Source: Trypanosoma brucei (taxonomy: Eukaryota). Taken from it: 64,000 nucleotides of DNA. Below the pieces are notes generated by a model, which worked only from the letters and a program-made list of their open reading frames with translations, made no database searches and was not told the DNA's origin. The DNA lies in assembly GCA_000002445.1 (NCBI GenBank), contig CP000069.1, positions 224,001 through 288,000 on the forward strand, read 5' to 3'. The translations under genes were made by a program, and so were the position numbers. The stretch's first letter is position 1, and each line of letters begins with the position of its first letter. This document shows, one piece after another, positions 1 through 64,000 of the stretch.

Positions 1-236
1 CCCCTGCATCAAGTAGGACATACTGAATCCGCGAAGGCTCTCCGGCTTTCGTGAGGTGTTTCTAGCAACTATCACCTTTGTTTCTTCAACTTCTTGATTT
101 ATTGTCTTTTACTCATCTATTATCTCCCTTTTCTTTAGGTCCTGCATGTCAAAAAGTATACTGTCATATTGGGCGGGAAATCATATCATAACTGTGGTAT
201 GGTTTTGAGGGTTGCAGTCTTTTACCGTGCTGGTTA
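1..236. repeat. 236-bp direct repeat, copy A (5' extent cut by window edge); near-identical copy at 8637..8872
   Basis: Read directly: 1..236 and 8637..8872 are identical except 3 substitutions (pos ~136 t/c, ~151 c/t, ~152 a/t). Similarity ends abruptly after ccgtgctggt in both copies. Confidence 0.85.
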
Positions 237-1449
237 GCTCCACGGCCTCCACCGAAAAGGGGAGAGCCCGAACGCTGGTTTCCCCATTTCCCCGTCTTTT
301 CGATCAAGAACCCCTTGCTTTTAGTAGGTATTAGATCGGTAACTGGGAGATTGTAGCGGGTGTTCGTGTGTGGGGAGCGTTGCGCACTCGCACGGTTTTA
401 AAATGGTTGTTATGTCAAAGCTGTTATTTCCCTTTTGTTCACTATGCCATTTGTTAACCATCTTCCAGTTGTTTGTTATACTCCTATCGATGGATTGTCA
501 CTCCTTCAAATATGGTGCTGTAGTTTGAATACTCTCTTGGTGTGCCGCAAAGTGTGGGATACATAACGTGCCACAAGCTAGCGCTTCCAAGGGGGTTTAA
601 ACTCGGGAACTGTGAGTGTGAGTCTCGAACCAATGCGATGGTTCTGGTCTGCGCTGAAGGACATTTTATAGGGCCCCCGGATCCTCCCTGTGCCCAACTC
701 GGTGATGCTGAGGTCGATGAATTCCTTCGTTCGCTACGAAACAAAGCATTGGGTTTGGTGGCATTTAGTGCGGTGCCTTCGATGGTGTTGTGCTTTCCTC
801 TCCTGGAATGTGCTGGCTCGGGTTAAGATTTTAGCGGGTGCGGGGGAATGCGGCCCAACTTTTTTGCGCGAAATCTCTTGCATTGACTTGCCGCGTAACC
901 CATGGTGGTTTCGTCAGCCTGGTAGGAGCTGAGACAGCAGCATAATGGGTGGATTCTCGTATCCATTCGTGTGGGCATGCTCCCCACTTGCATGGGTTCC
1001 ATTTTTGAAACATTGGTGCACTGGGGGTGTGTTCCGTAGGAAGGGCCGCGCGGTTGGGGCTTTAAAAGCACGACTGTAACATCTATATAGTGAAGTGGCG
1101 GGTGTACGAGTTGGGAGTGCAACATTTGAGTGCGGTGTTTGTCCTGCATGCCCCCGACTGCTGGTTTTCAGACTTCTTCGATGCCCGGTGTTTCGTAGCA
1201 AAACATACCGCTGCCGGCCTAAATGCCGCTGATTCACCACAAAGTGCTTTTCAGTGCCCCCAAACTGGATTGCCAAACTTCTGACAAGTGTATTGTTCCG
1301 AGTATGGTGAGCGGACCCCTTCTCTATTATCAATTCTCAAAAACTCTTCGGGAGTCAGGGCCCACGGAACCGAGGGGGCGGATGAGGGAGAGGGGGAAAC
1401 AACAATTCCGCACCGCGAACAGGCACCGCTCCCCTGGACCTCTTCCTCA

Positions 1450-1740
1450 GATGTGAGGTGCAGTCAGCCTTTGTTGTCATTGGGGTTAAGCGGAAAGGTG
1501 TGTGTCAGTAGGTTGTGAGGTGAAAGCGTTTTCAGATGCATAGTGAGCTTAATGTCCTTTTCACAGTATATCGTGTCTGATAGGTATCTCTTATTAGTAT
1601 AGTCGAATACTAGTCAATAGTGCATTTTGTGCAAAATGTCCATTTTGTGGCAGTGATGGGGTTGCTTTATGCTATTCCGTGTCTCTGGGTGGGCGTGCAT
1701 TGAAAATAGGGGTTATCGGGTGAGTACTGAGTTTAACATG
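1450..1740 (+). promoter_or_regulatory. Procyclin (GPEET/EP3/PAG3 unit) promoter region, RNA polymerase I type in T. brucei; boundaries approximate
   Basis: Lies immediately upstream of the first procyclin gene's polypyrimidine tract and AG acceptor (approx 1771..1805). Procyclin promoters are known to occupy ~250 bp upstream of a start site ~100 nt 5' of the splice acceptor. Position is inferred; no promoter motif was verified. Confidence 0.45.
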
Positions 1741-1780
1741 TTCTCGTGATCGCTGCACGCGCCTTCGAGTTTTTTTTCCT

Positions 1781-1922
1781 TTTCCCCATTTTTTTCAACT
1801 TGAAGACTTCAATTACACCAAAAAGTAAAATTCACAATGGCACCTCGTTCCCTTTATCTGCTCGCTATTCTTCTGTTCAGCGCGAACGTCTTCGCTGGCG
1901 TGGGATTTGCCGCAGCCGCTGA
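1781..1922 (+). repeat. Duplicated 5' flank, copy 1: polypyrimidine tract, AG trans-splice acceptor, 5'UTR and first ~28 codons (signal peptide); copy 2 at 3059..3200
   Basis: 56 nt before the ATG (tttccccatttttttcaacttgaagacttcaattacaccaaaaagtaaaattcaca) are identical upstream of both procyclin genes. Coding identity continues through [26 protein letters not shown]. Confidence 0.85.
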
Positions 1923-2181
1923 TGAGTCGGCTAGCAACGTTATCGTGAAGGGAGGCAAAGGAAAGGAGAGGGAGGACGGCCCTGAGGAGCCGGAAGAAAC
2001 CGGACCAGAAGAGACCGGACCAGAAGAAACCGGACCAGAAGAGACGGGGCCGGAGGAGACGGGGCCGGAAGAGACGGGACCAGAGGAAACTGAACCTGAA
2101 CCTGAACCTGGTGCTGCAACGCTGAAATCTGTTGCACTTCCGATTGCAGTCGCGGCTGCTGCTCTCGTTGCCGCATTCTAA
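1837..2181 (+). CDS. GPEET: GPEET procyclin (major early procyclic surface glycoprotein), 114 aa
   Basis: ATG verified at 1837. N-terminal signal peptide, KGGKGK motif, 6x GPEET pentapeptide repeats plus EPEPEP, and C-terminal hydrophobic GPI-attachment signal ([23 protein letters not shown]). This architecture is unique to T. brucei-group GPEET procyclin. Confidence 0.95.
1978..2109 (+). repeat. Acidic repeat array GPEEPEET-(GPEET)x6-EPEPEP encoded by 15-nt units with synonymous wobble variation
   Basis: Tandem variants of gagac(c/g)gg(a/g)cc(a/g)ga(a/g) are visible at 2002..2091. Confidence 0.9.
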
Positions 2182-2384
2182 GCGGATGCAAGCGTGTGAA
2201 GCGCCTCGGAGGAACGAAACCCCTTTGAAAAGGTGGCTTTCGTTTATATATTCTCCATCTGGTGCATCGTGTTTATTTCGTATTATTCCCTGTCAAAAGC
2301 TGCGGATATTCATTTAATATTCTTTTCGTTATATTTTTTTAGTTCTATCCTTTATTTTATCCGTTTTAATCGTCTTCTGAGACC

Positions 2385-2406
2385 CACAGCCCTGTAGATT
2401 TCTGTG
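2385..2406 (+). promoter_or_regulatory. 3'UTR stem-loop (stem CACAG/CUGUG, loop CCCUGUAGAUUU); probably the conserved procyclin 16-mer translational element
   Basis: Inverted repeat read in the sequence. The same loop sits in a compensatory stem in the EP3 3'UTR (3708..3733). Identification as the 16-mer is from memory of the literature, not verified. Confidence 0.6.
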
Positions 2407-2602
2407 ATGTTTCGGTTGCGTATTCCATAATTTTAAGCGTTTCACTTCTATTTTTTTTCATTCCTTTGAATTTGGATCTTAAAATTATTATTGGTGCCTT
2501 GTGTTATTGTGCGTGCTGCGTGTGAATTTGGTGCTCTGCCTTTTAATTTGTTGGATGAGCTATTTCATTAATTTTTTTGCCTTCTCTTCTTTTGGGTTCG
2601 AA

Positions 2603-2647
2603 TAATAGTTCCTTCTAAACCTTCAGGCCAGAAATGGGAAACAAGTG
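2603..2647 (+). promoter_or_regulatory. Conserved ~45-nt intergenic block (aatagttccttctaaaccttcaggccagaaatgggaaacaagtg), copy 1; copy 2 at 3936..3980
   Basis: ~88% identical block found ~420 nt downstream of the stop codons of both GPEET and EP3, although the surrounding downstream sequence is otherwise diverged. Confidence 0.5.
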
Positions 2648-3058
2648 TTAGACCGGCCAACTTGGGCGAAGGGGTCTGCATGTTGCTTTATTTCATTGGT
2701 GGTTTTATGTGCAGTGTTTCCCTGCTTCAGATGGGCCCCGCAGCTGAAGTTGTTTCGCTGCCCTGCCCCCCACTGCTGCGTTGCTGCTGGAGAAACGATG
2801 TTGGAGGTTGACGGGTGTGTGCTTTTGAAGACTTTGTATGAATATGGAAGGAAGCTCGCAGCGGTTACTACAGGCAGTTAAGGGCTGAGTGCTGTGCCTT
2901 TTCTATTGCCTCTCCCCCTCTTGAGCTATTCTTGTCGGGAGAGTGATTTATATATCCGAGTTTCGGTTAATTGTCCCTTAGGGATGAAAGGCACCTCAGA
3001 GATGAGAGGGCAATGCAACGCTGGTTATCCCAGTTGATGTGCGCATTCATATATACCA

Positions 3059-3200
3059 TTTCCCCATTTTTTTCAACTTGAAGACTTCAATTACACCAAA
3101 AAGTAAAATTCACAATGGCACCTCGTTCCCTTTATCTGCTCGCTGTTCTTCTGTTCAGCGCGAACCTCTTCGCTGGCGTGGGATTTGCCGCAGCCGCTGA
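3059..3200 (+). repeat. Duplicated 5' flank, copy 2 (polypyrimidine tract, splice acceptor, 5'UTR, signal-peptide codons)
   Basis: See 1781..1922. Confidence 0.85.
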
Positions 3201-3504
3201 AGGACCAGAAGACAAGGGTCTTACTAAGGGAGGCAAAGGCAAAGGCGGGAAGGGAACCAAGGTCAGCGACGACGATACCAATGGCACTGACCCTGAACCC
3301 GAACCTGAACCTGAACCTGAACCTGAACCCGAGCCAGAGCCAGAACCTGAACCGGAACCCGAACCCGAACCTGAACCTGAACCTGAACCCGAACCTGAAC
3401 CCGAGCCAGAGCCAGAACCAGAACCTGAACCTGGTGCTGCAACGCTGAAGTCTGTTGCACTTCCGTTTGCAATCGCGGCCGTTGGTCTCGTTGCCGCATT
3501 CTAA
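3115..3504 (+). CDS. EP3: EP procyclin (EP3-type, with N-glycosylation sequon NGT before the EP repeat), 129 aa
   Basis: ATG verified at 3115. Signal peptide almost identical to [15 protein letters not shown] motif, DDDTNGTD, ~23 EP dipeptide repeats, and C-terminal GPI signal. A tandem GPEET-EP arrangement is characteristic of the chromosome-6 procyclin locus. Confidence 0.93.
3292..3432 (+). repeat. EP dipeptide repeat array (6-nt gaacc(t/c/g/a) units, ~23 copies)
   Basis: Direct reading of cctgaa/cccgaa/ccagag units. Confidence 0.9.
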
Positions 3505-3707
3505 GCTCATGTAAAGAGAAATCTTTTTGGAGGGTCAAAACTTTTTAACAAGGGTGACCCCAACTGTTTATTTAACCCTTCCTTTGGCGCGATGCGCTCG
3601 CTTCATGGCGTTCCTTTGTGACAGGACACTGACACGCATAATATTTTTTTCAACCCATTTTTTTGAGTTCTATTTTTTGTTTTATGTCTTGGAACCGTCG
3701 GCGGTAG

Positions 3708-3733
3708 CACGCAGCCCTGTAGACTTCTGCGTG
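3708..3733 (+). promoter_or_regulatory. 3'UTR stem-loop (stem CACGCAG/CUGCGUG, loop CCCUGUAGACUU), counterpart of 2385..2406
   Basis: The stem is 7 bp here versus 5 bp in GPEET. Base changes (A/U to G/C) are compensatory while the loop sequence is conserved, which is direct evidence for a selected RNA structure. Confidence 0.6.
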
Positions 3734-3935
3734 TGCCTGTCAATGTGTTCCTTGGCTCTTTTCAAACGGCTTCTTTTATCTTACCGTTCATATGGTTTTG
3801 TCAAAAATTCATTCACTGCATTTGTGGTCCTCTCCTATGTCTCGTTCCTGCAATGGTTGACAGCAACCTCTTCCATTTGTGACTGAACTTTTTTTTTTTC
3901 AAACTTTTTGCCTTGTCCTTTTTTCGTACTGGGAA

Positions 3936-3980
3936 AATAGTTCCTTCTAAAACCTCAGGCTAGAAATGGGAGACAAATGG
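3936..3980 (+). promoter_or_regulatory. Conserved ~45-nt intergenic block, copy 2
   Basis: See 2603..2647. Confidence 0.5.
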
Positions 3981-5295
3981 ACTTTTGTTGACTCAAGCGA
4001 TTTGTCCCTCGATATTTCCGCCATCGCAGCTTCCGTTTGACACCGTGGAGTTGCAACATGGGAAGCAGCGGTTGAAGGAAGCACATTCCTGGTGATGATT
4101 CCTTCCTCGCCTACGGTGGTGCATCATCATGTTTGTTAATATGTCGGGGAAACTTTAAAGCACCTTGAGGGAGTTCACCGTAACTGTTCAAAATTGAGGC
4201 CTGAGTGGTGTTTTGCCTTTTGACTTGCCTTTATTTAACTGTTCTCGTCAGGGGAGCGATTCAGTTGAGTGAGCTGCTGCCACTTTATCTGTTGGGGAGG
4301 AGAGGCTGTGGAGAGGGTAAGCGCGTTGTTTCCATGAACTTTACGTATTTACTGCACTGCCCTCTGTTTTGGTCCACTTTGTGAAATACTCTGGGACAAT
4401 CAATGGAGAGTGTGAGATTTTTTGAAATACTTCTGGAGCATTCACCGGCTCGTCGGTCGTCATATGTTCTCGCAGTGTTTTCTCTCCCATATTCTTCGGG
4501 GCGGTATTGCAGTGAAAGTGCCATGCGGGACGCGTGTCAGAGCAGTGTTTGATGTTCCGGAAGTCTTCGGAGTTAGAGGGCAAATGCTCCTCTTCTCCTT
4601 TCGTGCGGCTTGATTCTCATACCGAGGCTTCCACTAAGCAGGCTGCAACTCTTCTGCTGACTTTTTGGTTTATTCTTTTCCCATATTTCAGTGTTGGAGT
4701 GTTTCTCTTGCCGCCCTTGGGAATCGGGCACAGTCATATGAAGGCGCTTGCTTCGGCAGCCAAAGGTGGTTCCGTTTGGTATTTCTTGTGGAGACATTTG
4801 TCTTCCTTTCCTTTTCGGCCACCTCTTTTCCCATGGAGAAAGGCCTCTGGTACTGTCCTGCCCGATGATCTTTGCCCCGTTCGTTCCATCATGAATAATA
4901 GTTACAAAAGTGTGTGTCGGTACGGCGGTGGATATTTCCCCAATCGCTTTGGTTGCTTTTACTATTTTGCGGGGCGGTTTAAAGTTGGTAACTCAGTGCA
5001 CTTCCAAAAAAATTGCGACTCGTACATTTGGTTTTATATGGAGGGTGGAAGAGCCGAAAACGTGTATGTGCTTGCTTGGATGAGTCGGAAAATAAATTCT
5101 AGTTTCCGTGTATTTTCCGTTCATTACGTCATATATGGCTTGGCCTTTAGATTTGTGTAAGGTATGTTTCTTTTCGAAGTTGGTATGCTGGCGGACGTGT
5201 TTGTTTAATGTAAATCAGCCAAGGTGTAAGAGTAGCTGTAATGATAAGTTTCTGCTTCTCCCTTTTTTACTGATGAATGTAGAAACAAAATCACA

Positions 5296-6660
5296 ATGAT
5301 GCACGAATTAGTGTTTATCATTGGGTTGTTTGTGGCTGTTTTATCTGTTTCTTCTCAGAGCGATTTGTCGAGACACAATTGGAGCATAATATCTAGAAAC
5401 CGGAGTGTGTTTACAAAACTCGTTAGTGAGCTCAACAACCACCACAGCATTGGTGAATTCGAGGCACTTTGCAAGATTTACAGAATCACACAAGCGGAGA
5501 CACCGAAGTCTTCCTTTAAGAATCGTGAGAAGGAAGCTGAGATTCTGAAGAAGTTGGAGGAGATGGTCAGTGAAACTGAGGCTGTGGGTGGTGATAAAGG
5601 TTCAAGTAAGTTGGGTAAAAGAACGACGGCATATCAGGAGATAAAGATACTTCTTGAGAAGGCGAAAAAGCTGAAGGAAGAAATAGAAGTAAATAGGACA
5701 AGATCGCTAAATGCAAGTCGTTCTGCTGAGGAAAATATGTTGAGAGCTGTGTATGGCGACGCTGTGGATGTGGCGAGAAATGAAAATAAAACTCTGGAGG
5801 AAGCCATGAGAGGAAACAAATCACTACTGTTCAACAGTGTTGATCATGCAAATATGAGTTGTGGTTCTTACGGAGACAAACTGGTTGGAAAGACACTGAT
5901 CAATGACTTTTTCTGCCTATGTGTGGGAGAGGCTATAGATGTACAAATAAGAAGCAATATGTTTTCGGGACTCGAGTTAAGCTCGAATTACCACCCTGTG
6001 TATAATGGGTTTAACTGTCCCTGCAAGGATGAAATAAGGAGACCCCAAAATGGAAGTTGGACTATGATGGCTGATTATTGCCCAAGCAACTATAATACTT
6101 GCGACCCTAGAAAGGTAAAATACAACCATACTGAGGCATGGGATGTGATTAGTAAAGCTTGCGTGTACAAAAATGTTGCATCGAATGTGAAAACTCTGAA
6201 GAGTGCACTAGCTCAGTTTGATGCGTTGGTGAATTTAGAGCAGGATAATTATCAAATGAAGGGTATTCTTGGGTACGCGGATATTTCAGAAAACACAAAT
6301 CGCACATGCAACGGTCATACTGCTGGATTCACGTGTGTCAGTTACAATTACACACTTGAAAATGGTGGAATTCCATGGTACAACCGCCTCACTAACGCCA
6401 CCAAGGAACTACAAGAAATGGCGAAGTATGCCAAAGAGGCTGACAGTCATCTTCATGAATTGGAAGAGTACCAACATGAGGCAGAGGAAATATATCTTGA
6501 AGTGAAACTTGGTGGTGATGCAGAGCTATGGAAGAGTAGCCGAGGTAAGGGTTACAGTGGAGGTGATGATACTGATGTAAATAATGATGGGCTCAACTAT
6601 ATAAATATTACAACTGACTTTCTTATATTATTGTTTTCATCTTTTATTTGTATATCTTAG
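5296..6660 (+). CDS. PAG3: Procyclin-associated gene 3 (PAG3): secreted/GPI-anchored glycoprotein, 454 aa
   Basis: ATG verified at 5296. N-terminal signal peptide (MMHELVFIIGLFVAVLSVSSQ), at least 13 N-x-S/T sequons, a Cys-rich central region, and a C-terminal hydrophobic tail (TTDFLILLFSSFICIS) typical of a GPI signal. Its position as third gene of the GPEET/EP3 unit matches PAG3; my recollection is that PAG3 was described as ESAG2-related. Confidence 0.8.
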   Translation: MMHELVFIIGLFVAVLSVSSQSDLSRHNWSIISRNRSVFTKLVSELNNHHSIGEFEALCKIYRITQAETPKSSFKNREKEAEILKKLEEMVSETEAVGGDKGSSKLGKRTTAYQEIKILLEKAKKLKEEIEVNRTRSLNASRSAEENMLRAVYGDAVDVARNENKTLEEAMRGNKSLLFNSVDHANMSCGSYGDKLVGKTLINDFFCLCVGEAIDVQIRSNMFSGLELSSNYHPVYNGFNCPCKDEIRRPQNGSWTMMADYCPSNYNTCDPRKVKYNHTEAWDVISKACVYKNVASNVKTLKSALAQFDALVNLEQDNYQMKGILGYADISENTNRTCNGHTAGFTCVSYNYTLENGGIPWYNRLTNATKELQEMAKYAKEADSHLHELEEYQHEAEEIYLEVKLGGDAELWKSSRGKGYSGGDDTDVNNDGLNYINITTDFLILLFSSFICIS

Positions 6661-7234
6661 TTTGTGATTAATTTGGTAATTGCTTTGTGTGGTGTCGCTT
6701 TTTTTTTTTCTTTGTGGAGGGGAGGAGGAGGGATGTTGTATTTGTGTGCAGTTGTTTTCAAATTAATTATAAATTTGGTAACAAAAATTTCTGCAAATGT
6801 TGCTTTTGACTGTGTTTGAGCGTGGCTGTTGGGACGTTGACGGGGAATCGCCACGGCAGGGTCATTTCCCGAGAGGGTGCCGATACGTTGTGTTACTTTT
6901 TCATTTTCACATCGCGCAAGGATATGGGTATGCTACTATTAACAAATCATTTAGCTCCTATCTAGTACGCTCCGCTGCGGCAGAAAAATAAGGGGCCACG
7001 AGCCAAATTCTATGTGTCTACGAGCACTGTCAGCCTTCCAAGGACTCTCGGATCTCTATCGCAGCGAGTTTAGGTTAAAAGTGGGGTGAAGAACTCCTCC
7101 TTCTGCTTGTTCCGACCGAACATAGAGGCGTGACGGCAGCTCCTTCGTTTCCATCCACGGAGGACACAACATTCGCTGAATTATCTCTTAATGGAGCGTT
7201 TTTTTGTTTTTAAGTGTAAAATAACTGTTTGGTG

Positions 7235-7261
7235 TATATATATATATATATATATATATAT
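7235..7261. repeat. (TA)13 microsatellite
   Basis: Direct reading. Confidence 0.95.
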
Positions 7262-8636
7262 TGACTGAAAGAAGGAGTCGAGAGCGTCTTTTCCGAGTGC
7301 ACTTTTCTCCGGCGGATCTCCCACTAACCTGTGCCGTAGGGCTATGGCTCCCAAAACACGTGTAAACACTACTGTATGATGTGGGTTATCGTGTTCATTG
7401 GCGTGGTAGTACTCTTTAATCCAGCGTATTCCATGTTTGATGTCATTGTGTATTTAGAAGCCCACTTTGGAGTAGATCCTTATCCCGGCCTCGGAGGGGA
7501 TACTGCACACAGTTGCAACGCGTTGACGATGGAGCTCTGGGGCGCTGTTGGTTAGGTTTTCAAGTTTTGGAGTGACCCAATCTGTGTATTTTCTAGAGCT
7601 GAACCGTTAAGCTGCTGAGGGATGCATATTTATGCGGTCACTGTTAACTTCAAATGAGTTGTTCATCTGCTGAAGCCGTTTCCCCGGACGGTGGCTCTTT
7701 ATCTCCCTATGTGTTATCCTGGCTTCACTTTGTAAGGCCACTGCCTTCACTAGGTTTGTTTTCCTGGTGTCTGACCCTTTTCTGTGGAGGTATCCCGCCT
7801 TTCAATTTGCTTGCGATGTTGCATTCCCTGAACTGTGGCGGATTTGATTCTGTAGCCTTTTCCGTTGGGAGAGCCAAGCTCTCAGTCATTCTCCAACCCT
7901 GTGTTTCACCACTTGTTTTTACTTTGTTTTTATACCTTCGTTTGATTCTGTAATTTTCGTTGCGCGTTTAGTCTGCGCCTACTCCGCTCTCACTGTTTAT
8001 CTTCAGTTACTTGCTCACAGAAAGTCTGAGCAGATTCGTGGCAGCTTGTTCCCACTTTACGCATTTATCGACGGGCAAATTCTCGTTACCCTGCGAAGGT
8101 GCTCTGGGACTTGGTAAGTAATCAGCTTCTTTTGCTGGCACAACATTTCGGTTTGTTTCAGTAGCTTGGTGACGAGACGTTTTATCACCATCTGGGTTTT
8201 ACTGTTTCTCGCCTGTGTCTACGTGGCCGTTGTTTTGTGGCTTAACCGTCCCTCTGGACTGAATGTTTGAAGCTATATTCATGAAGAACTGCGCGAGTTC
8301 CACGTATTGGTTCCTTCCTTTTCTGTTCCACTGCGCTCATCAACCCCATTCCTTCTCATCCTTGGTGTCCTCGAGTTTTTGGAGGAAGTGCCTGATCGTC
8401 TCTCGGTATTCTGTTCTTCCGTTGTTGCGAACCTCCCTTCACTTCCCTTCCCGACTGTGCACTATTTTTTGTTTTTGCACCACGTAAGTCTGGCTTGTCT
8501 GAGGAGTTTCAAATATTACCCTGAACGCCGCCTGCTTTCCGTTGTTATGTTCCACCTCTTTGTGCCTCCATCCGTAGTTGTTCCTGGGGCGATGACAATT
8601 CCAGGATCGTGCTACCGTGTGTGCGTTAGATTACCG

Positions 8637-8872
8637 CCCCCTGCATCAAGTAGGACATACTGAATCCGCGAAGGCTCTCCGGCTTTCGTGAGGTGTTTCT
8701 AGCAACTATCACCTTTGTTTCTTCAACTTCTTGATTTATTGTCTTTTACTCATCTATTATCTCCCTTTTCTTCAGGTCCTGCATGTTAAAAAGTATACTG
8801 TCATATTGGGCGGGAAATCATATCATAACTGTGGTATGGTTTTGAGGGTTGCAGTCTTTTACCGTGCTGGTG
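8637..8872. repeat. 236-bp direct repeat, copy B
   Basis: See copy A at 1..236. Confidence 0.85.
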
Positions 8873-9376
8873 GCGGCTTTGCCGTCAGAATTCTTGCCGC
8901 ATACTTTGAGGTTGTATGTGCTATTCATGAATTTACGATATTCTTTTGCTATATCTTCTGAGCCAGCAGCGGCTTTGCCCGACGGAGCACAACAGCAGTC
9001 ATTTTCATTCAGCCTTTCCGCAACTGCCCTCCTCGCATATCATACTCACCGTCCACACAACATAACTTCCAATTTTATTGAAAAAGAAATTACACAACAG
9101 ATCTTGCTTGACATTTCCCCCCATATGCTGTGTCGTGTTTTACTTGGTCCTTAACCTCTGCCGCATCATTTTCTTTCTGCATCTATGTCTGACGTGCCTT
9201 TCTGCCATGCAAATGTTCAGTCATGCTCCGCGCTTACATTGCTCGTCGACCTTCGCCATGTCGCCATGTCAGCGTTGTATGCTCCTCGGTCTCCTATTTG
9301 AAACTTTGTGATATCCATCGCTGCCTCTTGTTTCGTCGGAAGTCAGGGATATATTTCACGTTCCTTCACCGCCTTG

Positions 9377-11225
9377 TCAGACCACGCAAGCACGTCCTGT
9401 ATGTTGCTCCTGAAGGTTGACCACGCCCTCTTTGGTAAGCCCCACCGTATTTCTCATTGCTTCGATGGTTATTTTGTAGTAATTTGTTCCCGTATCATCT
9501 CTCTGCCTCCCGTATGGGTCGTCACAAAATCCCTTCCGCATTTGGATGTTAGCGTGTTCGGCGGCGTATTCCTCTGACCTGACATTTTCCCCCGCTGTCT
9601 CCTCAATTTCCACACCTCTACGGTTGCACGCCCTTACATCCTTTGATCGTCTCCACTGAACTTCCCATAATTTTTTCCCCGCTTCTAGGATGTCTTCATG
9701 GCCTCCCGGCGTTTGGACTCAACGTATTGGCGAGGTTGCGGATGCTTACGACAAGTTTCATGGCAGTGGTGGAACCGAAAAACGCTACCTTTGCTGCTTG
9801 CCGTATTTTCGCGTTCCACGCCCCTGGTATCCTTGTCGTCCGCGGTCCTTTCCCCCGCGCCCTCGGCCGTTGTGGCCCCTTCTTTATTATATGGATGAAG
9901 TTTGGAGGTATGAGACTTTGGCGACACCGACGTTGGGTATGCTTTGGTAGGGCAAGGGCAAATTATGGTCTCTCTTCTTTGCTCCTCCGCCGTTTTAGCG
10001 TTCCTTTTTTCCACCCTCTCCACGGAAACTATTTTCATCGCTTTCTTCCGGTCTCGTGGCCCTGTCCTTGCACCCTTGACGGCGGGTTTCTACGCGTCGT
10101 TTTAGCTGGTGTTTCAGAAACTCAGTATTCGTGCGCAAGAGGCACCTTCGTGCATTTCCTTCTCCCAGTCTTATCCCTTCATCGCCATATTCACTGCTTC
10201 CCGCTGGAGTGTCGCATTTTCCACCACTTCCCAATGGCAGGGTCAAATCTTTCTTCCTATAGTGATAGAGGCAAATGTGTCACTTATACCAGTTTGTAAC
10301 TGGTTGTTCTTTGGTCCTTGTGAGCATTTCCTTGCACTCTCCCAGATTATTCCTAGGCTTCTTCGCCTCGTTTTGTTCATCGCTTCTGGTTTGAACCTCC
10401 CTCATGTCTGTTCGTATGTTTTTTAAAGTTTGTCACATTTCCGGGGAGTGCCCCGCTCACACAAAACACATTGATAGCATCCGTGGCGCACACGAGGGAT
10501 TTCACAGCATCTTTTAAAGCCTTCCCATGCGTCTGCCACTTCTGCCCACTCGTGTCCCTCAACTATGTCACTCATGGTTGATCCTTATCAGTGGACGATA
10601 AAGTTACATTCTGTGCCCATCACTGGATCGCGAACTCTCTCTGCCTTAGCCTCGGGGGCTATCAATAGCGTGCTTAATTCGTTGGCAAGCGCTTCGTTGT
10701 ATTGTTTCTCCTTTTCAACGCCTTCAATTTGGTATTTACACAATCGACATTTGCTGAAACACTTATCAGGGAGGGAGGCTGTTCCACAGGTCTCGCCAAG
10801 TTGTTCCGGGGGTGCGAATATGAAATTGTTAAAGGGCGAGATTTCTTTTATTCCGGCATGCGATCGCTTCTTTAGTAGAGACTCGATGTGACCGAGAAAG
10901 TTTCTCCTGCACGTGTTTGTCCCAATCCCAGCTTCGAGCGCAGCATATCCCTCGTTACGCTTCTGCTTTATGTCTCCCACCAAAACATCAATTTTACATA
11001 TTAGGTGTGTCATTCTGCAGTTGTTTCTTCCACTGCAATCTCATCTGTTATTGCACTGTCTTTCCAAACAACGTGGTGGAAGAAAATAAGCTGCATAGAA
11101 ATCACCTCATTCTTTTTACTGACCGTGAAAATCACCCTTCCATACGCGGCTCGGGATTCCATCATCCGCGCGACTCGGTCTTTCATTGTTTCCAGTAGCG
11201 TATTTAGCACCTTTTCAATTGGCAC
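9377..11225 (-). pseudogene. Probable decayed gene: six abutting minus-strand ORF fragments in shifting frames (11225-11010, 11013-10588, 10562-10377, 10246-9995, 10038-9685, 9613-9377); identity unknown
   Basis: The ORF track shows near-continuous minus-strand coverage over ~1.85 kb with frame changes at the fragment junctions. Composition is less biased than the flanking spacer. One fragment carries a CFSKCRLC (C-x3-C-x2-C) motif. There is no intact ORF. Confidence 0.3.
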
Positions 11226-14071
11226 CGGTTCTGCACGATGACTGCATCCTAATATTCAGATGTCCCTTTAATCCTGTACTTTTCCATGTTGCCGAAGATT
11301 ATCGTTTCTGCAGTGGACTAACTGCCTAAACTCACCAGTTCATTTGTTGAAACTTTTCAGTCCGTCTTATTGAATATCCCTATTCTTTGCGGCGCATGAG
11401 CCTTCCTCCATTCGTCTTTTGCCTTTGCTTTTATACCCACCCGCGTATGGCAAATTTGTGTGCACTCTGGAGCCAATGTCCAAGGAGCTTTAAGTATGGA
11501 GTACACCTTGATTTTTGGTGTCGGAGCACCATCCCTCCACTGAATTCAGCCATTCAGGTATTGGATGACTTCTAGGATATTGCCGGTTTATTATGTCTGA
11601 AAAGCATCCTCTTATAGCGTTTGACATGGGGCGGTATTCCGTCGCCCTCTTGTTTGCCACTTTTCAAACAAATATCACTCGAGCTTATTTGGGCACACCT
11701 TGTTTTTGCGTGCTACGAAATCTCGGAAATCGTATGCGTTGTTTGGGGCTGTGTGCTTTCCACCCTCTCCCCGCTTGAAGTGTTGACGGAGAATCACTTA
11801 AAAGGAATGCCGTAGTTCATCTTTGCATGGATAAGTCCAGAGTGGAAGGCTGCAAACGGTTCCGTCTGGGGAGCCCTGTTCGGCTAGCACTACGGCATTG
11901 AGCGTCCGTAATCTTGTCCTTCCTAATCTTGTCGTTTGTTAAGCGTGCTTCGACGTTTTTTTTTCTTTTTGACGGAGGGCAAACGATGATGTTTTCTCAA
12001 GATCGCACTTCAATGACAGCATACTCTTTAAGGGTGGCTTGGCTGCATCATCAACCGGACGAAAGATCATTCGAGGAAGCGTGCGGTGAAACGAACGCTC
12101 GTTGTTACGGGATGGTGACGCGAAATTTGGCGGATATGCCGCGTGTTGGAAGAGAGAACAAAAGGCGCAGAGATTTGTGAATTACTGTGCCTCACCGTTC
12201 AGCCTGTCAACAACAGATGGGGGCACGTTTTGGCAGCGTCCACAAAGCCCAGGCTGGAGGTTGTTGAACGCGAGAGCGGCACCCCCGCCGTCGAGGGGCT
12301 GAAGACAAGACGTTATGTGAGCATTTTATCTCGGACCAGTGAAAGCGTAGGTGTGCCACAGGATGGGGTCCACTTTGTTCTCCACCACCTCGTGCAGAGG
12401 AAATATGTTGAAGGTGCGGAGTCAAGCGATCAACATCGTGCCGTCGGTGCTGAAATAGTGAAAAAGGGAGAACAACATGCTGAAGGAGGCGCGGCACACA
12501 ACCGGATGATGGAGCTCAACGGCGGATTTGTTTGGGCGATATCACCGGCAAAGTGTGCCCCCGAGGACTACGCGTCTGTTTGGGGTTAGCTACTATAAAG
12601 GATCAACGCCGCCTCATGGGTGAATGGGGCGCTGCAGTGCACAGGGTACCCCCGCCGCGGCTGGGAGAAAAGTTCCGAATGCAAGCCTCTCCGCCCGGTG
12701 ACGAATACAGCTGAACACGACATGGGGCATGGGGCAAAGGTGAATATGGTTGAATACTTGATAGTGGGGGTTGCGCAGGCGAGGGCGTATAAAAATCAGG
12801 TGCGCAAAGAGGCTGGTCAAAACGCCTGGCACTTTCAGGAATCATGGAAAAAAAAGCATGAGGATCATGAACGGTGGAAGCGGACAATATGAGCACGGGA
12901 AAATGGGGCGAGGGGAGGGTTGACAACAGGGAACAATACCCTTGCTGCCCCACAAAACGTATTGCGGGACGGCGTCTCGCAGAAGGGGGAAATATCCATC
13001 CACTGCGCAACTGACTCGGCAAGTCGCTCAAACACTGTAAAACACTGCCCCAATCGAGGCGACCACGTCTCGGCAGGAGGATGACCACTATTCCATTTCT
13101 TCCACATCAAGAGGTTCCTCCACATGTTAGCCACGTCCACGTGTGTGTGCGTATTTGTAAACCCCAGAAGTCCAGTCCACATAATAGCGGGCCCGAGTTC
13201 ATGCCCAAACCCTCTCGGAAACTTACGTTGTACAGCATGCGCTAATGCCGGTATCCATGACGGGCCCCGCCGCAGCTGCCGTGTGGGATGCTAAAAGTGT
13301 AAGAGGCACTAAAAAGCGACCCATTCGTTTGTTGTTGTTTTTTTCTGTTTTCTTTTCAAATCTTTGTGTCGTGAAATTATACGCGTATCCGAAGAGGCTC
13401 CCAACATCCTTATCCCTTCCCCGAGGGCGTGCATCGCTCAGAAGCACTAAAGCAAGTACCACTTCTCCTACGGGCAGCACCTGGTCTGATTGTTGGAGAA
13501 AACCCACACCAACAGTTGTGGGGGTGGTTGTGTGTATTTGGCCGCGTTCGGATGCCCCGGAACATCTCTGCGTTAAGTTTCTTCACCGGAAAGCGGCCAC
13601 CAGATTCATAAAATGCTCCCACCCGAGCGGCCACAATATCGGGAAGAGAGGCATCACGCCGGTGTGATGCGTATTAGAAGAGGGAAGCTGCAACACTTTT
13701 GTGGCTTCAGATTAAAAAAAAAAAGCGGGGGAGAATGGCAGCACCTACTGGAAACCTGCGGTAGAGGGAGCAAAACAACAACAAGAGGGGAATATGGCGG
13801 CAGTGCGGGCAAAGGGATCCCGCGCACCGGCAGCCGTTTATTTCTCTCCTTTACTTTCAGATATTCAGTAGCAAAGTTGCAGCGAAAGTGAAAGTTCTAC
13901 GGGTACTCGTGGGCGCTGCGATACGCATTTCGTACAAAAAGAAGTTTTCTCCCCTCTAGCATCTTCATCGCTATCCTGGGGTTAAACTAAAACGCATCTG
14001 TTGGAATAAAATTAGATTGAAAAAAACACACGCATAAATGTTCACGACTCTTAGGTTTAACGATGTGCAAC

Positions 14072-15094
14072 CTACGCCGTGTTGGGTGCAAGAGGAATGC
14101 CAGCAGAACCGCCATCCTCGATGCCGCATTCGCTACTTCCGCGGCGGATGAGAAAGTAACCGTCCATTCCCCACTCGGTGTTCCAGCTGTTGGCAATCTT
14201 CCAGTACGGCACTCCGTTTGATGTGCCCCACCCAACGAGCCTCACCGCATGTCCTCCGAGATATTGTCCTGAAACGTGGTGGTAGACGCCGCTGTTGTAG
14301 GCGATGAAGTCTTCGTAGACATCAAACGCCACCTCAAATGGACCGCGGAAGAACAACTCACGCATGTAGTCATCCTCTCCTTGAAGCGCATAGCTCGTCC
14401 AGGAACGGTAGTTGACAACGGGGATTGTCGGGTCATCGCACGTGTAATTGCACTTGGGCGTGTCAAAGTTGAACTGAGAACAGGGAGGGTACCCATTTTT
14501 GCTTTTGCTGTGGTGTGAGCAATGGGGAAATGGGTAGGGTTGGCAGTAGTCCGAAACGAGGCCTGTTGAGCTAAAGTACGCCCACGCCCTATCCGGATCG
14601 CCACCATTACAGCCATCGCCACAATCACTGCAGCACGCAAGCAAGTCACCTGCTGAGATATGGACGTCCTGCACACCCCCCATCGTACAAAATCGGTCGG
14701 ACATGGCTGAGGCCGCAGCGACTGCCCAGCAGGAGCCACAGGCGGACTGATCTGCAATTTGTGGGATGGTGGGGCAGTTGGGCCAAGCTTCAGCGGAATC
14801 GAAGCTGCTGGGAAGCGGGGCACGTGCCTCTTCCTCGGTGAATCGCCTCTTCGGAAGGATGCTGGCGTTATTATTCTTTTTAATAACACCGTTGAGCCGC
14901 TTCGCCTCGCGCAATGTTATGTTTTGCATGACGCCATCGTACTTCGCCTTCCAAATCCCGCGGTTGAGGCGGTTCACGCGGTCGACGAAAGCCTTGGAGA
15001 GGACGGGCGCGTCTTCAGCAACGAGGGCGGCGTTTACGGCGACTACAGCCGTCGAAGCGATACAAAATGTGATGCAGGCACGCATGAGATGCAT
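14072..15094 (-). CDS. CatB: Cathepsin B-like cysteine peptidase (papain family C1), 340 aa
   Basis: ATG verified at 15094. Signal peptide; active-site Cys motif CGSCWAVAAASAMSDRFC; occluding-loop region; His motif GGHAVRLVGWG; Asn motif YWKIANSWNTEWGMDGYF. Fits the Tb927.6.560 position. Confidence 0.93.
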   Translation of the reverse strand: MHLMRACITFCIASTAVVAVNAALVAEDAPVLSKAFVDRVNRLNRGIWKAKYDGVMQNITLREAKRLNGVIKKNNNASILPKRRFTEEEARAPLPSSFDSAEAWPNCPTIPQIADQSACGSCWAVAAASAMSDRFCTMGGVQDVHISAGDLLACCSDCGDGCNGGDPDRAWAYFSSTGLVSDYCQPYPFPHCSHHSKSKNGYPPCSQFNFDTPKCNYTCDDPTIPVVNYRSWTSYALQGEDDYMRELFFRGPFEVAFDVYEDFIAYNSGVYHHVSGQYLGGHAVRLVGWGTSNGVPYWKIANSWNTEWGMDGYFLIRRGSSECGIEDGGSAGIPLAPNTA

Positions 15095-15438
15095 GTGTCA
15101 CCGGATTTGTACGGGTCTGCAAGTTCGATGTTGTCGTTGCCCCTCTGTGGAGCTGTCGTATACACTTTTTTTTTCTCCCTTAAAAAGAAAAAAACAGAAA
15201 GGAAAATCACTTGTTTTGCCCCCGGGTTGCTCAGATTAAACAGTGGAGGGGTTGGGTGGAGAGGGAATGGGGAGAGGATGTGAAGGAAGATAGGGGGAAT
15301 CATGCGGGTAAATAGCCTCCAATACTCAGTTTCGTCCATGAAAACCTGCGTTCGTATCTAATAAGGAGGAAATGTGGTGAGAGGAGGGGTGATGCGTTCC
15401 AGAGCGCACCCAGCGCTCAATGCGAGGTCAGTGGAGCT

Positions 15439-15804
15439 TCATGTCCAAAGACACCTTTCATTTACTTTACATTTTTGCAAGTCAACCCTCTCTAGTAAAC
15501 TTTCCGGGAACCCGCCCTCGTCAACAATGCCATCTCGCAACTTGATGTAGTATGGCCAACGCAAACCCTCAATCATTACGCGGTAAGTAGCCGCATCGTC
15601 GGCGTCCCCCCTTCCGTTTTGATTTGGTGCACGCGTGATGTCGGCATTAATGTAAACGGCAGATTCCGGTGCAGCGTTCGTTGGGCGGGAGAAAACGAAA
15701 CGGTACACGCCTGGTGTGGACGGGTGCTCGGAGGCTGTGAATGTGTAGCGCATCCCTTGTTCGTCGAATGCCGCTGCAAGGCGTTGCAGCTCGTTCAGTT
15801 CCAT
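15439..15804 (-). CDS. Hypothetical protein, 121 aa (MELNELQRLAAAFDEQGMRY...)
   Basis: The ORF is open to 15981, but the upstream 59 codons read through a polypyrimidine tract (PPPPPP). The first ATG after the tract, verified at 15804, is taken as the start. Confidence 0.55.
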   Translation of the reverse strand: MELNELQRLAAAFDEQGMRYTFTASEHPSTPGVYRFVFSRPTNAAPESAVYINADITRAPNQNGRGDADDAATYRVMIEGLRWPYYIKLRDGIVDEGGFPESLLERVDLQKCKVNERCLWT

Positions 15805-16266
15805 GCTACCGTCGCAGTTACAGTAGTAGTTGCTGTTGTCGCCGTCAAGGCTACGCGTTGTGGGATATAAACAAAGCAATTCACGAGGAGGAGGAGGAGG
15901 GGGAGAGAGAGAGTGTGTGTGTGTGTAGAGATAATGTAAAAGGATTGATAGATTCAAGTTTATCAGTTCGACAAGGGGCAAAAGTTTAAGGAAAAGGGAT
16001 CATTGCTTGTTCCGCTGTACCGACAGCGTGGATCGCGCGCTCAGTGTGAGATGAAGGGAAACCAGGAGCAGGCTCGGTAGATGATTTTCCTGAGTGCCAT
16101 ACGCAGGAGACGAGTACGAGCTTCACTACTTTACCAACACTGGGAACACTTATAGCTCACTTTTTCATCTGTTGGCTCTACGGCAGAAGTTTACCACTCG
16201 ACAGATGCATCCACTGTACACACGCCCCCCACTCTTGGTTATGGAACCGTTCGTGGCGGTGAGTCA

Positions 16267-18057
16267 TCAAAGCACATCTTCACTCAGCAAATTGGCCAAA
16301 GCATTTGCTCCCGTGGCCTCACAATACTCCTTGAGGTGCTTTCGCTTCTCTTTTGGTATGAGGCACGGTATCGAAGTTCTCATGACCTCTTGCACGATGT
16401 TGCTTCCGGTGGAGGGGCCGTGCAGAAGTCCCTGCAAAATGCCATCCCACGCATGTAGACCCCGTGGCGACACCTCTTCTACAGCAAAGAGATGCGCAAG
16501 AAACTGTGATGTGCTTTCGGTTACCTCCCGCCTCAGTTTTTCACGCCAGCGTGTCATTTTCCCGAGTTGAGCGGCGGAGACGTCTTTCTCCCCACAATGT
16601 TCGCAAAAACGCTCACGCCACTCCTCCGCTGCAGAGCAGACGGCTTGTACCGAATCTAGCAAGTGAAATGATGTTATAATCAACTCGGCGCGCGTTTCAC
16701 ACAGCGACGCTGCCTCTTCCTTGGCATCTTCGAGGTGTTGCATGAACATAACTAAAGATGGAACCACAACGGAATTCCATGTGATAATCACGCAGGCTGG
16801 AAGGAGGGCAAAAACGACGGCCAACCGACGCAAGATGGCCTCAAGACACCGAAGCATATGATACGTCCCCCGAACTGCCTTTAGCGTTGCAGTTTGATCC
16901 GTGAGCGTCGGTGAGTTTGTAAGAAACTCGAGTCGCCACAGCACCTGATGCCCTGACGCAAAGGCTTTGCAAACAAATGAACGTGCGGCTTCCGCGTAGG
17001 TGCAAAAAATATCCGGGGAGATCAACCGCTCTACAATGCCCGCTTGCGCACCAAGGTGTACAATTCCACCAGATTTGGTTAGAAAGTCTACAAGACAATT
17101 TACACCGTGAATTGTAAAATCCTTCACCGAAAGGTAACCAGACTCCTCGTGCCATCCATAGGCGCTGCGGAAGACTGACACGGCCGTTGCCGCAAGGGCT
17201 GCGCTTCCAAGCGCAATTAATGTGTTGACGCCATCTTGTTCCCCAATCCCTTCGGGGGCCCACCCGTGCGCACGGGCGTTGTTAACCAGGCGTGTGTAGA
17301 TCTGCTGGAGAAACAAGAAAAAGTGCTGTGGCTCCTCCCTCCGTGCTGTGTTCTTTCCTTCTTGAAAGTGGTAAACCAACTCCTTCTCTAGTGGTTCAAC
17401 CTCTTTCTGTATAAAGGGAAGCAATATGTCATAAAGTTCAACTTTCCACCCACACCGCTTTAACCACGCAATTCGGTCGCTCCCGTCAAAACCCGAAAGG
17501 TGAAGATGTAACAGTAACGACACGGCACGGGCGTAAAAGCCCCTATAGAAACTAAGCGGCATCAGTGCATCCTTCTCCACTTCACTACCATCAGTGTCAG
17601 CCGTTGAAGTCAAAACATTAAACAATGGCCCCAGGGCTTGCACAGTTTGGCTGGCGCTTTCCTTCAGCCCCACCTGTCGACGCCCCGCCATGAGTGATCG
17701 CAGAAAGTTGCTCAATTCACTTTCCACCGCCGTCCATTTCACAGCACCGGGACCGCTATCCATCGCAAGGTTCAGCAGCCGAGTCACTTCTGAGGCGTGA
17801 GGGGTGTTTTCTCGCCGCTCGAAGCGCTGCTGCTGCTGCTGCTGCTGCAACTCTTGTTGGCTACACAGTTGCTTATGTTGCTCTTGGCATTCCTGGCCGG
17901 GATCCCGCACATGATCGGAGAGTTCCTTCAGAATTCCCGGTAGGCAGTCGACCATGCGAGTACTTCTGTCTTCAGTGAGTTTAAGCATAAGTTCCTCCAA
18001 AAGTGCATTGTCCAACTGCGTGAATGAGTTAACGACACCCGACACGAGTTTTATCAT
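16267..18057 (-). CDS. Hypothetical protein, 596 aa, predicted largely alpha-helical; poly-Q stretch near the N-terminus
   Basis: Long intact ORF, ATG verified at 18057, with a polypyrimidine tract (minus strand) upstream at ~18360..18430. I recognise no family. Confidence 0.75.
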   Translation of the reverse strand: MIKLVSGVVNSFTQLDNALLEELMLKLTEDRSTRMVDCLPGILKELSDHVRDPGQECQEQHKQLCSQQELQQQQQQQRFERRENTPHASEVTRLLNLAMDSGPGAVKWTAVESELSNFLRSLMAGRRQVGLKESASQTVQALGPLFNVLTSTADTDGSEVEKDALMPLSFYRGFYARAVSLLLHLHLSGFDGSDRIAWLKRCGWKVELYDILLPFIQKEVEPLEKELVYHFQEGKNTARREEPQHFFLFLQQIYTRLVNNARAHGWAPEGIGEQDGVNTLIALGSAALAATAVSVFRSAYGWHEESGYLSVKDFTIHGVNCLVDFLTKSGGIVHLGAQAGIVERLISPDIFCTYAEAARSFVCKAFASGHQVLWRLEFLTNSPTLTDQTATLKAVRGTYHMLRCLEAILRRLAVVFALLPACVIITWNSVVVPSLVMFMQHLEDAKEEAASLCETRAELIITSFHLLDSVQAVCSAAEEWRERFCEHCGEKDVSAAQLGKMTRWREKLRREVTESTSQFLAHLFAVEEVSPRGLHAWDGILQGLLHGPSTGSNIVQEVMRTSIPCLIPKEKRKHLKEYCEATGANALANLLSEDVL

Positions 18058-18935
18058 TCCTTCACTGCCACTATGCCGCCGCTCCCCCCCACCCCCTTCT
18101 TTCCTTTAATTGCTGTCTCACAACTGTTTGGGCGCCGTATCAGATAAATACAAATTATTTTGGTGCGTGAAACAAAAGGTGTATATAGCTGAACGCAGGG
18201 GCAACAACGATCAATCTGGGAAACCAAACTTCACGGTAACGTTAGGAGCGGCTGAACTGCATGCAGCAGTTCGTGTCAATGAACAAATCTGTCTTACCCT
18301 TTCCTTCTTGTTTTACCTGTTGGTTTGCTGCACGTGTATTGACGAGTAATAATAAAGGAGACGGGGTGAGGGGAGGAGGAGGAGGAGGAAATAACCATGA
18401 TGACAATAACAAGGTGGCGGCGGAAGCAGCAGGTGACGGGTATCAACAGACAAACAAACAGTCACCTAATTTAACTCGCCCCAACAAAAATATCGCCCTG
18501 TTCTGAATGAGCGGTGTAAAGCCCTCACAGACACCAATTTCATTTCGTCTTTTTCTTTGCGTCAAAAGAGAGATAGAGAGATACGGAACGAAAAAGGACG
18601 AGCCGAAGGTACCACCCTCCATGACGGCCACACACAACTGAGATGAGGAAAATATCATGTAAAAAAAAAAATAACACCCAAAGTGACACTCTCATCCCCC
18701 TTCCTCCATCTCTTTCGTGCCGCCTGATATTCCTATACAACAAATTCCACTAAATGACAAGCGCGTGATTACGTGCATGGCTCCACCATATCATCCCTTC
18801 TTTCCACATCCGTTCCGTTCCGTTCCATTCCTTTCTTTTCTTTTCTTCCTTTTCTTTCATTTGTTCCCTACACGTTTCCCACACTGCCGTCATCATCTTC
18901 CTCCTTCCCCCTCCTGCTGTGACTCATCATAAGCG

Positions 18936-19232
18936 TTAATACGGATTGTTGCGGTCCTCATCATTACGACGGAACTTATAGGGACGATAACTGAGATGAT
19001 TCTCCACGAGGAACAAATTCCGCGAGCGCTGCGAATACCACGTGCCTAATTGAAAAAGTGGTGACCACCACGGCAAATACCACGGCGCGAGCCACCGCTC
19101 CTTCACATGCAACCACCGGTCGACGTAATGCTGACGTTCAGCGTAAAGTGTGAGGGCCTTCAGGTTTGGGCGGAAGTGATCCGCCGGATTTGACCAAAAA
19201 TCCGACATAACCGCTTCGATGTTTTCAGTCAT
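18936..19232 (-). CDS. Small Trp-rich hypothetical protein, 98 aa (possible mitochondrial/respiratory-complex accessory-type protein; speculative)
   Basis: ATG verified at 19232; clean ORF with non-repetitive composition (WLAPWYLPWWSPLFQLGTWY). A minus-strand polypyrimidine tract lies upstream at ~19500..19560. Confidence 0.5.
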   Translation of the reverse strand: MTENIEAVMSDFWSNPADHFRPNLKALTLYAERQHYVDRWLHVKERWLAPWYLPWWSPLFQLGTWYSQRSRNLFLVENHLSYRPYKFRRNDEDRNNPY

Positions 19233-19689
19233 GTGGGGCCACTGTGGTTTTTTTTCTTCTGTCCTTCCTCTTTTTTTTTTAATTTTTAAAATTCGGGTTG
19301 CTTATGATGCCCTGCAAATATAATATGTATATATTCAATAATAATAATAATATAATTGATTAATATACATACATGTGTGTAAGTATGGTGTGCCATTTAC
19401 GGCAGAGTAAAAACGCATATAATGTTGAGAAGATGTAAAATTGGGAGAAAAAAAAATGCAACAGACTTGAGGAGTTACAGATTTTTTTTACGAAATGTAA
19501 CACAGTGAAACAGGGCCAAAAAAAAAAAACAAAACAAAATTACAAAAAAAAAAGAAGAGGGGGACGAATGGAAGACGTGTATGCGATTGAAACACACAAA
19601 CACACCGGTGAGAAATGGGGGAGAGGGGGTGAAAGTAAAAAAAAAAAGGTACATCAAACACACAAACTTTTCGTTTCATATCTTCATTT

Positions 19690-19691
<2 letters not shown>

Positions 19692-19724
<33 letters not shown>

Positions 19725-19731
19725 CATCGCT
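19692..19731. repeat. (TA)20 microsatellite
   Basis: Direct reading. Confidence 0.95.
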
Positions 19732-21591
19732 TTCTTCCGTTTCTTTTTTTTTAAATCTTTAAATAACGGAACGAGTGTGCATAATTTTATTGTACGCACT
19801 TCGCTCCACTCACTCTGTTTCTTTTCTTTTTTTTCCTTTTGCGTTTGCTTTGAGTTGCCGTGAGAATGAGGGAAATGACGGAGGGGAAATAATAATGATG
19901 AAAAGGATGATGTGACAAGCGGATGGTGGCCCGTTATTATTATTATTATTATTACTATTTTTCTTTTTTCTTTTTTCCCTCAGGATTAAAGGAGGGGGAG
20001 GGAGAAAAGGAAGAGGGACGTGTGATCACCTCATTTTTTTAATATATATTTATATATATATTTTGTGTTCCTCCCTCCGCCGCTTTTCCCTTTATTTTCA
20101 TAAAAGCAATAATACCAATGATAATAATAGTAATAATAATACCAATAATTTAAATAAAAGAGGAAAGAAAAAAAAGAAAGAAAAGAAACCAAGGCGATCT
20201 GCCGAGAGCTTTTTGGAGCTTTGCAACATTTCCCTCCCTTCCCAACCAAAAAGAAAAAAAAGAAAAAAAAACCGCTCACTTCATTTTATTTTAAACTTTT
20301 CTTTTAAATAAAACAATCCCATTTCATACGACCTCTCCCCCTCCTCTCTTTATTATTATTATTATTATCATTATTATTCCTTCACCATATCCTTTTCTTT
20401 TCTTTTTTTTTTGTAGATTTGCATTTTCCCTTTTCCCCATAATTACATTTACTTCGGCGGCAACAGCGGGAAAAAAGAAGACAAAAACCAAACAAAAACA
20501 AATGGAAAAAAAACCAATAAATAAATAAAGGAGATAAGTAAGTGATAATATGTCATGAGATGAATATATGTTTGGTAGAAAAGGAGGGGACAAAAAACAA
20601 CAACAACAAAAAAAAAAAAGAAAAAAAAATCATCAACAACAATAACATCAACACAAAACCCGTGCAAATAAACAATAACACCAACAAAAGAAACACGACG
20701 CTCAAAACCAAAGAAAAAGTACACACGAAACAACAAACAGACAAAAAAAAACAGAAAAGGAGGTGAGAAAAAGGGCAGAGGAAGTTTATATTATTATTAT
20801 TATTATTTAAAAGGTCGGCCCCGCTTTTGCTTTATATATATAAATATATTATTTAATTTATTTTGTTTTGTGCATGTGAGTTCCATGAGGCACACTTACC
20901 CGCTGGCCCTTCCTTCACTCCCCTTTGATATTCATTCCTCATTCATTCATTTAATTATTTTTTCTTGTTTTTTTTTAAAAAAATTTCCCCCTCTACACTG
21001 ATTTAAAATAAATATATAATATATGTACATATATTATTTCATACACTCCGCATAGCTGTCCATCCTCATTTCATTTTGTTTTTTCTCGTTCCGTCATTCT
21101 CTCCGATATCCACACGGCTACAAAAAAAAAAGAAAAGAAAAGAAGAAAAGAAAAGAAAAAAAAAAACAAAAGCACACACACAGATCAAAAATAAGGGGGG
21201 GGGAAACGTAAAAAAAAAAAAAAGACTGAAGGAATAATTAAAAAGAAAAAAAAATTAAACATAATAATAAAGAAGAAAAGAAACAAACAACAAGCGACAA
21301 GGAAAAACAAAAAAAAACAACAAAGAAGTTGGTAATTGACTAGAGCCGAAAATAGCAGAGGTGGTGGGATTAAAAGAAAAAACAAACACAGAACAAAAAG
21401 AAAAAGAAGGAAAGGAAAAATCAAAAAGACTTCTTTTTTTGTTTTTTCTTTTTTTTCCCTCTCCTCCTCCTCCTCCTCCTCTCCTCCTCTCGCAGAAACA
21501 TATATATATATATATATATTTTCTTTCTTTCCTCCTTTCTTTTTCCCTTACCTTCTTTTTATTCACTTCACCTTTTCCCTCATTCCCGCCA

Positions 21592-22647
21592 TCAGCTATG
21601 ACCCTTTACCGCTTGTGTCATTATTGGAGAAGCCGGAAAGGCGGCATTTTTGCTTCCCGTGAAGTTACTGAAGGCATGACCGCCACCACCACCGCTGCCA
21701 GGTATTGTTGTGCTGTTGGGGGTCCCTGCTGACGAGGAATCTTCACAGAGCCCATAAAGCACGCCATTGTTTGCTACAGGTATATTGGAGTTAAAACAGT
21801 CACGCAGCAATTTAAAATAACAATGGCCCGTCAGCAACGAGTCGCTGCCCGCCTGATGAGCCATGCCGAAACGCCGCACGCGGAGGCTATCGGCAAGGTG
21901 ATCTAATCCCAATGAGTGCGTTAACTCGGTGGAACGCAAGAGATATTTGATATCATACACGCACGGGAAAAGGGCATGGAAGGTTTGTAGGAAATCCTCT
22001 TCCTTTTCTGGTAGGTCTTTTCCACCCACTACTTTGATCAGGTATCCAAAGTCGTAACCGGCGTGGAAGGCCAACCAGCGAATGTCGGGATTTAACACGA
22101 GTCCGCTGGAGATGAGCAGCTCTGCGAAGTGCGTCACCTCCACGCCATACTCGGAGAAGTAATCGAAGTTAATGCCACCATGACACAACAACTGAATACT
22201 ATCCTGCGCGTACACATCCTCTGTGAGGCAGAAGCGGAAGTTGAACTGCCACGTGCAGCAGTTCTCGGGAACCTCGCCCTTCTCATTGAGAAGTGTAATG
22301 CCTAGCTGAATCATCTTCAGTAAATTCACATTGCACCGCAGCGTTTGGTAATAGAACTCGTGCGTGGATTTGAAGTTACCGACAGGTTTCGCTACTACAC
22401 CGGGAAACTCAGTATCCATGGCCACAAATGGGTAGTCTTTGATAAGCGAACGGATTATACCAAACTCCTGCTCTAAGTTATCCTCCCACACATCGCGAAT
22501 CATTGGTGATTTACTAAGTGATGGAATGAGGGAAACATTTCCCGCCTTAAGAGCAGCCGATGGAAAACGTTGATGGGGTTGAGGTTGCGGTTGCGGTTGC
22601 TGCTGTGCGTAGGCTCCATAATGTGTCCCGCCACCATACTGCATCAT
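21592..22647 (-). CDS. CAF1: CAF1/POP2-family deadenylase (CCR4-NOT complex catalytic subunit), 351 aa from first ATG
   Basis: DEDD-nuclease CAF1 signature (IRDVWEDNLEQEFGIIRSLIKDYPFVAMDTEFPGVV) with conserved downstream blocks (FHAGYDFGYL, HQAGSDSLLT). The track's start at 22668 is GTG; the first ATG (MMQYGG) was verified at 22645..22647. Confidence 0.9.
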   Translation of the reverse strand: MMQYGGGTHYGAYAQQQPQPQPQPHQRFPSAALKAGNVSLIPSLSKSPMIRDVWEDNLEQEFGIIRSLIKDYPFVAMDTEFPGVVAKPVGNFKSTHEFYYQTLRCNVNLLKMIQLGITLLNEKGEVPENCCTWQFNFRFCLTEDVYAQDSIQLLCHGGINFDYFSEYGVEVTHFAELLISSGLVLNPDIRWLAFHAGYDFGYLIKVVGGKDLPEKEEDFLQTFHALFPCVYDIKYLLRSTELTHSLGLDHLADSLRVRRFGMAHQAGSDSLLTGHCYFKLLRDCFNSNIPVANNGVLYGLCEDSSSAGTPNSTTIPGSGGGGGHAFSNFTGSKNAAFPASPIMTQAVKGHS

Positions 22648-22707
22648 TTTCCCGTTTCCCGTTTCCACTTTCCCTCCTTTTTACCTTATAAGTTATTTGT
22701 AGTGGTA

Positions 22708-22710
<3 letters not shown>

Positions 22711-22741
<31 letters not shown>
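22711..22741. repeat. (AT)15 microsatellite
   Basis: Direct reading. Confidence 0.95.
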
Positions 22742-22743
<2 letters not shown>

Positions 22744-23647
22744 TAGATTTATTTATTTATTTTTTTTCGTTTTGTTATTATTTAAAATGAAACAAACAAA
22801 AAAACAAACAACAACAAAAAAATTCGTTCCTTTTCTTTTTGTTTCGTTACTACCTTCTGCAACTTTTCCTTCACCACGGAAGGTGGATTTAGTGTGTTTG
22901 GACGCTTAAACTCCTTTCAGTGACTGCGGAACAAATAAGCAAAAACAAAAACAATACCAATAAAAATAGAAGAAGATTGAAGTGAAGGAGAAAAAGACAA
23001 ACAAATAAGAGAAGCACAGTGTGCCATAAGAAGATGGAATAATAACAGATAAGATATTAAATGGAGGTGTCGCCCGTACGAAAGTGAGAGAAAATTTACG
23101 TCAAATGAACCGCACGAACCAAAGATGTCGCGCCACACGAGTGCACAACCAAGAGAAGCGCCGAAAAGTTTGTACGCATACACCGCTGTGCATGACCGTA
23201 TAGATGTGTAACACACGCCTAAAAAAATTGCTTCAGAGTTTACCCTCATTCCTCATAAGGGAACATGCACATGCACATAAATGTATACAAATGTATATAT
23301 ATAAATGTATATATGTGTGATTGTGACGACATTGAGGGGAAGAGAAAGGAGCCGTGCAGATGCATCAAGTTAGCGAATCGGGTAGCTCAATGCAACAGAG
23401 GGAAAATAACATTTACTACATCGAACATCACCAACCTCGCAACATGCAGCGCCTCCGCTCTTCCAAACCCATAGACCAACTGCATCCTCCCACGCCTTCC
23501 TTCTCTCTCTTTTTTTTTTTCATTATGCCGTGTTTGAGCTGCTGCCACTTGGGTGTGAAGAGGCCAAATCATGCGGCAGCATCACCGCAAAATAATACAA
23601 CAGCCTCCAAAATATTTCTCTCTTTTTTTTTTTTTTTGCACATACAC

Positions 23648-25387
23648 TCAGAATGTGCCATCTGGATTGACCCATGCCATTTCCGCTCGCTCCAATCTTT
23701 TGGCCTCCTGCAACTCCTCCATAATATTCAGCTGCGCCAGCTCACGCACGCCGACTGGAGTGTCACTTCGCATTAATTCCCACAGTTCCTTTTCTTTCCT
23801 TTGTATTGTCGCCGTGTGCATCGAGTCATGCGGGAGCGTCAGCGTTTTTGCTAACACATTTTCTTTATTTTTCACTCCTTTATTTCCATTTTTCCAATGC
23901 TTATGATATGCATCCCTGCGACTTGCCTGGTCCAATGCATTCACATCAAGTAGTAGTGAGCGGACAGACGCCTGCACAACGGCCCACCGGTCCTTCTCAA
24001 TTATTTCTGAAGAATTCGATGGCGGAGATTCGGGCACGGGCGCGGGCACGTCGGCGCAAACACTTCCGTCACCATCACCACCACAAACATCAGCGGAGTG
24101 ATGGTTTCGTGCGGCGCGAGCAAACGCCATGAGCAACTCACTTGGATCATCCTCCCGTACTAGTGAGGAGACAAGTGTTGCAGCTACGGCAAAACTGTCA
24201 TCGTGCCTTGCCCGTTGCGCAACACACTGCAAAACCAATTCCTGTTCTTCTTCACTAAATGTCGTGTGTGGCAGATCACGAAACTCAGGAAGCAGCTCAT
24301 TTTTCCTTGCGCGAAGTAACACATACAATAAATGCCCTACAGTCCCATCTTGTGCCAGGAAGTGTGTCAGTGCCTTTACAGTTTTGGGTCCACACCGCAT
24401 TCCCTTTTCCCTTGCAAACACCTCAACCGCAAGTACGACAGTTCGCTCTGCCAACGTTACGCCCAACGCGGCAGCTGCGCGGATCACCTCCCACTTCCGC
24501 ACGTGACTCAGCGTCAAAGCGTAGTAAACAAACATTCCATGTGCGGCTACTGCGTCACTCCTGTAGGCGGTGTGCAACCGATTACCTAAGCGCCGCTGAA
24601 GCAACAAACCCTTCGCTGAGTGCGGCACCGAGCCGTCTTCCACTTCAATGGGATTCAATGAGGGATGTTGCATCAGGGAGAACACCGTCACATCGAATGG
24701 TGCACTACAATCGGCCATGTATTTGGCGTATGTTAGGGCCTCATCAACTCTACCGCTAGCTGTACAGCAGTAAACCCATGCTGAGAGCACCTCCGGCGTC
24801 GTTTGTTGTTGTTGCTCCATGCGGCCGAAAAGCATTTGACATGTTGTGAAGTAGTCCGCATCCAAAGTGCAATGGTAGGCGGCCATGCAGAGCAACGTAC
24901 GAAGCAATACCGAAGGCAGTGCAAACTGCTCCTCCGGTGGATTCTGCAGCGAAGCAAACGTACAACTCTTCATGAAATCCTCATAAATAACATGTGGAAG
25001 GGGCGCATCGCGCGCCCTCAGTACGGTGGGAAAGAGGAGGAATAAACTGTGCTCTGTGATGTATCTGAGAGCATCGTGGTAAGGAAGGTGCCCTATTATT
25101 GTTTCCAATGCCTCGTGGGTCGGAGCCCGCCACAATTCCTCCTTTTTGGGTAAATAAGTACTGTTTCGAACGAGAGGTTTGAGCGCCGGCAGATTCAGAA
25201 GCCATTTCTTGTTGAAAGTTCCACAGCGCTCGGCGTCAAATCGAGGGGAATGTGGGAGATAATATGGTGGGTCAGGTAACTGTGTTCCATTAGCACTAAA
25301 TGCACCGGCGCTATCACTATTGCTTGCGGAACTAATGCGGCAGCCTCTCACGGTGCTGTGAGGGCGGCGGAGGCGGCGTATTAACAT
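23648..25387 (-). CDS. Hypothetical protein, 579 aa, with Arg-rich N-terminus resembling a mitochondrial presequence (MLIRRLRRPHSTVRGCRISS)
   Basis: ATG verified at 25387; long intact ORF; alpha-helical repeat-like central region. The function call is weak. Confidence 0.7.
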   Translation of the reverse strand: MLIRRLRRPHSTVRGCRISSASNSDSAGAFSANGTQLPDPPYYLPHSPRFDAERCGTFNKKWLLNLPALKPLVRNSTYLPKKEELWRAPTHEALETIIGHLPYHDALRYITEHSLFLLFPTVLRARDAPLPHVIYEDFMKSCTFASLQNPPEEQFALPSVLLRTLLCMAAYHCTLDADYFTTCQMLFGRMEQQQQTTPEVLSAWVYCCTASGRVDEALTYAKYMADCSAPFDVTVFSLMQHPSLNPIEVEDGSVPHSAKGLLLQRRLGNRLHTAYRSDAVAAHGMFVYYALTLSHVRKWEVIRAAAALGVTLAERTVVLAVEVFAREKGMRCGPKTVKALTHFLAQDGTVGHLLYVLLRARKNELLPEFRDLPHTTFSEEEQELVLQCVAQRARHDDSFAVAATLVSSLVREDDPSELLMAFARAARNHHSADVCGGDGDGSVCADVPAPVPESPPSNSSEIIEKDRWAVVQASVRSLLLDVNALDQASRRDAYHKHWKNGNKGVKNKENVLAKTLTLPHDSMHTATIQRKEKELWELMRSDTPVGVRELAQLNIMEELQEAKRLERAEMAWVNPDGTF

Positions 25388-26034
25388 TGAGGACCAACCA
25401 AATATCCTCCTCTAACAACAAAGATTAAGCGAGAGAATAAGAAAAACAGGATGCAGCAAAAAAAAAAAAAAGGATGAAAAGACGCATTTGGGAAGGGCAT
25501 GCAGAGCGAAATCATGCGGCACCACGGGGACCGGAAGCATATGTGTAGAATCAGCAGCGGCTGCCGGCACCTTGGCCGGTGTGCGCGTCCACAGCTTCTG
25601 TTCATTCTTTTCTTTTTTTTGTATGTTACAAGCGTATGTACATCCCGCGGTGGGCACGCGTATATATATGCACCCAAGTATGAAGAGACAAACAAATGTA
25701 TGTGCTTGCCCTCAAACTCCAACACCTTTTTTTTCTCGCCCTCTATCCCAACGTTTCAACTTTCTTTCCCTCTCACTGTTATTGTTCAATTAGCCGCAGA
25801 AAAAAGCTCTCCGTCATAATCTAAAATTAAGCGAAGATGAATGAATAACAACAATAGCCACGAGAGAAAATAAGCTGTACATGCGACAAATTATATGTTT
25901 AATGCCATGCTTACTCATCTAAATTTCCGCCTTCCTCTCTTGTTCCTTGCACCTTTCTCTCTTTTTCCTTCTTTACTTTTTTTTTTTCAATTCTAATGAT
26001 TAGTGTACATCCTGAACATCTCATATTCTATCAC

Positions 26035-29000
26035 TTATGGGTGTATAGGCCGACCGCTCACCTTTCCAATAACCTTATATATCCATTGCATTTCTTCCGT
26101 GTCAATAATCAGCGTTCCCTCAGGCTGCGGCAGCCTTGCTGTGGGGGAAAATAGAACCTGCATTGTTGTTGCCGCATTTGCGTTTCGCTGCCCAATAATA
26201 AAAGGAGGAAGTACACCCTGCGGCACCCCCACTGAGAAATCACGTGAGCTGTCAGGGGTAAAGTAGGCTGTAAAAGGAGAGGAATGCGGGTAGATGTTGT
26301 AAATATCAAATGTGATGGTGGAAACAGCGCGGAGGGTGGATTTGACGACCAGCGTATCATCAACATCAGCGCGGGAGGCTTCCAGAACAATAGAATAGCG
26401 CCAGACCGATTCCTTTTCGGCGCGAACTACGAGATCCGCCATTGCAACAAAAGGGCGGAGAGGGACAAATCGTATATCCAACTTGAGCATCCCTTCAACC
26501 TCCACAGTAGGGTGCACTTTGAAGAAGAGACTGTTGCGAACCGCGCTGGCATACTGCTGCCCTCGTTCAAGATCCAGTGTTATGGTCACATTGCTCAAGT
26601 TGGCTGCCGTCATCCCTGGGGCGACCAACTCAACTGTTTCCTCCACTTTCTTCCGCGCTACACAACGGAACCGCAGCGGTTGATCGTGGCTGCGCCACTC
26701 CGCCAAACCCTTCAATGGGAAAACCCACGTCATGTCCTGCACTTCTTCCGACAAAAACTTCGGCTTCACCAAAACAGTGGCATTGTGCCGTCCTACAGTC
26801 TTGGGTTCGTACATCACCACTATAGAGGCTTCAGTCGCTGGTGCTATTGGCGTACCGGGAAGCGACTGTGCGGCAGCGGAATAGTAATTCATCTCTTCGC
26901 ACTTGACCTCGACGTCCGGCATCATCGGAACGCTAAACGGGTTCTTGAACTTGAGCACAACGGAAACTCTTCCCAAAGCTTCGCAAACGCATTCCACCGG
27001 CGCAAACTCCGCAGGAGCGTGGCCTACACCCCGGCAGTGATAACACCACTCTGCTGAGTCGAGGTTGAGAAGTTTGATCATGGCCTCCTGGGGCCTTCCT
27101 ATAGCTGTCGGTTTGTACACAATATCGATAGTTAACTCCGAGTATGGAGGAACCCTCGGGTTACTAGGCACAACCGAGAAGTTGTCGTGGTTGGTGTTGG
27201 TGACGCACAGCGGCAGCTCGTTCGGGGTATTGTTCGGGATTCGTACCTGCACCGTCTGCGGCACGCCGATTTCGCTTGAGAATGCCACTTCCTCCGGCGC
27301 AGCATCCTCAACCACAATGTCCAATTCGTACCAAAACTCCCCCACCTCTTTGTTGAAGAACGTCAGCCTCCCCGGGAACTTGCCAGTACGTGAGGGAAGG
27401 AACAACAGGGAATACACAGATGGTTCACTCGGCTCCACCAAAATGGAGTTTTCTCCGAAGAGCCCTACGCCGTAACGCCCTACAGTGAAATCAATGGTTT
27501 TGTCCATGGGGTTTTGGATGCTCACGTAGGCTGTTACGGGCGTACGCGTGTCCGTGCAAATGTTGAGCGTACCTTCCTTTTCAGGAGCGCTCACAATTAT
27601 GGTGATACCATACCACGCGAAGTGACCATTTGGAGCCCGGCACACAACCGTTCCGTTGAATGTTCCACCCATAAGAGGGTGAAGTATCAAGTCGTACTTT
27701 GCATTTGTGCCCCTCCGCACAAGCACTGTCGGCTTTCCTGTAGCGAATGGCAAGTCTGTTTCCACCGTATAGTTCCCATCCATGTTGTTGATATCGGGAA
27801 TCGTCAGCGTCTCTATTCGTTTCTCGCGTGCCCTACACTCCACAGTAATTACATCCTCACAGAGCGGTTCCACGGATTCTCCATACAGCATGAAGGTTCG
27901 GCGCTCACCCGTCTCCCGATTATGGAGTGTGAGGGTTCCCGTGTCCGATGAAACCCATGCAGGGTTGTATCGAAGAAGGTACTCACGGCTTTTGCCGCGT
28001 GGAATGCGGACCTCCTTCTGTCCACTGAAGCAGTCACCCTCGATAGTGGCTGTAATCAACCAACTTTCCTTCGTGTTGTTGACGATGGGCACGCGTTGCA
28101 CAATAGATTGCCGCGCTGGGCATGAGAAACGCAAAATACTCTTCTCACCTACAGGAATACCCTTACCATGAAGAAGAATAGTCCGTACGTCATACTTCGA
28201 TGCGAGAATAATATACCCATTGTAGTCACCAACGACTTTCGGGCAGAAGCTGAACTGCAGTTCCAGCATTTGGTCGCCGCGGGTGAAGAAAATACTTTCG
28301 GGACCTATGAAGAAGGGACTGGGTCCAACAAAAGACTCGTTCACGAATGTGACACTGTAGGGAATATTGGTGAGCTCCGGCATTGATGGCCCCTTAACAA
28401 CTCGCGAGCTTGGAAACCGGTTGCAATCCTCCACTGTGTTCATCATACGCTCGAACTGTTGATTGTGCAATTTCAGCATGACTGTGTTGTTACACGCTTC
28501 ACCCACCTCCGCTCGCGTAACAAACTTTTCTATTGGTTTCGGTGGTATACACGTGCCAATGAGCACGATAGAGAACTCACCCAGCTGAACATCGTGGAAG
28601 GTTACCTGTGCTTCGTACTGACCACGGGCGCACGGAGCAAACTGCACGCTCACTTTAGTAGGCTCCCCCACGTTGAATGACACAACACCGGCCGATATGT
28701 AAAAGGCACCCTGTTGCAGTTTGCCAAACTCTCCTTCAGAATATCCTCCATCGTTTTTGTATTCCTGTGACAGTCGTAAAGTTGCCACATAGTTCTGTGC
28801 GAATGGGTTTTCAACGCATATTTCTTGATGCACCACTGTATAGAGTGGCGCCTGCAGGTGGACTGTACGCAGAGGCTCCTCACTTGGCAGGGCGACGAGA
28901 TGAAATACTAACGGCATCCGTTCCTTCACCAGGTTCTGGGCACTGTCAACAAGTACGCATTCCCCTTCCAGTCGTCGGTTAAAGCGAAGAGTCACCTCCA

Positions 29001-32000
29001 GCTGTAATTGGAAGGTCCCCCCTGGGTCCACGGTGAACTCCCTCGGAACCGCACGGAAAGAACAGTTGCTCATTTCCACGGTGTATACACGGACCGTGTT
29101 TGAAGTGTTCTTCACTTCAATAGTGTGAGTGGCAGGTGAAAGGAGTTTCCCCTTCAACACGATTGTTCCCGTGGGAATGAAGCGCGGAAGGTAGTGAAAG
29201 AGTGTTGAGAGCAGCAACAACCAATCCAGCGGGCCATACTGCAGTATCTGCTCAACGCTGCTAAAGGATGACGGGAACCCCACGTACACCAGTGCATTGG
29301 TTAGCAGACTGATATTGTTCTCTAGGTCACTTTGTGTCACGGTCTCTGGAACAAACCTATCAGCTGACACGTACGCCGCTGCAGAGGGTACAAAGACAAA
29401 TATACACGCGGCTACCGCGACACAATCCCTCAGGTCTTCAAACCGCCGGATAGGAGCCCGGGTGTCCTTTAGCATACCCTTTTTGATGCACTGGCGTAGG
29501 TTGTACGTTGCCCAGTAAAGTAAGATGTTTTCCATACCGCTAAATACGTTGCTACCGTAAATAGCCGTGGACAAAGACCCCGCCTGCAACTCCTCTACTG
29601 GCATATACTTACCAAGCGAGGGGTATTGAGCCAGCATGCTGTCTATCCGCAGTTTGGCAAAGTAAACAACCCGAATGAATTGCAGCACGACCACCGTCCA
29701 GCAGTGTGTAGACCGCTCCGTGAAGTTCGCTAAGGGAATAGCCTCCGCATTTACCTCTTTTTGGTGGCGACAATATGCCTCATATGTCATCAGGTAGATT
29801 ATCTGTACTTCACTTAGGCACCCACCGTTAAGCTTGAGGAGCGACATTAACGACTCGAGTGTAACAAGTGTTCTGCTAGTCGTGCTTTCGGATGAATCTG
29901 GAGCCCGAGATTGCTTCTTTACGCCCATTCGACGCGCTGCATCCAGAAGTAGTCGTCCATCGGATAGCTGTAACGCAGTGACGAGGTTCGCGACGGGCTC
30001 AAGGAACACGTTATAATTCAGCCACAACCGCAGACTTTCCTCACAACGAACGTAAAATTCAGGTGCGATGGGCTCCAGGTACCGTGGTGGAATGGGCTTC
30101 ACTGAATTAGACCTCACATACTGTGTCTCCCCGCCAACTTTGCGCACCTTGTGGCCGCCGCCGTCAGCAGCAAGCTGCCAGCTGTCTATCTCTCGGTAAA
30201 TTAACGGCTCCTTCCACTCTTCATCACCACGAGATGATGCAATCTTTGAAATATTGGCATTCTGAATAACGTATGGGGCATTGGTGAGGAAAGAGTTTAT
30301 GGCGGCTCCCCTGAAGGGCAGGGTCAACGTCTCCCCCTTGTTTGACGAGAACTTGATGGACGACACGGCAGAAACCGGCCACTGACTACAGAACTCAATC
30401 TCTACGGGGATGCGTCCCATCAGCCCGGTGGAAGTACCGTTGGGGAACGTGATGGTGAGCGGCCCGGAGTCTATTGTGTGGTACGACAAATTGATGTGAT
30501 CGAAACCATCATTCGTAATGATAATACGCCTCCGAACGGTTATGTTCAGGGGGATGGGTGGAAAAGCAAGCTCCTCCACGTCGCACAGGAGACGGGGCAA
30601 CGCTGCAAAACCACTCATTGATAAATCTGCACAATGCCGAAGTAAATCACCATCCACATAAATACCGTAGAGCTCGCGCCAGTTACCCACACCATCGGGT
30701 ACGAAAGTTACGCTCACCTGCTCGCTCGCATGCGGTGCCAGCACGCCACCGCTGATACTCATGACAAATGAGCTAACTCTGCTGCTGACGGGGCTCAGTG
30801 GGGTTCGGCCCTCAGCTGTGGGAGAGTCTTCATTGTTCCGTATCGGTTGCAGCCTCCAGTGGACACTCACACTCGACGTGTTCTTAATTGTCACTGTTGC
30901 AGGAACGGAGGGACTGTCCACCACAGTACAAGGGAATTTCAAAAAGCGGGGAGTGACGGCCACCCTTGATTGCAACGCCTGCGCAATGATCACCAACGGC
31001 ACCAGTGGGTTTTTAATATCTGTGCCCACATGCCTCCACGACACAAAGAAACGCCCACCATCCTCTGCGGTTGATACGGGCCGGTAGACGAACAAAACAC
31101 CTAATTCGCTGCAAGGTGGAATGATTATAGAGGCCATGCCGGGCTCTCGCTCACCTGGCCCACACCACTGCAACATTGTCGGGGGATCTGTTGAATTGTT
31201 GTTTGTAACGGTGGCGTCGTGGATTGCCGCACTGTCCACATCGGCAGCGCACTCAACTGCAAACTCCATATGTTGTCGCAAGTCAACGAGGATAACACCG
31301 TCAACATCGCTTGTGTTTTTGAAACGTACCGGGAGGGCCTTTTCAGTGCCGATGTACACCATACCAAAGTCGAGGATGGCCTCTGTATTTTGCCGGTGTG
31401 GCGTAATGACTTCTAAAAGTGCGGCACAAACATCCACAGAAACTGTCAACTTCAGTGGCTTCTTTATTCCACGCACGCAGCAGTTCATCACGGTACGTAG
31501 GGCCTCAGGTTTTTCATGATACACCAAGAGCGAGATTTCCTCTGACTCGCGGGGCCCAACACGGCCACTCTCCGGGGAGACAGTCAACCAGCTTGGTACA
31601 CCGTCAAAGGTAAAGAAGGCGACGTTCTTCCCTTTATTGTGTAGTGTGATGCTCGCACGTGTTCCCCTCCCCGCAGGGACTTTTTGCAGCTCAATGAGGG
31701 CCTCTGTTGCGGAATGATGCTTGTTCCAATCTTTCTTCCCCTGTGGGGAGACCACTGGTGTACCACCGGCAGTTGTGCATTTTCCCCATGCACAAGAAGT
31801 GACTGGGACGGCACCTGTGATGTTAAGTGTCTTCACTCCGTCGGAACGCTCCACCTGCAGCCTCGCGCACGCGCTGGCGGTGATAATGCCGTATGGAGGA
31901 CTGAAAGACACATAAGCCGTTACTTTGCTCATTGGTGGAATCGTGCCGCTCATAGGTTCGATGGCAAATGGACCGCTACCACTACCTTTCCCGCTGCCGG

Positions 32001-34221
32001 TGCCCGCATTATTCAACTGCAGGGCCCACGAGTACACAGCTTCGCTGTTACCATTATTGGAAAGTACGACTGTAGAGCGGGCCACAGGCTCCTCGCTAAA
32101 GTTTGAGAAGTGGAGAACCATCTCCTCGCGCGAAAGCGAAACCTCAACAGGAACAGAATCAGCTTGCATTGTAAAGCGGAGCAGGTGCCTACCATTGATC
32201 GTTATTTGCATCACCTGCTGAAGTACCTGAACCACTTGACTACGGAACGTTACATCAAAAACTGCAGAGCGACCGGGGGGGATCACTTGTGCCTGTGGTG
32301 AGAATGACAAATGCTCTTCATCGGTTGGCATCGTGGCTAGCACCGCGGCGCTGGTGGCGTTGTACAAAAAGAACGGTTTTGTGGCGGTGGAGCCGACCGT
32401 TACTCGATGGAATTCCAGGACCTTGACTGGTGCAACAATGCGCAACAGTTCCATGGGCTGAAGCTCCCGCTTGCAGTCGCGACGCTCTGCCGCGTTGCTT
32501 GGCGCTTCCTTATAAACTTTCCGTATAAGTGTCTTCACGTCTAGCGTTACAAGTGGGAGATGATCCCCTGCACCCAGTCCACCCATCTCGCCCGCCGAAC
32601 GCGACCTTCCAATAGGAGCCACGAGTTCTGGCTCTATCGGGCGCAATCCCTCAGCAGGAACCATGCCAAGGTCCACATCGTCCAGATTGGCGTACGTTTC
32701 AGGCGGCGCAGCGGCGACATACGGTTCCGCTACAGGCTCAATGGCCTTCATGGTACGTTCAAAGTCCTGAGGAAGTTTGTCAATGCCACCGATACGCTTT
32801 TGCTGCGGTACAATTTTGGTTGCGACACCCACCACCGTCAGCGGAGTGGTCTCCGTGTTGTTGAATACCACGTTGAAGCGCTCACTAAAGTTGCCAAGAC
32901 GCCGTGGATGGAACGTCAACCGAACAGGGACGCTCTTCGCAGCACTCACGTTGCCTTCGTCAGGAGAAATATGAAAGTGAGCAATCCGAGGGAATTTAAA
33001 GTACAGCGGAGCGTCCTTGTGACCATTGTGAACTTGCAACACGAAGTCCCGGTAGTCATTCATTGCACATTCTCCGAAGTCGACAACGGTTTGCGATAGC
33101 CATGCCACAGTTGTCGTGGACGTTCCAGTAGCGCGCAATGTGTGAGTGTGTTCCGTTTCCACGAATAGTAGTGAGTACAACCACTCAAATGTTTCATTTA
33201 CAGCAGTTTGTTGGTCTCGACGACACGTCCAACCCGTTGCTTTCTCCTTTGACCTCATTGGGGCAAATATGGCGGTTACGTGTTTCTTTTCCCGCGGCCC
33301 CAGTCTTCCTTGTTGCGGGACGAAGCTAAACGGCGGGATATCCTCCGTGTTCCCATCGCTCAATAGCTGGAAAGCAAAGCTCACAGACTGCCTACTATCA
33401 TTTCTCACAATAAGTTCCATCGTTCGCTTTGCACCGACATATGTCTTGGGGAACATCAGTGAGTGCAACTCTTCGCCTGTGTTCGCATTCAGTAATGTTC
33501 CCCTACAGTCTATAACCTCCACTGTTACCGTTACCGTACGGGTCTTAGCCTCACCGTCGACAGTTACAGTGAGAGGAAACTTGTGGCGGCCGACTAACGG
33601 GCTCAGTAACTCAACCATTACATTTCCTTCGCTGAAGGGCCCAACATCGCAGTTCGCCGTCCGGACCCGGAGGGCAGAAGCTGCAGACTCACCTTCAGGA
33701 ACAATATGTACACGCGCCACACGGCGACCGGGGTTGCGAATGGCCAGTGATTGAACTATTCCGCGTGTGTTACGCTCCACAGTACCGAAGTCCAATGTAA
33801 GGGGAAACTCCACATCGGGGAAACACTTCGCGACAAGTGGAATTGTGATGGATTCTTTATCAGTAAACACAACAAAGCTATCTTCATAATCCTGTGATGT
33901 ATGCGTAAAGAACTCAGCCTCGATCACATGTGTGAGCCCGGGTGCAAGCCGTACAGAGTCGGTTTTAATACGAAATACGGTTTGATTGTTTGGATGGGTG
34001 AAGCGAAGTGCACATATTTCGCGCGACAGATTCCGCACTGTGAAGGGAATGACATATACAGTATCCACGTCGAAATTCGCATAGTATCCCTGAGTTGGAT
34101 GAACATGAATAGATCCTTCTGATGAATTGGAAGTGAGAGTCTGTACGGTATGGCTAATTTGTTTGCGCGGAGTAACCCCATTGGACTTTTTTGTGTCACT
34201 AACCGGCTCTTCCGTTGCCAT
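26035..34221 (-). CDS. Giant 2728-aa protein with repeated ASH/MSP-like Ig-fold segments and a central calponin-homology-like region (CFAP47/hydin-like cilia/flagella-associated protein; family assignment tentative)
   Basis: ATG verified at 34221; 8.2-kb uninterrupted ORF. Recurrent ~100-aa beta-rich modules with the V..F.N/G.V pattern typical of ASH domains. The central segment (~aa 1300-1450, ENILLYWATYNLRQCIKKG) resembles a CH domain. Confidence 0.8.
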   Translation of the reverse strand: MATEEPVSDTKKSNGVTPRKQISHTVQTLTSNSSEGSIHVHPTQGYYANFDVDTVYVIPFTVRNLSREICALRFTHPNNQTVFRIKTDSVRLAPGLTHVIEAEFFTHTSQDYEDSFVVFTDKESITIPLVAKCFPDVEFPLTLDFGTVERNTRGIVQSLAIRNPGRRVARVHIVPEGESAASALRVRTANCDVGPFSEGNVMVELLSPLVGRHKFPLTVTVDGEAKTRTVTVTVEVIDCRGTLLNANTGEELHSLMFPKTYVGAKRTMELIVRNDSRQSVSFAFQLLSDGNTEDIPPFSFVPQQGRLGPREKKHVTAIFAPMRSKEKATGWTCRRDQQTAVNETFEWLYSLLFVETEHTHTLRATGTSTTTVAWLSQTVVDFGECAMNDYRDFVLQVHNGHKDAPLYFKFPRIAHFHISPDEGNVSAAKSVPVRLTFHPRRLGNFSERFNVVFNNTETTPLTVVGVATKIVPQQKRIGGIDKLPQDFERTMKAIEPVAEPYVAAAPPETYANLDDVDLGMVPAEGLRPIEPELVAPIGRSRSAGEMGGLGAGDHLPLVTLDVKTLIRKVYKEAPSNAAERRDCKRELQPMELLRIVAPVKVLEFHRVTVGSTATKPFFLYNATSAAVLATMPTDEEHLSFSPQAQVIPPGRSAVFDVTFRSQVVQVLQQVMQITINGRHLLRFTMQADSVPVEVSLSREEMVLHFSNFSEEPVARSTVVLSNNGNSEAVYSWALQLNNAGTGSGKGSGSGPFAIEPMSGTIPPMSKVTAYVSFSPPYGIITASACARLQVERSDGVKTLNITGAVPVTSCAWGKCTTAGGTPVVSPQGKKDWNKHHSATEALIELQKVPAGRGTRASITLHNKGKNVAFFTFDGVPSWLTVSPESGRVGPRESEEISLLVYHEKPEALRTVMNCCVRGIKKPLKLTVSVDVCAALLEVITPHRQNTEAILDFGMVYIGTEKALPVRFKNTSDVDGVILVDLRQHMEFAVECAADVDSAAIHDATVTNNNSTDPPTMLQWCGPGEREPGMASIIIPPCSELGVLFVYRPVSTAEDGGRFFVSWRHVGTDIKNPLVPLVIIAQALQSRVAVTPRFLKFPCTVVDSPSVPATVTIKNTSSVSVHWRLQPIRNNEDSPTAEGRTPLSPVSSRVSSFVMSISGGVLAPHASEQVSVTFVPDGVGNWRELYGIYVDGDLLRHCADLSMSGFAALPRLLCDVEELAFPPIPLNITVRRRIIITNDGFDHINLSYHTIDSGPLTITFPNGTSTGLMGRIPVEIEFCSQWPVSAVSSIKFSSNKGETLTLPFRGAAINSFLTNAPYVIQNANISKIASSRGDEEWKEPLIYREIDSWQLAADGGGHKVRKVGGETQYVRSNSVKPIPPRYLEPIAPEFYVRCEESLRLWLNYNVFLEPVANLVTALQLSDGRLLLDAARRMGVKKQSRAPDSSESTTSRTLVTLESLMSLLKLNGGCLSEVQIIYLMTYEAYCRHQKEVNAEAIPLANFTERSTHCWTVVVLQFIRVVYFAKLRIDSMLAQYPSLGKYMPVEELQAGSLSTAIYGSNVFSGMENILLYWATYNLRQCIKKGMLKDTRAPIRRFEDLRDCVAVAACIFVFVPSAAAYVSADRFVPETVTQSDLENNISLLTNALVYVGFPSSFSSVEQILQYGPLDWLLLLSTLFHYLPRFIPTGTIVLKGKLLSPATHTIEVKNTSNTVRVYTVEMSNCSFRAVPREFTVDPGGTFQLQLEVTLRFNRRLEGECVLVDSAQNLVKERMPLVFHLVALPSEEPLRTVHLQAPLYTVVHQEICVENPFAQNYVATLRLSQEYKNDGGYSEGEFGKLQQGAFYISAGVVSFNVGEPTKVSVQFAPCARGQYEAQVTFHDVQLGEFSIVLIGTCIPPKPIEKFVTRAEVGEACNNTVMLKLHNQQFERMMNTVEDCNRFPSSRVVKGPSMPELTNIPYSVTFVNESFVGPSPFFIGPESIFFTRGDQMLELQFSFCPKVVGDYNGYIILASKYDVRTILLHGKGIPVGEKSILRFSCPARQSIVQRVPIVNNTKESWLITATIEGDCFSGQKEVRIPRGKSREYLLRYNPAWVSSDTGTLTLHNRETGERRTFMLYGESVEPLCEDVITVECRAREKRIETLTIPDINNMDGNYTVETDLPFATGKPTVLVRRGTNAKYDLILHPLMGGTFNGTVVCRAPNGHFAWYGITIIVSAPEKEGTLNICTDTRTPVTAYVSIQNPMDKTIDFTVGRYGVGLFGENSILVEPSEPSVYSLLFLPSRTGKFPGRLTFFNKEVGEFWYELDIVVEDAAPEEVAFSSEIGVPQTVQVRIPNNTPNELPLCVTNTNHDNFSVVPSNPRVPPYSELTIDIVYKPTAIGRPQEAMIKLLNLDSAEWCYHCRGVGHAPAEFAPVECVCEALGRVSVVLKFKNPFSVPMMPDVEVKCEEMNYYSAAAQSLPGTPIAPATEASIVVMYEPKTVGRHNATVLVKPKFLSEEVQDMTWVFPLKGLAEWRSHDQPLRFRCVARKKVEETVELVAPGMTAANLSNVTITLDLERGQQYASAVRNSLFFKVHPTVEVEGMLKLDIRFVPLRPFVAMADLVVRAEKESVWRYSIVLEASRADVDDTLVVKSTLRAVSTITFDIYNIYPHSSPFTAYFTPDSSRDFSVGVPQGVLPPFIIGQRNANAATTMQVLFSPTARLPQPEGTLIIDTEEMQWIYKVIGKVSGRPIHP

Positions 34222-35369
34222 GATGTTTCAAAATAAGATTTTCCACGCACTGACTAATTTTCCCTCTCCTTTTTTTTCTTCAAAATAAAAAAAATAAAAA
34301 AATTTTTCCTTAGAGCACCTTCTGTTTTTTGAGCTTTTTTCTTTTTTTTGCCACACCCCAGAGACAAACAAACCCGAATATATTTCCTCTTTGTTACCCT
34401 TTGGTGACTTGTGTTCGCTTTTCACTCTACAAATATACACTTCTTTTTTTTTTTTGTGTGTGGATTCCTTCTTATATATTGTCAGTGTTATTTTAATTCT
34501 CCTTTCCCTTCAAGTGGGCGTGCAGGACCTCTCCCGTTAGTGAAGTCCTCCTCACCACCACTTGAAAGCACAGATAACAACCGTAATTGGAGGAGGATAA
34601 AGAGGGAGGAAAAATAAAAAATAAAAAAACAAAAGGAAAAAGAATTATTTTGAAGCCATATAAGGGTGAACTCCAACCGGATTTGATCCAGCTTCACAGA
34701 AGTTATGAAAATCTTAAAGGAAAAACAACAACAACAACAACAACATTAAAGGACCGGAATTGGGGTTGCGATGACAACGCCAGTAACCAAGCAAAGGTTA
34801 CCGCACAAAGAAGAGAGAAGGGAAGAGGAAGGTGGCGTGTGTGCGAGCAAGAAAACTTCTCTCTTATTGTCCTCTTTCTTTTTAGTTGTTAATTTTTAGT
34901 CTTATCATTATTGTTACTCGGAACGCCTGTTACTTTTCTCTCCCATTCTCGCACAAATGGGAGATGTCCAAACACATCGTCACACCTTACCGCTATTACC
35001 TATTCGCTTAAGTTTTGTCCCTCTTCAACATGCAAGAAGGAAAAGAAAGGGTCAGAGCTATAATTCTCGCTCAAAACACATTCCTTAATGTAGCACCTTT
35101 CTTTTTTTTTTTTTTGCAAGGGTCTCAACATAAATGTTTCTCCATTCATTTGCAGCTCACTTGCACTCTTTTCCCCTACTTCTTTCCTTCCTTCCTTCTT
35201 TCCTGTACTCACTGCTCAAAGCTGCTCCTTTTTTTTTCCTTTTTCTTTTTGTGATTTCAATATCCTTCATACCGTGTTCTGTTTCAACCATCAAACACAC
35301 ATCGAAATGCAAAAGGCAGTAAACAAAACATTTTTTTTTGTTGTTCGTTTTTTCCCACCCCCCGCCGAT

Positions 35370-37562
35370 TTATCGGCAGCGCAGCGGAAAGACATCAATT
35401 TGAATATCCCGCGATGTTGTGATCGCATGCGCCACGCGGTCCCTAATCATTGCCTCCTTTCGGCGACTTTCATCAGTGCGTGGGGGGGCGAGGTGTGCGG
35501 TAATGGTGCCGAGGGATGGTGCCGCCGTGACAAGAGCCCACCGCGCATAACTTGTGAGTACTGCAATGCAATCCACAATTGTGAGTTCCGCTTCCACTTC
35601 TTCACGAGTAACCGCATTGCCATCCTGGCGGTTGTGGTTTGCAGCTTGTCTAAAACTATCGCTTTTGCCCGCGACAGTACATGAGGAATTGGGTGTGAGG
35701 GCTGCCATAAGTGTAATATCTGCTACCGCACACAGCACTTCAACAGCACCGAGTGCACCAGCGGAAAGGGCGTCTAGAGCTGAGTTTAACAGCGCTGCAC
35801 CAAAGAGTTTAGCCTCTCGCCTAGCATTGCTTTTGTAGTTGCCGTCTCCACTTTTGTTGAAATGAGATCGTGTGGGACCGCCCCACTCGAGTAGTCGCAA
35901 ACCTCCAGCAGCAAGCGCCGGCTTCACAGCAAGCAGTGCGGCGACGCTCAGACGAACACTCGGGTTTTCCACGTGCAAGGCAAGTAAAATAGTGACAGGA
36001 TGAAGGGATTGAGCGATGGCAATGTAACGCAGCAGTTGCTTGTAGTACACCTTCATTTTTGAATTCGCCTGAATGCTATCGAGGACATCGTGATTGTACA
36101 CCCCATTCTTCTGCGATACGTAACGGCAGTCACGGACGATGAGGGTGGGCGGTCCCTTCACGGTACCCTGTAAGAAATTTATCACCTCACGCAGCTCCTG
36201 CTGGTGCTCTTCTTCCTCACTCTCATCCACTTTCCGTTGCTGCTGCTTCAGTAACCATGCATAAAGCGATTCTTCACCTCCAGTTTGGGTATGCCCGCTA
36301 AATGTAACGGAATCTTTGCTTGACTTGGCTCCTCCCTTGTTTGCGCTATCATCAGTGCACACCATCGCGACCGCCTTTCCATACAACACACATACCGTAG
36401 ACCCCACGGCTGTGAGACATGTGTGGACATCTTCTCCTTCTCCTTCTCCTTCCTCTTCCTCTTCCTTTTTCTTTTTCTTCTGGTCATCATGGTTGCCATT
36501 TCCACTTGCTTGTCGTCCCTTCAGGGAGGGCAAACGCACTTCGCGGCCGGCGTCGGCTGCCATTAAATTTTTAATTATAAGCGCACCATCTTCGTTAGCG
36601 GTGGTGAGGGCCCACGCTTCTCCAGCGGTAGTGTACGTCAAGTCCATTGCTTTTGGTGGAACCGTTATGTTTTCTGCAGTAAGGGACATGGACTCTAGGG
36701 AAAGTGCCAAGGTGGTCCCACTTGTCTTTCCCTTCTTACCTTTGAAAACAACAATCAACTGCCGCAGCGACCAATTAAAGGCGCAACAGAAAAACTTTCC
36801 TGCATCTGGTGAGACTTTCAAGCCCCCAACTTTGGTACGCTTCAGTTGCACAGCTCGTGTGTCGGAGACCGCCAACAAAACCGCCTCCAGCTTCCGTTCC
36901 TTCCTGTCAAATGAGGCCACGCAAATGTAGCGGTCGCCTTCATCTACAATACTTGTTGGGTGAGATGCTCCCATGAAATACCACAAATTATCAGCGCTAA
37001 CATCGTTTGACGGCGTTGTCGTCGATATCGATTTTCCCTGTGGGAGTGCTGTGCGACCGATAAGCGGCAATTTCTCCTCCCCGGGATTACTTGCCGGATC
37101 AAGGGCAAAAAACAATGCCTCTGCACCGGTGCGGACTACCAACGTTGTGCCGAAGAATACCGCCATTTCTTCAATACCATCCAAACCCTTTACAGCGGGG
37201 TCAAAAACACTTTCCTCACCCTTTTTTCCCTTTTTTGTTTTGCCATCAACACGTTTTTGTTGAGGCATGTCACCGAAACTGCAACTGCGGAAGCGTACGA
37301 GCCCCGATTGCTCGTAAAACACACCACAACGCTCCAGTGAGGCTCCAGGCGGGTGCCATGGCGCACAACAGCCCCAATGGGAGGACAACTCAACACTATG
37401 AAAACCTTTAGGTGCCGTTACTGTTGCCGTTGCCGTTACCGCGTTAAATAATTGCGAGAGCGGAAAGAAATAAATGGCACTCGGACCATACGCCGCCATC
37501 ACAGCAGCGTCTAGCGGTAAAAGACACTCACATGTTGTGGGTAGTTGTAACAACTCCATCAT
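35370..37562 (-). CDS. Hypothetical protein, 730 aa from first ATG; N-terminal beta-rich (propeller-like) half, acidic linker (KKKKKEEEEEGEGEGE), Ala/Leu-rich helical C-terminal half
   Basis: The track start at 37574 is GTG. In-frame ATG-ATG was verified at 37557..37562. Confidence 0.75.
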   Translation of the reverse strand: MMELLQLPTTCECLLPLDAAVMAAYGPSAIYFFPLSQLFNAVTATATVTAPKGFHSVELSSHWGCCAPWHPPGASLERCGVFYEQSGLVRFRSCSFGDMPQQKRVDGKTKKGKKGEESVFDPAVKGLDGIEEMAVFFGTTLVVRTGAEALFFALDPASNPGEEKLPLIGRTALPQGKSISTTTPSNDVSADNLWYFMGASHPTSIVDEGDRYICVASFDRKERKLEAVLLAVSDTRAVQLKRTKVGGLKVSPDAGKFFCCAFNWSLRQLIVVFKGKKGKTSGTTLALSLESMSLTAENITVPPKAMDLTYTTAGEAWALTTANEDGALIIKNLMAADAGREVRLPSLKGRQASGNGNHDDQKKKKKEEEEEGEGEGEDVHTCLTAVGSTVCVLYGKAVAMVCTDDSANKGGAKSSKDSVTFSGHTQTGGEESLYAWLLKQQQRKVDESEEEEHQQELREVINFLQGTVKGPPTLIVRDCRYVSQKNGVYNHDVLDSIQANSKMKVYYKQLLRYIAIAQSLHPVTILLALHVENPSVRLSVAALLAVKPALAAGGLRLLEWGGPTRSHFNKSGDGNYKSNARREAKLFGAALLNSALDALSAGALGAVEVLCAVADITLMAALTPNSSCTVAGKSDSFRQAANHNRQDGNAVTREEVEAELTIVDCIAVLTSYARWALVTAAPSLGTITAHLAPPRTDESRRKEAMIRDRVAHAITTSRDIQIDVFPLRCR

Positions 37563-38765
37563 GTGTCGCTTCACTTAATAGGTGACAATATACATTTTAT
37601 TTATATTTGTGTAGATTCATGTGCGATGGAGTTGTTGTTTTTTTTTTTTAAAGAAAAAAGAGTGAAAAGAGGAAAGGAAGAGTTTGTAGTGTGTGGGAAA
37701 AGTAGAGGAGAATGAAAAAAAAAACACGGAGAACATAAAGCAACATAATACCATATGTAAGCCCACACATTACCATCGCGCAAGGTTCAAGTATTGGAAG
37801 GAGGGGGGGGGGGGAAACAAAAAAAGCAGGTGCACGGGAAAACCAAACCAAACCAAATCAAACCAAATCAAAAAAAAAAAAAACACCCCAAAACGAAAAA
37901 TGTTGATAATCGTGGCGACTGGACGGAAGAAGCGAAACCAAAGCGCACATGCACACACAAAAGGGGGGAAAAAAATACGTAAACAAACGTTGATTTTACT
38001 TACTCCGTGTTTTATCTTTATCTTTTCTTCTTTTTTTTTAAAAAAAAAAGCAAATACGAAAAGGGAAAAGTAAAATGTGCTCGTTGGAGTAACATTGACA
38101 ACAGCACTAACAAATAGGAGGAAAAGATATGATAATAAAGAGGGAGGGGGAAAAAAACAACAACAGGAATTCTCACTTGTTACTTAATAATTATCTTCAT
38201 TATTACTTTCTGTTCTTATTATTTTTCTTTTCTGTTCTCTTTCTCTCTCTCTCTCTCTCTCTTCATGCCTATCTCTTCTTCCCTTTTTTCTTTCCTTATT
38301 CCTGCGACCGTCTGTCTACTTCACTATTAAAAAGTTTTCTTTTCTTTTCTTTTTTTTTTTCCCCCCTCCTGTTCCCATTCCCATCTTGTCTTCATTTGCC
38401 ATTGCTTCTTTCTTTCTTTCGCTTCTTTTATTTTTTTTTCTTCTTTCGTTGAATTGTTCGTCCGCATATGTTGCCGGCGCCACCTTGCTGTTAGTTTCAG
38501 TTTTGGTTTCTCCCAAATTAAATCCCGTGCGCCTTAAAACTTTTTCCTCATCCATTCTTTTTTTCCCTTTTTCCCTTTTTCTCTTTTTTTTTTTTAAAAT
38601 AAAAACTTCTATCGTGCCAACACAAAGTACATATGATTATATTTACACAAATATTGACAACTACAAAATGCCAAATGAGCAACAAAACACACAAAGAAAC
38701 TCACAAGCGGGGAGGGGGAGGGGCGCACGGCTCATTTTTCTCACTTTTTTTTTTTAAAAAGAAAA

Positions 38766-38798
<33 letters not shown>

Positions 38799-41700
38799 TT
38801 GTGTTCAGCTCGCAATGACAATGATAATCATGACGATGCTCACCATAATAATGTTTTAAATTACAATAACAATAGCAGTAACGGTACCATTGTTAATGTA
38901 ATTGTTTCTGTTTCTCATCGTATCGCCTGACATGATGAAGGGCGTGAAATAATCACAACTCAAAAAGGGATCAAAATCAAATATTTAAAGCAATAAACCA
39001 CCAACCACCAACCCCAATGACAACACTAATAATAATAATAATAATAATAATGTGCGTGCATATAAGTATGAATTGTATGCATAACATTTGTAAGTGTGTG
39101 AAATATGTAATTGTGATTACTGTCATTTGGTTTCCACCTGTCTTTCATATAATAATAATAATTATTATTATTATTACCATCATTATTATTATTATTATCA
39201 AATATTTTCTGTTCCCGTTTCCCTTCCACCACAATACAAAAGATTATGGCAGAAAAACCAAAAAGAAAGAAAAAAAAAAGAAAGAAAGAAAAAGAAGGAA
39301 AACTTAAGTGTAAATGGATAAGTAAGTAAGTAAGAAGGAAAAAAAAAAGGAAAGAAAAAAAAAAAGAAAGAACTCGACAAGACAAGAAGACAGAAAAAGA
39401 ATGAAAAAACAAAAAAAGGAATATTCAAAACCATCCGGAGAATCCGATGGACGCTTCGCAGAAAACGAACAAGAAGAAAAGAACAAAAAGAAAAAGGGGA
39501 GGGGAAAAAAAAAACAACAACAACAAAGAACAATGCACAAATAAGAAACCAAAAATAAAAAAATTACAAAAAAAAAAAAGAAACCAAATACCCCCACGTG
39601 AAGTTGAGGCATTTAAAACTAAAATACACACAGCCATACGCATAAAAAAAAAAAGAAAGGAAAGAAAAAATGGAATCAGCACAAAAATAAATTCAACAAC
39701 AACAGCAGCAAAAACGCTAAGAAATGTTCGCACAAACATAAACAAAAACATAAACATTTATAAATATATATAAATAAATGTGTGTATTTTGTTGTTATGA
39801 AAGGCCAGCACCGCCACTTCATAATTTTCACGCGGCTGACGAGGCACACAAAATACAACAAATTTGCGCTCCCGACTTTCTTTTTCTTTTTTTCTTTTTT
39901 AAAAAAAGAACTTAAACTTGTCTTTATTTTTTTTTTTCCCCTCTCTCTGTCATTGTTCCACACACATATTTTCTTCTCTTTTCCCTTTTTTAAATTTAAT
40001 TTTCCCACATCCCGAAGATAAACACAACACAACACAACACAACAAACAAATGCATATGATTTCATTCATCACTGCATTTGTTTATTTTTATTTTTATTTT
40101 CCACTCGTAATGGTGCGCATCCAATGAAGTTTCCCCTTCTTTTTTTCTCTTCTCTTTTCTTTTCTTTTCTTTTCTTTTTGTTTGTTTGTTTGTTTCCCCA
40201 TTCAGAACAATAATAGTAATAATAATAAAGGGGGAGAAGTAATAAAATAAATGGCAGCAGAAACGAGATTCGTAACAAAACCACCACCACCACCTCCACT
40301 TCGAAGTAAAATGAAATGATTATGTTCTTGGAGACACGGAAAAAAGAAAAAAAAAGAACTTGAAGTGTGACATGACATGACATGACGTGACGGCGAGTGT
40401 GTTTTATATATTTTTTAAATTTTATTTTATTTCATTCACTTTTTAGTAATTTTATTTGTGTTGTTTGCTTTCTTTTTATTTTTTTCTTTCAAGAGAAAAA
40501 AAAAGTGTTTTGTGAGTGAAGGAAAAAAAAAAAAGAAAAAAAAAGGAGGGGTGTGTGTGTGGGAGAGTTGGAAATTAAAAAACAAGCACAAAAATAAAAG
40601 AGTAATTTAAATAAAACAAAATCATATGTTTTTGTTTTATTTGGTTCTGCATGTTGTTGTTGCCCTCACTTGACTTTTGATTTTTTTTCCTTTTAAAAAT
40701 ATAATTTCCTTCGCTTTTTGTGCTTTTTTCCCCCCCTTTTTTTTTCCACCCACTCCTCAATTTAATAATTTAATTTGCCTTCACCCAACGACACGAAACG
40801 AAAGAAAATATTTTTTTTTTAAAAAAAAGCACAAAAACAACAATAAAATTAAATAAAAGATGAAAGCAAGAATAAAACACAAACACGCACATGCACACGC
40901 ACATGCACAAACAAAAAGGAAGAAGGATTAGTCGTAGGAAAATATAAATATAAATAATTTTTATATAATTTCATGTAAAGGTATGATGAGACCGAGCATT
41001 TCAAACAAAACAAAAAACAAAGCTCTATTCTCTCTTCTTTTTTTTTTAAAAAAAAAATTATTTCATTTTATTTTCCCATTGAACAAAATAAAACAACAAA
41101 AGTAAATTAAATACAAAAACAAAATAAAACGAAGCTAAACGAAATGAAACGGAAAGGACAACGATGAAGAGATATGGAATGAGGAGGGAAGGAGGGATTA
41201 GTGTAAAACAAAGTAACAAACAAACAACCAACAAAAAAGAAAAAAAAAAAAAGGACAAAATCAAATAAAACAAAAAAGAGGGGGAAAAAGATACGATCAA
41301 TTGCAAAACGGACGAGCAAATACAAGATAGAAGAGAGAAAGAAAAAGAAACAAAACTAAACAAATTTTCTTTCTTTCTTCTTTCTTCTTCTTTAAAAAAA
41401 AAACACACACACACACATACACATACGCATTTATCATATAAATACATGTATACATATAAATATATATATATATAAATATATATAAACATATATACAAAAA
41501 TATGCAACAAGAACAATAAAGAATGCGTAAAATGGAAAAACGCCCTTCACACATCTCAATGCATATCAGTAGAAGCTCTCACAATCATGTAAGTATATGT
41601 GAACATAAATAAATATATTTATATATAATAAAGATGTGTGTGTACATGTGTATGTGTGCGGAGATAAGCTCGCGATTCCCAATCGTGGCTTGAAGAAACT

Positions 41701-42031
41701 GAAAGTATAGGAAGAAGTAAACGCAAAAAAAAAAAGAAAAAATCCAACAACTAAAATCAAAAAGTAAAAACGAAAACACCACCACCGCCACCAACGTAAA
41801 ATGCCGTTGGGAAATTAATATAATTCACGCGACAACGAGTAATTGAATGGCCACGACACGACACGACAAGACAAGAGAAGAGAAGAGGAGAAAAAGGATA
41901 AACTTAACAGAGAAAAAGAAGGGGGGGGGGAAAAAAAGAAAATAAAATAAAAAGAAAGAACAACAACAACAGCGTTACGACAAAATCATCATCAAAGGGG
42001 AAGGAAGGCATTGACCGAGTGCATACAAACG

Positions 42032-42033
<2 letters not shown>

Positions 42034-42072
<39 letters not shown>

Positions 42073-42095
42073 GTATATATGCATGTATATGTGTG
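42034..42095. repeat. Compound (CA)14(TA)n microsatellite
   Basis: Direct reading. Confidence 0.95.
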
Positions 42096-43495
42096 ATCTC
42101 TGTTTGTGCTTCCTTTGAAAAGGCTAAATAAATAAACATTTGAGTGGGTTGTCTCTTTTTCCTTTTTCTCTCTTTCTCTTTTACTTTTACCCCCTTCTTC
42201 CCTCTTTTGTGTGTGGGATTTCTTACAGCAATGCTGCGCAACATAAGTTCCTTTCAACTACTTCCCGTTATCATAAGTCCTTTCCCTTTCAATTAATCAG
42301 TAAGTCACATATACATATACAAAAGGTGCATGCACAAAGTCATTCACACTTGCTTTTTTTCTTTTCTTTCCTCTTGTGTCGTTTCTCTCTCTCTCTCGCT
42401 TTTTCTCTATTTCTCCTCTTTTTTTCGTTTTTCGCTTCCCCTTCTCCCACAAAAGCGTGTGAAAACAAAAACAAACAGTTTACCACCGCCATCATCGTTA
42501 GCGGCATTGAAATTTAGAGAATTATTACTTTTATTATGGTAAATTTGGCCATACAAATAAATGCACGTTTATGCATATATATATAAGGCGGTAGATTAGG
42601 AGGAGGCATCAATTGATACATGCAGCAGACATAAATAAATATATACAAACAACCACAATCATATACACACATATATACATATATGTATACATGTATACGT
42701 GCATTAAAAACCACAATCATGAAACAAAAAGTAGAGAATATAAGGGGGAGAAAGGGGTAACGACACCAGACGTGATGATGATAATAATAATTAGTGTGCA
42801 TCAAGGAGGGCATGGAAGAAGTGGGGGCAGAAGTATTTGTGTACATGTACGTGTGCATACGTTATATAAATATATATATACATATGCATGCATGCATGTA
42901 ATGGGAATTGAATAATAGTAACAAGAAAAAAAGATAACTACTGTGCGGAAGCAACAAATGTACAAACGTACTGCCACACATATACGCACACATACATGTA
43001 CAAAACTGTGCATTTCCCCTTTCTTGCACCTCCGTGTTTGGCATGTTACCATTACTGTTGTTATTGACGTACGCCTCAGTGAACATTTGCTGGCCCCTTT
43101 CACTCTTTTAAAATAGCGTAAAAGAAAAAAGGAAGCCCCCTCCATTTCTTTCTTTCATTCTTTCTCTGTGTTTCATCTGACTTGCACTTCGAGACATATT
43201 TCCATCTACTAGGATATATGAATGTACTGCACCGGAAGTGTACGTAATGGTGATATCCACACATAAGGGACTCTCAACGCCGCCTCTCTCCACCTTCCCC
43301 ACACCTCCATTAGTTGCGTTTCTGATAATCCTTCTTGCCTAATATATCAGGCGTTTATGATTACTATTATTATTATCATCATCATCATCGTCACCAATAC
43401 ATTTTCTTTCTTTTGCCCTACATTTTCTGTATCACATGGATCTACCCCCCTCTTTTCTTTCCCTTCTTCCTCACTGACAGCTTTCGTATCCTCCT

Positions 43496-45700
43496 TTAGG
43501 CATTTTGGGGACTCACGGTGAGTTTTAGCATCTTCACTGTGGCCTTGGGAAGGGCAAAATCGCCTCCCTCAGCACGCTGCTGCAGTTTCCGGAGCTGTGG
43601 AATGGCCATTTCTCGCACGCTACAAAACTCGTCACAAGCTTCAAGCACTAGTTGTAACAAGTCCTCCACGTAGTCATCTCCTTCGCCATTCTGCCGTGTA
43701 TTCAACAACCCATCAAGCACACCTTTTACAAATGGTATCCAAAAACTTTCGGTGCAGCCCTCTACTTCGCTACACAACAAATTTAACCACATCGACTCAT
43801 ATGCTGGGAGCCTCATGAGGGTCATTACAGCACGAATTTCTCCCGCTCTCAACAAGGATAGTAGTGTTTCCTGCTCCACTCCACTGCTGCGGACGGTTGC
43901 CCGCGCGGAAAGCGAAGGAGAAGCTGCTGGAAGTGAACAGCAACTATCAGGGCGCAGCGAGTTATTAATTACACTTCCAGTCGACGCAGCCGGGGAGCCT
44001 GGAGGAGGGGCGGAGAGGAATGTTGGCTTTTGCATATAGCCAATAATCGCGGGTGTGGCGCGTGGCGTCGGCCGTAAAATAAGACGCTCCAGTTCTTCAG
44101 CGTACTTTTCATACACATCGGCAGCGGGCGGCGGAAGGCCACGACGCTCATTCGCGTCTTTAGGCAAACCAGTCACCGACACCAACTTACCCTTCGGGCT
44201 ATCGCGACCGTACACAACAGCTGTCAGCTGTCCACCGTAAACGCATCCTGTGTCAATGCCATATGCGAAGGGAAGTTCCTGCAACCCTGCACGGGCATCA
44301 TGACCGAAGACAACACACTCCGGTCCCGTCCATAACTCGCCCCAAGGCTGACCCCTGGAACCCTTTACAACTGCTCGTAACCTTTGCTTTTCGTTGCGCT
44401 GCTGTTTACCGCCACAATTGTTGTTATTATTATTACTACTCTCAGTGTACCGTTCTAACCGTCTTAGGTGCATAATTTCATGCACATTTTGTTTCTCGAG
44501 GGAGTTTTCAACGTTTAGACCGGCGTGTACAACGATAACATTATATTGCGGAATCCGCAAGATGTGTGGTAACGATCGAATATAGTCCTCACAACCCTGT
44601 GGGAACGTGCTTGCGAGTCGCATTACAGGATCCACTTCCTCTTGCTGAGAAAGGGCCTTACCTTTAACACGCGCAATGCAATTTAACAGTGTAAAATCAT
44701 GATTGCCCAATACGCCAATAGCCCCCTTTGCCTGCACAAGCTGCACGACGGCAAGGGAGTCGGGTCCCTTGTTCACCAGATCCCCCACGTGGATGAGGCA
44801 GTCTTTTCCCTGCTGAAACTCAACTTTCAACAACAGTTCTTCCAATTGCTCAGGGCAGCCGTGGACGTCACCCACAATAATGTAGCGATAATCACACGGG
44901 GGGACGGTGCGGATGATGGGTTTGTGAGCGTTGACATTATCAATTGGGTCAATAAGCTTAGGGTTTGAGGGATCACCGGAGACAAGCGTGGCAAGTCGAA
45001 CCGCATCGGGTCCCCCTTCACGATCAACCACAACCATCGGCTCCACTGGAAGAGTCGGCACGCAACGGGGAGGAGAAGTGACAGAAGAAACATTTGCTGA
45101 AGGGGCTGCACGCATCAACTGCTCTACAGTAACTGAAGGCTGCTCAGTAACCCCAACGGAGGCACTCGCTAACGCTAAAGCTACGGACCGCGGGACGGCG
45201 GAGATGTGAGACGTCTTTTCTCGCATTTCATCAGGCAGTTGGTGTGTTCTCGGCGAGGACCGGAGTTTTCGCGCCGCCTTACCAGCGCTTCCTTCCACAC
45301 CGCTACGGTGAGGTGCTTGAGTCTCAATTGGTTTGTCGTTACCGCTGTTGGTGCTACTGTTGTTACTGCTGTGCTTCATACTGCGACTATTGTTATTGTT
45401 ATTATTATTATTATTGTTGCTGCTGCTGTTGTTGTTGTTTCCACTACCGTCAGAGCCAATAATGAGGCCTCGCAACGGTCCTTCATTTTCTGCCGGTGAC
45501 CCTGTTGGTTGCCGCTTCTCCATGAGGGATGCAAAGGCTGAGGCCACGTTCGTGTTGTTGATGTTGGTGGTGGCGGTGGTGGTCACATTAGCAATAGTGC
45601 CGGGGGACATAACTCCTTGACGAAACGTCCTTCCACCCACCCGAGCGCCTTCACTCAACTTGAGCGAGCTTAACTTTTCCAGTAAAGTGCTTGAAGTCAT
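43496..45700 (-). CDS. ALPH1: ApaH-like metallophosphatase (ALPH1-type; the trypanosome mRNA-decapping enzyme), 734 aa
   Basis: ATG verified at 45700. Calcineurin-like phosphoesterase motifs in order GDVHG ... GDLVNKG ... GNHD ... VVHAG ... GHD, which is the ApaH/PPP-like arrangement. The catalytic core is flanked by a long N-terminal extension with a poly-Asn tract and a long C-terminal extension, as described for T. brucei ALPH1. The position, two genes upstream of the RNase-PH subunit and four downstream of CAF1, fits Tb927.6.640. Confidence 0.85.
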   Translation of the reverse strand: MTSSTLLEKLSSLKLSEGARVGGRTFRQGVMSPGTIANVTTTATTNINNTNVASAFASLMEKRQPTGSPAENEGPLRGLIIGSDGSGNNNNSSSNNNNNNNNNNSRSMKHSSNNSSTNSGNDKPIETQAPHRSGVEGSAGKAARKLRSSPRTHQLPDEMREKTSHISAVPRSVALALASASVGVTEQPSVTVEQLMRAAPSANVSSVTSPPRCVPTLPVEPMVVVDREGGPDAVRLATLVSGDPSNPKLIDPIDNVNAHKPIIRTVPPCDYRYIIVGDVHGCPEQLEELLLKVEFQQGKDCLIHVGDLVNKGPDSLAVVQLVQAKGAIGVLGNHDFTLLNCIARVKGKALSQQEEVDPVMRLASTFPQGCEDYIRSLPHILRIPQYNVIVVHAGLNVENSLEKQNVHEIMHLRRLERYTESSNNNNNNCGGKQQRNEKQRLRAVVKGSRGQPWGELWTGPECVVFGHDARAGLQELPFAYGIDTGCVYGGQLTAVVYGRDSPKGKLVSVTGLPKDANERRGLPPPAADVYEKYAEELERLILRPTPRATPAIIGYMQKPTFLSAPPPGSPAASTGSVINNSLRPDSCCSLPAASPSLSARATVRSSGVEQETLLSLLRAGEIRAVMTLMRLPAYESMWLNLLCSEVEGCTESFWIPFVKGVLDGLLNTRQNGEGDDYVEDLLQLVLEACDEFCSVREMAIPQLRKLQQRAEGGDFALPKATVKMLKLTVSPQNA

Positions 45701-48700
45701 ATTTATTTACCCGCCCCCGGTTGCAACCCGATATGCAATTCCTGAATCTATTCAAATCGTTGCTATCCCCTTCTTTCCTTCTCCCTACACAAGCACTAAT
45801 GCACAACTCTTTTCTTTCCCTTTTCCCTCTTTTTTATTATATGTATACGTGTGTCGTAGTGGCTTTTACTTATTATTTCGTTTACCGGTTTTATGCTGAT
45901 GCTTTTATTATTACTTCTTTTCTTTTTGTTCGACCCGTTGCCACTCCCTTTCTTTAATTTTTTCCTTTCTCTTACGTTTTCTTTCGCTACCGATCAAACG
46001 CCCCTCCAAAGAGACTTCCCCGTTCCTTTTCTTCTTTTTTTTTTCTTAAATATCTTTGCTACTCTTCTTCCCTTCCACAGCTCTATAGAAGTAAATAGCA
46101 ATAATAATAGTAATACTAATAGCGATTATGATAAACTACCACCACTCCTCTATCCTTTTCCCCTTCTTTCTTTCTTTCTTTCGTCGTCTTCTTTTTTTGC
46201 CACTGCCACTACTGTTGCTGTGACCTTCGCAATAATCAAATCAGGAGAGCAGTGAATTCCTTCTCTCTCTCTCTTTTTTTTCTTTTTTCCTCCCCCCTTT
46301 ATCCTTCACTTGCCTTGGTACAAAGCTCTACCTTATACGAGTACGTGTATGTATATAAATATATATAAATATATATAAATATATAAATATATAAATGATA
46401 TAGCTGAAGTAACCGTTATTTGAACTGTTCTCAAAGCCGCTGTTGCCTCGAGGTCAAATGGCGCCTAATCTCTTTTTTTTTTTCCTCCTTGTTTCTCCCC
46501 TTCTTCTATGCACTTTTCACCACTGCACTGAACTGAAACTTCTTTACACCTTCAGTTGCTCTCTTCCCTTTTTTTTTTCCTTCTTCTTCTTTTTTCTTTT
46601 ACTCGCCCTCCTCACTTTTGTTAATGTTGCCGTATTGTTCCACCAAAAAGTCAGCAGAAGACGAACAAACAAAAACAAAAATTACAAAAAAAAAATAAGC
46701 AGAAAAAAAAAGGGGTGTGAGTTGAATTAAATCACCCGGTCTAACAGGCGATAGAGTGATGATGGTGATGACTCTCCTTTTCTTCTTCTTCCTTTTTTTT
46801 TATTTTTACTTTTTCTTGTAACGCCTTATATCAATCAGCTTCAGTATGAAAGAAGCGTAAGTTTGATTGATCAAAGGAAGCAAAACGGAAACAAACGGAC
46901 CAAACAAAGAAAAAAAAACAAAAAAGCAAAGGAAGTGGCGAAACAAACCAGAAAACAAAGGAAGAAGAGAAGATGTAAGTGCTAAAGCGAGATTTTTTTC
47001 TTTTCTTTTCCAAAACTTCCCTGAAGATTGTTTTTTTTTTTAAAAAAATATATAAACCAATATATAAATATGTTTATATATTTCACTTGAATTCGTCAAA
47101 CAACAACAACAACAAAAACAACGAAGAATATACACAAATATACACAACTCCTTCTCTTGATTTTGGATCAAAGCTGCAATCCCTTTTCTTCCTTTTCTCC
47201 TCTACTATTTAATTTACTGCACGTGTTGCTTCCGTTCTACTTGTCAAATGAAAAATAAAAAAAAAAAGGAAAAGAAGAAAAACGAAAGAGAAAAAAAAAA
47301 TAATAGAAGCCGATCCCCAGGAGCAGTCGATCTTTTTTTTTTCTTTTTTTTCCTTTTCTTTTTCCTTTTCCTTTTTTTAAAATTTTCCTTCTAACTCCAC
47401 GTCAAACCACCAAATCCAATAGTAAACGGCCGCACACACAAGTACAGAAATCAGTTGACTAACTTTTTTTTGTTTTTTCTTTTGTTTTTTTTGTTTTCGC
47501 CTCCGTACGAACTTTTTAGTTGACTTTCTTTCCACTTTTTTTTTTAAAAAAAAGTTCTTCTTCTTCCTCCTCCTTCCTTCTCCTCCTCTTTTTTTTTGTT
47601 ATTCGTTGATATTTCCTAAACGACTTCTTGCGCTTCCACTCCACTCCACTCACTTAATTAATTACTTTTTTATTTTATTTTATTTTTCTTCTTTACTTCC
47701 CGTGTTTGAAAAGTGAAGAAGCAAATAAGTAAATAAATAAATAAATGAATGAGTGAATAAATAAACAAAGAAATGGCACACAAGAAATGCAGATGGAAGG
47801 TGTAAATAACTAAGATAAAATAAAGTAGTCGAGAGAAAGGACAAGAAAAAAAAAAAGAAAAAAAGAAAAAAAACAGAAAAAGTCAGTCAGTCAGTCAACA
47901 ATAACAACTGACAACAACAACGCTACCGCCAAATGAGTTTCCCTGAGGGATTACGGAGTCGTTGTGAAACAAAAACAAAACAAAACAACAACAAAAAAGT
48001 GATCGATTTTGAATGAAGAAGAGCAGAACTTCAACCGCCTTTTCCTCTTCTTCTTTTTCTTCTTTCTTTCTTCCTTCCTTCACTTTCTTTATATATATAT
48101 ATATATAAATGGTATAAAAATCAGTATATCCCTTTTATTATTTTTCTTTTTCCTTTTTTTTTTTTTAAAAAAAAGACCTCTTGTGCTAGAACTTGTTTTT
48201 TTTTTTCGGTGTCACACGTAAAACCGCTCCTTTTTTCTTTTCTTTTTTTCCTTTTCTCCACCCCCTTTTTTGGCAAGTGAAGACAGAAAAGAAATATATA
48301 TATATATATATATATATGAAAAAAAGAGCGGTTAGCGACTAACAACGAAAGCAACAACAACAAGAAGAAAGGAAAAAAGAAAAGAAAATAAAGAGAGAAA
48401 GTGAAAATAAACGAAAAAAAAACTTTAAAAAGTTTTGTGTTGCGTGTGAACTCTTTTTTTTTTTCCTTGTTTGTTTGTGTGTGTGTGATGCGCTATGATA
48501 AAAGTAATGATGGAAAGCAAGAGAAGAAAGGAAAGAACCAATACGAATAGGAATAAGAATGAGAATGACATGAAGTAAATTGAAGTGAACAGAAGAAATA
48601 TAAAGTGAAGAGACAACATTTAAATGACAGTCATTTGCTCGTGACTCACTCATTTTAACGTAACGCCGGAAAGCGATCGGTACTCAAATGAATTAAATAA

Positions 48701-49655
48701 ATTAAAAAAAAATTTCTGAGCGCTGCCGGTTAATATTTTTAAGTTCTCGTCGGTACCGCCATATGCTCCGCGCGAGGTGGGAGAGAAAAAAAAAGAGAGA
48801 GAGAGAGAGAGACGGGAGTTAAAAATTCAAAAAAAAACAACAGCGGTGGAGTGGGAATATGATGATGATGATGATGATGATGATGATAGTGAAAACCACA
48901 TCAACAGTAACAGCACTTCACCCCACCCCACTTCACTTCACACACATATATATTTAACTGATGGTGGTGACATGTTGTTTTGCAAGCAAAATAAAATAAA
49001 AAAAAAGAAGAGGAGGAGAAGCGTAACTTCACAACTCGTTACCTCTTGTGGGGCCCTCTCCCGTCCCCCCCCCGCTCACCGCACGAGCGCCCGCCGCAGC
49101 GCTTTGCGGATACAAAAAAGGTGCAAGAACCAGATAAACAGCAACACCAACAAAAAAGAACAAGAACAAGAACAACAACAACAACAACAGCAATAATAAT
49201 AATAATAGTAAGCAGACAAATAAACAAAACAAAAAAAAGGTGACAAAGTCATTGGTATTTTCATGCCGCCACCAGCACCGACTACTTTTCCTGCTCGTCA
49301 CTTATCCCTCACGGTTGCACGCCAGATATTGGTGGATATTGCAGGCATCGCAATTCCAAACCCCGTCACTCCCCAGTTCTTCATGGCGGTATTGTTATTA
49401 TTATTGTTATTATTATTATTCCTTTTTCCCTCCTCACTTGTGGGTGATTTGTGATTTTGTTCCCTCCTTTGCTGCAGATTTCGCTCCCAAAGAACGTTCT
49501 TAAAATCGCACCACACACACCTTTTTTTTTTTTGGGGGCTTCCCATTATATTTTCATCAGCTGCTGCCGGCATACCCACTATTTTCCAACCTTCGCCATT
49601 CCAGTCCACCATATAAACCAACAAAACACATGTATACAAATAAGCACGTGCAGAG

Positions 49656-52600
49656 CTACCACAAGTAAAGCAACTCCGCAACCGCCATGTCTTTCAACTC
49701 TCCGCCATATTCCGCCCACACGTGTTCCAGCCGCTCATCCAACAGCGAAGCTTTGCGCTCCACCAGTAAACGTTCCTCAGATGTTAGTGCCGCATCGGGT
49801 ATTTCTACTAATCGTCGAAGCAACACGAGTTCCCCCACCGCATCTACAGATACAAAACTTTGTTTCATTAGCACTCGGGTTGGACTCTGGAGGGCAGTTT
49901 CTGCTTCGTAACTCACTGTGTGATATGTACGCTGCAGTCCACATGAAGGACTTTCACCAAGCGCCACATGGGATCCGCGGCGCGAGAGAGAAAATGTTGT
50001 GTCATATAGCTCCGTCGCTCTCTGTTCCAGCCGAAGCAAAACCCCAACAAACGCTTGTGGAATTTCCCTCGCACAGTGCAGTGCTCCATCAGCACAAGGC
50101 AGCAGTAGAGAAGGTCCCACTACTCTCAAGGCAGTGGGCCGCCCGTGCCAACATACAAAAGGTACTTGACGGTAGCGCCATGGTGTTAATTCGGATGGAC
50201 GGAAACTTCCCCTAGAGCCGCCATTGTCATGAATGATGTTGTTGTTGTTGTTGTTTTTGCCATTGGGATGCAAGTGATGGCGAGATCGCTCTCGCTGAAC
50301 AGATACGCGCTGGATGCAGGATGGAAGTCGCATGCACCGCGTGATAGAGCTTCGAAGGCCGCCATCTGCGCCAACAATACCCGCTGCAACGGCCGTGCTG
50401 TTCTGGCCATTAACCTTTGGGTTCTTTAAGCTGAATATGACAACATTGCGATTGCCATCCACACGAACAAACCCGTCAGCAAAAGTAGTTTGCGAGTGAA
50501 TGTTGGCAAAAGGCGTGGGCTCCAAAGCACAATGCCGTAGTGAGAGATCATCCTGAAGGCACTGAGTCAAAATAACATCCCCTAATGCAGCAACCGGCTC
50601 CGGGCAGTGAGTGCTATTGGGGCTCTTATCTGAATTACTTTTACTGCTTTTCGACACAAGTCGCATGTACCGCGTTCCCCAAGAGTAAAGGCTACAAGAA
50701 AGGAAGGGATACTGTAGGGCCACGGTCGTGCAGGCAGGTGTGCACGATGTGGAGCACATCAACGATAGCGTGGACCCAACAAGGCGGAATATCAGCACCA
50801 TGTCGAGCGCTGCCACAGCAATGAGATGCACATCCCCTAAACTCTGAACCGACAGATCAACTACTCCTCCATTGCCCTTCAACTGGGGGCCGACAATATC
50901 GCCTGCTGTCGAGATGCGCAGCGGACGCGCCTGAACGACGATCAGCCGACCGAGCACCGTGTTGGCCCCACGGCCAGCAGTGGCCGCCTCCTTGTCCACA
51001 GCGTTGGGGGCATCAGAGGATAAAATAACCGTGCCTACAATAAAATCACCACTCACTTCTCCTCCTCCTAATGACATTAAAGGCTCCATACACATAGCAA
51101 CTTCATCCTGTTTCATGGCCATCGCATCCACCACGCGGAACGTATCGACGTCGACTGTTGAAATAAACGAGGCCTGTTCACCCCGATCTAGCATAGCAAC
51201 GATAATATTGCACTGATGCAAGTAAACTGCTTTGGTAAGGCTGTGTGAAGGAGACGTTACTGATGGAAGCCGCATGGAGTGTGTAAGTTGGTACACCACA
51301 GGCCCGCGCAGTAGAACCCCACGGCGGCGAAGATCACAAGGGGGGTCGCTGATGGGCGACGCGGCCTTTCCACTTGTAGCAACTCCCAGCGCTAACGCCA
51401 AATGCGACGGTTGGGGAGGAGGGACCAATTCGGTGATGGATCGAAGTGATATGCCGTCGAAGTCAGCGAGAAGAAGTAAATAAAAGGAGTGAGCGGGGAG
51501 GTATACCACGAGTCCACAGTGCAACTGAGGTAAGAGCATACCGCCATCTGTATTAGCGCTATTGTCACCCGGATGAGGCGCGAGGGCAACAGCCAACTGC
51601 TCTCCACTGGACGACATGCCGTCCAGGGACACGAGCTCAACAGAGCCAGCACGCAAGCTTGCAAAATCAAAGTGAGGACCGCCAGCCGCAGCTGCGCCAT
51701 GTGTTGCAATGCTAAGACAGAGATCCGCAACGAATGGCGCACCATCAACGTCCTTCAGTGCAGTCAGAGACGGGGGTCCCTCCATGGAACACTGAAGCAC
51801 GACAACCCCCTGGTCCAGCAGCACCAGTCCCATTCCTACCTCATGTACCCCACCATCGCAGCTCTCCGCGGTGCGTTTTGTAATGAGGAAGCTGGATAAA
51901 GCAACAGCGTCAAGGTGAAAAATATGGTAACGATTCCTTAACTCTCCCCTCACGCCACAATCTAGCATCCAAACCCAAACCTCATGTGACCAGAGACAGG
52001 CTGCCACGCACCAAAGCGTGCTATTGCAGCAACCGCTGTTAGATTCGCTCGCTTTCCACGTCGTCACATGTGACACATCGCTGGGGAGGGTCTCAAGCAG
52101 AACCACGTATGTATCGTTGACGTTAGCAATACTAAAAACGGCAAACTTCCGGCCGTATGCAACAGCGAGCCATTTATCATCCCCAAAGCACGCGTGAGAG
52201 GCACTAGTGAATTCGGGTAAAACATTTGGAAGTCGGATCCACTTCCCTGAAAAGTTAATACGAGTTGGAGTGCATTGCGCAAAAAAATGTGACGACGGCG
52301 ATGACAACTCCTGTGCGTCAGGAACACAGTACACAGCCAAAGTTGGTTCGTCGAGTATCAGGTGCTGTACATCGTTCACTTTCTCCAACTGACTCCCGCT
52401 TCCGCGCAGAAGGACAGTGTTGATGGCTGTAGTAATTACAACATAGAATTCCAGCAGAGTGTGCTCCGGTTCCTTGTCCTGAAGCCGATTTCCAACAGCG
52501 GTCGAAAGTAAGAACATTCGCTGAGACCCCGCAAAGGTGGCGCGGACACGCAGAACCGCTCCGATCCCTGGCGACAGACGCTGTAGCACTCCCTTTGCAT

Positions 52601-54161
52601 ATGAAACGATGATGTCAGCTGAAGGCCCGCCACATGCAGACGTCATGGCACCGTTTGAAAGCAGTGCACCCACTGTGCAACGGGTTTCAAGGTCGATAAC
52701 GTATGAGTCAGCCACTCCGTCACTCAACATGATGTAACGCCGCGTGGTGTTGTGAGGTTCGAAGGTGACTGTCGACTCGTGCGGAAGTGGCACCGCGGCG
52801 GACGGACGGAACCCACTGGGGAGACCACTAATGTGAGCGAGTGGCCAATCACATCCTTCGCAATCCCCCACGAGAAGATGGGGCGCATCCTGAACCACCA
52901 CAGGTCCAGTGGCCCGCGCTACTGATCCCAACGGGAACTCTGTCAGATTACCATTACTCAAAAGAAGCCACAACACATCGCTGTCGGTGTTGCTTACTTC
53001 ACTTTCCCCTGTTCCGTCTACACTCTCTAATACCTGAAATGGCTGCCGCCGTTGGTGCACCACACCCGCGATGGGTTGCACAGCACTCTGGGCAAGTCTC
53101 ACTACCTTACAGATTTTCATCACTGGACCCTTGTCAACGCTGAAAACTGTAAGTTTGTGCGTGTTTCCGAGTCTAGCCAGCACCAACAATGTTTTGTGAA
53201 GCGACAACACTAGGTAGGGCGAACAGCTTGGCATGGGATATTTATCATCGAAGATTTGGTCGAATTTGGGTCTATTAACCATACACAGGTCTAGGCAATC
53301 GCTGTCCACTGACGCAAACGCAAAACTGTCCCTCTTTTCAACGCACTCCGACTTCACAGTTGTCGGTGACGCAACGGATAGAAGGGCAACCGAAACATCG
53401 TTACTATTACACACATGACTAATGGCCGAAACGCTAACAGGAGGCATCCCACAGCGAATGCAAGGTTCCGGCCGCTCCTGCTTTTGCTTCTGCTCCACCA
53501 ACTCCTGAATGGTGTAGCGTTCCAAAAGCTCTTCATCCGATTGTTCCAACACATCACGCTTGAAGGCAGCCGTGGGGAACGTCTGCTGCGCCACGCTACC
53601 TGGGACGTCAAAAACCCATTTCGTTTGCGCCAGCTTCTCAGCTCCCTGCGAAGTGGAGGGAAAGTTGATGCTGACACAATACCGACCTCCACCCGTGGCC
53701 GCACACTGAACCACGAGCCCATCGCTACTACACGCCAGTTGCGGGGTGTGAACTGGCTGCGAGCAACGACCAGAAAAGTCTGTGGAAAGTGAAGTACGGT
53801 GCAGCACTATCCACGCATTGTTGTGATGCAGGGGATCTTTCGCAACCCAAGACAGGGGGTCGACGGGTAGGTTTGTTTGATAACGTGCAACCACGAGTCT
53901 GTGGTCTTGCGTGACGACAGCAAAGCACTGATGGGCGCAGGCCACCATAGAGATGGGTGTGTTGCCTAAATGCATCTCATCCCCCGTAGCGGAGAAGTAA
54001 CATCTCTCTATATCATCGTCGCTATCTGCCCGCCACACCGGTTTGTAGACGTGAATGGAGGTCCCAACAGCTGCGAGGAGCACAACGCCGCCGCCAATAA
54101 GCGAAAGGGGGCACACAATGTGCGCCACAGTGGAGGGAACTATCTGACGTGTGGCCAACAT
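49656..54161 (-). CDS. Hypothetical protein, 1501 aa; N-terminal hydrophobic segment (possible signal anchor); beta-rich, possibly propeller-containing
   Basis: ATG verified at 54161; 4.5-kb intact ORF. Confidence 0.8.
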   Translation of the reverse strand: MLATRQIVPSTVAHIVCPLSLIGGGVVLLAAVGTSIHVYKPVWRADSDDDIERCYFSATGDEMHLGNTPISMVACAHQCFAVVTQDHRLVVARYQTNLPVDPLSWVAKDPLHHNNAWIVLHRTSLSTDFSGRCSQPVHTPQLACSSDGLVVQCAATGGGRYCVSINFPSTSQGAEKLAQTKWVFDVPGSVAQQTFPTAAFKRDVLEQSDEELLERYTIQELVEQKQKQERPEPCIRCGMPPVSVSAISHVCNSNDVSVALLSVASPTTVKSECVEKRDSFAFASVDSDCLDLCMVNRPKFDQIFDDKYPMPSCSPYLVLSLHKTLLVLARLGNTHKLTVFSVDKGPVMKICKVVRLAQSAVQPIAGVVHQRRQPFQVLESVDGTGESEVSNTDSDVLWLLLSNGNLTEFPLGSVARATGPVVVQDAPHLLVGDCEGCDWPLAHISGLPSGFRPSAAVPLPHESTVTFEPHNTTRRYIMLSDGVADSYVIDLETRCTVGALLSNGAMTSACGGPSADIIVSYAKGVLQRLSPGIGAVLRVRATFAGSQRMFLLSTAVGNRLQDKEPEHTLLEFYVVITTAINTVLLRGSGSQLEKVNDVQHLILDEPTLAVYCVPDAQELSSPSSHFFAQCTPTRINFSGKWIRLPNVLPEFTSASHACFGDDKWLAVAYGRKFAVFSIANVNDTYVVLLETLPSDVSHVTTWKASESNSGCCNSTLWCVAACLWSHEVWVWMLDCGVRGELRNRYHIFHLDAVALSSFLITKRTAESCDGGVHEVGMGLVLLDQGVVVLQCSMEGPPSLTALKDVDGAPFVADLCLSIATHGAAAAGGPHFDFASLRAGSVELVSLDGMSSSGEQLAVALAPHPGDNSANTDGGMLLPQLHCGLVVYLPAHSFYLLLLADFDGISLRSITELVPPPQPSHLALALGVATSGKAASPISDPPCDLRRRGVLLRGPVVYQLTHSMRLPSVTSPSHSLTKAVYLHQCNIIVAMLDRGEQASFISTVDVDTFRVVDAMAMKQDEVAMCMEPLMSLGGGEVSGDFIVGTVILSSDAPNAVDKEAATAGRGANTVLGRLIVVQARPLRISTAGDIVGPQLKGNGGVVDLSVQSLGDVHLIAVAALDMVLIFRLVGSTLSLMCSTSCTPACTTVALQYPFLSCSLYSWGTRYMRLVSKSSKSNSDKSPNSTHCPEPVAALGDVILTQCLQDDLSLRHCALEPTPFANIHSQTTFADGFVRVDGNRNVVIFSLKNPKVNGQNSTAVAAGIVGADGGLRSSITRCMRLPSCIQRVSVQRERSRHHLHPNGKNNNNNNIIHDNGGSRGSFRPSELTPWRYRQVPFVCWHGRPTALRVVGPSLLLPCADGALHCAREIPQAFVGVLLRLEQRATELYDTTFSLSRRGSHVALGESPSCGLQRTYHTVSYEAETALQSPTRVLMKQSFVSVDAVGELVLLRRLVEIPDAALTSEERLLVERKASLLDERLEHVWAEYGGELKDMAVAELLYLW

Positions 54162-55232
54162 CTCTACCCACTCACTTGGGGATGAGGAGGGCCGCCCCTA
54201 TACAATCACGCACTAACAAGACACCAAACACACACACACACACACAGAAGGTACAAACCAAAGAAAAGAAAGAAAAGGGGAAAACAAGGGTGGTGTGGTG
54301 GCTACTGACTACCTTCCCTCTTCACACTTCTTCCTGTGTGTGTGGGCGTGTATGCCCTTTATTGCCTCAGGGGCTTATTGTTCTACTGGTGTTGCTAGTT
54401 AGAGGCAATAATATGTAAGAGAGAGAGAGATGAATATATGCATGCACTGACATGTAAAACAAACGCGTGGTCATACGGGAATATATGTATATATACGTGC
54501 CTGGTCACACCCCCGACTGACACCTGCTCGTATGCGGGTACGGTTGTGCTCGAGTTGTTGGAATTGCAGTTTGAGATATACGCTTGAAGAACAAAAAAAA
54601 ATCAGTGAAAAAAAGGGGGTGTGGGGTGTGAGAGATCATAAGGGGGGAGGTATTGGAGCTGCAAGTTATTCCTATACTCACTGGAGATTGGCATACACCA
54701 GGTAATAATTTTTTTTTTTAAAAAAGCAGTTTATGGGTTAGGAACCGCGTTTGTTTTGCATCAAAAATGAGAAAAAAAATGAAGGATGGATGAATCTGGA
54801 AACAGTGAATCGTTTGCTCCCAATACTCAAGTGTTGATCCCTTAAACACGCTCCTACTGTACTACTACTACTTCCGCTCGCGCACGTTGCATGTATTTAC
54901 CAAGTTTGGCTCTCTTCCTCATTCACCTAACGTGGAAAATATTTTCTACAGTTATGATAACATTACAACATCAGCAGGAAAAGATAGGCAATCCAAATTG
55001 TCTCAGCGGCAGTGTAGACCGCTCGCACAATCCTTCGCCAGCCTCTCCGCTACCCCTTCCCTTTTCAGCAAGAATTCCGCTTTCCCCTAACTTTACCGCT
55101 GCCGTGTACGTCACTTGATTCACTCCCTTTTTCCCCCTTTTAAGGACCTTAACTTTCTCAACGAGCAGAAAGAGAACTAATGTGCAAAAATATATAATAA
55201 AAAAAAAAGTGTCACGACTCCACCTCAAGCAG

Positions 55233-57044
55233 TTAAGTGCGGACCCAACCTCTACGTACCATAATGCCGGCGGCTGTGGAGGCCACACTTTCGTGACTCA
55301 ACACGGACGTCATGGAAGAACTGCTCAACTCGGTGTATGGAAATGCGGATTGTGTCGCCTCTTCATCTGACCGGACGCTGTGTGGGCCGTGCACGCAACT
55401 CGTCTGATGCCCAGTACTGAATAGCGTGCTTCCGAGCACATCTGCCCTCGTGCTTCCACGCCATGTCTGCGACGCCTGAGATTCTTGTCTGGCAGCAGCG
55501 GCGTCCCCATCATCTTCGTCTCCATCTTCCACACCGTCCCTGTCCGCGTCCACAACACCTCCAGTGCTGCTACTCTCCACTGCGCTTGTACCCACGCGCC
55601 GACGCCTCGGGATTGACGAAGACAATGCACCATTTTGAATGAATCGCAACATTTCCTTCGTTAGGGGCAGGCGTGGCTCGGACTCAAAACCAAGTTCAGA
55701 CACCGTTGCAGCGGTGTCGGTGTCACACCCTGTGTTATCGTCATCGAAGACGCTTTCGCTCTTGGCTAGCTCTGCCTCACTAAGATTCGCGGCATCCACA
55801 GATACCGTAGACGTCGGGAGGGGAATGTCCTGCAGAAGTTGATTGACAGCGTGGTGAGTAAGGGTATTAGGAGGATCTTGCGCCCGGTAATCCAGCCACA
55901 CTGGACCTGCGTAACGGTGCAGAGTGCCATCTCTCGTACAGAGCAGATCGACGGGCCGGCGCCCGCGACAACAAGGCGGTGCTACGAAGAAAACGAAGCG
56001 TTGCTCAGCAGTGGCACAGGCAAGCAGCGTTCTGCTAGAGCCGGTACCGAGTGAGACGACGTACGGTGCACAATCGGGATCGAGATAACTCACCGAAAGC
56101 CATACTGGAGTCTGGCAGCTGGTAGAAGCAACCAATGGGACATCATGATGGATGGTGATATGTGGCTCCTGAGTCGACAGCTGCTGCGAAGTCGAGGACG
56201 GGGCTACACGAGTAGGGGACGTAGGCAACGATGCCAATGACCCGTCCCAGATAGCAACACCGTCATGAGCACCGGACTTCTGCAGCTTCAAGAAACGCAC
56301 CTGCCGCTTCAACTCCTTCACTTGTGCCTCAAGATGCAGGTGAGGTACCGATGACCCTTCCGCTTCCTTGCTTGATGCTGCGCTAAAAGAATCCATAGGT
56401 CCATTCCCTGATGCCGACGGTGGTGCTTCAGACACGGCACCGCGTGCCGACGGCTGCAAATGGGAAGGACCCGCCAGCTTGCTTGACGTCTCACTGCTCC
56501 TTCCTCCCTGGCAAGAGGGCGTCGGACTGTCTGATTGATTACGCGGAACTGCGGTCACAGGTGGTAATGTGCGGCCAACAATTGTACCGAACGGGCCTTC
56601 GCCACCCTTATGTCGCATCACCTGAAACCGAACGCCCCGATTACCGTCAGGCTTCTCATTAGTAATCGCTGGGAGAAGAAACGCAGTAAAATCTGCGGCC
56701 TCGGCAGTGCTGTTGGTGTCGTCGGGTTGTGTGCCTGTGGATGCGGCCTCGCACTCAATCCACCCACTGAGACTTGCAACCCCTTCAGGGTCGGGCACAA
56801 AACCGAAACCGAGCATAAGCTCTACAGCGTGGCAAGCGCCCTCCGTTTCAACAAGTCGGCGCCATGCAGTGGAGCTCATATAAACATATGCCGGATTCTG
56901 GCACTTTTCAGAAACATGCATGGAACAGTCTTTTTCATTTGACGGTATGTAATGCAAAACACTGCGCCAACAGGTATCGAGGTCCGGTGGTTGCGGCAAT
57001 TGCGAGGACCCTGTTTCTTCGTCGGAGGGGGAATGGAGATCCAT
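55233..57044 (-). CDS. Hypothetical Ser/Pro-rich protein, 603 aa from proposed start
   Basis: The ORF is open up to 57362, but its first codon is TTG. The upstream part (LLLLLPLFPLL) translates a polypyrimidine tract followed by an AG (ctcgcag), so it is probably the trans-splice signal rather than coding sequence. The next ATG (MDLHSPSDEE) was verified at 57042..57044. The earlier in-frame ATGs at 57302 and 57254 cannot be excluded. Confidence 0.55.
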   Translation of the reverse strand: MDLHSPSDEETGSSQLPQPPDLDTCWRSVLHYIPSNEKDCSMHVSEKCQNPAYVYMSSTAWRRLVETEGACHAVELMLGFGFVPDPEGVASLSGWIECEAASTGTQPDDTNSTAEAADFTAFLLPAITNEKPDGNRGVRFQVMRHKGGEGPFGTIVGRTLPPVTAVPRNQSDSPTPSCQGGRSSETSSKLAGPSHLQPSARGAVSEAPPSASGNGPMDSFSAASSKEAEGSSVPHLHLEAQVKELKRQVRFLKLQKSGAHDGVAIWDGSLASLPTSPTRVAPSSTSQQLSTQEPHITIHHDVPLVASTSCQTPVWLSVSYLDPDCAPYVVSLGTGSSRTLLACATAEQRFVFFVAPPCCRGRRPVDLLCTRDGTLHRYAGPVWLDYRAQDPPNTLTHHAVNQLLQDIPLPTSTVSVDAANLSEAELAKSESVFDDDNTGCDTDTAATVSELGFESEPRLPLTKEMLRFIQNGALSSSIPRRRRVGTSAVESSSTGGVVDADRDGVEDGDEDDGDAAAARQESQASQTWRGSTRADVLGSTLFSTGHQTSCVHGPHSVRSDEEATQSAFPYTELSSSSMTSVLSHESVASTAAGIMVRRGWVRT

Positions 57045-57897
57045 TTCCTTCCTCTGCCTCGCCTTCAATATTCTCTTTTGCCGGTATTTTTTCTTATTTT
57101 GTTCTTGCTTCCTCTTTTTCCCCCCCTTTCCGCTACTTCCCTCGTTAATTCTTGTACCGCTATTTTTATCGATCCCGCCTGGTTTGGAGGTGGAAGCTGC
57201 GAGCAGAGGAAAAAGAGGCAACAGAAGGAGAAGAGGCGAAAAAAGTTTATGCATCGCCGTTGATGATGATGATGGCCACCGGAATAATAACAGAGGCAAC
57301 ATAGAAATAGAAGCGGCATCCGAAGCGTCTTCGCGCCGCGGGGATGGGAAAATAAACGCCAATTAAGAGGAGAAAAAAAAGTTCATGTGAGGAAAGAGAA
57401 GTAACTGACGGAGGGAAGAAAACACTGTGACCTACCGAGGCGCGATATGACGACAGCAGTTTGTTAACCTCGACTGCACATGCGTGTAACTGCTGTCAGA
57501 ACCTCCTTCTCCCCCCCAAAAAAAGAAGACAAGTTACGGCAAGAAAGCGCAACAGCACTAAGCGCGACTCTCTTACTTTACACGCATTTCATTCTTTCCC
57601 TTCCCCTTTCCTTTAGCTTTTCCTCTTTCACCTCATCAGTTTCTTCTGTCGGAGCACAAAGCCGACTTCTCAAACCTGATGGAGAGAAGCTAAAAAAAGA
57701 TGTATACCACATTCTCTTACTCCCTTCATTCTCATCCGCGAGCCCCAACTTTAAGAAATCAGTTGGGCACTCCTCGACCCTCCAACTAACTCCCTCCAAC
57801 CAATAAACGTTGTGTACCTCTTAAGGCACCAACGCAACCAGAATTCGTCATGCCCTTCCCATTACTCCACACACGCACAAACGACCCCCAAAAGGGG

Positions 57898-58989
57898 TCA
57901 CGTTTCTGTTTTTATCTTCTTCACACACGCCTGTTCGACCTTTCCCACACCGCTACGCTTTTGTGCCCATGCGAACTGACCCTTCATGGCGGTCTTTCGC
58001 CGCTCATCATGTGCCTCCATCGCCACTTTTATCAAATCGAGAACCCTGGGAGCAAGAGTACCTGCCGCCTCGATGCATGCATTAAGATCCTTCAGATGAA
58101 TACTACAACCCTCAGCCTTCACTACAGTGCAGACTTGACCCTCTGCGTTGATGGCAACAACAATTGACGATGCCGCCGCGAGGGATTCCGCTGTTGTGGG
58201 ATCGACTACTACACCCAGCGGCTGCGGGGAAGTCCCATCAATAGCAAATGCACTTGCAGTATCGATGGAATTCCCAACTCCAGAAGAAGGTTGGGGACCA
58301 GATGACGATCCCGTTGCGGAAAGCGCACGCTGATGATTGAGCGCCTTTTCGCGTTCAGTTGGAGCCATCGTAATGGCAAAAGTGAATGGCAACGGCGTGT
58401 GTTGCACGGACAGCGGGACTGGCTCCCGCTCGTGTGGTGGGTGCACAATGACAGAACTTCCTCGTACGGTGAGCTCCGGACGCCGGTGATGCATGAGTAA
58501 AGCGATAACAGCCCACACGGCTGCATCATTGCAGTTCCCTTCATCATTCATGATCGTGACATCAACTGTAAGGCTCCAGACTTTCTGGCCGGGAAGAACG
58601 CAGAGACCCGCTGTGTCAATGACACCTCCCGTCCGTACCAGGCGCTCGAGAAACGCGACTAAATTTTTTTGAGTTGAGCCGTCTGCTGCGGGACTGTCCC
58701 TCTCCGTGTGAAGTCGCCGAACGGAGAAGTGTAAAAGACCATGTTTGGGCCGCTGCGGCGTGGGCTCCACAAGTGCAGTTGCGATAGCGGCCGTAACTAC
58801 GGAGCCGCCACAACGGACAACTACAACATCACGTGAGAGCAGCGGAAACTCAACCGAAACTTCCCGCATCTGTTGAGCGGTGCGCTGATCGGGGCGCAGA
58901 CCCGCGAGCCAAGCGGATTTCGTAAACTCAACTTCTCGCTGAGTGAGTGCGGGGCTGGCGATGACTAACGCTGCTCGTTGGTACTGCAT
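57898..58989 (-). CDS. RRP45: Exosome RNase PH-type subunit (RRP45/RRP42-like), 363 aa
   Basis: ATG verified at 58989. RNase PH domain 1 and domain 2 architecture and a C-terminal basic tail. Its position fits Tb927.6.670, which I recall as RRP45. The specific subunit name is less certain than the family. Confidence 0.8.
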   Translation of the reverse strand: MQYQRAALVIASPALTQREVEFTKSAWLAGLRPDQRTAQQMREVSVEFPLLSRDVVVVRCGGSVVTAAIATALVEPTPQRPKHGLLHFSVRRLHTERDSPAADGSTQKNLVAFLERLVRTGGVIDTAGLCVLPGQKVWSLTVDVTIMNDEGNCNDAAVWAVIALLMHHRRPELTVRGSSVIVHPPHEREPVPLSVQHTPLPFTFAITMAPTEREKALNHQRALSATGSSSGPQPSSGVGNSIDTASAFAIDGTSPQPLGVVVDPTTAESLAAASSIVVAINAEGQVCTVVKAEGCSIHLKDLNACIEAAGTLAPRVLDLIKVAMEAHDERRKTAMKGQFAWAQKRSGVGKVEQACVKKIKTET

Positions 58990-59274
58990 GGCGTAAAATC
59001 ACACGAAATAGCTCACAGTAGCTCACGCCTCGGGTCTTTTCCTTGTTTACCCCTATCTTCACTTCCTTTTTGTCATTAGGCATAGGAACCCGTTGAAAAG
59101 AACAATAACAAACAGTAACAGTGGAAACTCTTTTTTTTTTTTCAAAAAAAGAAACAATTAAAATGTACGTGAGCGATGTGTCGTATACGTGCGGATTTCG
59201 GCGGCCAGTTGCACATTTCAGCTAACGCTATTCACACCCCCCAAAAGAAAAACCAAGAGCCCATATGTTTCCAG

Positions 59275-60336
59275 TCACTCATCGTTCCCGATTTCGTACG
59301 CCTCAACGGCAAAATCCTCATCTTCATCTTCCAACATTTGGCTCTGCACCACTCGCATGGGAGTCAACCCACCGCCGTCCTCCAGCTCCTCCTTTGACCA
59401 CACCTTACTTGCTACAGGGCCGTTCAACAACTCCTCCTTGCGGCATCGTTCCTCAGCCTCAAGCACCTCAGCACTGCGAATGCGACGGTCGTGCTCCGCA
59501 TCATATGCCGTAATATCTGGCTTTGCGAGAAAAACTCCCAAGTGTCCGCCACGAGGCAGATCATTGCACATGCGGCTAATGTTATCGTAGTGATCATCGC
59601 ATTCATCAGCTTCTCCTTCCGAGCCCACTTCTTTTGTTTCCGCAGCAGCAGCAGCAGAGGAAGCAGCCGCCTCCTCAGCCTCTACGGGGTTTAAGCGCCT
59701 CCAGCCCGATATTGACGGCGCCTCTCCTCCTGTGGATTTCCTTCGGCTGTACAATGGAAGGATGCCGTCTACAGCGACACCAGCACCCAATTCCATGGAG
59801 TTCCGCGTCTTATTTTCGATGCGCTCCATTCGTGCCCGGTGCTTCTCCCGTAACCGTTCGCGTTCCTCCTCGAGCCGCTCATCCTCCGGCCGGCGGGAGT
59901 TGCTTTGATACAAAAAGTAGTGCTGCATTAACATCCGCATGGCGAGACGTGTGTCACCTTCAACGAGGCGTCGCTCCTCATCAGCGATCTGCGCCTCGGA
60001 GTGTTGAGGCTCTTCACGTTCTGCTGGACCACTTTGATCAGTACCATCAGATTTGCGCTCAACGGTTTTTACACCCGTCCGGGCATTCGCGAGTGGTGCA
60101 GTTGCTGAGCGCGGGCTTTTGTTGCCGGGAACCTCCTGCTCTTTTTTGCCATTCCTATTATGACCACCATTTCCAGAGGTTTCCTTAAGTAATGATTTTG
60201 CTGAGCTCCTTGTTCCGTACAAAATATGGCTGCAACTGAAATGCCTCAGGTATATGGCAACTATGGGAAATGGCAGTTGATGACTGCATATTCTTTTCGC
60301 GGTGCGAAGGCGCGTGCAGCTTGACAGCTGCCACAT
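59275..60336 (-). CDS. Hypothetical acidic, charged-repeat protein, 353 aa from first ATG
   Basis: The track start at 60474 is GTG. The first ATG (MWQLSS) was verified at 60334..60336. The C-terminal two thirds is convincingly coding (E/R-rich, non-repetitive); the N-terminal ~60 aa may still be UTR, with alternative starts downstream. Confidence 0.5.
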   Translation of the reverse strand: MWQLSSCTRLRTAKRICSHQLPFPIVAIYLRHFSCSHILYGTRSSAKSLLKETSGNGGHNRNGKKEQEVPGNKSPRSATAPLANARTGVKTVERKSDGTDQSGPAEREEPQHSEAQIADEERRLVEGDTRLAMRMLMQHYFLYQSNSRRPEDERLEEERERLREKHRARMERIENKTRNSMELGAGVAVDGILPLYSRRKSTGGEAPSISGWRRLNPVEAEEAAASSAAAAAETKEVGSEGEADECDDHYDNISRMCNDLPRGGHLGVFLAKPDITAYDAEHDRRIRSAEVLEAEERCRKEELLNGPVASKVWSKEELEDGGGLTPMRVVQSQMLEDEDEDFAVEAYEIGNDE

Positions 60337-63300
60337 TACGAATATGGTTCTAATCGCTACCAATGTGGTCAATGTTTTTCTTTTTTTTTTCTTTTTTCTT
60401 TGAGACACGGTTTTGTGTGTGTGTTGTCTCCTCGCTTCTCCTTCTCTAAGCGACGTTACTCTTTCCGTGTTCACTTCCCTTCCCTTCCTTTCACTTGAAC
60501 GCCGACACCACTGCTGTGCAGGATTCTCTGAGAAACACAGGGACGACTCCAGACGACCGGAGAGAAAAAAAAAACAAAAAAAAAAAAGAAAACAAAGGCA
60601 AAAACACCAACACTAACACCAACCGCAACTACAGGTGCCACCAATAACCCGAGGAAAAAGAGAAAGAAAGCGAGAGATGAAACATTCAAAATTAATAGAT
60701 GGGTGAAAACAGTTCATTAGTATTTAATGGCACCATCAAAGGAATGCCACACAAACGTACCCATAAGGGCTTCATTACGTCCCCCCCCCTCAAAAAAAAA
60801 AAAGAGAGAGAAAAAACTCGAAGGGCAACACTTCGAGTTGAGAATTGCTGGGCTTCAAAACGAAGCAAAAAAAAAAAGAAAGGAAAGAAGACCAAACAAA
60901 TGTTCGATCTCGCACATATGGCAGCCTCCTTCCACCCACTTGAGGTTACTGAGACTGCTTCTTTATTTCAGAATAAAAAACAGTGAAGCGATAGCAATTT
61001 GTTGTTATTATTATTATTGTTGTTTTATTATTATTTCATTCATTCACTCACTCGACCTTTTTCTTTTCCAACACATTTTTAGGAAACTCTCTTCGAATGT
61101 TTTTTTTTTTTCACATCACTTGGTCATCACCCAACTTTTTTCTTGTTTCGGTGAGTCGCTTTTAATGCTCTTTTTCACATAACATATCTTGTATTTCTAT
61201 TTCTATTCTTCCTTTTTCTTTCTTTCATTTATTCATTCATATAAATAAATAAATAAATATATATATATATATATATATTTCGGTGCATGAATATTCACAC
61301 GAATTATGTGCACAAAACCTGTAAATAAATAAATAAACAACAAATAGAAAATAAAAAAGGAACCAAAAGAAGGAAAACATAAAACAAAAGAAGGGCAGGG
61401 GATTGGGGGAAAAGGGAGGTCTGTTGAAAAACTGTCCACATGTCTTAAAAGTAAAAAACAACAAAAAACAACAAAACAACATTAAAAACTGTAATGTCAA
61501 CATCACGTGTTTAAACTCTCCCTTCACCTCCCCCCCTTTTTTTCCCCCTCATCAACATCCAATTATTGGCTTCATATTTATTTATTTGTACATCTAAGCC
61601 TTGAAGAACAAATTAACAAACAAATAAATGAGTAAAACATGAAAAAAAATCCCATATTATATCATATAAATAAATATAAATATATAAATAAATACAAATG
61701 AAACAATAATATTTGTAAAAAAAAAAGGTAAAACAAAAATTAAAATCAATACGAAAACATTTGCATACTTATTCACAAAAAACATCATATCAGCAGCGTA
61801 GTGGTATGATGGGGAGAGAAGTTCTTTTTTAATTTTTATTTCCCACAATCGCGACAACCATTTAAAAGGAAAAAAAAAAAACAACAACATCAACAAATCT
61901 GGAGATAAATCATGAAAGAAGAAAGAAGAGGAAAACAATGGGGAAGACCGGCATCAAAAATAAAAGCAAAACACAAATTAACAAACAACAAAAGTAAATG
62001 AAACGAATCCGTTTTGATTTATCATTTTGTCGTTTTGCCTTTTTTTAACAGAATTCTTCACGTCTTTTTTTTTCTTTTTCGTGGTGCCCATATTATTGCT
62101 ATTATTAGCAATTAGCATTCGTTTTCTTTTATTGTTGTTATTGTTCTGAAATAATTTAAAATACTTTTCGGTTGTCAACACCTTTTTTCTCGTTGTAATA
62201 AATAAATAAATATATATATATATATGTCGAGATTTATTTTTGGTGTTTTTGCCGGAAAAAAAAAACTGTAAAAAAAATTAAAAAAAAACCGAACGAAATG
62301 AGGGAAAATATCCGCGAGCAAAAAAAATCTTTCGGTTGCCTTTCGTCTTTTTTTTTTTTTGCCTCCCCTTTGAAACAAAACTAAATAGAATGACTATATG
62401 GAGATTAAAATTAAAAAAAAAAAAGCAACAACAACAACACCAACAAAAAGGGAGAATTAAAAAAAGAGAGAGAAAGAAAAAAAAGGAAATAAGGGGAATT
62501 CTCGAATGACAACGTCACCACGTGAAAGTAAAATAACAGTTATATAAAAGAAAAATAGTAAAGAACAACAAAAACGAAAACAAAAGAAAAAAGAAAAAAG
62601 AAACGGTCCCACGACGCGTAAACATTCATAAAATAAATGGGTATATCACCATATAAATAAAAATATTTGAAGATGAAATTATGTAGGAGAATTTGTTTGT
62701 TTGCGCACCACGAGTTTGTTATGTCCATCATCACGAATTTATATAAATACTGACTCCACCTTTTCATCTCTTTTTCTATTTTTATTTTTATACATTTTTG
62801 TGTATTTGTAATATATCCCCCTTTTTATTAGTACTTTTCTTACAAGTTTCAAAATATAGACAACTTTATATATATATATATATATATTTGGTCACTGTTA
62901 AGTAATAAGTGTCTCCAATGCCCCAGCAGGGAGAATCACACGTAAAAAACAAAAAACAAAAAAACAAAAAACAAAAACCAACAACAGTGAACAAACATAA
63001 CAGGAGGAGTAAGGAAGGTTTGACCAATACAAATAATGATGAAAATAACAATAAACTTAAAATCCATCTATAACTTTGTTCCCATCTCTCTTATCACATA
63101 AATACACACAAGTACACACAATAACAACAACAACAACAAAAGAAGAAATAATAATAATAATAATAAAAATAATAGTGATAGTAACAGTAATTATAGCGGT
63201 AGAAAATTACCACCACTACCACCATCTCCCATATTTTCTGCATTTTTCGCGTAACGGCTGCGTGACAAAATGAAAAGCTTCAAGCTTCCGTCAAGTGACT

Positions 63301-63661
63301 TAAAACATTCATTCAAATGCCATGATATTTCGAGCGATTATATTTCCTCTTATCTTCTCTTCTCTCCTCTCTTCTATTCTATTCGTTTTCCTTTTATTTA
63401 TTTATTTATCCATCCATCCATTCATCCATTTTATTAAATTCATTTCTTTTTATTTTTCGTTTCACGTGGAATGAAATTATAGTGCAAAAGGAATGGAACA
63501 AAAGCAAAACCCCAAATGGCCCCCCCCACTTCCTTAATTCATTTATTCCCCTTCCTTTTCACACATATAAACACAAACATAAATATAAGCACATAATTGA
63601 ATATATAAAATATGTAATGAAACATATCATAATGGAACACACAAACACACACACAAACTCA

Positions 63662-63662
<1 letters not shown>

Positions 63663-63697
<35 letters not shown>
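63663..63697. repeat. (CA)17 microsatellite
   Basis: Direct reading. Confidence 0.95.
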
Positions 63698-63698
<1 letters not shown>

Positions 63699-64000
63699 AA
63701 CAAACAAATGGCCGACAGAAAAAAAAAAAGAGAAACTGTAACGCAAAGGAACCATATAATAATATAAAAAAGTTGAATTTAATTAAAAATAAAGCAAAGC
63801 AAATCAACTCAAAAAGAAAAAAAAAAACACAAGCGCTCATGTGTGGAAACACATTCAGTCATAGTCATAAGTTGAAAGGTGAGATGGCGATGGTAACAAT
63901 AACAATAAATATTAATAACAGCAACAACAATAGCATACATACACATCTATACATACATGGCTTTATTTTTATTTCATTCGTTCTTCCGTTTGTACGTTCA

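Follow-up and report, generated by a model that had tools for sequence, protein, structure and literature searches.

The chromosome 6 procyclin locus of Trypanosoma brucei has been described from several sides. Triplication of EP3, PAG3 and GRESAG2 in strain TREU927 is reported by Carnes 2015 (PMC4288722), and single copies were confirmed in strain EATRO1125 (Naguleswaran 2021, PMC8483307). According to PMC2731899, a synteny break is reported at the position of the locus, and the same paper cites Berberof 1996 for three synergistic Pol I terminator elements located 2-3 kb downstream of GRESAG2.1. For homologous recombination in T. brucei, the minimal efficient length is about 31 bp, and 25-bp homologies recombine at low frequency (Barnes & McCulloch 2007, PMC1904282). 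The window, by which we mean the whole stretch of 64,000 nucleotides that was analysed, is from chromosome 6 of T. b. brucei TREU927, and it agrees with the array of Carnes 2015 in strain, locus and gene content.

A direct repeat is formed in the window by positions 1-234 (copy A) and 8638-8871 (copy B). Both read on the + strand; their offset is 8637 bp, and over 234 bp they show 2 mismatches (136 T/C and 150 C/T). The first-pass annotation had correctly seen a near-perfect direct repeat, but the length is 234 bp and not 236, and 2 differing positions are counted instead of 3; in the register that pairs position 1 with 8637, the copies fail to align (182 mismatches at offset 8636). Its observation of a common end was accurate, as both copies stop after ccgtgctggt (234 and 8871) and diverge completely from there on, into TAGCTCC... 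and GGCGGC..., respectively. When both strands of the window (64 kb) were searched with blastn, no third copy of the 234-mer was found. The sequences between and beyond the copies had been called unrelated, which holds within the window only, because the window edge cuts copy A; the accompanying caution that copy A may extend past the edge was well placed. Judging from annotation order and the literature, the homology probably continues to the left of position 1.

The last cassette of the locus starts with the promoter-upstream and procyclin promoter region (235..1836, + strand), which is colinear with the T. b. gambiense DAL972 locus from its position 5719 onward at about 99% identity; the literature suggests that the procyclin promoter lies within these limits. 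Six-frame ORF pieces from window 1-1840 were also joined (1443 aa) and used as a protein query for contigs of other strains that span the site upstream of the promoter, and no match was returned. GPEET2 (1837..2181, +) matches XP_845174, the GPEET2 procyclin precursor of TREU927, exactly. EP3 (3115..3504, +) was recognised by its EP dipeptide repeat, procyclin N- and C-termini and Pfam PF05887, and all matches in the protein search were procyclins of the GPEET type, with EP1 and EP2 not among them. The PAG3 major ORF (4552..5160, +; exact match to XP_845176) and GRESAG2 (5296..6660, +; 100% identity to XP_845177, Pfam PF13206) each represent the third of three copies in TREU927. The ORF at 5296-6660 had been taken for PAG3, and the distance of about 2 kb between PAG3 and copy B has to be reassigned: since this ORF is GRESAG2, the 1978 bp up to copy B are counted from the end of GRESAG2 and not from PAG3. 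The first-pass picture of a repeat that brackets the whole transcription unit is likewise inexact, as the unit also holds GRESAG2 and runs past copy B. Beyond copy B, a unique flank (8872..11854, +), colinear with DAL972 and T. b. equiperdum, covers most of the published Pol I terminator zone, and a convergent strand switch follows. On the minus strand, the first gene that could be assigned to a family encodes cysteine peptidase C (14072-15094, Peptidase_C1). Beyond 14 kb, ORFs of 220 aa or more are all encoded on the minus strand except two, which lie within or overlap longer minus-strand ORFs. Two 734-aa ORFs (35-37 kb and 43-46 kb) were compared as candidate paralogues and were found to be unrelated.

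TREU927 carries PAG3 three times on one contig of 1,618,915 bp (XP_845169, XP_845172 and XP_845176) and GRESAG2 three times on the same contig (XP_845170, XP_845173 and XP_845177), while GPEET2 occurs once (XP_845174). By accession order, GRESAG2 XP_845173 directly precedes GPEET2 XP_845174. The three PAG3 proteins are 1-3 residues apart, XP_845169 and XP_845172 being 2-3 residues different from XP_845176, and of the GRESAG2 proteins, XP_845170 and XP_845173 share one sequence, which has 91% identity to XP_845177. The two 234-bp copies point in the same direction and are one complete unit apart, with GPEET, EP3, PAG3 and GRESAG2 in the interval, and the further PAG3 and GRESAG2 copies of this genome lie immediately upstream, according to accession order and PMC4288722. 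Placed on the array described there, the window genes XP_845174-177 correspond to the last unit and the 234-bp repeat to the end of the repeated unit. With a probability of roughly 0.9, we consider that the window starts within this tandem procyclin cassette array, that copy A belongs to the preceding unit as its 3′ tail, and that the array junction lies in a 30-bp sequence. Since the window begins inside a triplicated array, positions 1..204 (+), which are homologous to 8638-8841 with 2 mismatches and are cut on the left by the window edge, most likely form the tail of the tandem unit before; the usual place of this sequence is about 2 kb downstream of GRESAG2. Among the explanations first offered, a duplication footprint was thus essentially right, in that the whole cassette is tandemly arrayed and the repeat is the visible tail of the previous unit.

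Comparison with other genomes supports the tandem arrangement. The loci of T. b. gambiense DAL972 and T. b. equiperdum IVM-t1 are single-copy and colinear with the window from position 205 onward, and the comparison across subspecies that had been proposed gave a clear difference: the 234-mer occurs once in each of them, in about 20 kb each and only downstream of GRESAG2, versus twice in the window. Upstream of the promoter, both genomes have only the last 30 bp of the 234-mer, and the other 204 of 234 bp are absent. The end of the window cassette without its last 30 bp (8638..8841, +) runs colinear with its sole counterpart in DAL972, in T. b. equiperdum and in a Logan contig (L001), which passes unbroken through copy B. 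Contigs of the L001 dataset break at a known repeat edge, in the PAG 5′UTR at window 4460; because L001 is unbroken at copy B while contigs of its dataset break at that edge, the genome in question has the 234-mer in a single context. Compared with DAL972 and T. b. equiperdum alike, each of the two TREU927 copies has a single private substitution, which is what a recent duplication would be expected to show. GRESAG2 is hypervariable between strains (86-88% identity versus about 99% in the flanks), and in the source strain of L001 it is split, one ORF of 251 aa having the length of the published GRESAG 2.1 entry (Q03849). The divergence of the window GRESAG2 from the other two TREU927 copies is an observation that speaks against the array explanation, though this hypervariability of the gene has to be kept in mind.

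The last 30 bp of the 234-mer, TTGAGGGTTGCAGTCTTTTACCGTGCTGGT, deserve separate attention. The upstream 30-mer (205..234, +) is both the array junction and a flank of the ancestral cassette, with exact copies at 5689-5718 in DAL972 and 8370-8399 in IVM-t1; in these two genomes it stands immediately before TAGCTCC and is preceded by unrelated sequence on the side of the HpHbR gene. The downstream 30-mer (8842..8871, +) ends the tandem unit, and its exact copies at 14308-14337 in DAL972 and 16952-16981 in IVM-t1 are each followed by GGCGGC. The 30-mers are thus exact at both cassette ends in three genomes, with unrelated outer flanks. Even the 30-mer by itself gave no match in 100 shuffles, which excludes chance as the source of the repeat. 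Where the locus is single-copy, one lies about 1.6 kb upstream of GPEET and the other about 2.2 kb downstream of GRESAG2. The surroundings of the two DAL972 30-mers were searched for extended degenerate homology, and none was found; the unit ends, scored for terminal repeats in inverted or direct orientation, did no better than shuffled sequence. Since DAL972 and IVM-t1 have the 30-mer at both ends, the ancestral single-copy cassette is flanked by an exact direct repeat of 30 bp, and since the sequences outside it are unrelated, the TREU927 junction lies inside the 30-mer. The triplication being already known, this junction repeat is the sole new detail; neither the junction nor the 30-bp flanking repeat is described in the portion of the PMC4288722 text drawn upon.

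The same comparisons bear on other explanations of the two copies. If they were paired boundary, insulator or terminator elements of Pol I that delimit the procyclin unit, as had been suggested, two things would fit: copy B starts 1978 bp and ends 2211 bp downstream of the GRESAG2 stop codon, where the mapped terminator zone has its proximal edge, and the locus ends in a convergent strand switch. However, of the 234 bp just 30 are present at the upstream site in the single-copy genomes DAL972 and T. b. equiperdum, so no pair exists in them. Copy B spans 1.98-2.21 kb, and the mapped zone, as given in PMC2731899, lies mostly beyond it. In addition, the chromosome X procyclin units were reported to have no downstream sequence related to the chromosome VI terminator region (PMC2731899), and Rfam gave nothing in 1-12000. 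If copy B had terminator activity, this would be a property of the unit tail and not of a bracket. In relation to the PARP A (GPEET/PAG3) terminator region, copy B sits at the proximal edge of the zone, whereas the upstream 234-bp copy would exist solely through tandem duplication. We therefore regard the boundary explanation as very unlikely, and the 234-bp repeat has no known function of its own, Pol I termination included.

A fragment of a dispersed repeat or mobile element, RIME/ingi-like or other, is an even less credible origin for the 234-mer, as nothing beyond the presence of two copies favours it. These are two copies in 64 kb, against one in each stretch of about 20 kb from DAL972 and T. 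b. equiperdum, and L001 runs through the sequence without a multi-context break. The 234-mer has no terminal inverted repeats when scored against shuffled sequence, no poly-A tail is apparent on inspection, and positions 1-234 contain no ORF of at least 70 aa and, like the rest of 1-12000, no Rfam match. The original opinion that the repeat is not a dispersed element is borne out by this count of two copies in the window and one per homologous locus examined. The repetitive nature of the locus could also raise the suspicion that the triplication, and hence copy A, is an artefact of the TREU927 assembly, but there is little chance of this. The copies are distinguishable from one another (1-3 residues in PAG3, 91% identity in GRESAG2 and 2 sites in the 234-mers), the junction 234|235 is specific and exactly explained by 30-bp homology, and TREU927 reads map to all units with a relative coverage greater than that of T. 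evansi, according to Carnes 2015 (PMC4288722).

Under the tandem array reading, the order of genes would be EP3-PAG3-GRESAG2 twice, followed by GPEET-EP3-PAG3-GRESAG2, and copies A (1-234) and B (8638-8871) would be the same 3′ tail, of the preceding and of the last unit. The most likely origin, in our inference, is a rare unequal exchange between the two 30-bp direct repeats, on sister chromatids or homologues, or short-homology repair. Once present, units of 7-8.6 kb would have become a recombination substrate themselves. Internal junctions would then read ...GTGGTATGGTT, the 30-mer and TAGCTCC..., and the leftmost unit would follow ...GAGAGGTGTCC and the 30-mer, on the HpHbR gene side. It speaks against the array explanation that units 1 and 2 are not simple copies of 8637 bp, because they have one procyclin gene each; a secondary recombination between GPEET and EP3 is assumed, which the repeats D16-D18 would permit. 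The earlier proposal of a substrate for recombination is consistent with this scheme, with the modification that the original substrate would be only the terminal 30 bp, which pre-existed on either side of the cassette where the locus is single-copy. Copy-number change through unequal exchange of short direct repeats is similar in that the repeats flank the amplified segment, the junction is inside the repeat and the units are head to tail. It differs in that the homology here, at 30 bp, is at the lower limit of efficiency (PMC1904282); a route through microhomology or replication is an alternative possibility. A homology as short as 30 bp is barely enough for homologous recombination to be efficient, and this is in itself an observation against the array explanation.

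The 30-mers may also have an older history. They could be a footprint of the placement of the cassette at the synteny break, or a maintained recombination site that sets copy number among strains, although we hold this to be rather doubtful. A footprint of this kind could take the form of a long duplication of the target-site type, a templated insertion at an old breakpoint, or a circular intermediate integrated via short homology. As with target-site duplications, exact 30-bp direct repeats immediately abut the 8.6-kb cassette in the single-copy genomes. However, 30 bp is long for a target-site duplication, and the cassette lacks terminal inverted repeats, transposase and retroelement features.

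The tandem array reading removes a false lead, as the apparent boundary pair would be an effect of the window cut in a known, strain-specific tandem triplication. When Pol I ChIP, run-on or RNA-seq data are mapped to the TREU927 reference, multi-mapping across the units is to be expected. TREU927 would also be a poor model for the Pol I boundary on chromosome 6, because its internal junctions would be without most of the published terminator zone. The 30-bp repeat junction is a source for a junction-specific PCR marker, and the 30-bp flanking repeat may offer a simple, testable explanation of the variation in procyclin cassette copy number between strains.

Window bases 1-234 recur at 8638-8871, an offset of 8637 on which the sequence reading, the repeat finder (family D15) and a base-by-base comparison agreed. 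The two copies, A and B, differ at two positions (136 T vs 8773 C, and 150 C vs 8787 T), and are followed by TAGCTCC and GGCGGC, respectively. No further copy of this 234-mer was found within the window by blastn on both strands, and the two-copy repeat is real, chance not being its cause. The first-pass annotation, which had described a 236-bp repeat at 1-236 and 8637-8872 with 3 differences, was right about the repeat and about both copies stopping after ccgtgctggt, but its figures were one or two bases off, and its register, in which base 1 pairs with 8637, does not align the copies. Copy A begins at window base 1, and its true left end lies outside the view.

Between the two copies, the plus strand encodes GPEET2 procyclin (1837-2181, exact protein look-up XP_845174), EP procyclin (EP3; 3115-3504, an ORF with a 129-aa translation), PAG3 (4552-5160, exact protein look-up XP_845176) and GRESAG2 (5296-6660, XP_845177 at 100% identity, Pfam PF13206), the last of which had been labelled PAG3 in the initial reading. 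XP_845174, XP_845176 and XP_845177 all lie on one 1,618,915-bp contig of T. b. brucei TREU927. The exact EP3 translation was absent from the protein collection in which GPEET2, PAG3 and GRESAG2 were present, and homology searching with EP3 returned no EP-type procyclins, probably because of low-complexity filtering. Beyond 14 kb, the minus strand carries every ORF of 220 aa or more, except for two within or overlapping longer minus-strand ORFs, and the first minus-strand ORF that could be assigned to a family encodes a cysteine peptidase of the papain type (14072-15094). The plus-strand procyclin unit thus runs into a convergent strand switch. Between the genes at 19-23, 38-49 and 60-64 kb, low-complexity tracts of poly-A/poly-T, (TA)n, (CA)n and (ATT)n abound; they account for most of what the repeat finder reported and seem to be normal for intergenic DNA of trypanosomes.

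Protein look-ups placed this unit in a larger array. TREU927 encodes PAG3 three times (XP_845169, XP_845172 and XP_845176, with 1-3 residue differences) and GRESAG2 three times, XP_845170 and XP_845173 being identical to each other and 91% identical to XP_845177, with clustered differences. GPEET2 is encoded once, and in accession order the GRESAG2 copy XP_845173 directly precedes it. Array genes are single-copy in EATRO1125 (PMC8483307) and in AnTat1.1 (PMC4288722). Taken together, gene copy numbers, accession order and literature indicate that the window starts inside the array, with the second GRESAG2 some 2 kb upstream. The 234-bp repeat is not a new element; it is most likely the end of a unit in a known tandem triplication particular to this strain, cut off by the window edge.

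Two genomes with a single cassette reveal the structure of its ends. In T. b. gambiense DAL972 (chromosome 6, FN554969.1:27720-48328), the cassette is present once; HpHbR, GPEET, EP3, PAG3 and GRESAG2 follow one another in this order, and cysteine peptidase C comes next, encoded on the other strand. T. b. equiperdum IVM-t1 (CM010677.1:126076-146390) shares this arrangement, again with one cassette. From 205 on, the window is colinear with both loci at 96.5-96.8% identity, and each of them carries the 234-mer once, only where copy B lies after GRESAG2. At the upstream end, they read ...GAGAGGTGTCC and then TTGAGGGTTGCAGTCTTTTACCGTGCTGGT, directly before TAGCTCC (window 235). TTGAGGGTTGCAGTCTTTTACCGTGCTGGT is the terminal 30 bp of the 234-mer, and what lies upstream of it, towards the HpHbR gene, is unrelated DNA. 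The downstream cassette end reads ...GTGGTATGGTT, then exactly the same 30-mer, and then GGCGGC. Shuffled sequence gave zero matches to the 30-mer, and the 30-bp pair is too long for chance.

The ancestral order would accordingly have been flank A, 30-mer, cassette, 30-mer and flank B, with the extra cassettes of TREU927 joined head to tail via the 30-mer, so that the 234-bp repeat would consist of the 204-bp tail of the previous cassette plus the 30-mer. The suggestion that the repeat is a duplication footprint was thus essentially correct, and its proposed role as a recombination substrate is consistent with these data, although the original substrate would have been 30 bp and not 234 bp. 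As a mechanism, unequal exchange at this pair of 30-bp direct repeats would be the likeliest. For efficient recombination, T. brucei needs an estimated minimum of about 31 bp of homology, and recombination over 25 bp also occurs, at low frequency and in part independently of RAD51 (PMC1904282), so that a rare 30-bp exchange is plausible. Compared with both outgroups, each TREU927 copy of the 234-mer has one private substitution, which fits the expectation for a recent duplication. Units 1 and 2 of the array have one procyclin gene each, and would need a second step, for which recombination between GPEET and EP3 via shared blocks is a candidate. Three such direct-repeat blocks (D16-D18), spaced 1278-1332 bp apart, were reported by the repeat finder: 1778-1922/3056-3200 (98% identity), 2092-2191/3415-3514 (90%) and 2570-2647/3902-3979 (74%). 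They are a ready substrate for deletion or swap of one procyclin gene, and may explain the single-procyclin units.

As for the 30-bp pair itself, possible origins are a target-site-type duplication, integration through short homology, or templated insertion at the breakpoint of an old rearrangement; PMC2731899 reports a synteny break at the procyclin locus. No inverted repeats were found at the unit ends, nor any extended or degenerate homology around the 30-mers. We consider it unlikely that the pair has a meaningful origin or role, and locating the junction within a conserved 30-bp flanking repeat adds only a little to known facts.

Divergence between strains is uneven along the locus. The GRESAG2 coding region (5296-6660) is 86-88% identical to DAL972, compared to about 99% in the surrounding 5 kb, which suggests a hypervariable or mosaic gene, perhaps shaped by conversion from other members of the ESAG2 family. 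Because the gene is hypervariable between strains, its 91% identity between units is no argument for an old duplication. At about 8940-11000, divergence jumps some 65-100 bp downstream of copy B: a 3153-bp Logan contig (L001, window 11290-8136) shows 5 differences in 8136-8935 and then 10-18 per 200 bp, and identity to DAL972 drops from 98.6-99.6% to 94-97%. This stretch coincides with the literature zone of Pol I terminators. Farther on, identity to DAL972 falls to 81% at 11500-11854, and about 190 bp (11854-12041) have no counterpart in the alignment; this patch is an indel or rearranged stretch in the convergent strand-switch region.

The source strain of L001 has a split GRESAG2, including a 251-aa ORF of the same length as the published GRESAG 2.1 entry (P0014, Q03849). 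Five other contigs from the same set of sequencing runs (L002-L006, different runs) all start at window 4460, some 90 nt upstream of the PAG3 ORF, where PAG3 leaves the 5′UTR common to PAG1 and PAG2; the published divergence point from this shared ~640-bp 5′UTR fits that position. Since these contigs break at a repeat edge and L001 crosses copy B without a break, the 234-mer has one context in that genome. Between L001 and L002 (run ERR7929159), the overlap at 8136-8165 is exactly 30 nt long, which indicates a branch in the assembly graph of that strain, perhaps due to heterozygosity or another repeat.

The remaining proposal, that the copies are paired boundary or terminator elements, found no support: the upstream copy is missing from single-copy genomes, and published terminators lie mostly beyond copy B. 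PMC2731899 places Pol I terminators 2-3 kb downstream of GRESAG2.1, and states that no sequence related to the chromosome VI terminator region was found downstream of the chromosome X procyclin units. The published zone corresponds to about 8.66-9.66 kb of the window, mostly past copy B, which lies 1.98-2.21 kb downstream of the GRESAG2 stop codon and may overlap with the first of the terminator elements. Most of this zone would be missing from the internal junctions of the TREU927 array.

What the first reader, a model, noticed from the sequence alone, without database searches (positions are those of the whole stretch)
6661..14071. 7.4-kb convergent strand-switch zone without intact genes: likely overlap of Pol I read-through and the terminating Pol II unit
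Between the PAG3 stop (plus strand) and the CatB stop (minus strand) there is no credible intact ORF, in contrast to the dense minus-strand array that follows. The procyclin Pol I unit is reported to extend several kb past PAG3 and to overlap an antisense Pol II unit, so this region is a candidate for sense/antisense transcript overlap and dsRNA formation. It contains a (TA)13 tract, repeat copy B, a decayed ORF chain, and a GC-richer block (11.9-13.9 kb) with short ORFs on both strands that might hide small genuine genes. The expected locus numbering leaves room for two annotated genes here.
Basis: partly seen in the sequence, partly recalled or inferred. Interest (0 to 1): 0.55.

Follow-up and report, generated by a model that had tools for sequence, protein, structure and literature searches.

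The report
Known procyclin-locus transcription termination spacer

Summary
The window is T. brucei TREU927 chromosome 6, 224,001-288,000. The coordinates, the (TA)13.5 tract, repeat copy B, the GC-richer block and the listed ORFs are all real.

Three labels are wrong:
- The ORF ending at 6660 is GRESAG2 (Tb927.6.540), not PAG3. PAG3 is 4552-5160.
- Only one annotated gene lies inside the region, not two: Tb927.6.550, a 185-aa orphan at 9742-10296(+).
- The three short ORFs proposed for ribosome profiling start at TTG or GTG, which are not trypanosome start codons.

I found no coding signal in any of the six frames. There are no Pfam domains and no homologues outside Trypanozoon. Codon-usage scores are weak and no more than marginally above the off-frame background. 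ORF lengths are about what the A-poor composition predicts.

Repeat copy B is the right end of the published EP3/PAG3/GRESAG2 triplication.

The biology is published:
- A Pol I terminator lies 2-3 kb past GRESAG2.1.
- Pol I reads through only when TbMex67 is perturbed.
- Small RNAs at this convergence (CTU21) are few, come from both strands and depend on DCL2.
- Loss of AGO1 has only minor effects on PAG mRNA levels.

Verdict: already known, low interest. One small unexplained feature is a 4.5-kb pyrimidine-rich tract that ends sharply at 11,970.

The parts
4552..5160 (+).
   Evidence: Chromosome coordinates 228552-229160 in the supplement of PMC9241505, with a window offset of 224000 fixed by GPEET2 and EP3-2. 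Haenni 2009 describes a PAG3 major ORF of about 720 nt.
5296..6660 (+). GRESAG2 / GRESAG2.1 (Tb927.6.540), last gene of the Pol I procyclin unit and the true left border of the finding
   Evidence: Exact match to XP_845177.1 'GRESAG2, putative'. Pfam VSG_B, E = 3.7e-24. Chromosome coordinates 229296-230660.
6661..8871 (+). 3' flank of GRESAG2 that belongs to the tandemly triplicated EP3/PAG3/GRESAG2 unit of strain TREU927
   Evidence: The last 234 nt are repeated at window 1-234, with a sharp boundary at 234/8871. Copy A ends 2201 nt after the stop of Tb927.6.500 (GRESAG2); copy B ends 2211 nt after the stop of Tb927.6.540 (coordinates). The triplication is described in PMC4288722.
7235..7261 (.). 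(TA)13.5 microsatellite
   Evidence: Tandem Repeats Finder: 13.5 copies, 100% matches. Similar TA tracts occur throughout the window.
8638..8871 (+). 'Repeat copy B': the right end of the tandem repeat unit
   Evidence: 99% identical to window 1-234 by blastn. Two mismatches; similarity ends abruptly after ...GTGCTGGT.
8872..11970 (+). Unique pyrimidine-rich spacer. It should contain the Pol I terminator elements mapped 2-3 kb downstream of GRESAG2.1 (about 8.7-9.7 kb; position inferred, not tested)
   Evidence: Pyrimidine fraction on the + strand is 0.605. Together with 7501-8871 it forms the most strand-asymmetric stretch of 3 kb or more in the 64-kb window. Terminator position from PMC2731899, citing Berberof 1996. 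No Pfam, Rfam or tRNA hit.
9742..10299 (+). Tb927.6.550, annotated 'hypothetical protein / T. brucei spp.-specific protein', 185 aa. Most likely a chance ORF
   Evidence: Exact match to XP_845178.1. Its only homologue is its own Trypanozoon cluster. Codon-usage score about 0.0, against 0.134 (sd 0.065) for real genes. Against a 97%-identical strain, 7 nonsynonymous and 4 synonymous codon changes.
11956..11970 (.). T9CT5 tract that marks the compositional switch point between the two converging units
   Evidence: The cumulative pyrimidine excess on the + strand peaks at 11970. The Logan contig L002, which runs from CPC downstream, ends at 11957 in an A14 run; whether this is a poly(A) tail is ambiguous.
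11971..14071 (-). 3' flank of CPC on the minus strand. It is the GC-richer, purine-rich (+ strand) block holding the flagged short ORFs; no gene is supported
   Evidence: Pyrimidine fraction (+ strand) is 0.41 at 11971-13000. The stretch 12119-12586(+) has no real homologue among 1.84 billion representatives. Against T. equiperdum it shows 4 of 4 nonsynonymous substitutions plus an in-frame 3-nt deletion, and another strain's ORF has a different N-terminus consistent with a frameshift. 12868-13182(-) is annotated 'hypothetical protein, unlikely' in T. b. gambiense.
14072..15094 (-). CPC / TbCatB (Tb927.6.560), last gene of the converging Pol II array and the right border
   Evidence: Pfam Peptidase_C1, E = 6.7e-59. 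Exact match to XP_845179.1, cysteine peptidase C.

Best explanation
The region is the non-coding termination and convergence spacer of the chromosome 6 GPEET/EP3/PAG3/GRESAG2 procyclin locus of T. brucei TREU927.

RNA polymerase I starts at the procyclin promoter, transcribes GPEET2, EP3-2, PAG3 and GRESAG2, and continues past the GRESAG2 stop at 6660. It first crosses the 2.2-kb tail of the triplicated repeat unit (to 8871). It is then stopped in the unique pyrimidine-rich spacer, by the terminator elements mapped 2-3 kb beyond GRESAG2.1 and by a TbMex67-dependent chromatin barrier.

From the other side, the Pol II array ends with CPC (stop codon at 14072-14074). Its downstream flank runs to about 11.97 kb, where base composition flips strand.

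Overlap of the two transcription activities in wild-type cells is small. It is enough to give a few DCL2-dependent small RNAs from both strands, but it has no detected regulatory effect.

The ORFs in the region, including the annotated Tb927.6.550, are chance products of skewed composition.

Shown here: gene identities and coordinates, the repeat structure, the absence of coding signal, and the compositional switch. Taken from the literature: terminator position, polymerase behaviour and small RNAs. Inferred: that the terminator elements sit at about 8.7-9.7 kb of this window, and that 11.97 kb is the functional meeting point.
For: Identity of locus and genes.

Triplication and repeat boundary.

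No coding signal:
- Six-frame Pfam scan empty.
- Rfam and tRNA scans empty.
- In the codon-usage scan only about 8 of roughly 300 window-frames exceed the 99th percentile of off-frame scores, against about 3 expected.
- ORF lengths are close to the shuffle expectation.
- Tb927.6.550 has no homologue outside its Trypanozoon cluster and shows 7 nonsynonymous to 4 synonymous changes.
- The 12119-12586 stretch has no homologue and only nonsynonymous changes.

Composition switch at 11970.

The region is more polymorphic than the adjacent gene array.

Literature:
- Four-gene unit, and terminator 2-3 kb past GRESAG2.1.
- Only one termination region had been documented, downstream of GPEET/PAG3.
- Pol I read-through on chromosomes 6 and 10 seen with TbMex67 RNAi plus the dominant-negative form, reaching the opposite Pol II start site, with no RNAi response.
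- CTU21 small RNAs.
- AGO1 loss has only minor effects on PAG mRNAs.
Against: - I could not read Berberof 1996, so the terminator position in window coordinates is inferred from one sentence in a later paper. That work also used another strain, with a single-copy locus.
- No transcription data were available to me for this exact region. The claim of limited overlap rests on the low CTU21 read count and on text describing supplementary figures I could not see.
- I assumed that v4 and v5.1 chromosome coordinates coincide when equating CTU21 with this region. Gene order supports this.
- Tb927.6.550 keeps an intact 185-codon ORF in five Trypanozoon sequences, and its transcript is measurable and changes in CSD1 RNAi cells.
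- A few frames have codon scores in the range of real genes: 0.13 at 12200(+), and 0.15 at 13250(-).
- Two homology searches with concatenated queries failed their built-in positive controls.
Confidence: 0.8

Rival explanations
1. In wild-type cells Pol I read-through and the terminating Pol II unit overlap substantially across the zone. The resulting double-stranded RNA and siRNAs regulate the flanking genes.
For: Small RNAs from both strands, DCL2-dependent, occur at this convergence (CTU21). Overlapping sense and antisense transcription is documented for the sister loci on chromosome X. Assembled contigs from sequencing runs of unknown type cover 8136-11290 and 11957-15291.
Against: CTU21 has one of the lowest small-RNA counts (27 normalised reads, against up to 4888 elsewhere). 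A terminator was mapped well before CPC. Loss of AGO1 causes only minor changes in PAG mRNAs. Even forced 100-kb read-through (measured on chromosome 10, the same phenomenon being reported for chromosome 6) does not trigger RNAi. DCL2 loss did not change mRNA levels at the two other CTUs tested. There is no inverted repeat in the region that could act as a hairpin source.
Confidence: 0.2
2. The region hides at least one genuine T. brucei-specific protein-coding gene: Tb927.6.550, or a small ORF in the GC-richer block.
For: Tb927.6.550 is annotated and intact at 185 aa in T. b. brucei, T. b. gambiense and T. b. equiperdum. Its transcript appears in RNA-seq tables. The longest stop-free run is at the edge of the shuffle distribution (P = 0.05-0.09). 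Codon scores reach 0.13-0.15 at 12200(+) and 13250(-).
Against: No homologue outside Trypanozoon. No Pfam domain in any frame. The codon score of Tb927.6.550 is about 0. Its predicted protein looks rich in Phe, Leu, Cys and Arg by eye, as expected from a pyrimidine-rich strand (sequence; not quantified). Nonsynonymous to synonymous changes are 7:4. The flagged ORFs lack ATG starts. The frame of 12143-12589 differs between strains and all 4 substitutions are nonsynonymous. The gambiense annotators called the 105-aa ORF 'unlikely'.
Confidence: 0.08
3. Part of the zone, notably the GC-richer block at 11.97-13.9 kb, is the decayed relic of a gene lost at this break of synteny.
For: GC of 0.51-0.55 is like that of coding sequence. 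One + frame from 12119 to 12889 has only two stops and positive codon scores throughout (0.13, 0.04, 0.01, 0.05). Procyclin loci sit at a synteny break.
Against: No homologue was detected by a full HMMER search or by Pfam. The number of open stretches is only mildly above the shuffle expectation (P = 0.02 for the + strand, 0.23 for the minus strand). The scores are within multiple-testing noise.
Confidence: 0.12

Closest known systems
Transcription terminator region of the procyclin PARP A (GPEET/PAG3) unit, Berberof et al. 1996, Mol Cell Biol 16:914
   Same: Same locus. The gene order is the same, ending with GRESAG2.1. Termination is reported 2-3 kb downstream of that gene, which falls at about 8.7-9.7 kb of the window, just past the repeat boundary at 8871.
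   Different: That work used a strain with a single-copy locus, whereas TREU927 has three units. I could not read the paper, so the three elements cannot be placed on this sequence. No motif is known for them.
[quoted passage not shown] 2001; Haenni et al. 2009)
   Same: A Pol I procyclin unit converging on a Pol II unit. PAG-type genes at the convergence. Very low mRNA levels for the distal genes of the unit. Transcripts with only small ORFs beyond the last gene ('T region').
   Different: On chromosome X, mature transcripts overlap GU2 by 700 nt and antisense signal extends into the PAGs. No such overlap is documented for chromosome VI. Within 6661-14071 blastn finds no similarity to any other part of the window, including the PAG3 region, except the 234-nt repeat.
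Convergent transcription units as siRNA loci (Tschudi et al. 2012), CTU21
   Same: The interval Tb927_06 232,200-240,800 equals window 8,200-16,800. Small RNAs come from both strands and depend on DCL2.
   Different: Among the weakest of the CTUs tabulated (8th lowest of 48). No effect on mRNA levels was shown at the two other CTUs tested.
TbMex67-dependent boundary for Pol I at procyclin loci (PMC10250216, 2023)
   Same: The same region of chromosome 6 is reported to be where Pol I read-through starts when the barrier is lost. Histone H3 is depleted along the read-through.
   Different: That work defines a protein requirement, not a DNA element. The sequence features I describe (pyrimidine tract, switch at 11,970) are not mentioned in the parts of the text I read.

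Membership tests
Convergent strand-switch region / transcription termination zone of T. brucei | The flanking genes point towards each other | tested here: met
   GRESAG2 at 5296-6660(+) and CPC at 14072-15094(-). All large ORFs from 14 to 64 kb are on the minus strand.
Convergent strand-switch region / transcription termination zone of T. brucei | Enrichment of H3.V, H4.V and base J | not testable with these tools
   Only indirect: Haenni 2009 states that all annotated PAGs lie in H3V-enriched regions, as a personal communication.
Convergent strand-switch region / transcription termination zone of T. brucei | DCL2-dependent small RNAs from both strands | not testable with these tools
   Published table: CTU21 has 100 top-strand and 87 bottom-strand reads in wild type, falling to 3.8% of the normalised wild-type level in dcl2-/-. 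I matched the coordinates through.
[quoted passage not shown] | Located 2-3 kb downstream of GRESAG2.1 | tested here: inconclusive
   The interval 8.7-9.7 kb lies inside the finding, in the pyrimidine-rich spacer just past the repeat end at 8871.
[quoted passage not shown] | Blocks Pol I-driven reporter expression when placed between promoter and reporter | not testable with these tools
   Needs transfection assays.
Overlapping sense/antisense transcription units (Liniger 2001) | Transcripts from both strands covering the same DNA | not testable with these tools
   Documented for chromosome X only. Contigs L002, L007 and L009 from unnamed sequencing runs cover parts of the region, but their strand and molecule type are unknown.
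PAG-associated strand-switch regions (Haenni 2009) | PAG-related sequence at the switch | tested here: met
   PAG3 itself lies at 4552-5160, 1.5 kb before the zone. Inside 6661-14071 blastn finds no similarity to other parts of the window except the 234-nt repeat, and tblastn with the PAG3 ORF finds nothing significant.
Protein-coding gene (Tb927.6.550 and the flagged short ORFs) | ATG-initiated ORF longer than composition predicts | tested here: inconclusive
   Tb927.6.550 has an ATG and 185 codons inside a 238-codon open run; shuffle P = 0.05-0.09. The three flagged ORFs start at TTG or GTG.
Protein-coding gene (Tb927.6.550 and the flagged short ORFs) | Codon usage like the neighbouring genes | tested here: not met
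   Tb927.6.550 frame scores -0.04 to 0.00, against an in-frame mean of 0.134 (5th percentile 0.018). Isolated windows at 12200(+) and 13250(-) reach 0.13-0.15.
Protein-coding gene (Tb927.6.550 and the flagged short ORFs) | Homologues or known domains | tested here: not met
   Six-frame Pfam scan empty. P0003 hits only its own cluster. 12119-12586 hits only a 95%-identical Trypanozoon ORF and a chance repeat motif in a bacterial surface protein.
Protein-coding gene (Tb927.6.550 and the flagged short ORFs) | Purifying selection | tested here: inconclusive
   Tb927.6.550: 7 nonsynonymous and 4 synonymous codon changes. 12143-12589: 4 nonsynonymous, 0 synonymous, plus an indel. The numbers are too small to be decisive, but there is no sign of constraint.

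The most novel reading that the evidence does not exclude
The 4.5-kb strand-asymmetric tract (7501-11970; 61% pyrimidine on the + strand; the most skewed stretch in 64 kb; ending sharply at 11,970) may itself be the DNA part of a two-way, polymerase-specific barrier.

Pol I moving rightwards would make U/C-rich RNA, whose hybrid with the template is weak and favours release. Pol II entering from the CPC side would make A/G-rich RNA, whose purine-RNA:pyrimidine-DNA hybrid is unusually stable and favours R-loop stalling.

This would explain why this convergence yields so few small RNAs. It would also give a sequence basis for a terminator for which no motif has been found.
Probability: 0.1. Interest if true: 0.5.

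Novelty: already known. Interest (0 to 1): 0.15.

Why it matters
[quoted passage not shown] How that polymerase is stopped before it collides with neighbouring polymerase II units is still not understood at the sequence level. The zone is therefore of real biological interest, but it has been under study since 1996.

What this check adds is modest:
- corrected gene labels;
- the explanation of repeat copy B as the edge of the strain-specific triplication;
- evidence that the one annotated gene in the zone is probably not a gene;
- a precise compositional switch point, which could guide dissection of the terminator.

Tried and rejected
1. Whole-window repeat search. It was swamped by low-complexity A-rich, T-rich and TA families. 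A self-blastn gave the only real repeat.

2. Minus-strand pseudogene. ORF fragments at 9380-9718, 10591-11040 and 11013-11255 looked protein-like, and I suspected a decayed VSG-, ESAG- or retroposon-type gene. The Pfam six-frame scan found nothing and codon scores are only 0.05-0.09. The idea is dropped as unsupported.

3. Homology searches with X-joined concatenated queries. They returned nothing, but they also missed exact members known to be in the collection (P0008, P0009). These negatives do not count.

4. A tblastn hit of GRESAG2 residues 217-295 to 8031-8234 (E = 0.001). The alignment is 25% identical, crosses a stop and is driven by W and C matches. Rejected as chance.

5. A hit of 12119-12586 to a 2309-aa protein (P0019, E = 2.4e-4). 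It is a short motif repeated in a bacterial-type surface protein. Rejected as chance.

6. Fetching TREU927 or other long contigs around GRESAG2 or Tb927.6.550. Nothing is on record, so only short contigs and one T. equiperdum contig were available. They are too close (97-99.8% identity) for strong evolutionary tests.

7. Whether the Logan contigs are transcripts. No spliced leader was seen. One A14 end falls at a genomic A-rich run. The run accessions are not mentioned in any held paper. Left open.

8. A general rule that the sense strand of non-coding DNA is pyrimidine-rich. It does not hold in this window: intergenic regions of the minus array average 0.50. The asymmetry of 7.5-11.97 kb is therefore a local feature and not proof of transcription direction.

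9. Berberof 1996 is not held. The supplement of Haenni 2009 is not held.

10. Internal repeats and inverted repeats in the region: only short chance matches.

Full report
**Where we are**

The window carries a GPEET pentapeptide repeat (1993-2090) and an EP dipeptide repeat (3287-3433). Exact protein look-ups place it on chromosome 6 of Trypanosoma brucei brucei TREU927. Gene coordinates printed in the supplement of PMC9241505 are GPEET2 225837-226181, EP3-2 227115-227504, PAG3 228552-229160 and GRESAG2 229296-230660. These fix the window as Tb927_06_v5.1:224,001-288,000. The finding therefore covers chromosome positions 230,661-238,071.

**Check of the observation**

The physical features are real:
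- The borders are the stop of a + strand ORF at 6660 and the stop of a Peptidase_C1 ORF on the minus strand at 14072.
- (TA)13.5 lies at 7235-7261.
- Repeat copy B (8638-8871) is 99% identical to window 1-234.
- The block at 12.0-14.0 kb has GC 0.51-0.55.

Three statements are wrong:
- The 454-aa ORF at 5296-6660 is not PAG3. [quoted passage not shown] PAG3 is the upstream ORF at 4552-5160. This agrees with the roughly 720-nt major ORF described by Haenni et al..
- The numbering therefore leaves one gene for the zone, not two. It is there: Tb927.6.550, at 9742-10296(+), 185 aa, 'hypothetical protein / T. brucei spp.-specific protein'.
- The three ORFs put forward for ribosome profiling start at TTG, GTG and GTG. 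Their ATG versions are 64 aa, about 27 aa and 80 aa.

**Is anything coding?**

I trained a codon log-likelihood score on eleven long minus-strand ORFs of the window. In leave-one-out tests it gives 0.134 (sd 0.065) in frame and -0.216 (sd 0.144) out of frame, with the 99th percentile of out-of-frame scores at 0.052.

Across 6661-14071 about 8 of roughly 300 window-frames exceed 0.05, where about 3 are expected. The frame of Tb927.6.550 scores -0.04 to 0.00. GRESAG2 scores 0.07-0.29.

Dinucleotide shuffles in 500-nt blocks reproduce most of the '+ strand ORF chain'. The + strand of 7500-11500 has 18% A, so stop codons are rare. The longest open run is 238 codons, against 168-179 (sd about 40) in shuffles (P = 0.05-0.09). 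There are 27 open runs of at least 70 codons, against 20.2 (sd 3.0) expected (P = 0.02).

Other results point the same way:
- All six frames, with stops masked, give no Pfam family at E <= 0.1, apart from a sub-threshold hydrophobic FixQ match.
- Rfam and tRNA scans are empty.
- Tb927.6.550 has no relative other than its own cluster of Trypanozoon sequences at 90% identity or more. Against a 97%-identical strain it shows 7 nonsynonymous and 4 synonymous codon changes.
- The best-scoring stretch of the GC-richer block, 12119-12586(+), was searched with full HMMER against 1.84 billion representatives. It found only a 95%-identical Trypanozoon ORF, whose N-terminus differs in a way consistent with a frameshift relative to strain 927, and a chance motif in a repetitive bacterial surface protein.
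- Against T. equiperdum the same stretch has four substitutions, all nonsynonymous, plus a 3-nt deletion.
- The 105-aa minus-strand ORF at 12868-13182 is annotated in T. b. gambiense as 'hypothetical protein, unlikely'.
- The zone is also more polymorphic than the adjacent gene array. It shows 1-9 differences per 250 nt against T. equiperdum between 11.25 and 13.5 kb. There are none across most of 13.5-19.5 kb, and the few differences there fall mainly in intergenic DNA.

I conclude that the zone is non-coding.

**What repeat copy B is**

Tb927.6.500, the preceding GRESAG2 copy, ends at chromosome position 222,033. Copy A of the repeat ends at window 234, which is 2201 nt after that stop. Copy B ends 2211 nt after the stop of Tb927.6.540. 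Similarity stops abruptly at 234/8871.

So 6661-8871 is the tail of the tandem unit, and 8872 is the first base of unique DNA after the array. The window happens to begin 234 nt before the end of the previous unit.

**Composition**

The + strand is pyrimidine-rich without interruption from about 7500 to 11970 (fraction 0.55-0.66 in 250-nt windows). It is then purine-rich to about 13000 (0.35-0.44). The cumulative excess peaks exactly at 11970, on a T9CT5 tract.

This is not a general property of non-coding DNA here. The intergenic regions of the minus-strand array average 0.50, and the tract from 7.5 to 12 kb is the most skewed stretch of 3 kb or more in the whole window.

A contig from a public run that starts upstream of CPC ends at 11957 in A14. 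The genome has A5GA10 at that point, so this could be a poly(A) site or merely an assembly break.

**What is known**

According to Haenni et al. 2009:
- The chromosome VI unit has four genes (GPEET, EP3, PAG3, GRESAG2.1).
- This was then the only termination region documented in trypanosomes.

In window coordinates that is about 8.7-9.7 kb. It starts at the end of the repeat unit and lies inside the pyrimidine tract. This placement is my inference, because the original paper was not available.

Overlapping sense and antisense transcription was shown for the chromosome X loci, not for this one. Loss of TbAGO1 causes only minor changes in PAG1-3 mRNA levels.

[quoted passage not shown] Tschudi et al. 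2012 surveyed 49 convergent transcription units for small RNAs. CTU21 (Tb927_06 232,200-240,800, which is window 8,200-16,800) gave 100 top-strand and 87 bottom-strand reads. This is 27.4 normalised reads, the 8th lowest of the 48 CTUs tabulated. The normalised count drops to 3.8% of wild type in dcl2-/- cells.

**Mechanism**

The best-supported picture is as follows:
- Pol I transcribes through GRESAG2 and the repeat tail. It is then halted in the unique spacer by DNA elements and a TbMex67-dependent chromatin barrier.
- The Pol II array ends after CPC.
- The two activities barely meet, probably around 11.97 kb. This produces a trickle of DCL2-dependent small RNAs with no known consequence.

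The gene identities, the repeat structure, the lack of coding signal and the compositional switch are shown here. The polymerase behaviour is taken from the literature. The position of the terminator on this sequence and the functional meaning of the switch point are inferred.

**Rivals**

- A genuine orphan gene is weakened by every coding test I could run, but it cannot be excluded without ribosome profiling.
- A decayed gene relic in the GC-richer block is suggested by one frame with only two stops and mildly positive scores over 770 nt. It has no homologue.

**Novelty and score**

The finding describes a known and repeatedly studied feature. The residual novelty is the sharply bounded 4.5-kb pyrimidine/purine asymmetric tract, which might contribute to polymerase-specific stalling. 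This is speculation at about 10% probability.

Overall interest is 0.15.

Noticed in passing
window 1-234 and 8638-8871; the whole of 235-8871: The window starts 234 nt before the end of the second unit of the TREU927-specific EP3/PAG3/GRESAG2 triplication. The last unit, the only one with GPEET, spans 235-8871 (8637 nt). The tail of each unit therefore sits directly upstream of the next procyclin promoter, so Pol I leaving one unit would run into the next promoter.
   Followed up: partly
window 7501-11970, switch at 11956-11970: The tract is 61% pyrimidine on the + strand (T 0.34-0.37 against A 0.17-0.19; C 0.24-0.27 against G 0.21-0.22). It is the most strand-asymmetric stretch of 3 kb or more in 64 kb and ends sharply on a T9CT5 tract. 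Intergenic regions of the neighbouring Pol II array show no such asymmetry (mean 0.50).
   Followed up: partly
L002 (window 15291-11957), L003-L006 (window about 15270-13800): Short contigs from runs ERR7929156-64 begin 21-197 nt upstream of the CPC start codon. Four of them end 135-270 nt after its stop, like mRNA-sized pieces. One continues 2.1 kb further and ends in A14 at the compositional switch point. The molecule type of these runs is unknown.
   Followed up: partly
L007/L009 against window 9000-9500, 10000-10250, 11000-11250: Divergence from another Trypanozoon strain is patchy. It reaches 19 mismatches plus 8 indel columns in one 250-nt bin, next to bins with 0-4 differences. This suggests haplotype mosaicism or local recombination in the spacer.
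   Followed up: no
cluster of Tb927.6.550 (P0003-P0007): T. b. equiperdum carries two 185-aa members of this cluster, with locus tags DPX39_060009700 and DPX39_040084300. The second tag suggests a copy assigned to chromosome 4. This could be a real duplication of the spacer or an assembly or haplotype placement artefact.
   Followed up: no
window 37575-43495 and 45701-49655: Two further long stretches (5.9 and 3.9 kb) inside the minus-strand array have no ORF of 200 aa or more. They are full of A-rich, T-rich and TA/CA low-complexity repeats. The stretch at 39-42 kb has the lowest + strand pyrimidine fraction in the window (0.42).
   Followed up: no
window 26035-34221 (-): A very large ORF of 2728 aa lies in the minus-strand array. 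It was not examined.
   Followed up: no
tool behaviour: the search for homologous proteins with long queries made of ORF pieces joined by X returned no hit, although exact 141-aa and 105-aa members are in the collection. A single-ORF query worked. Negative results from concatenated queries should not be trusted.
   Followed up: yes
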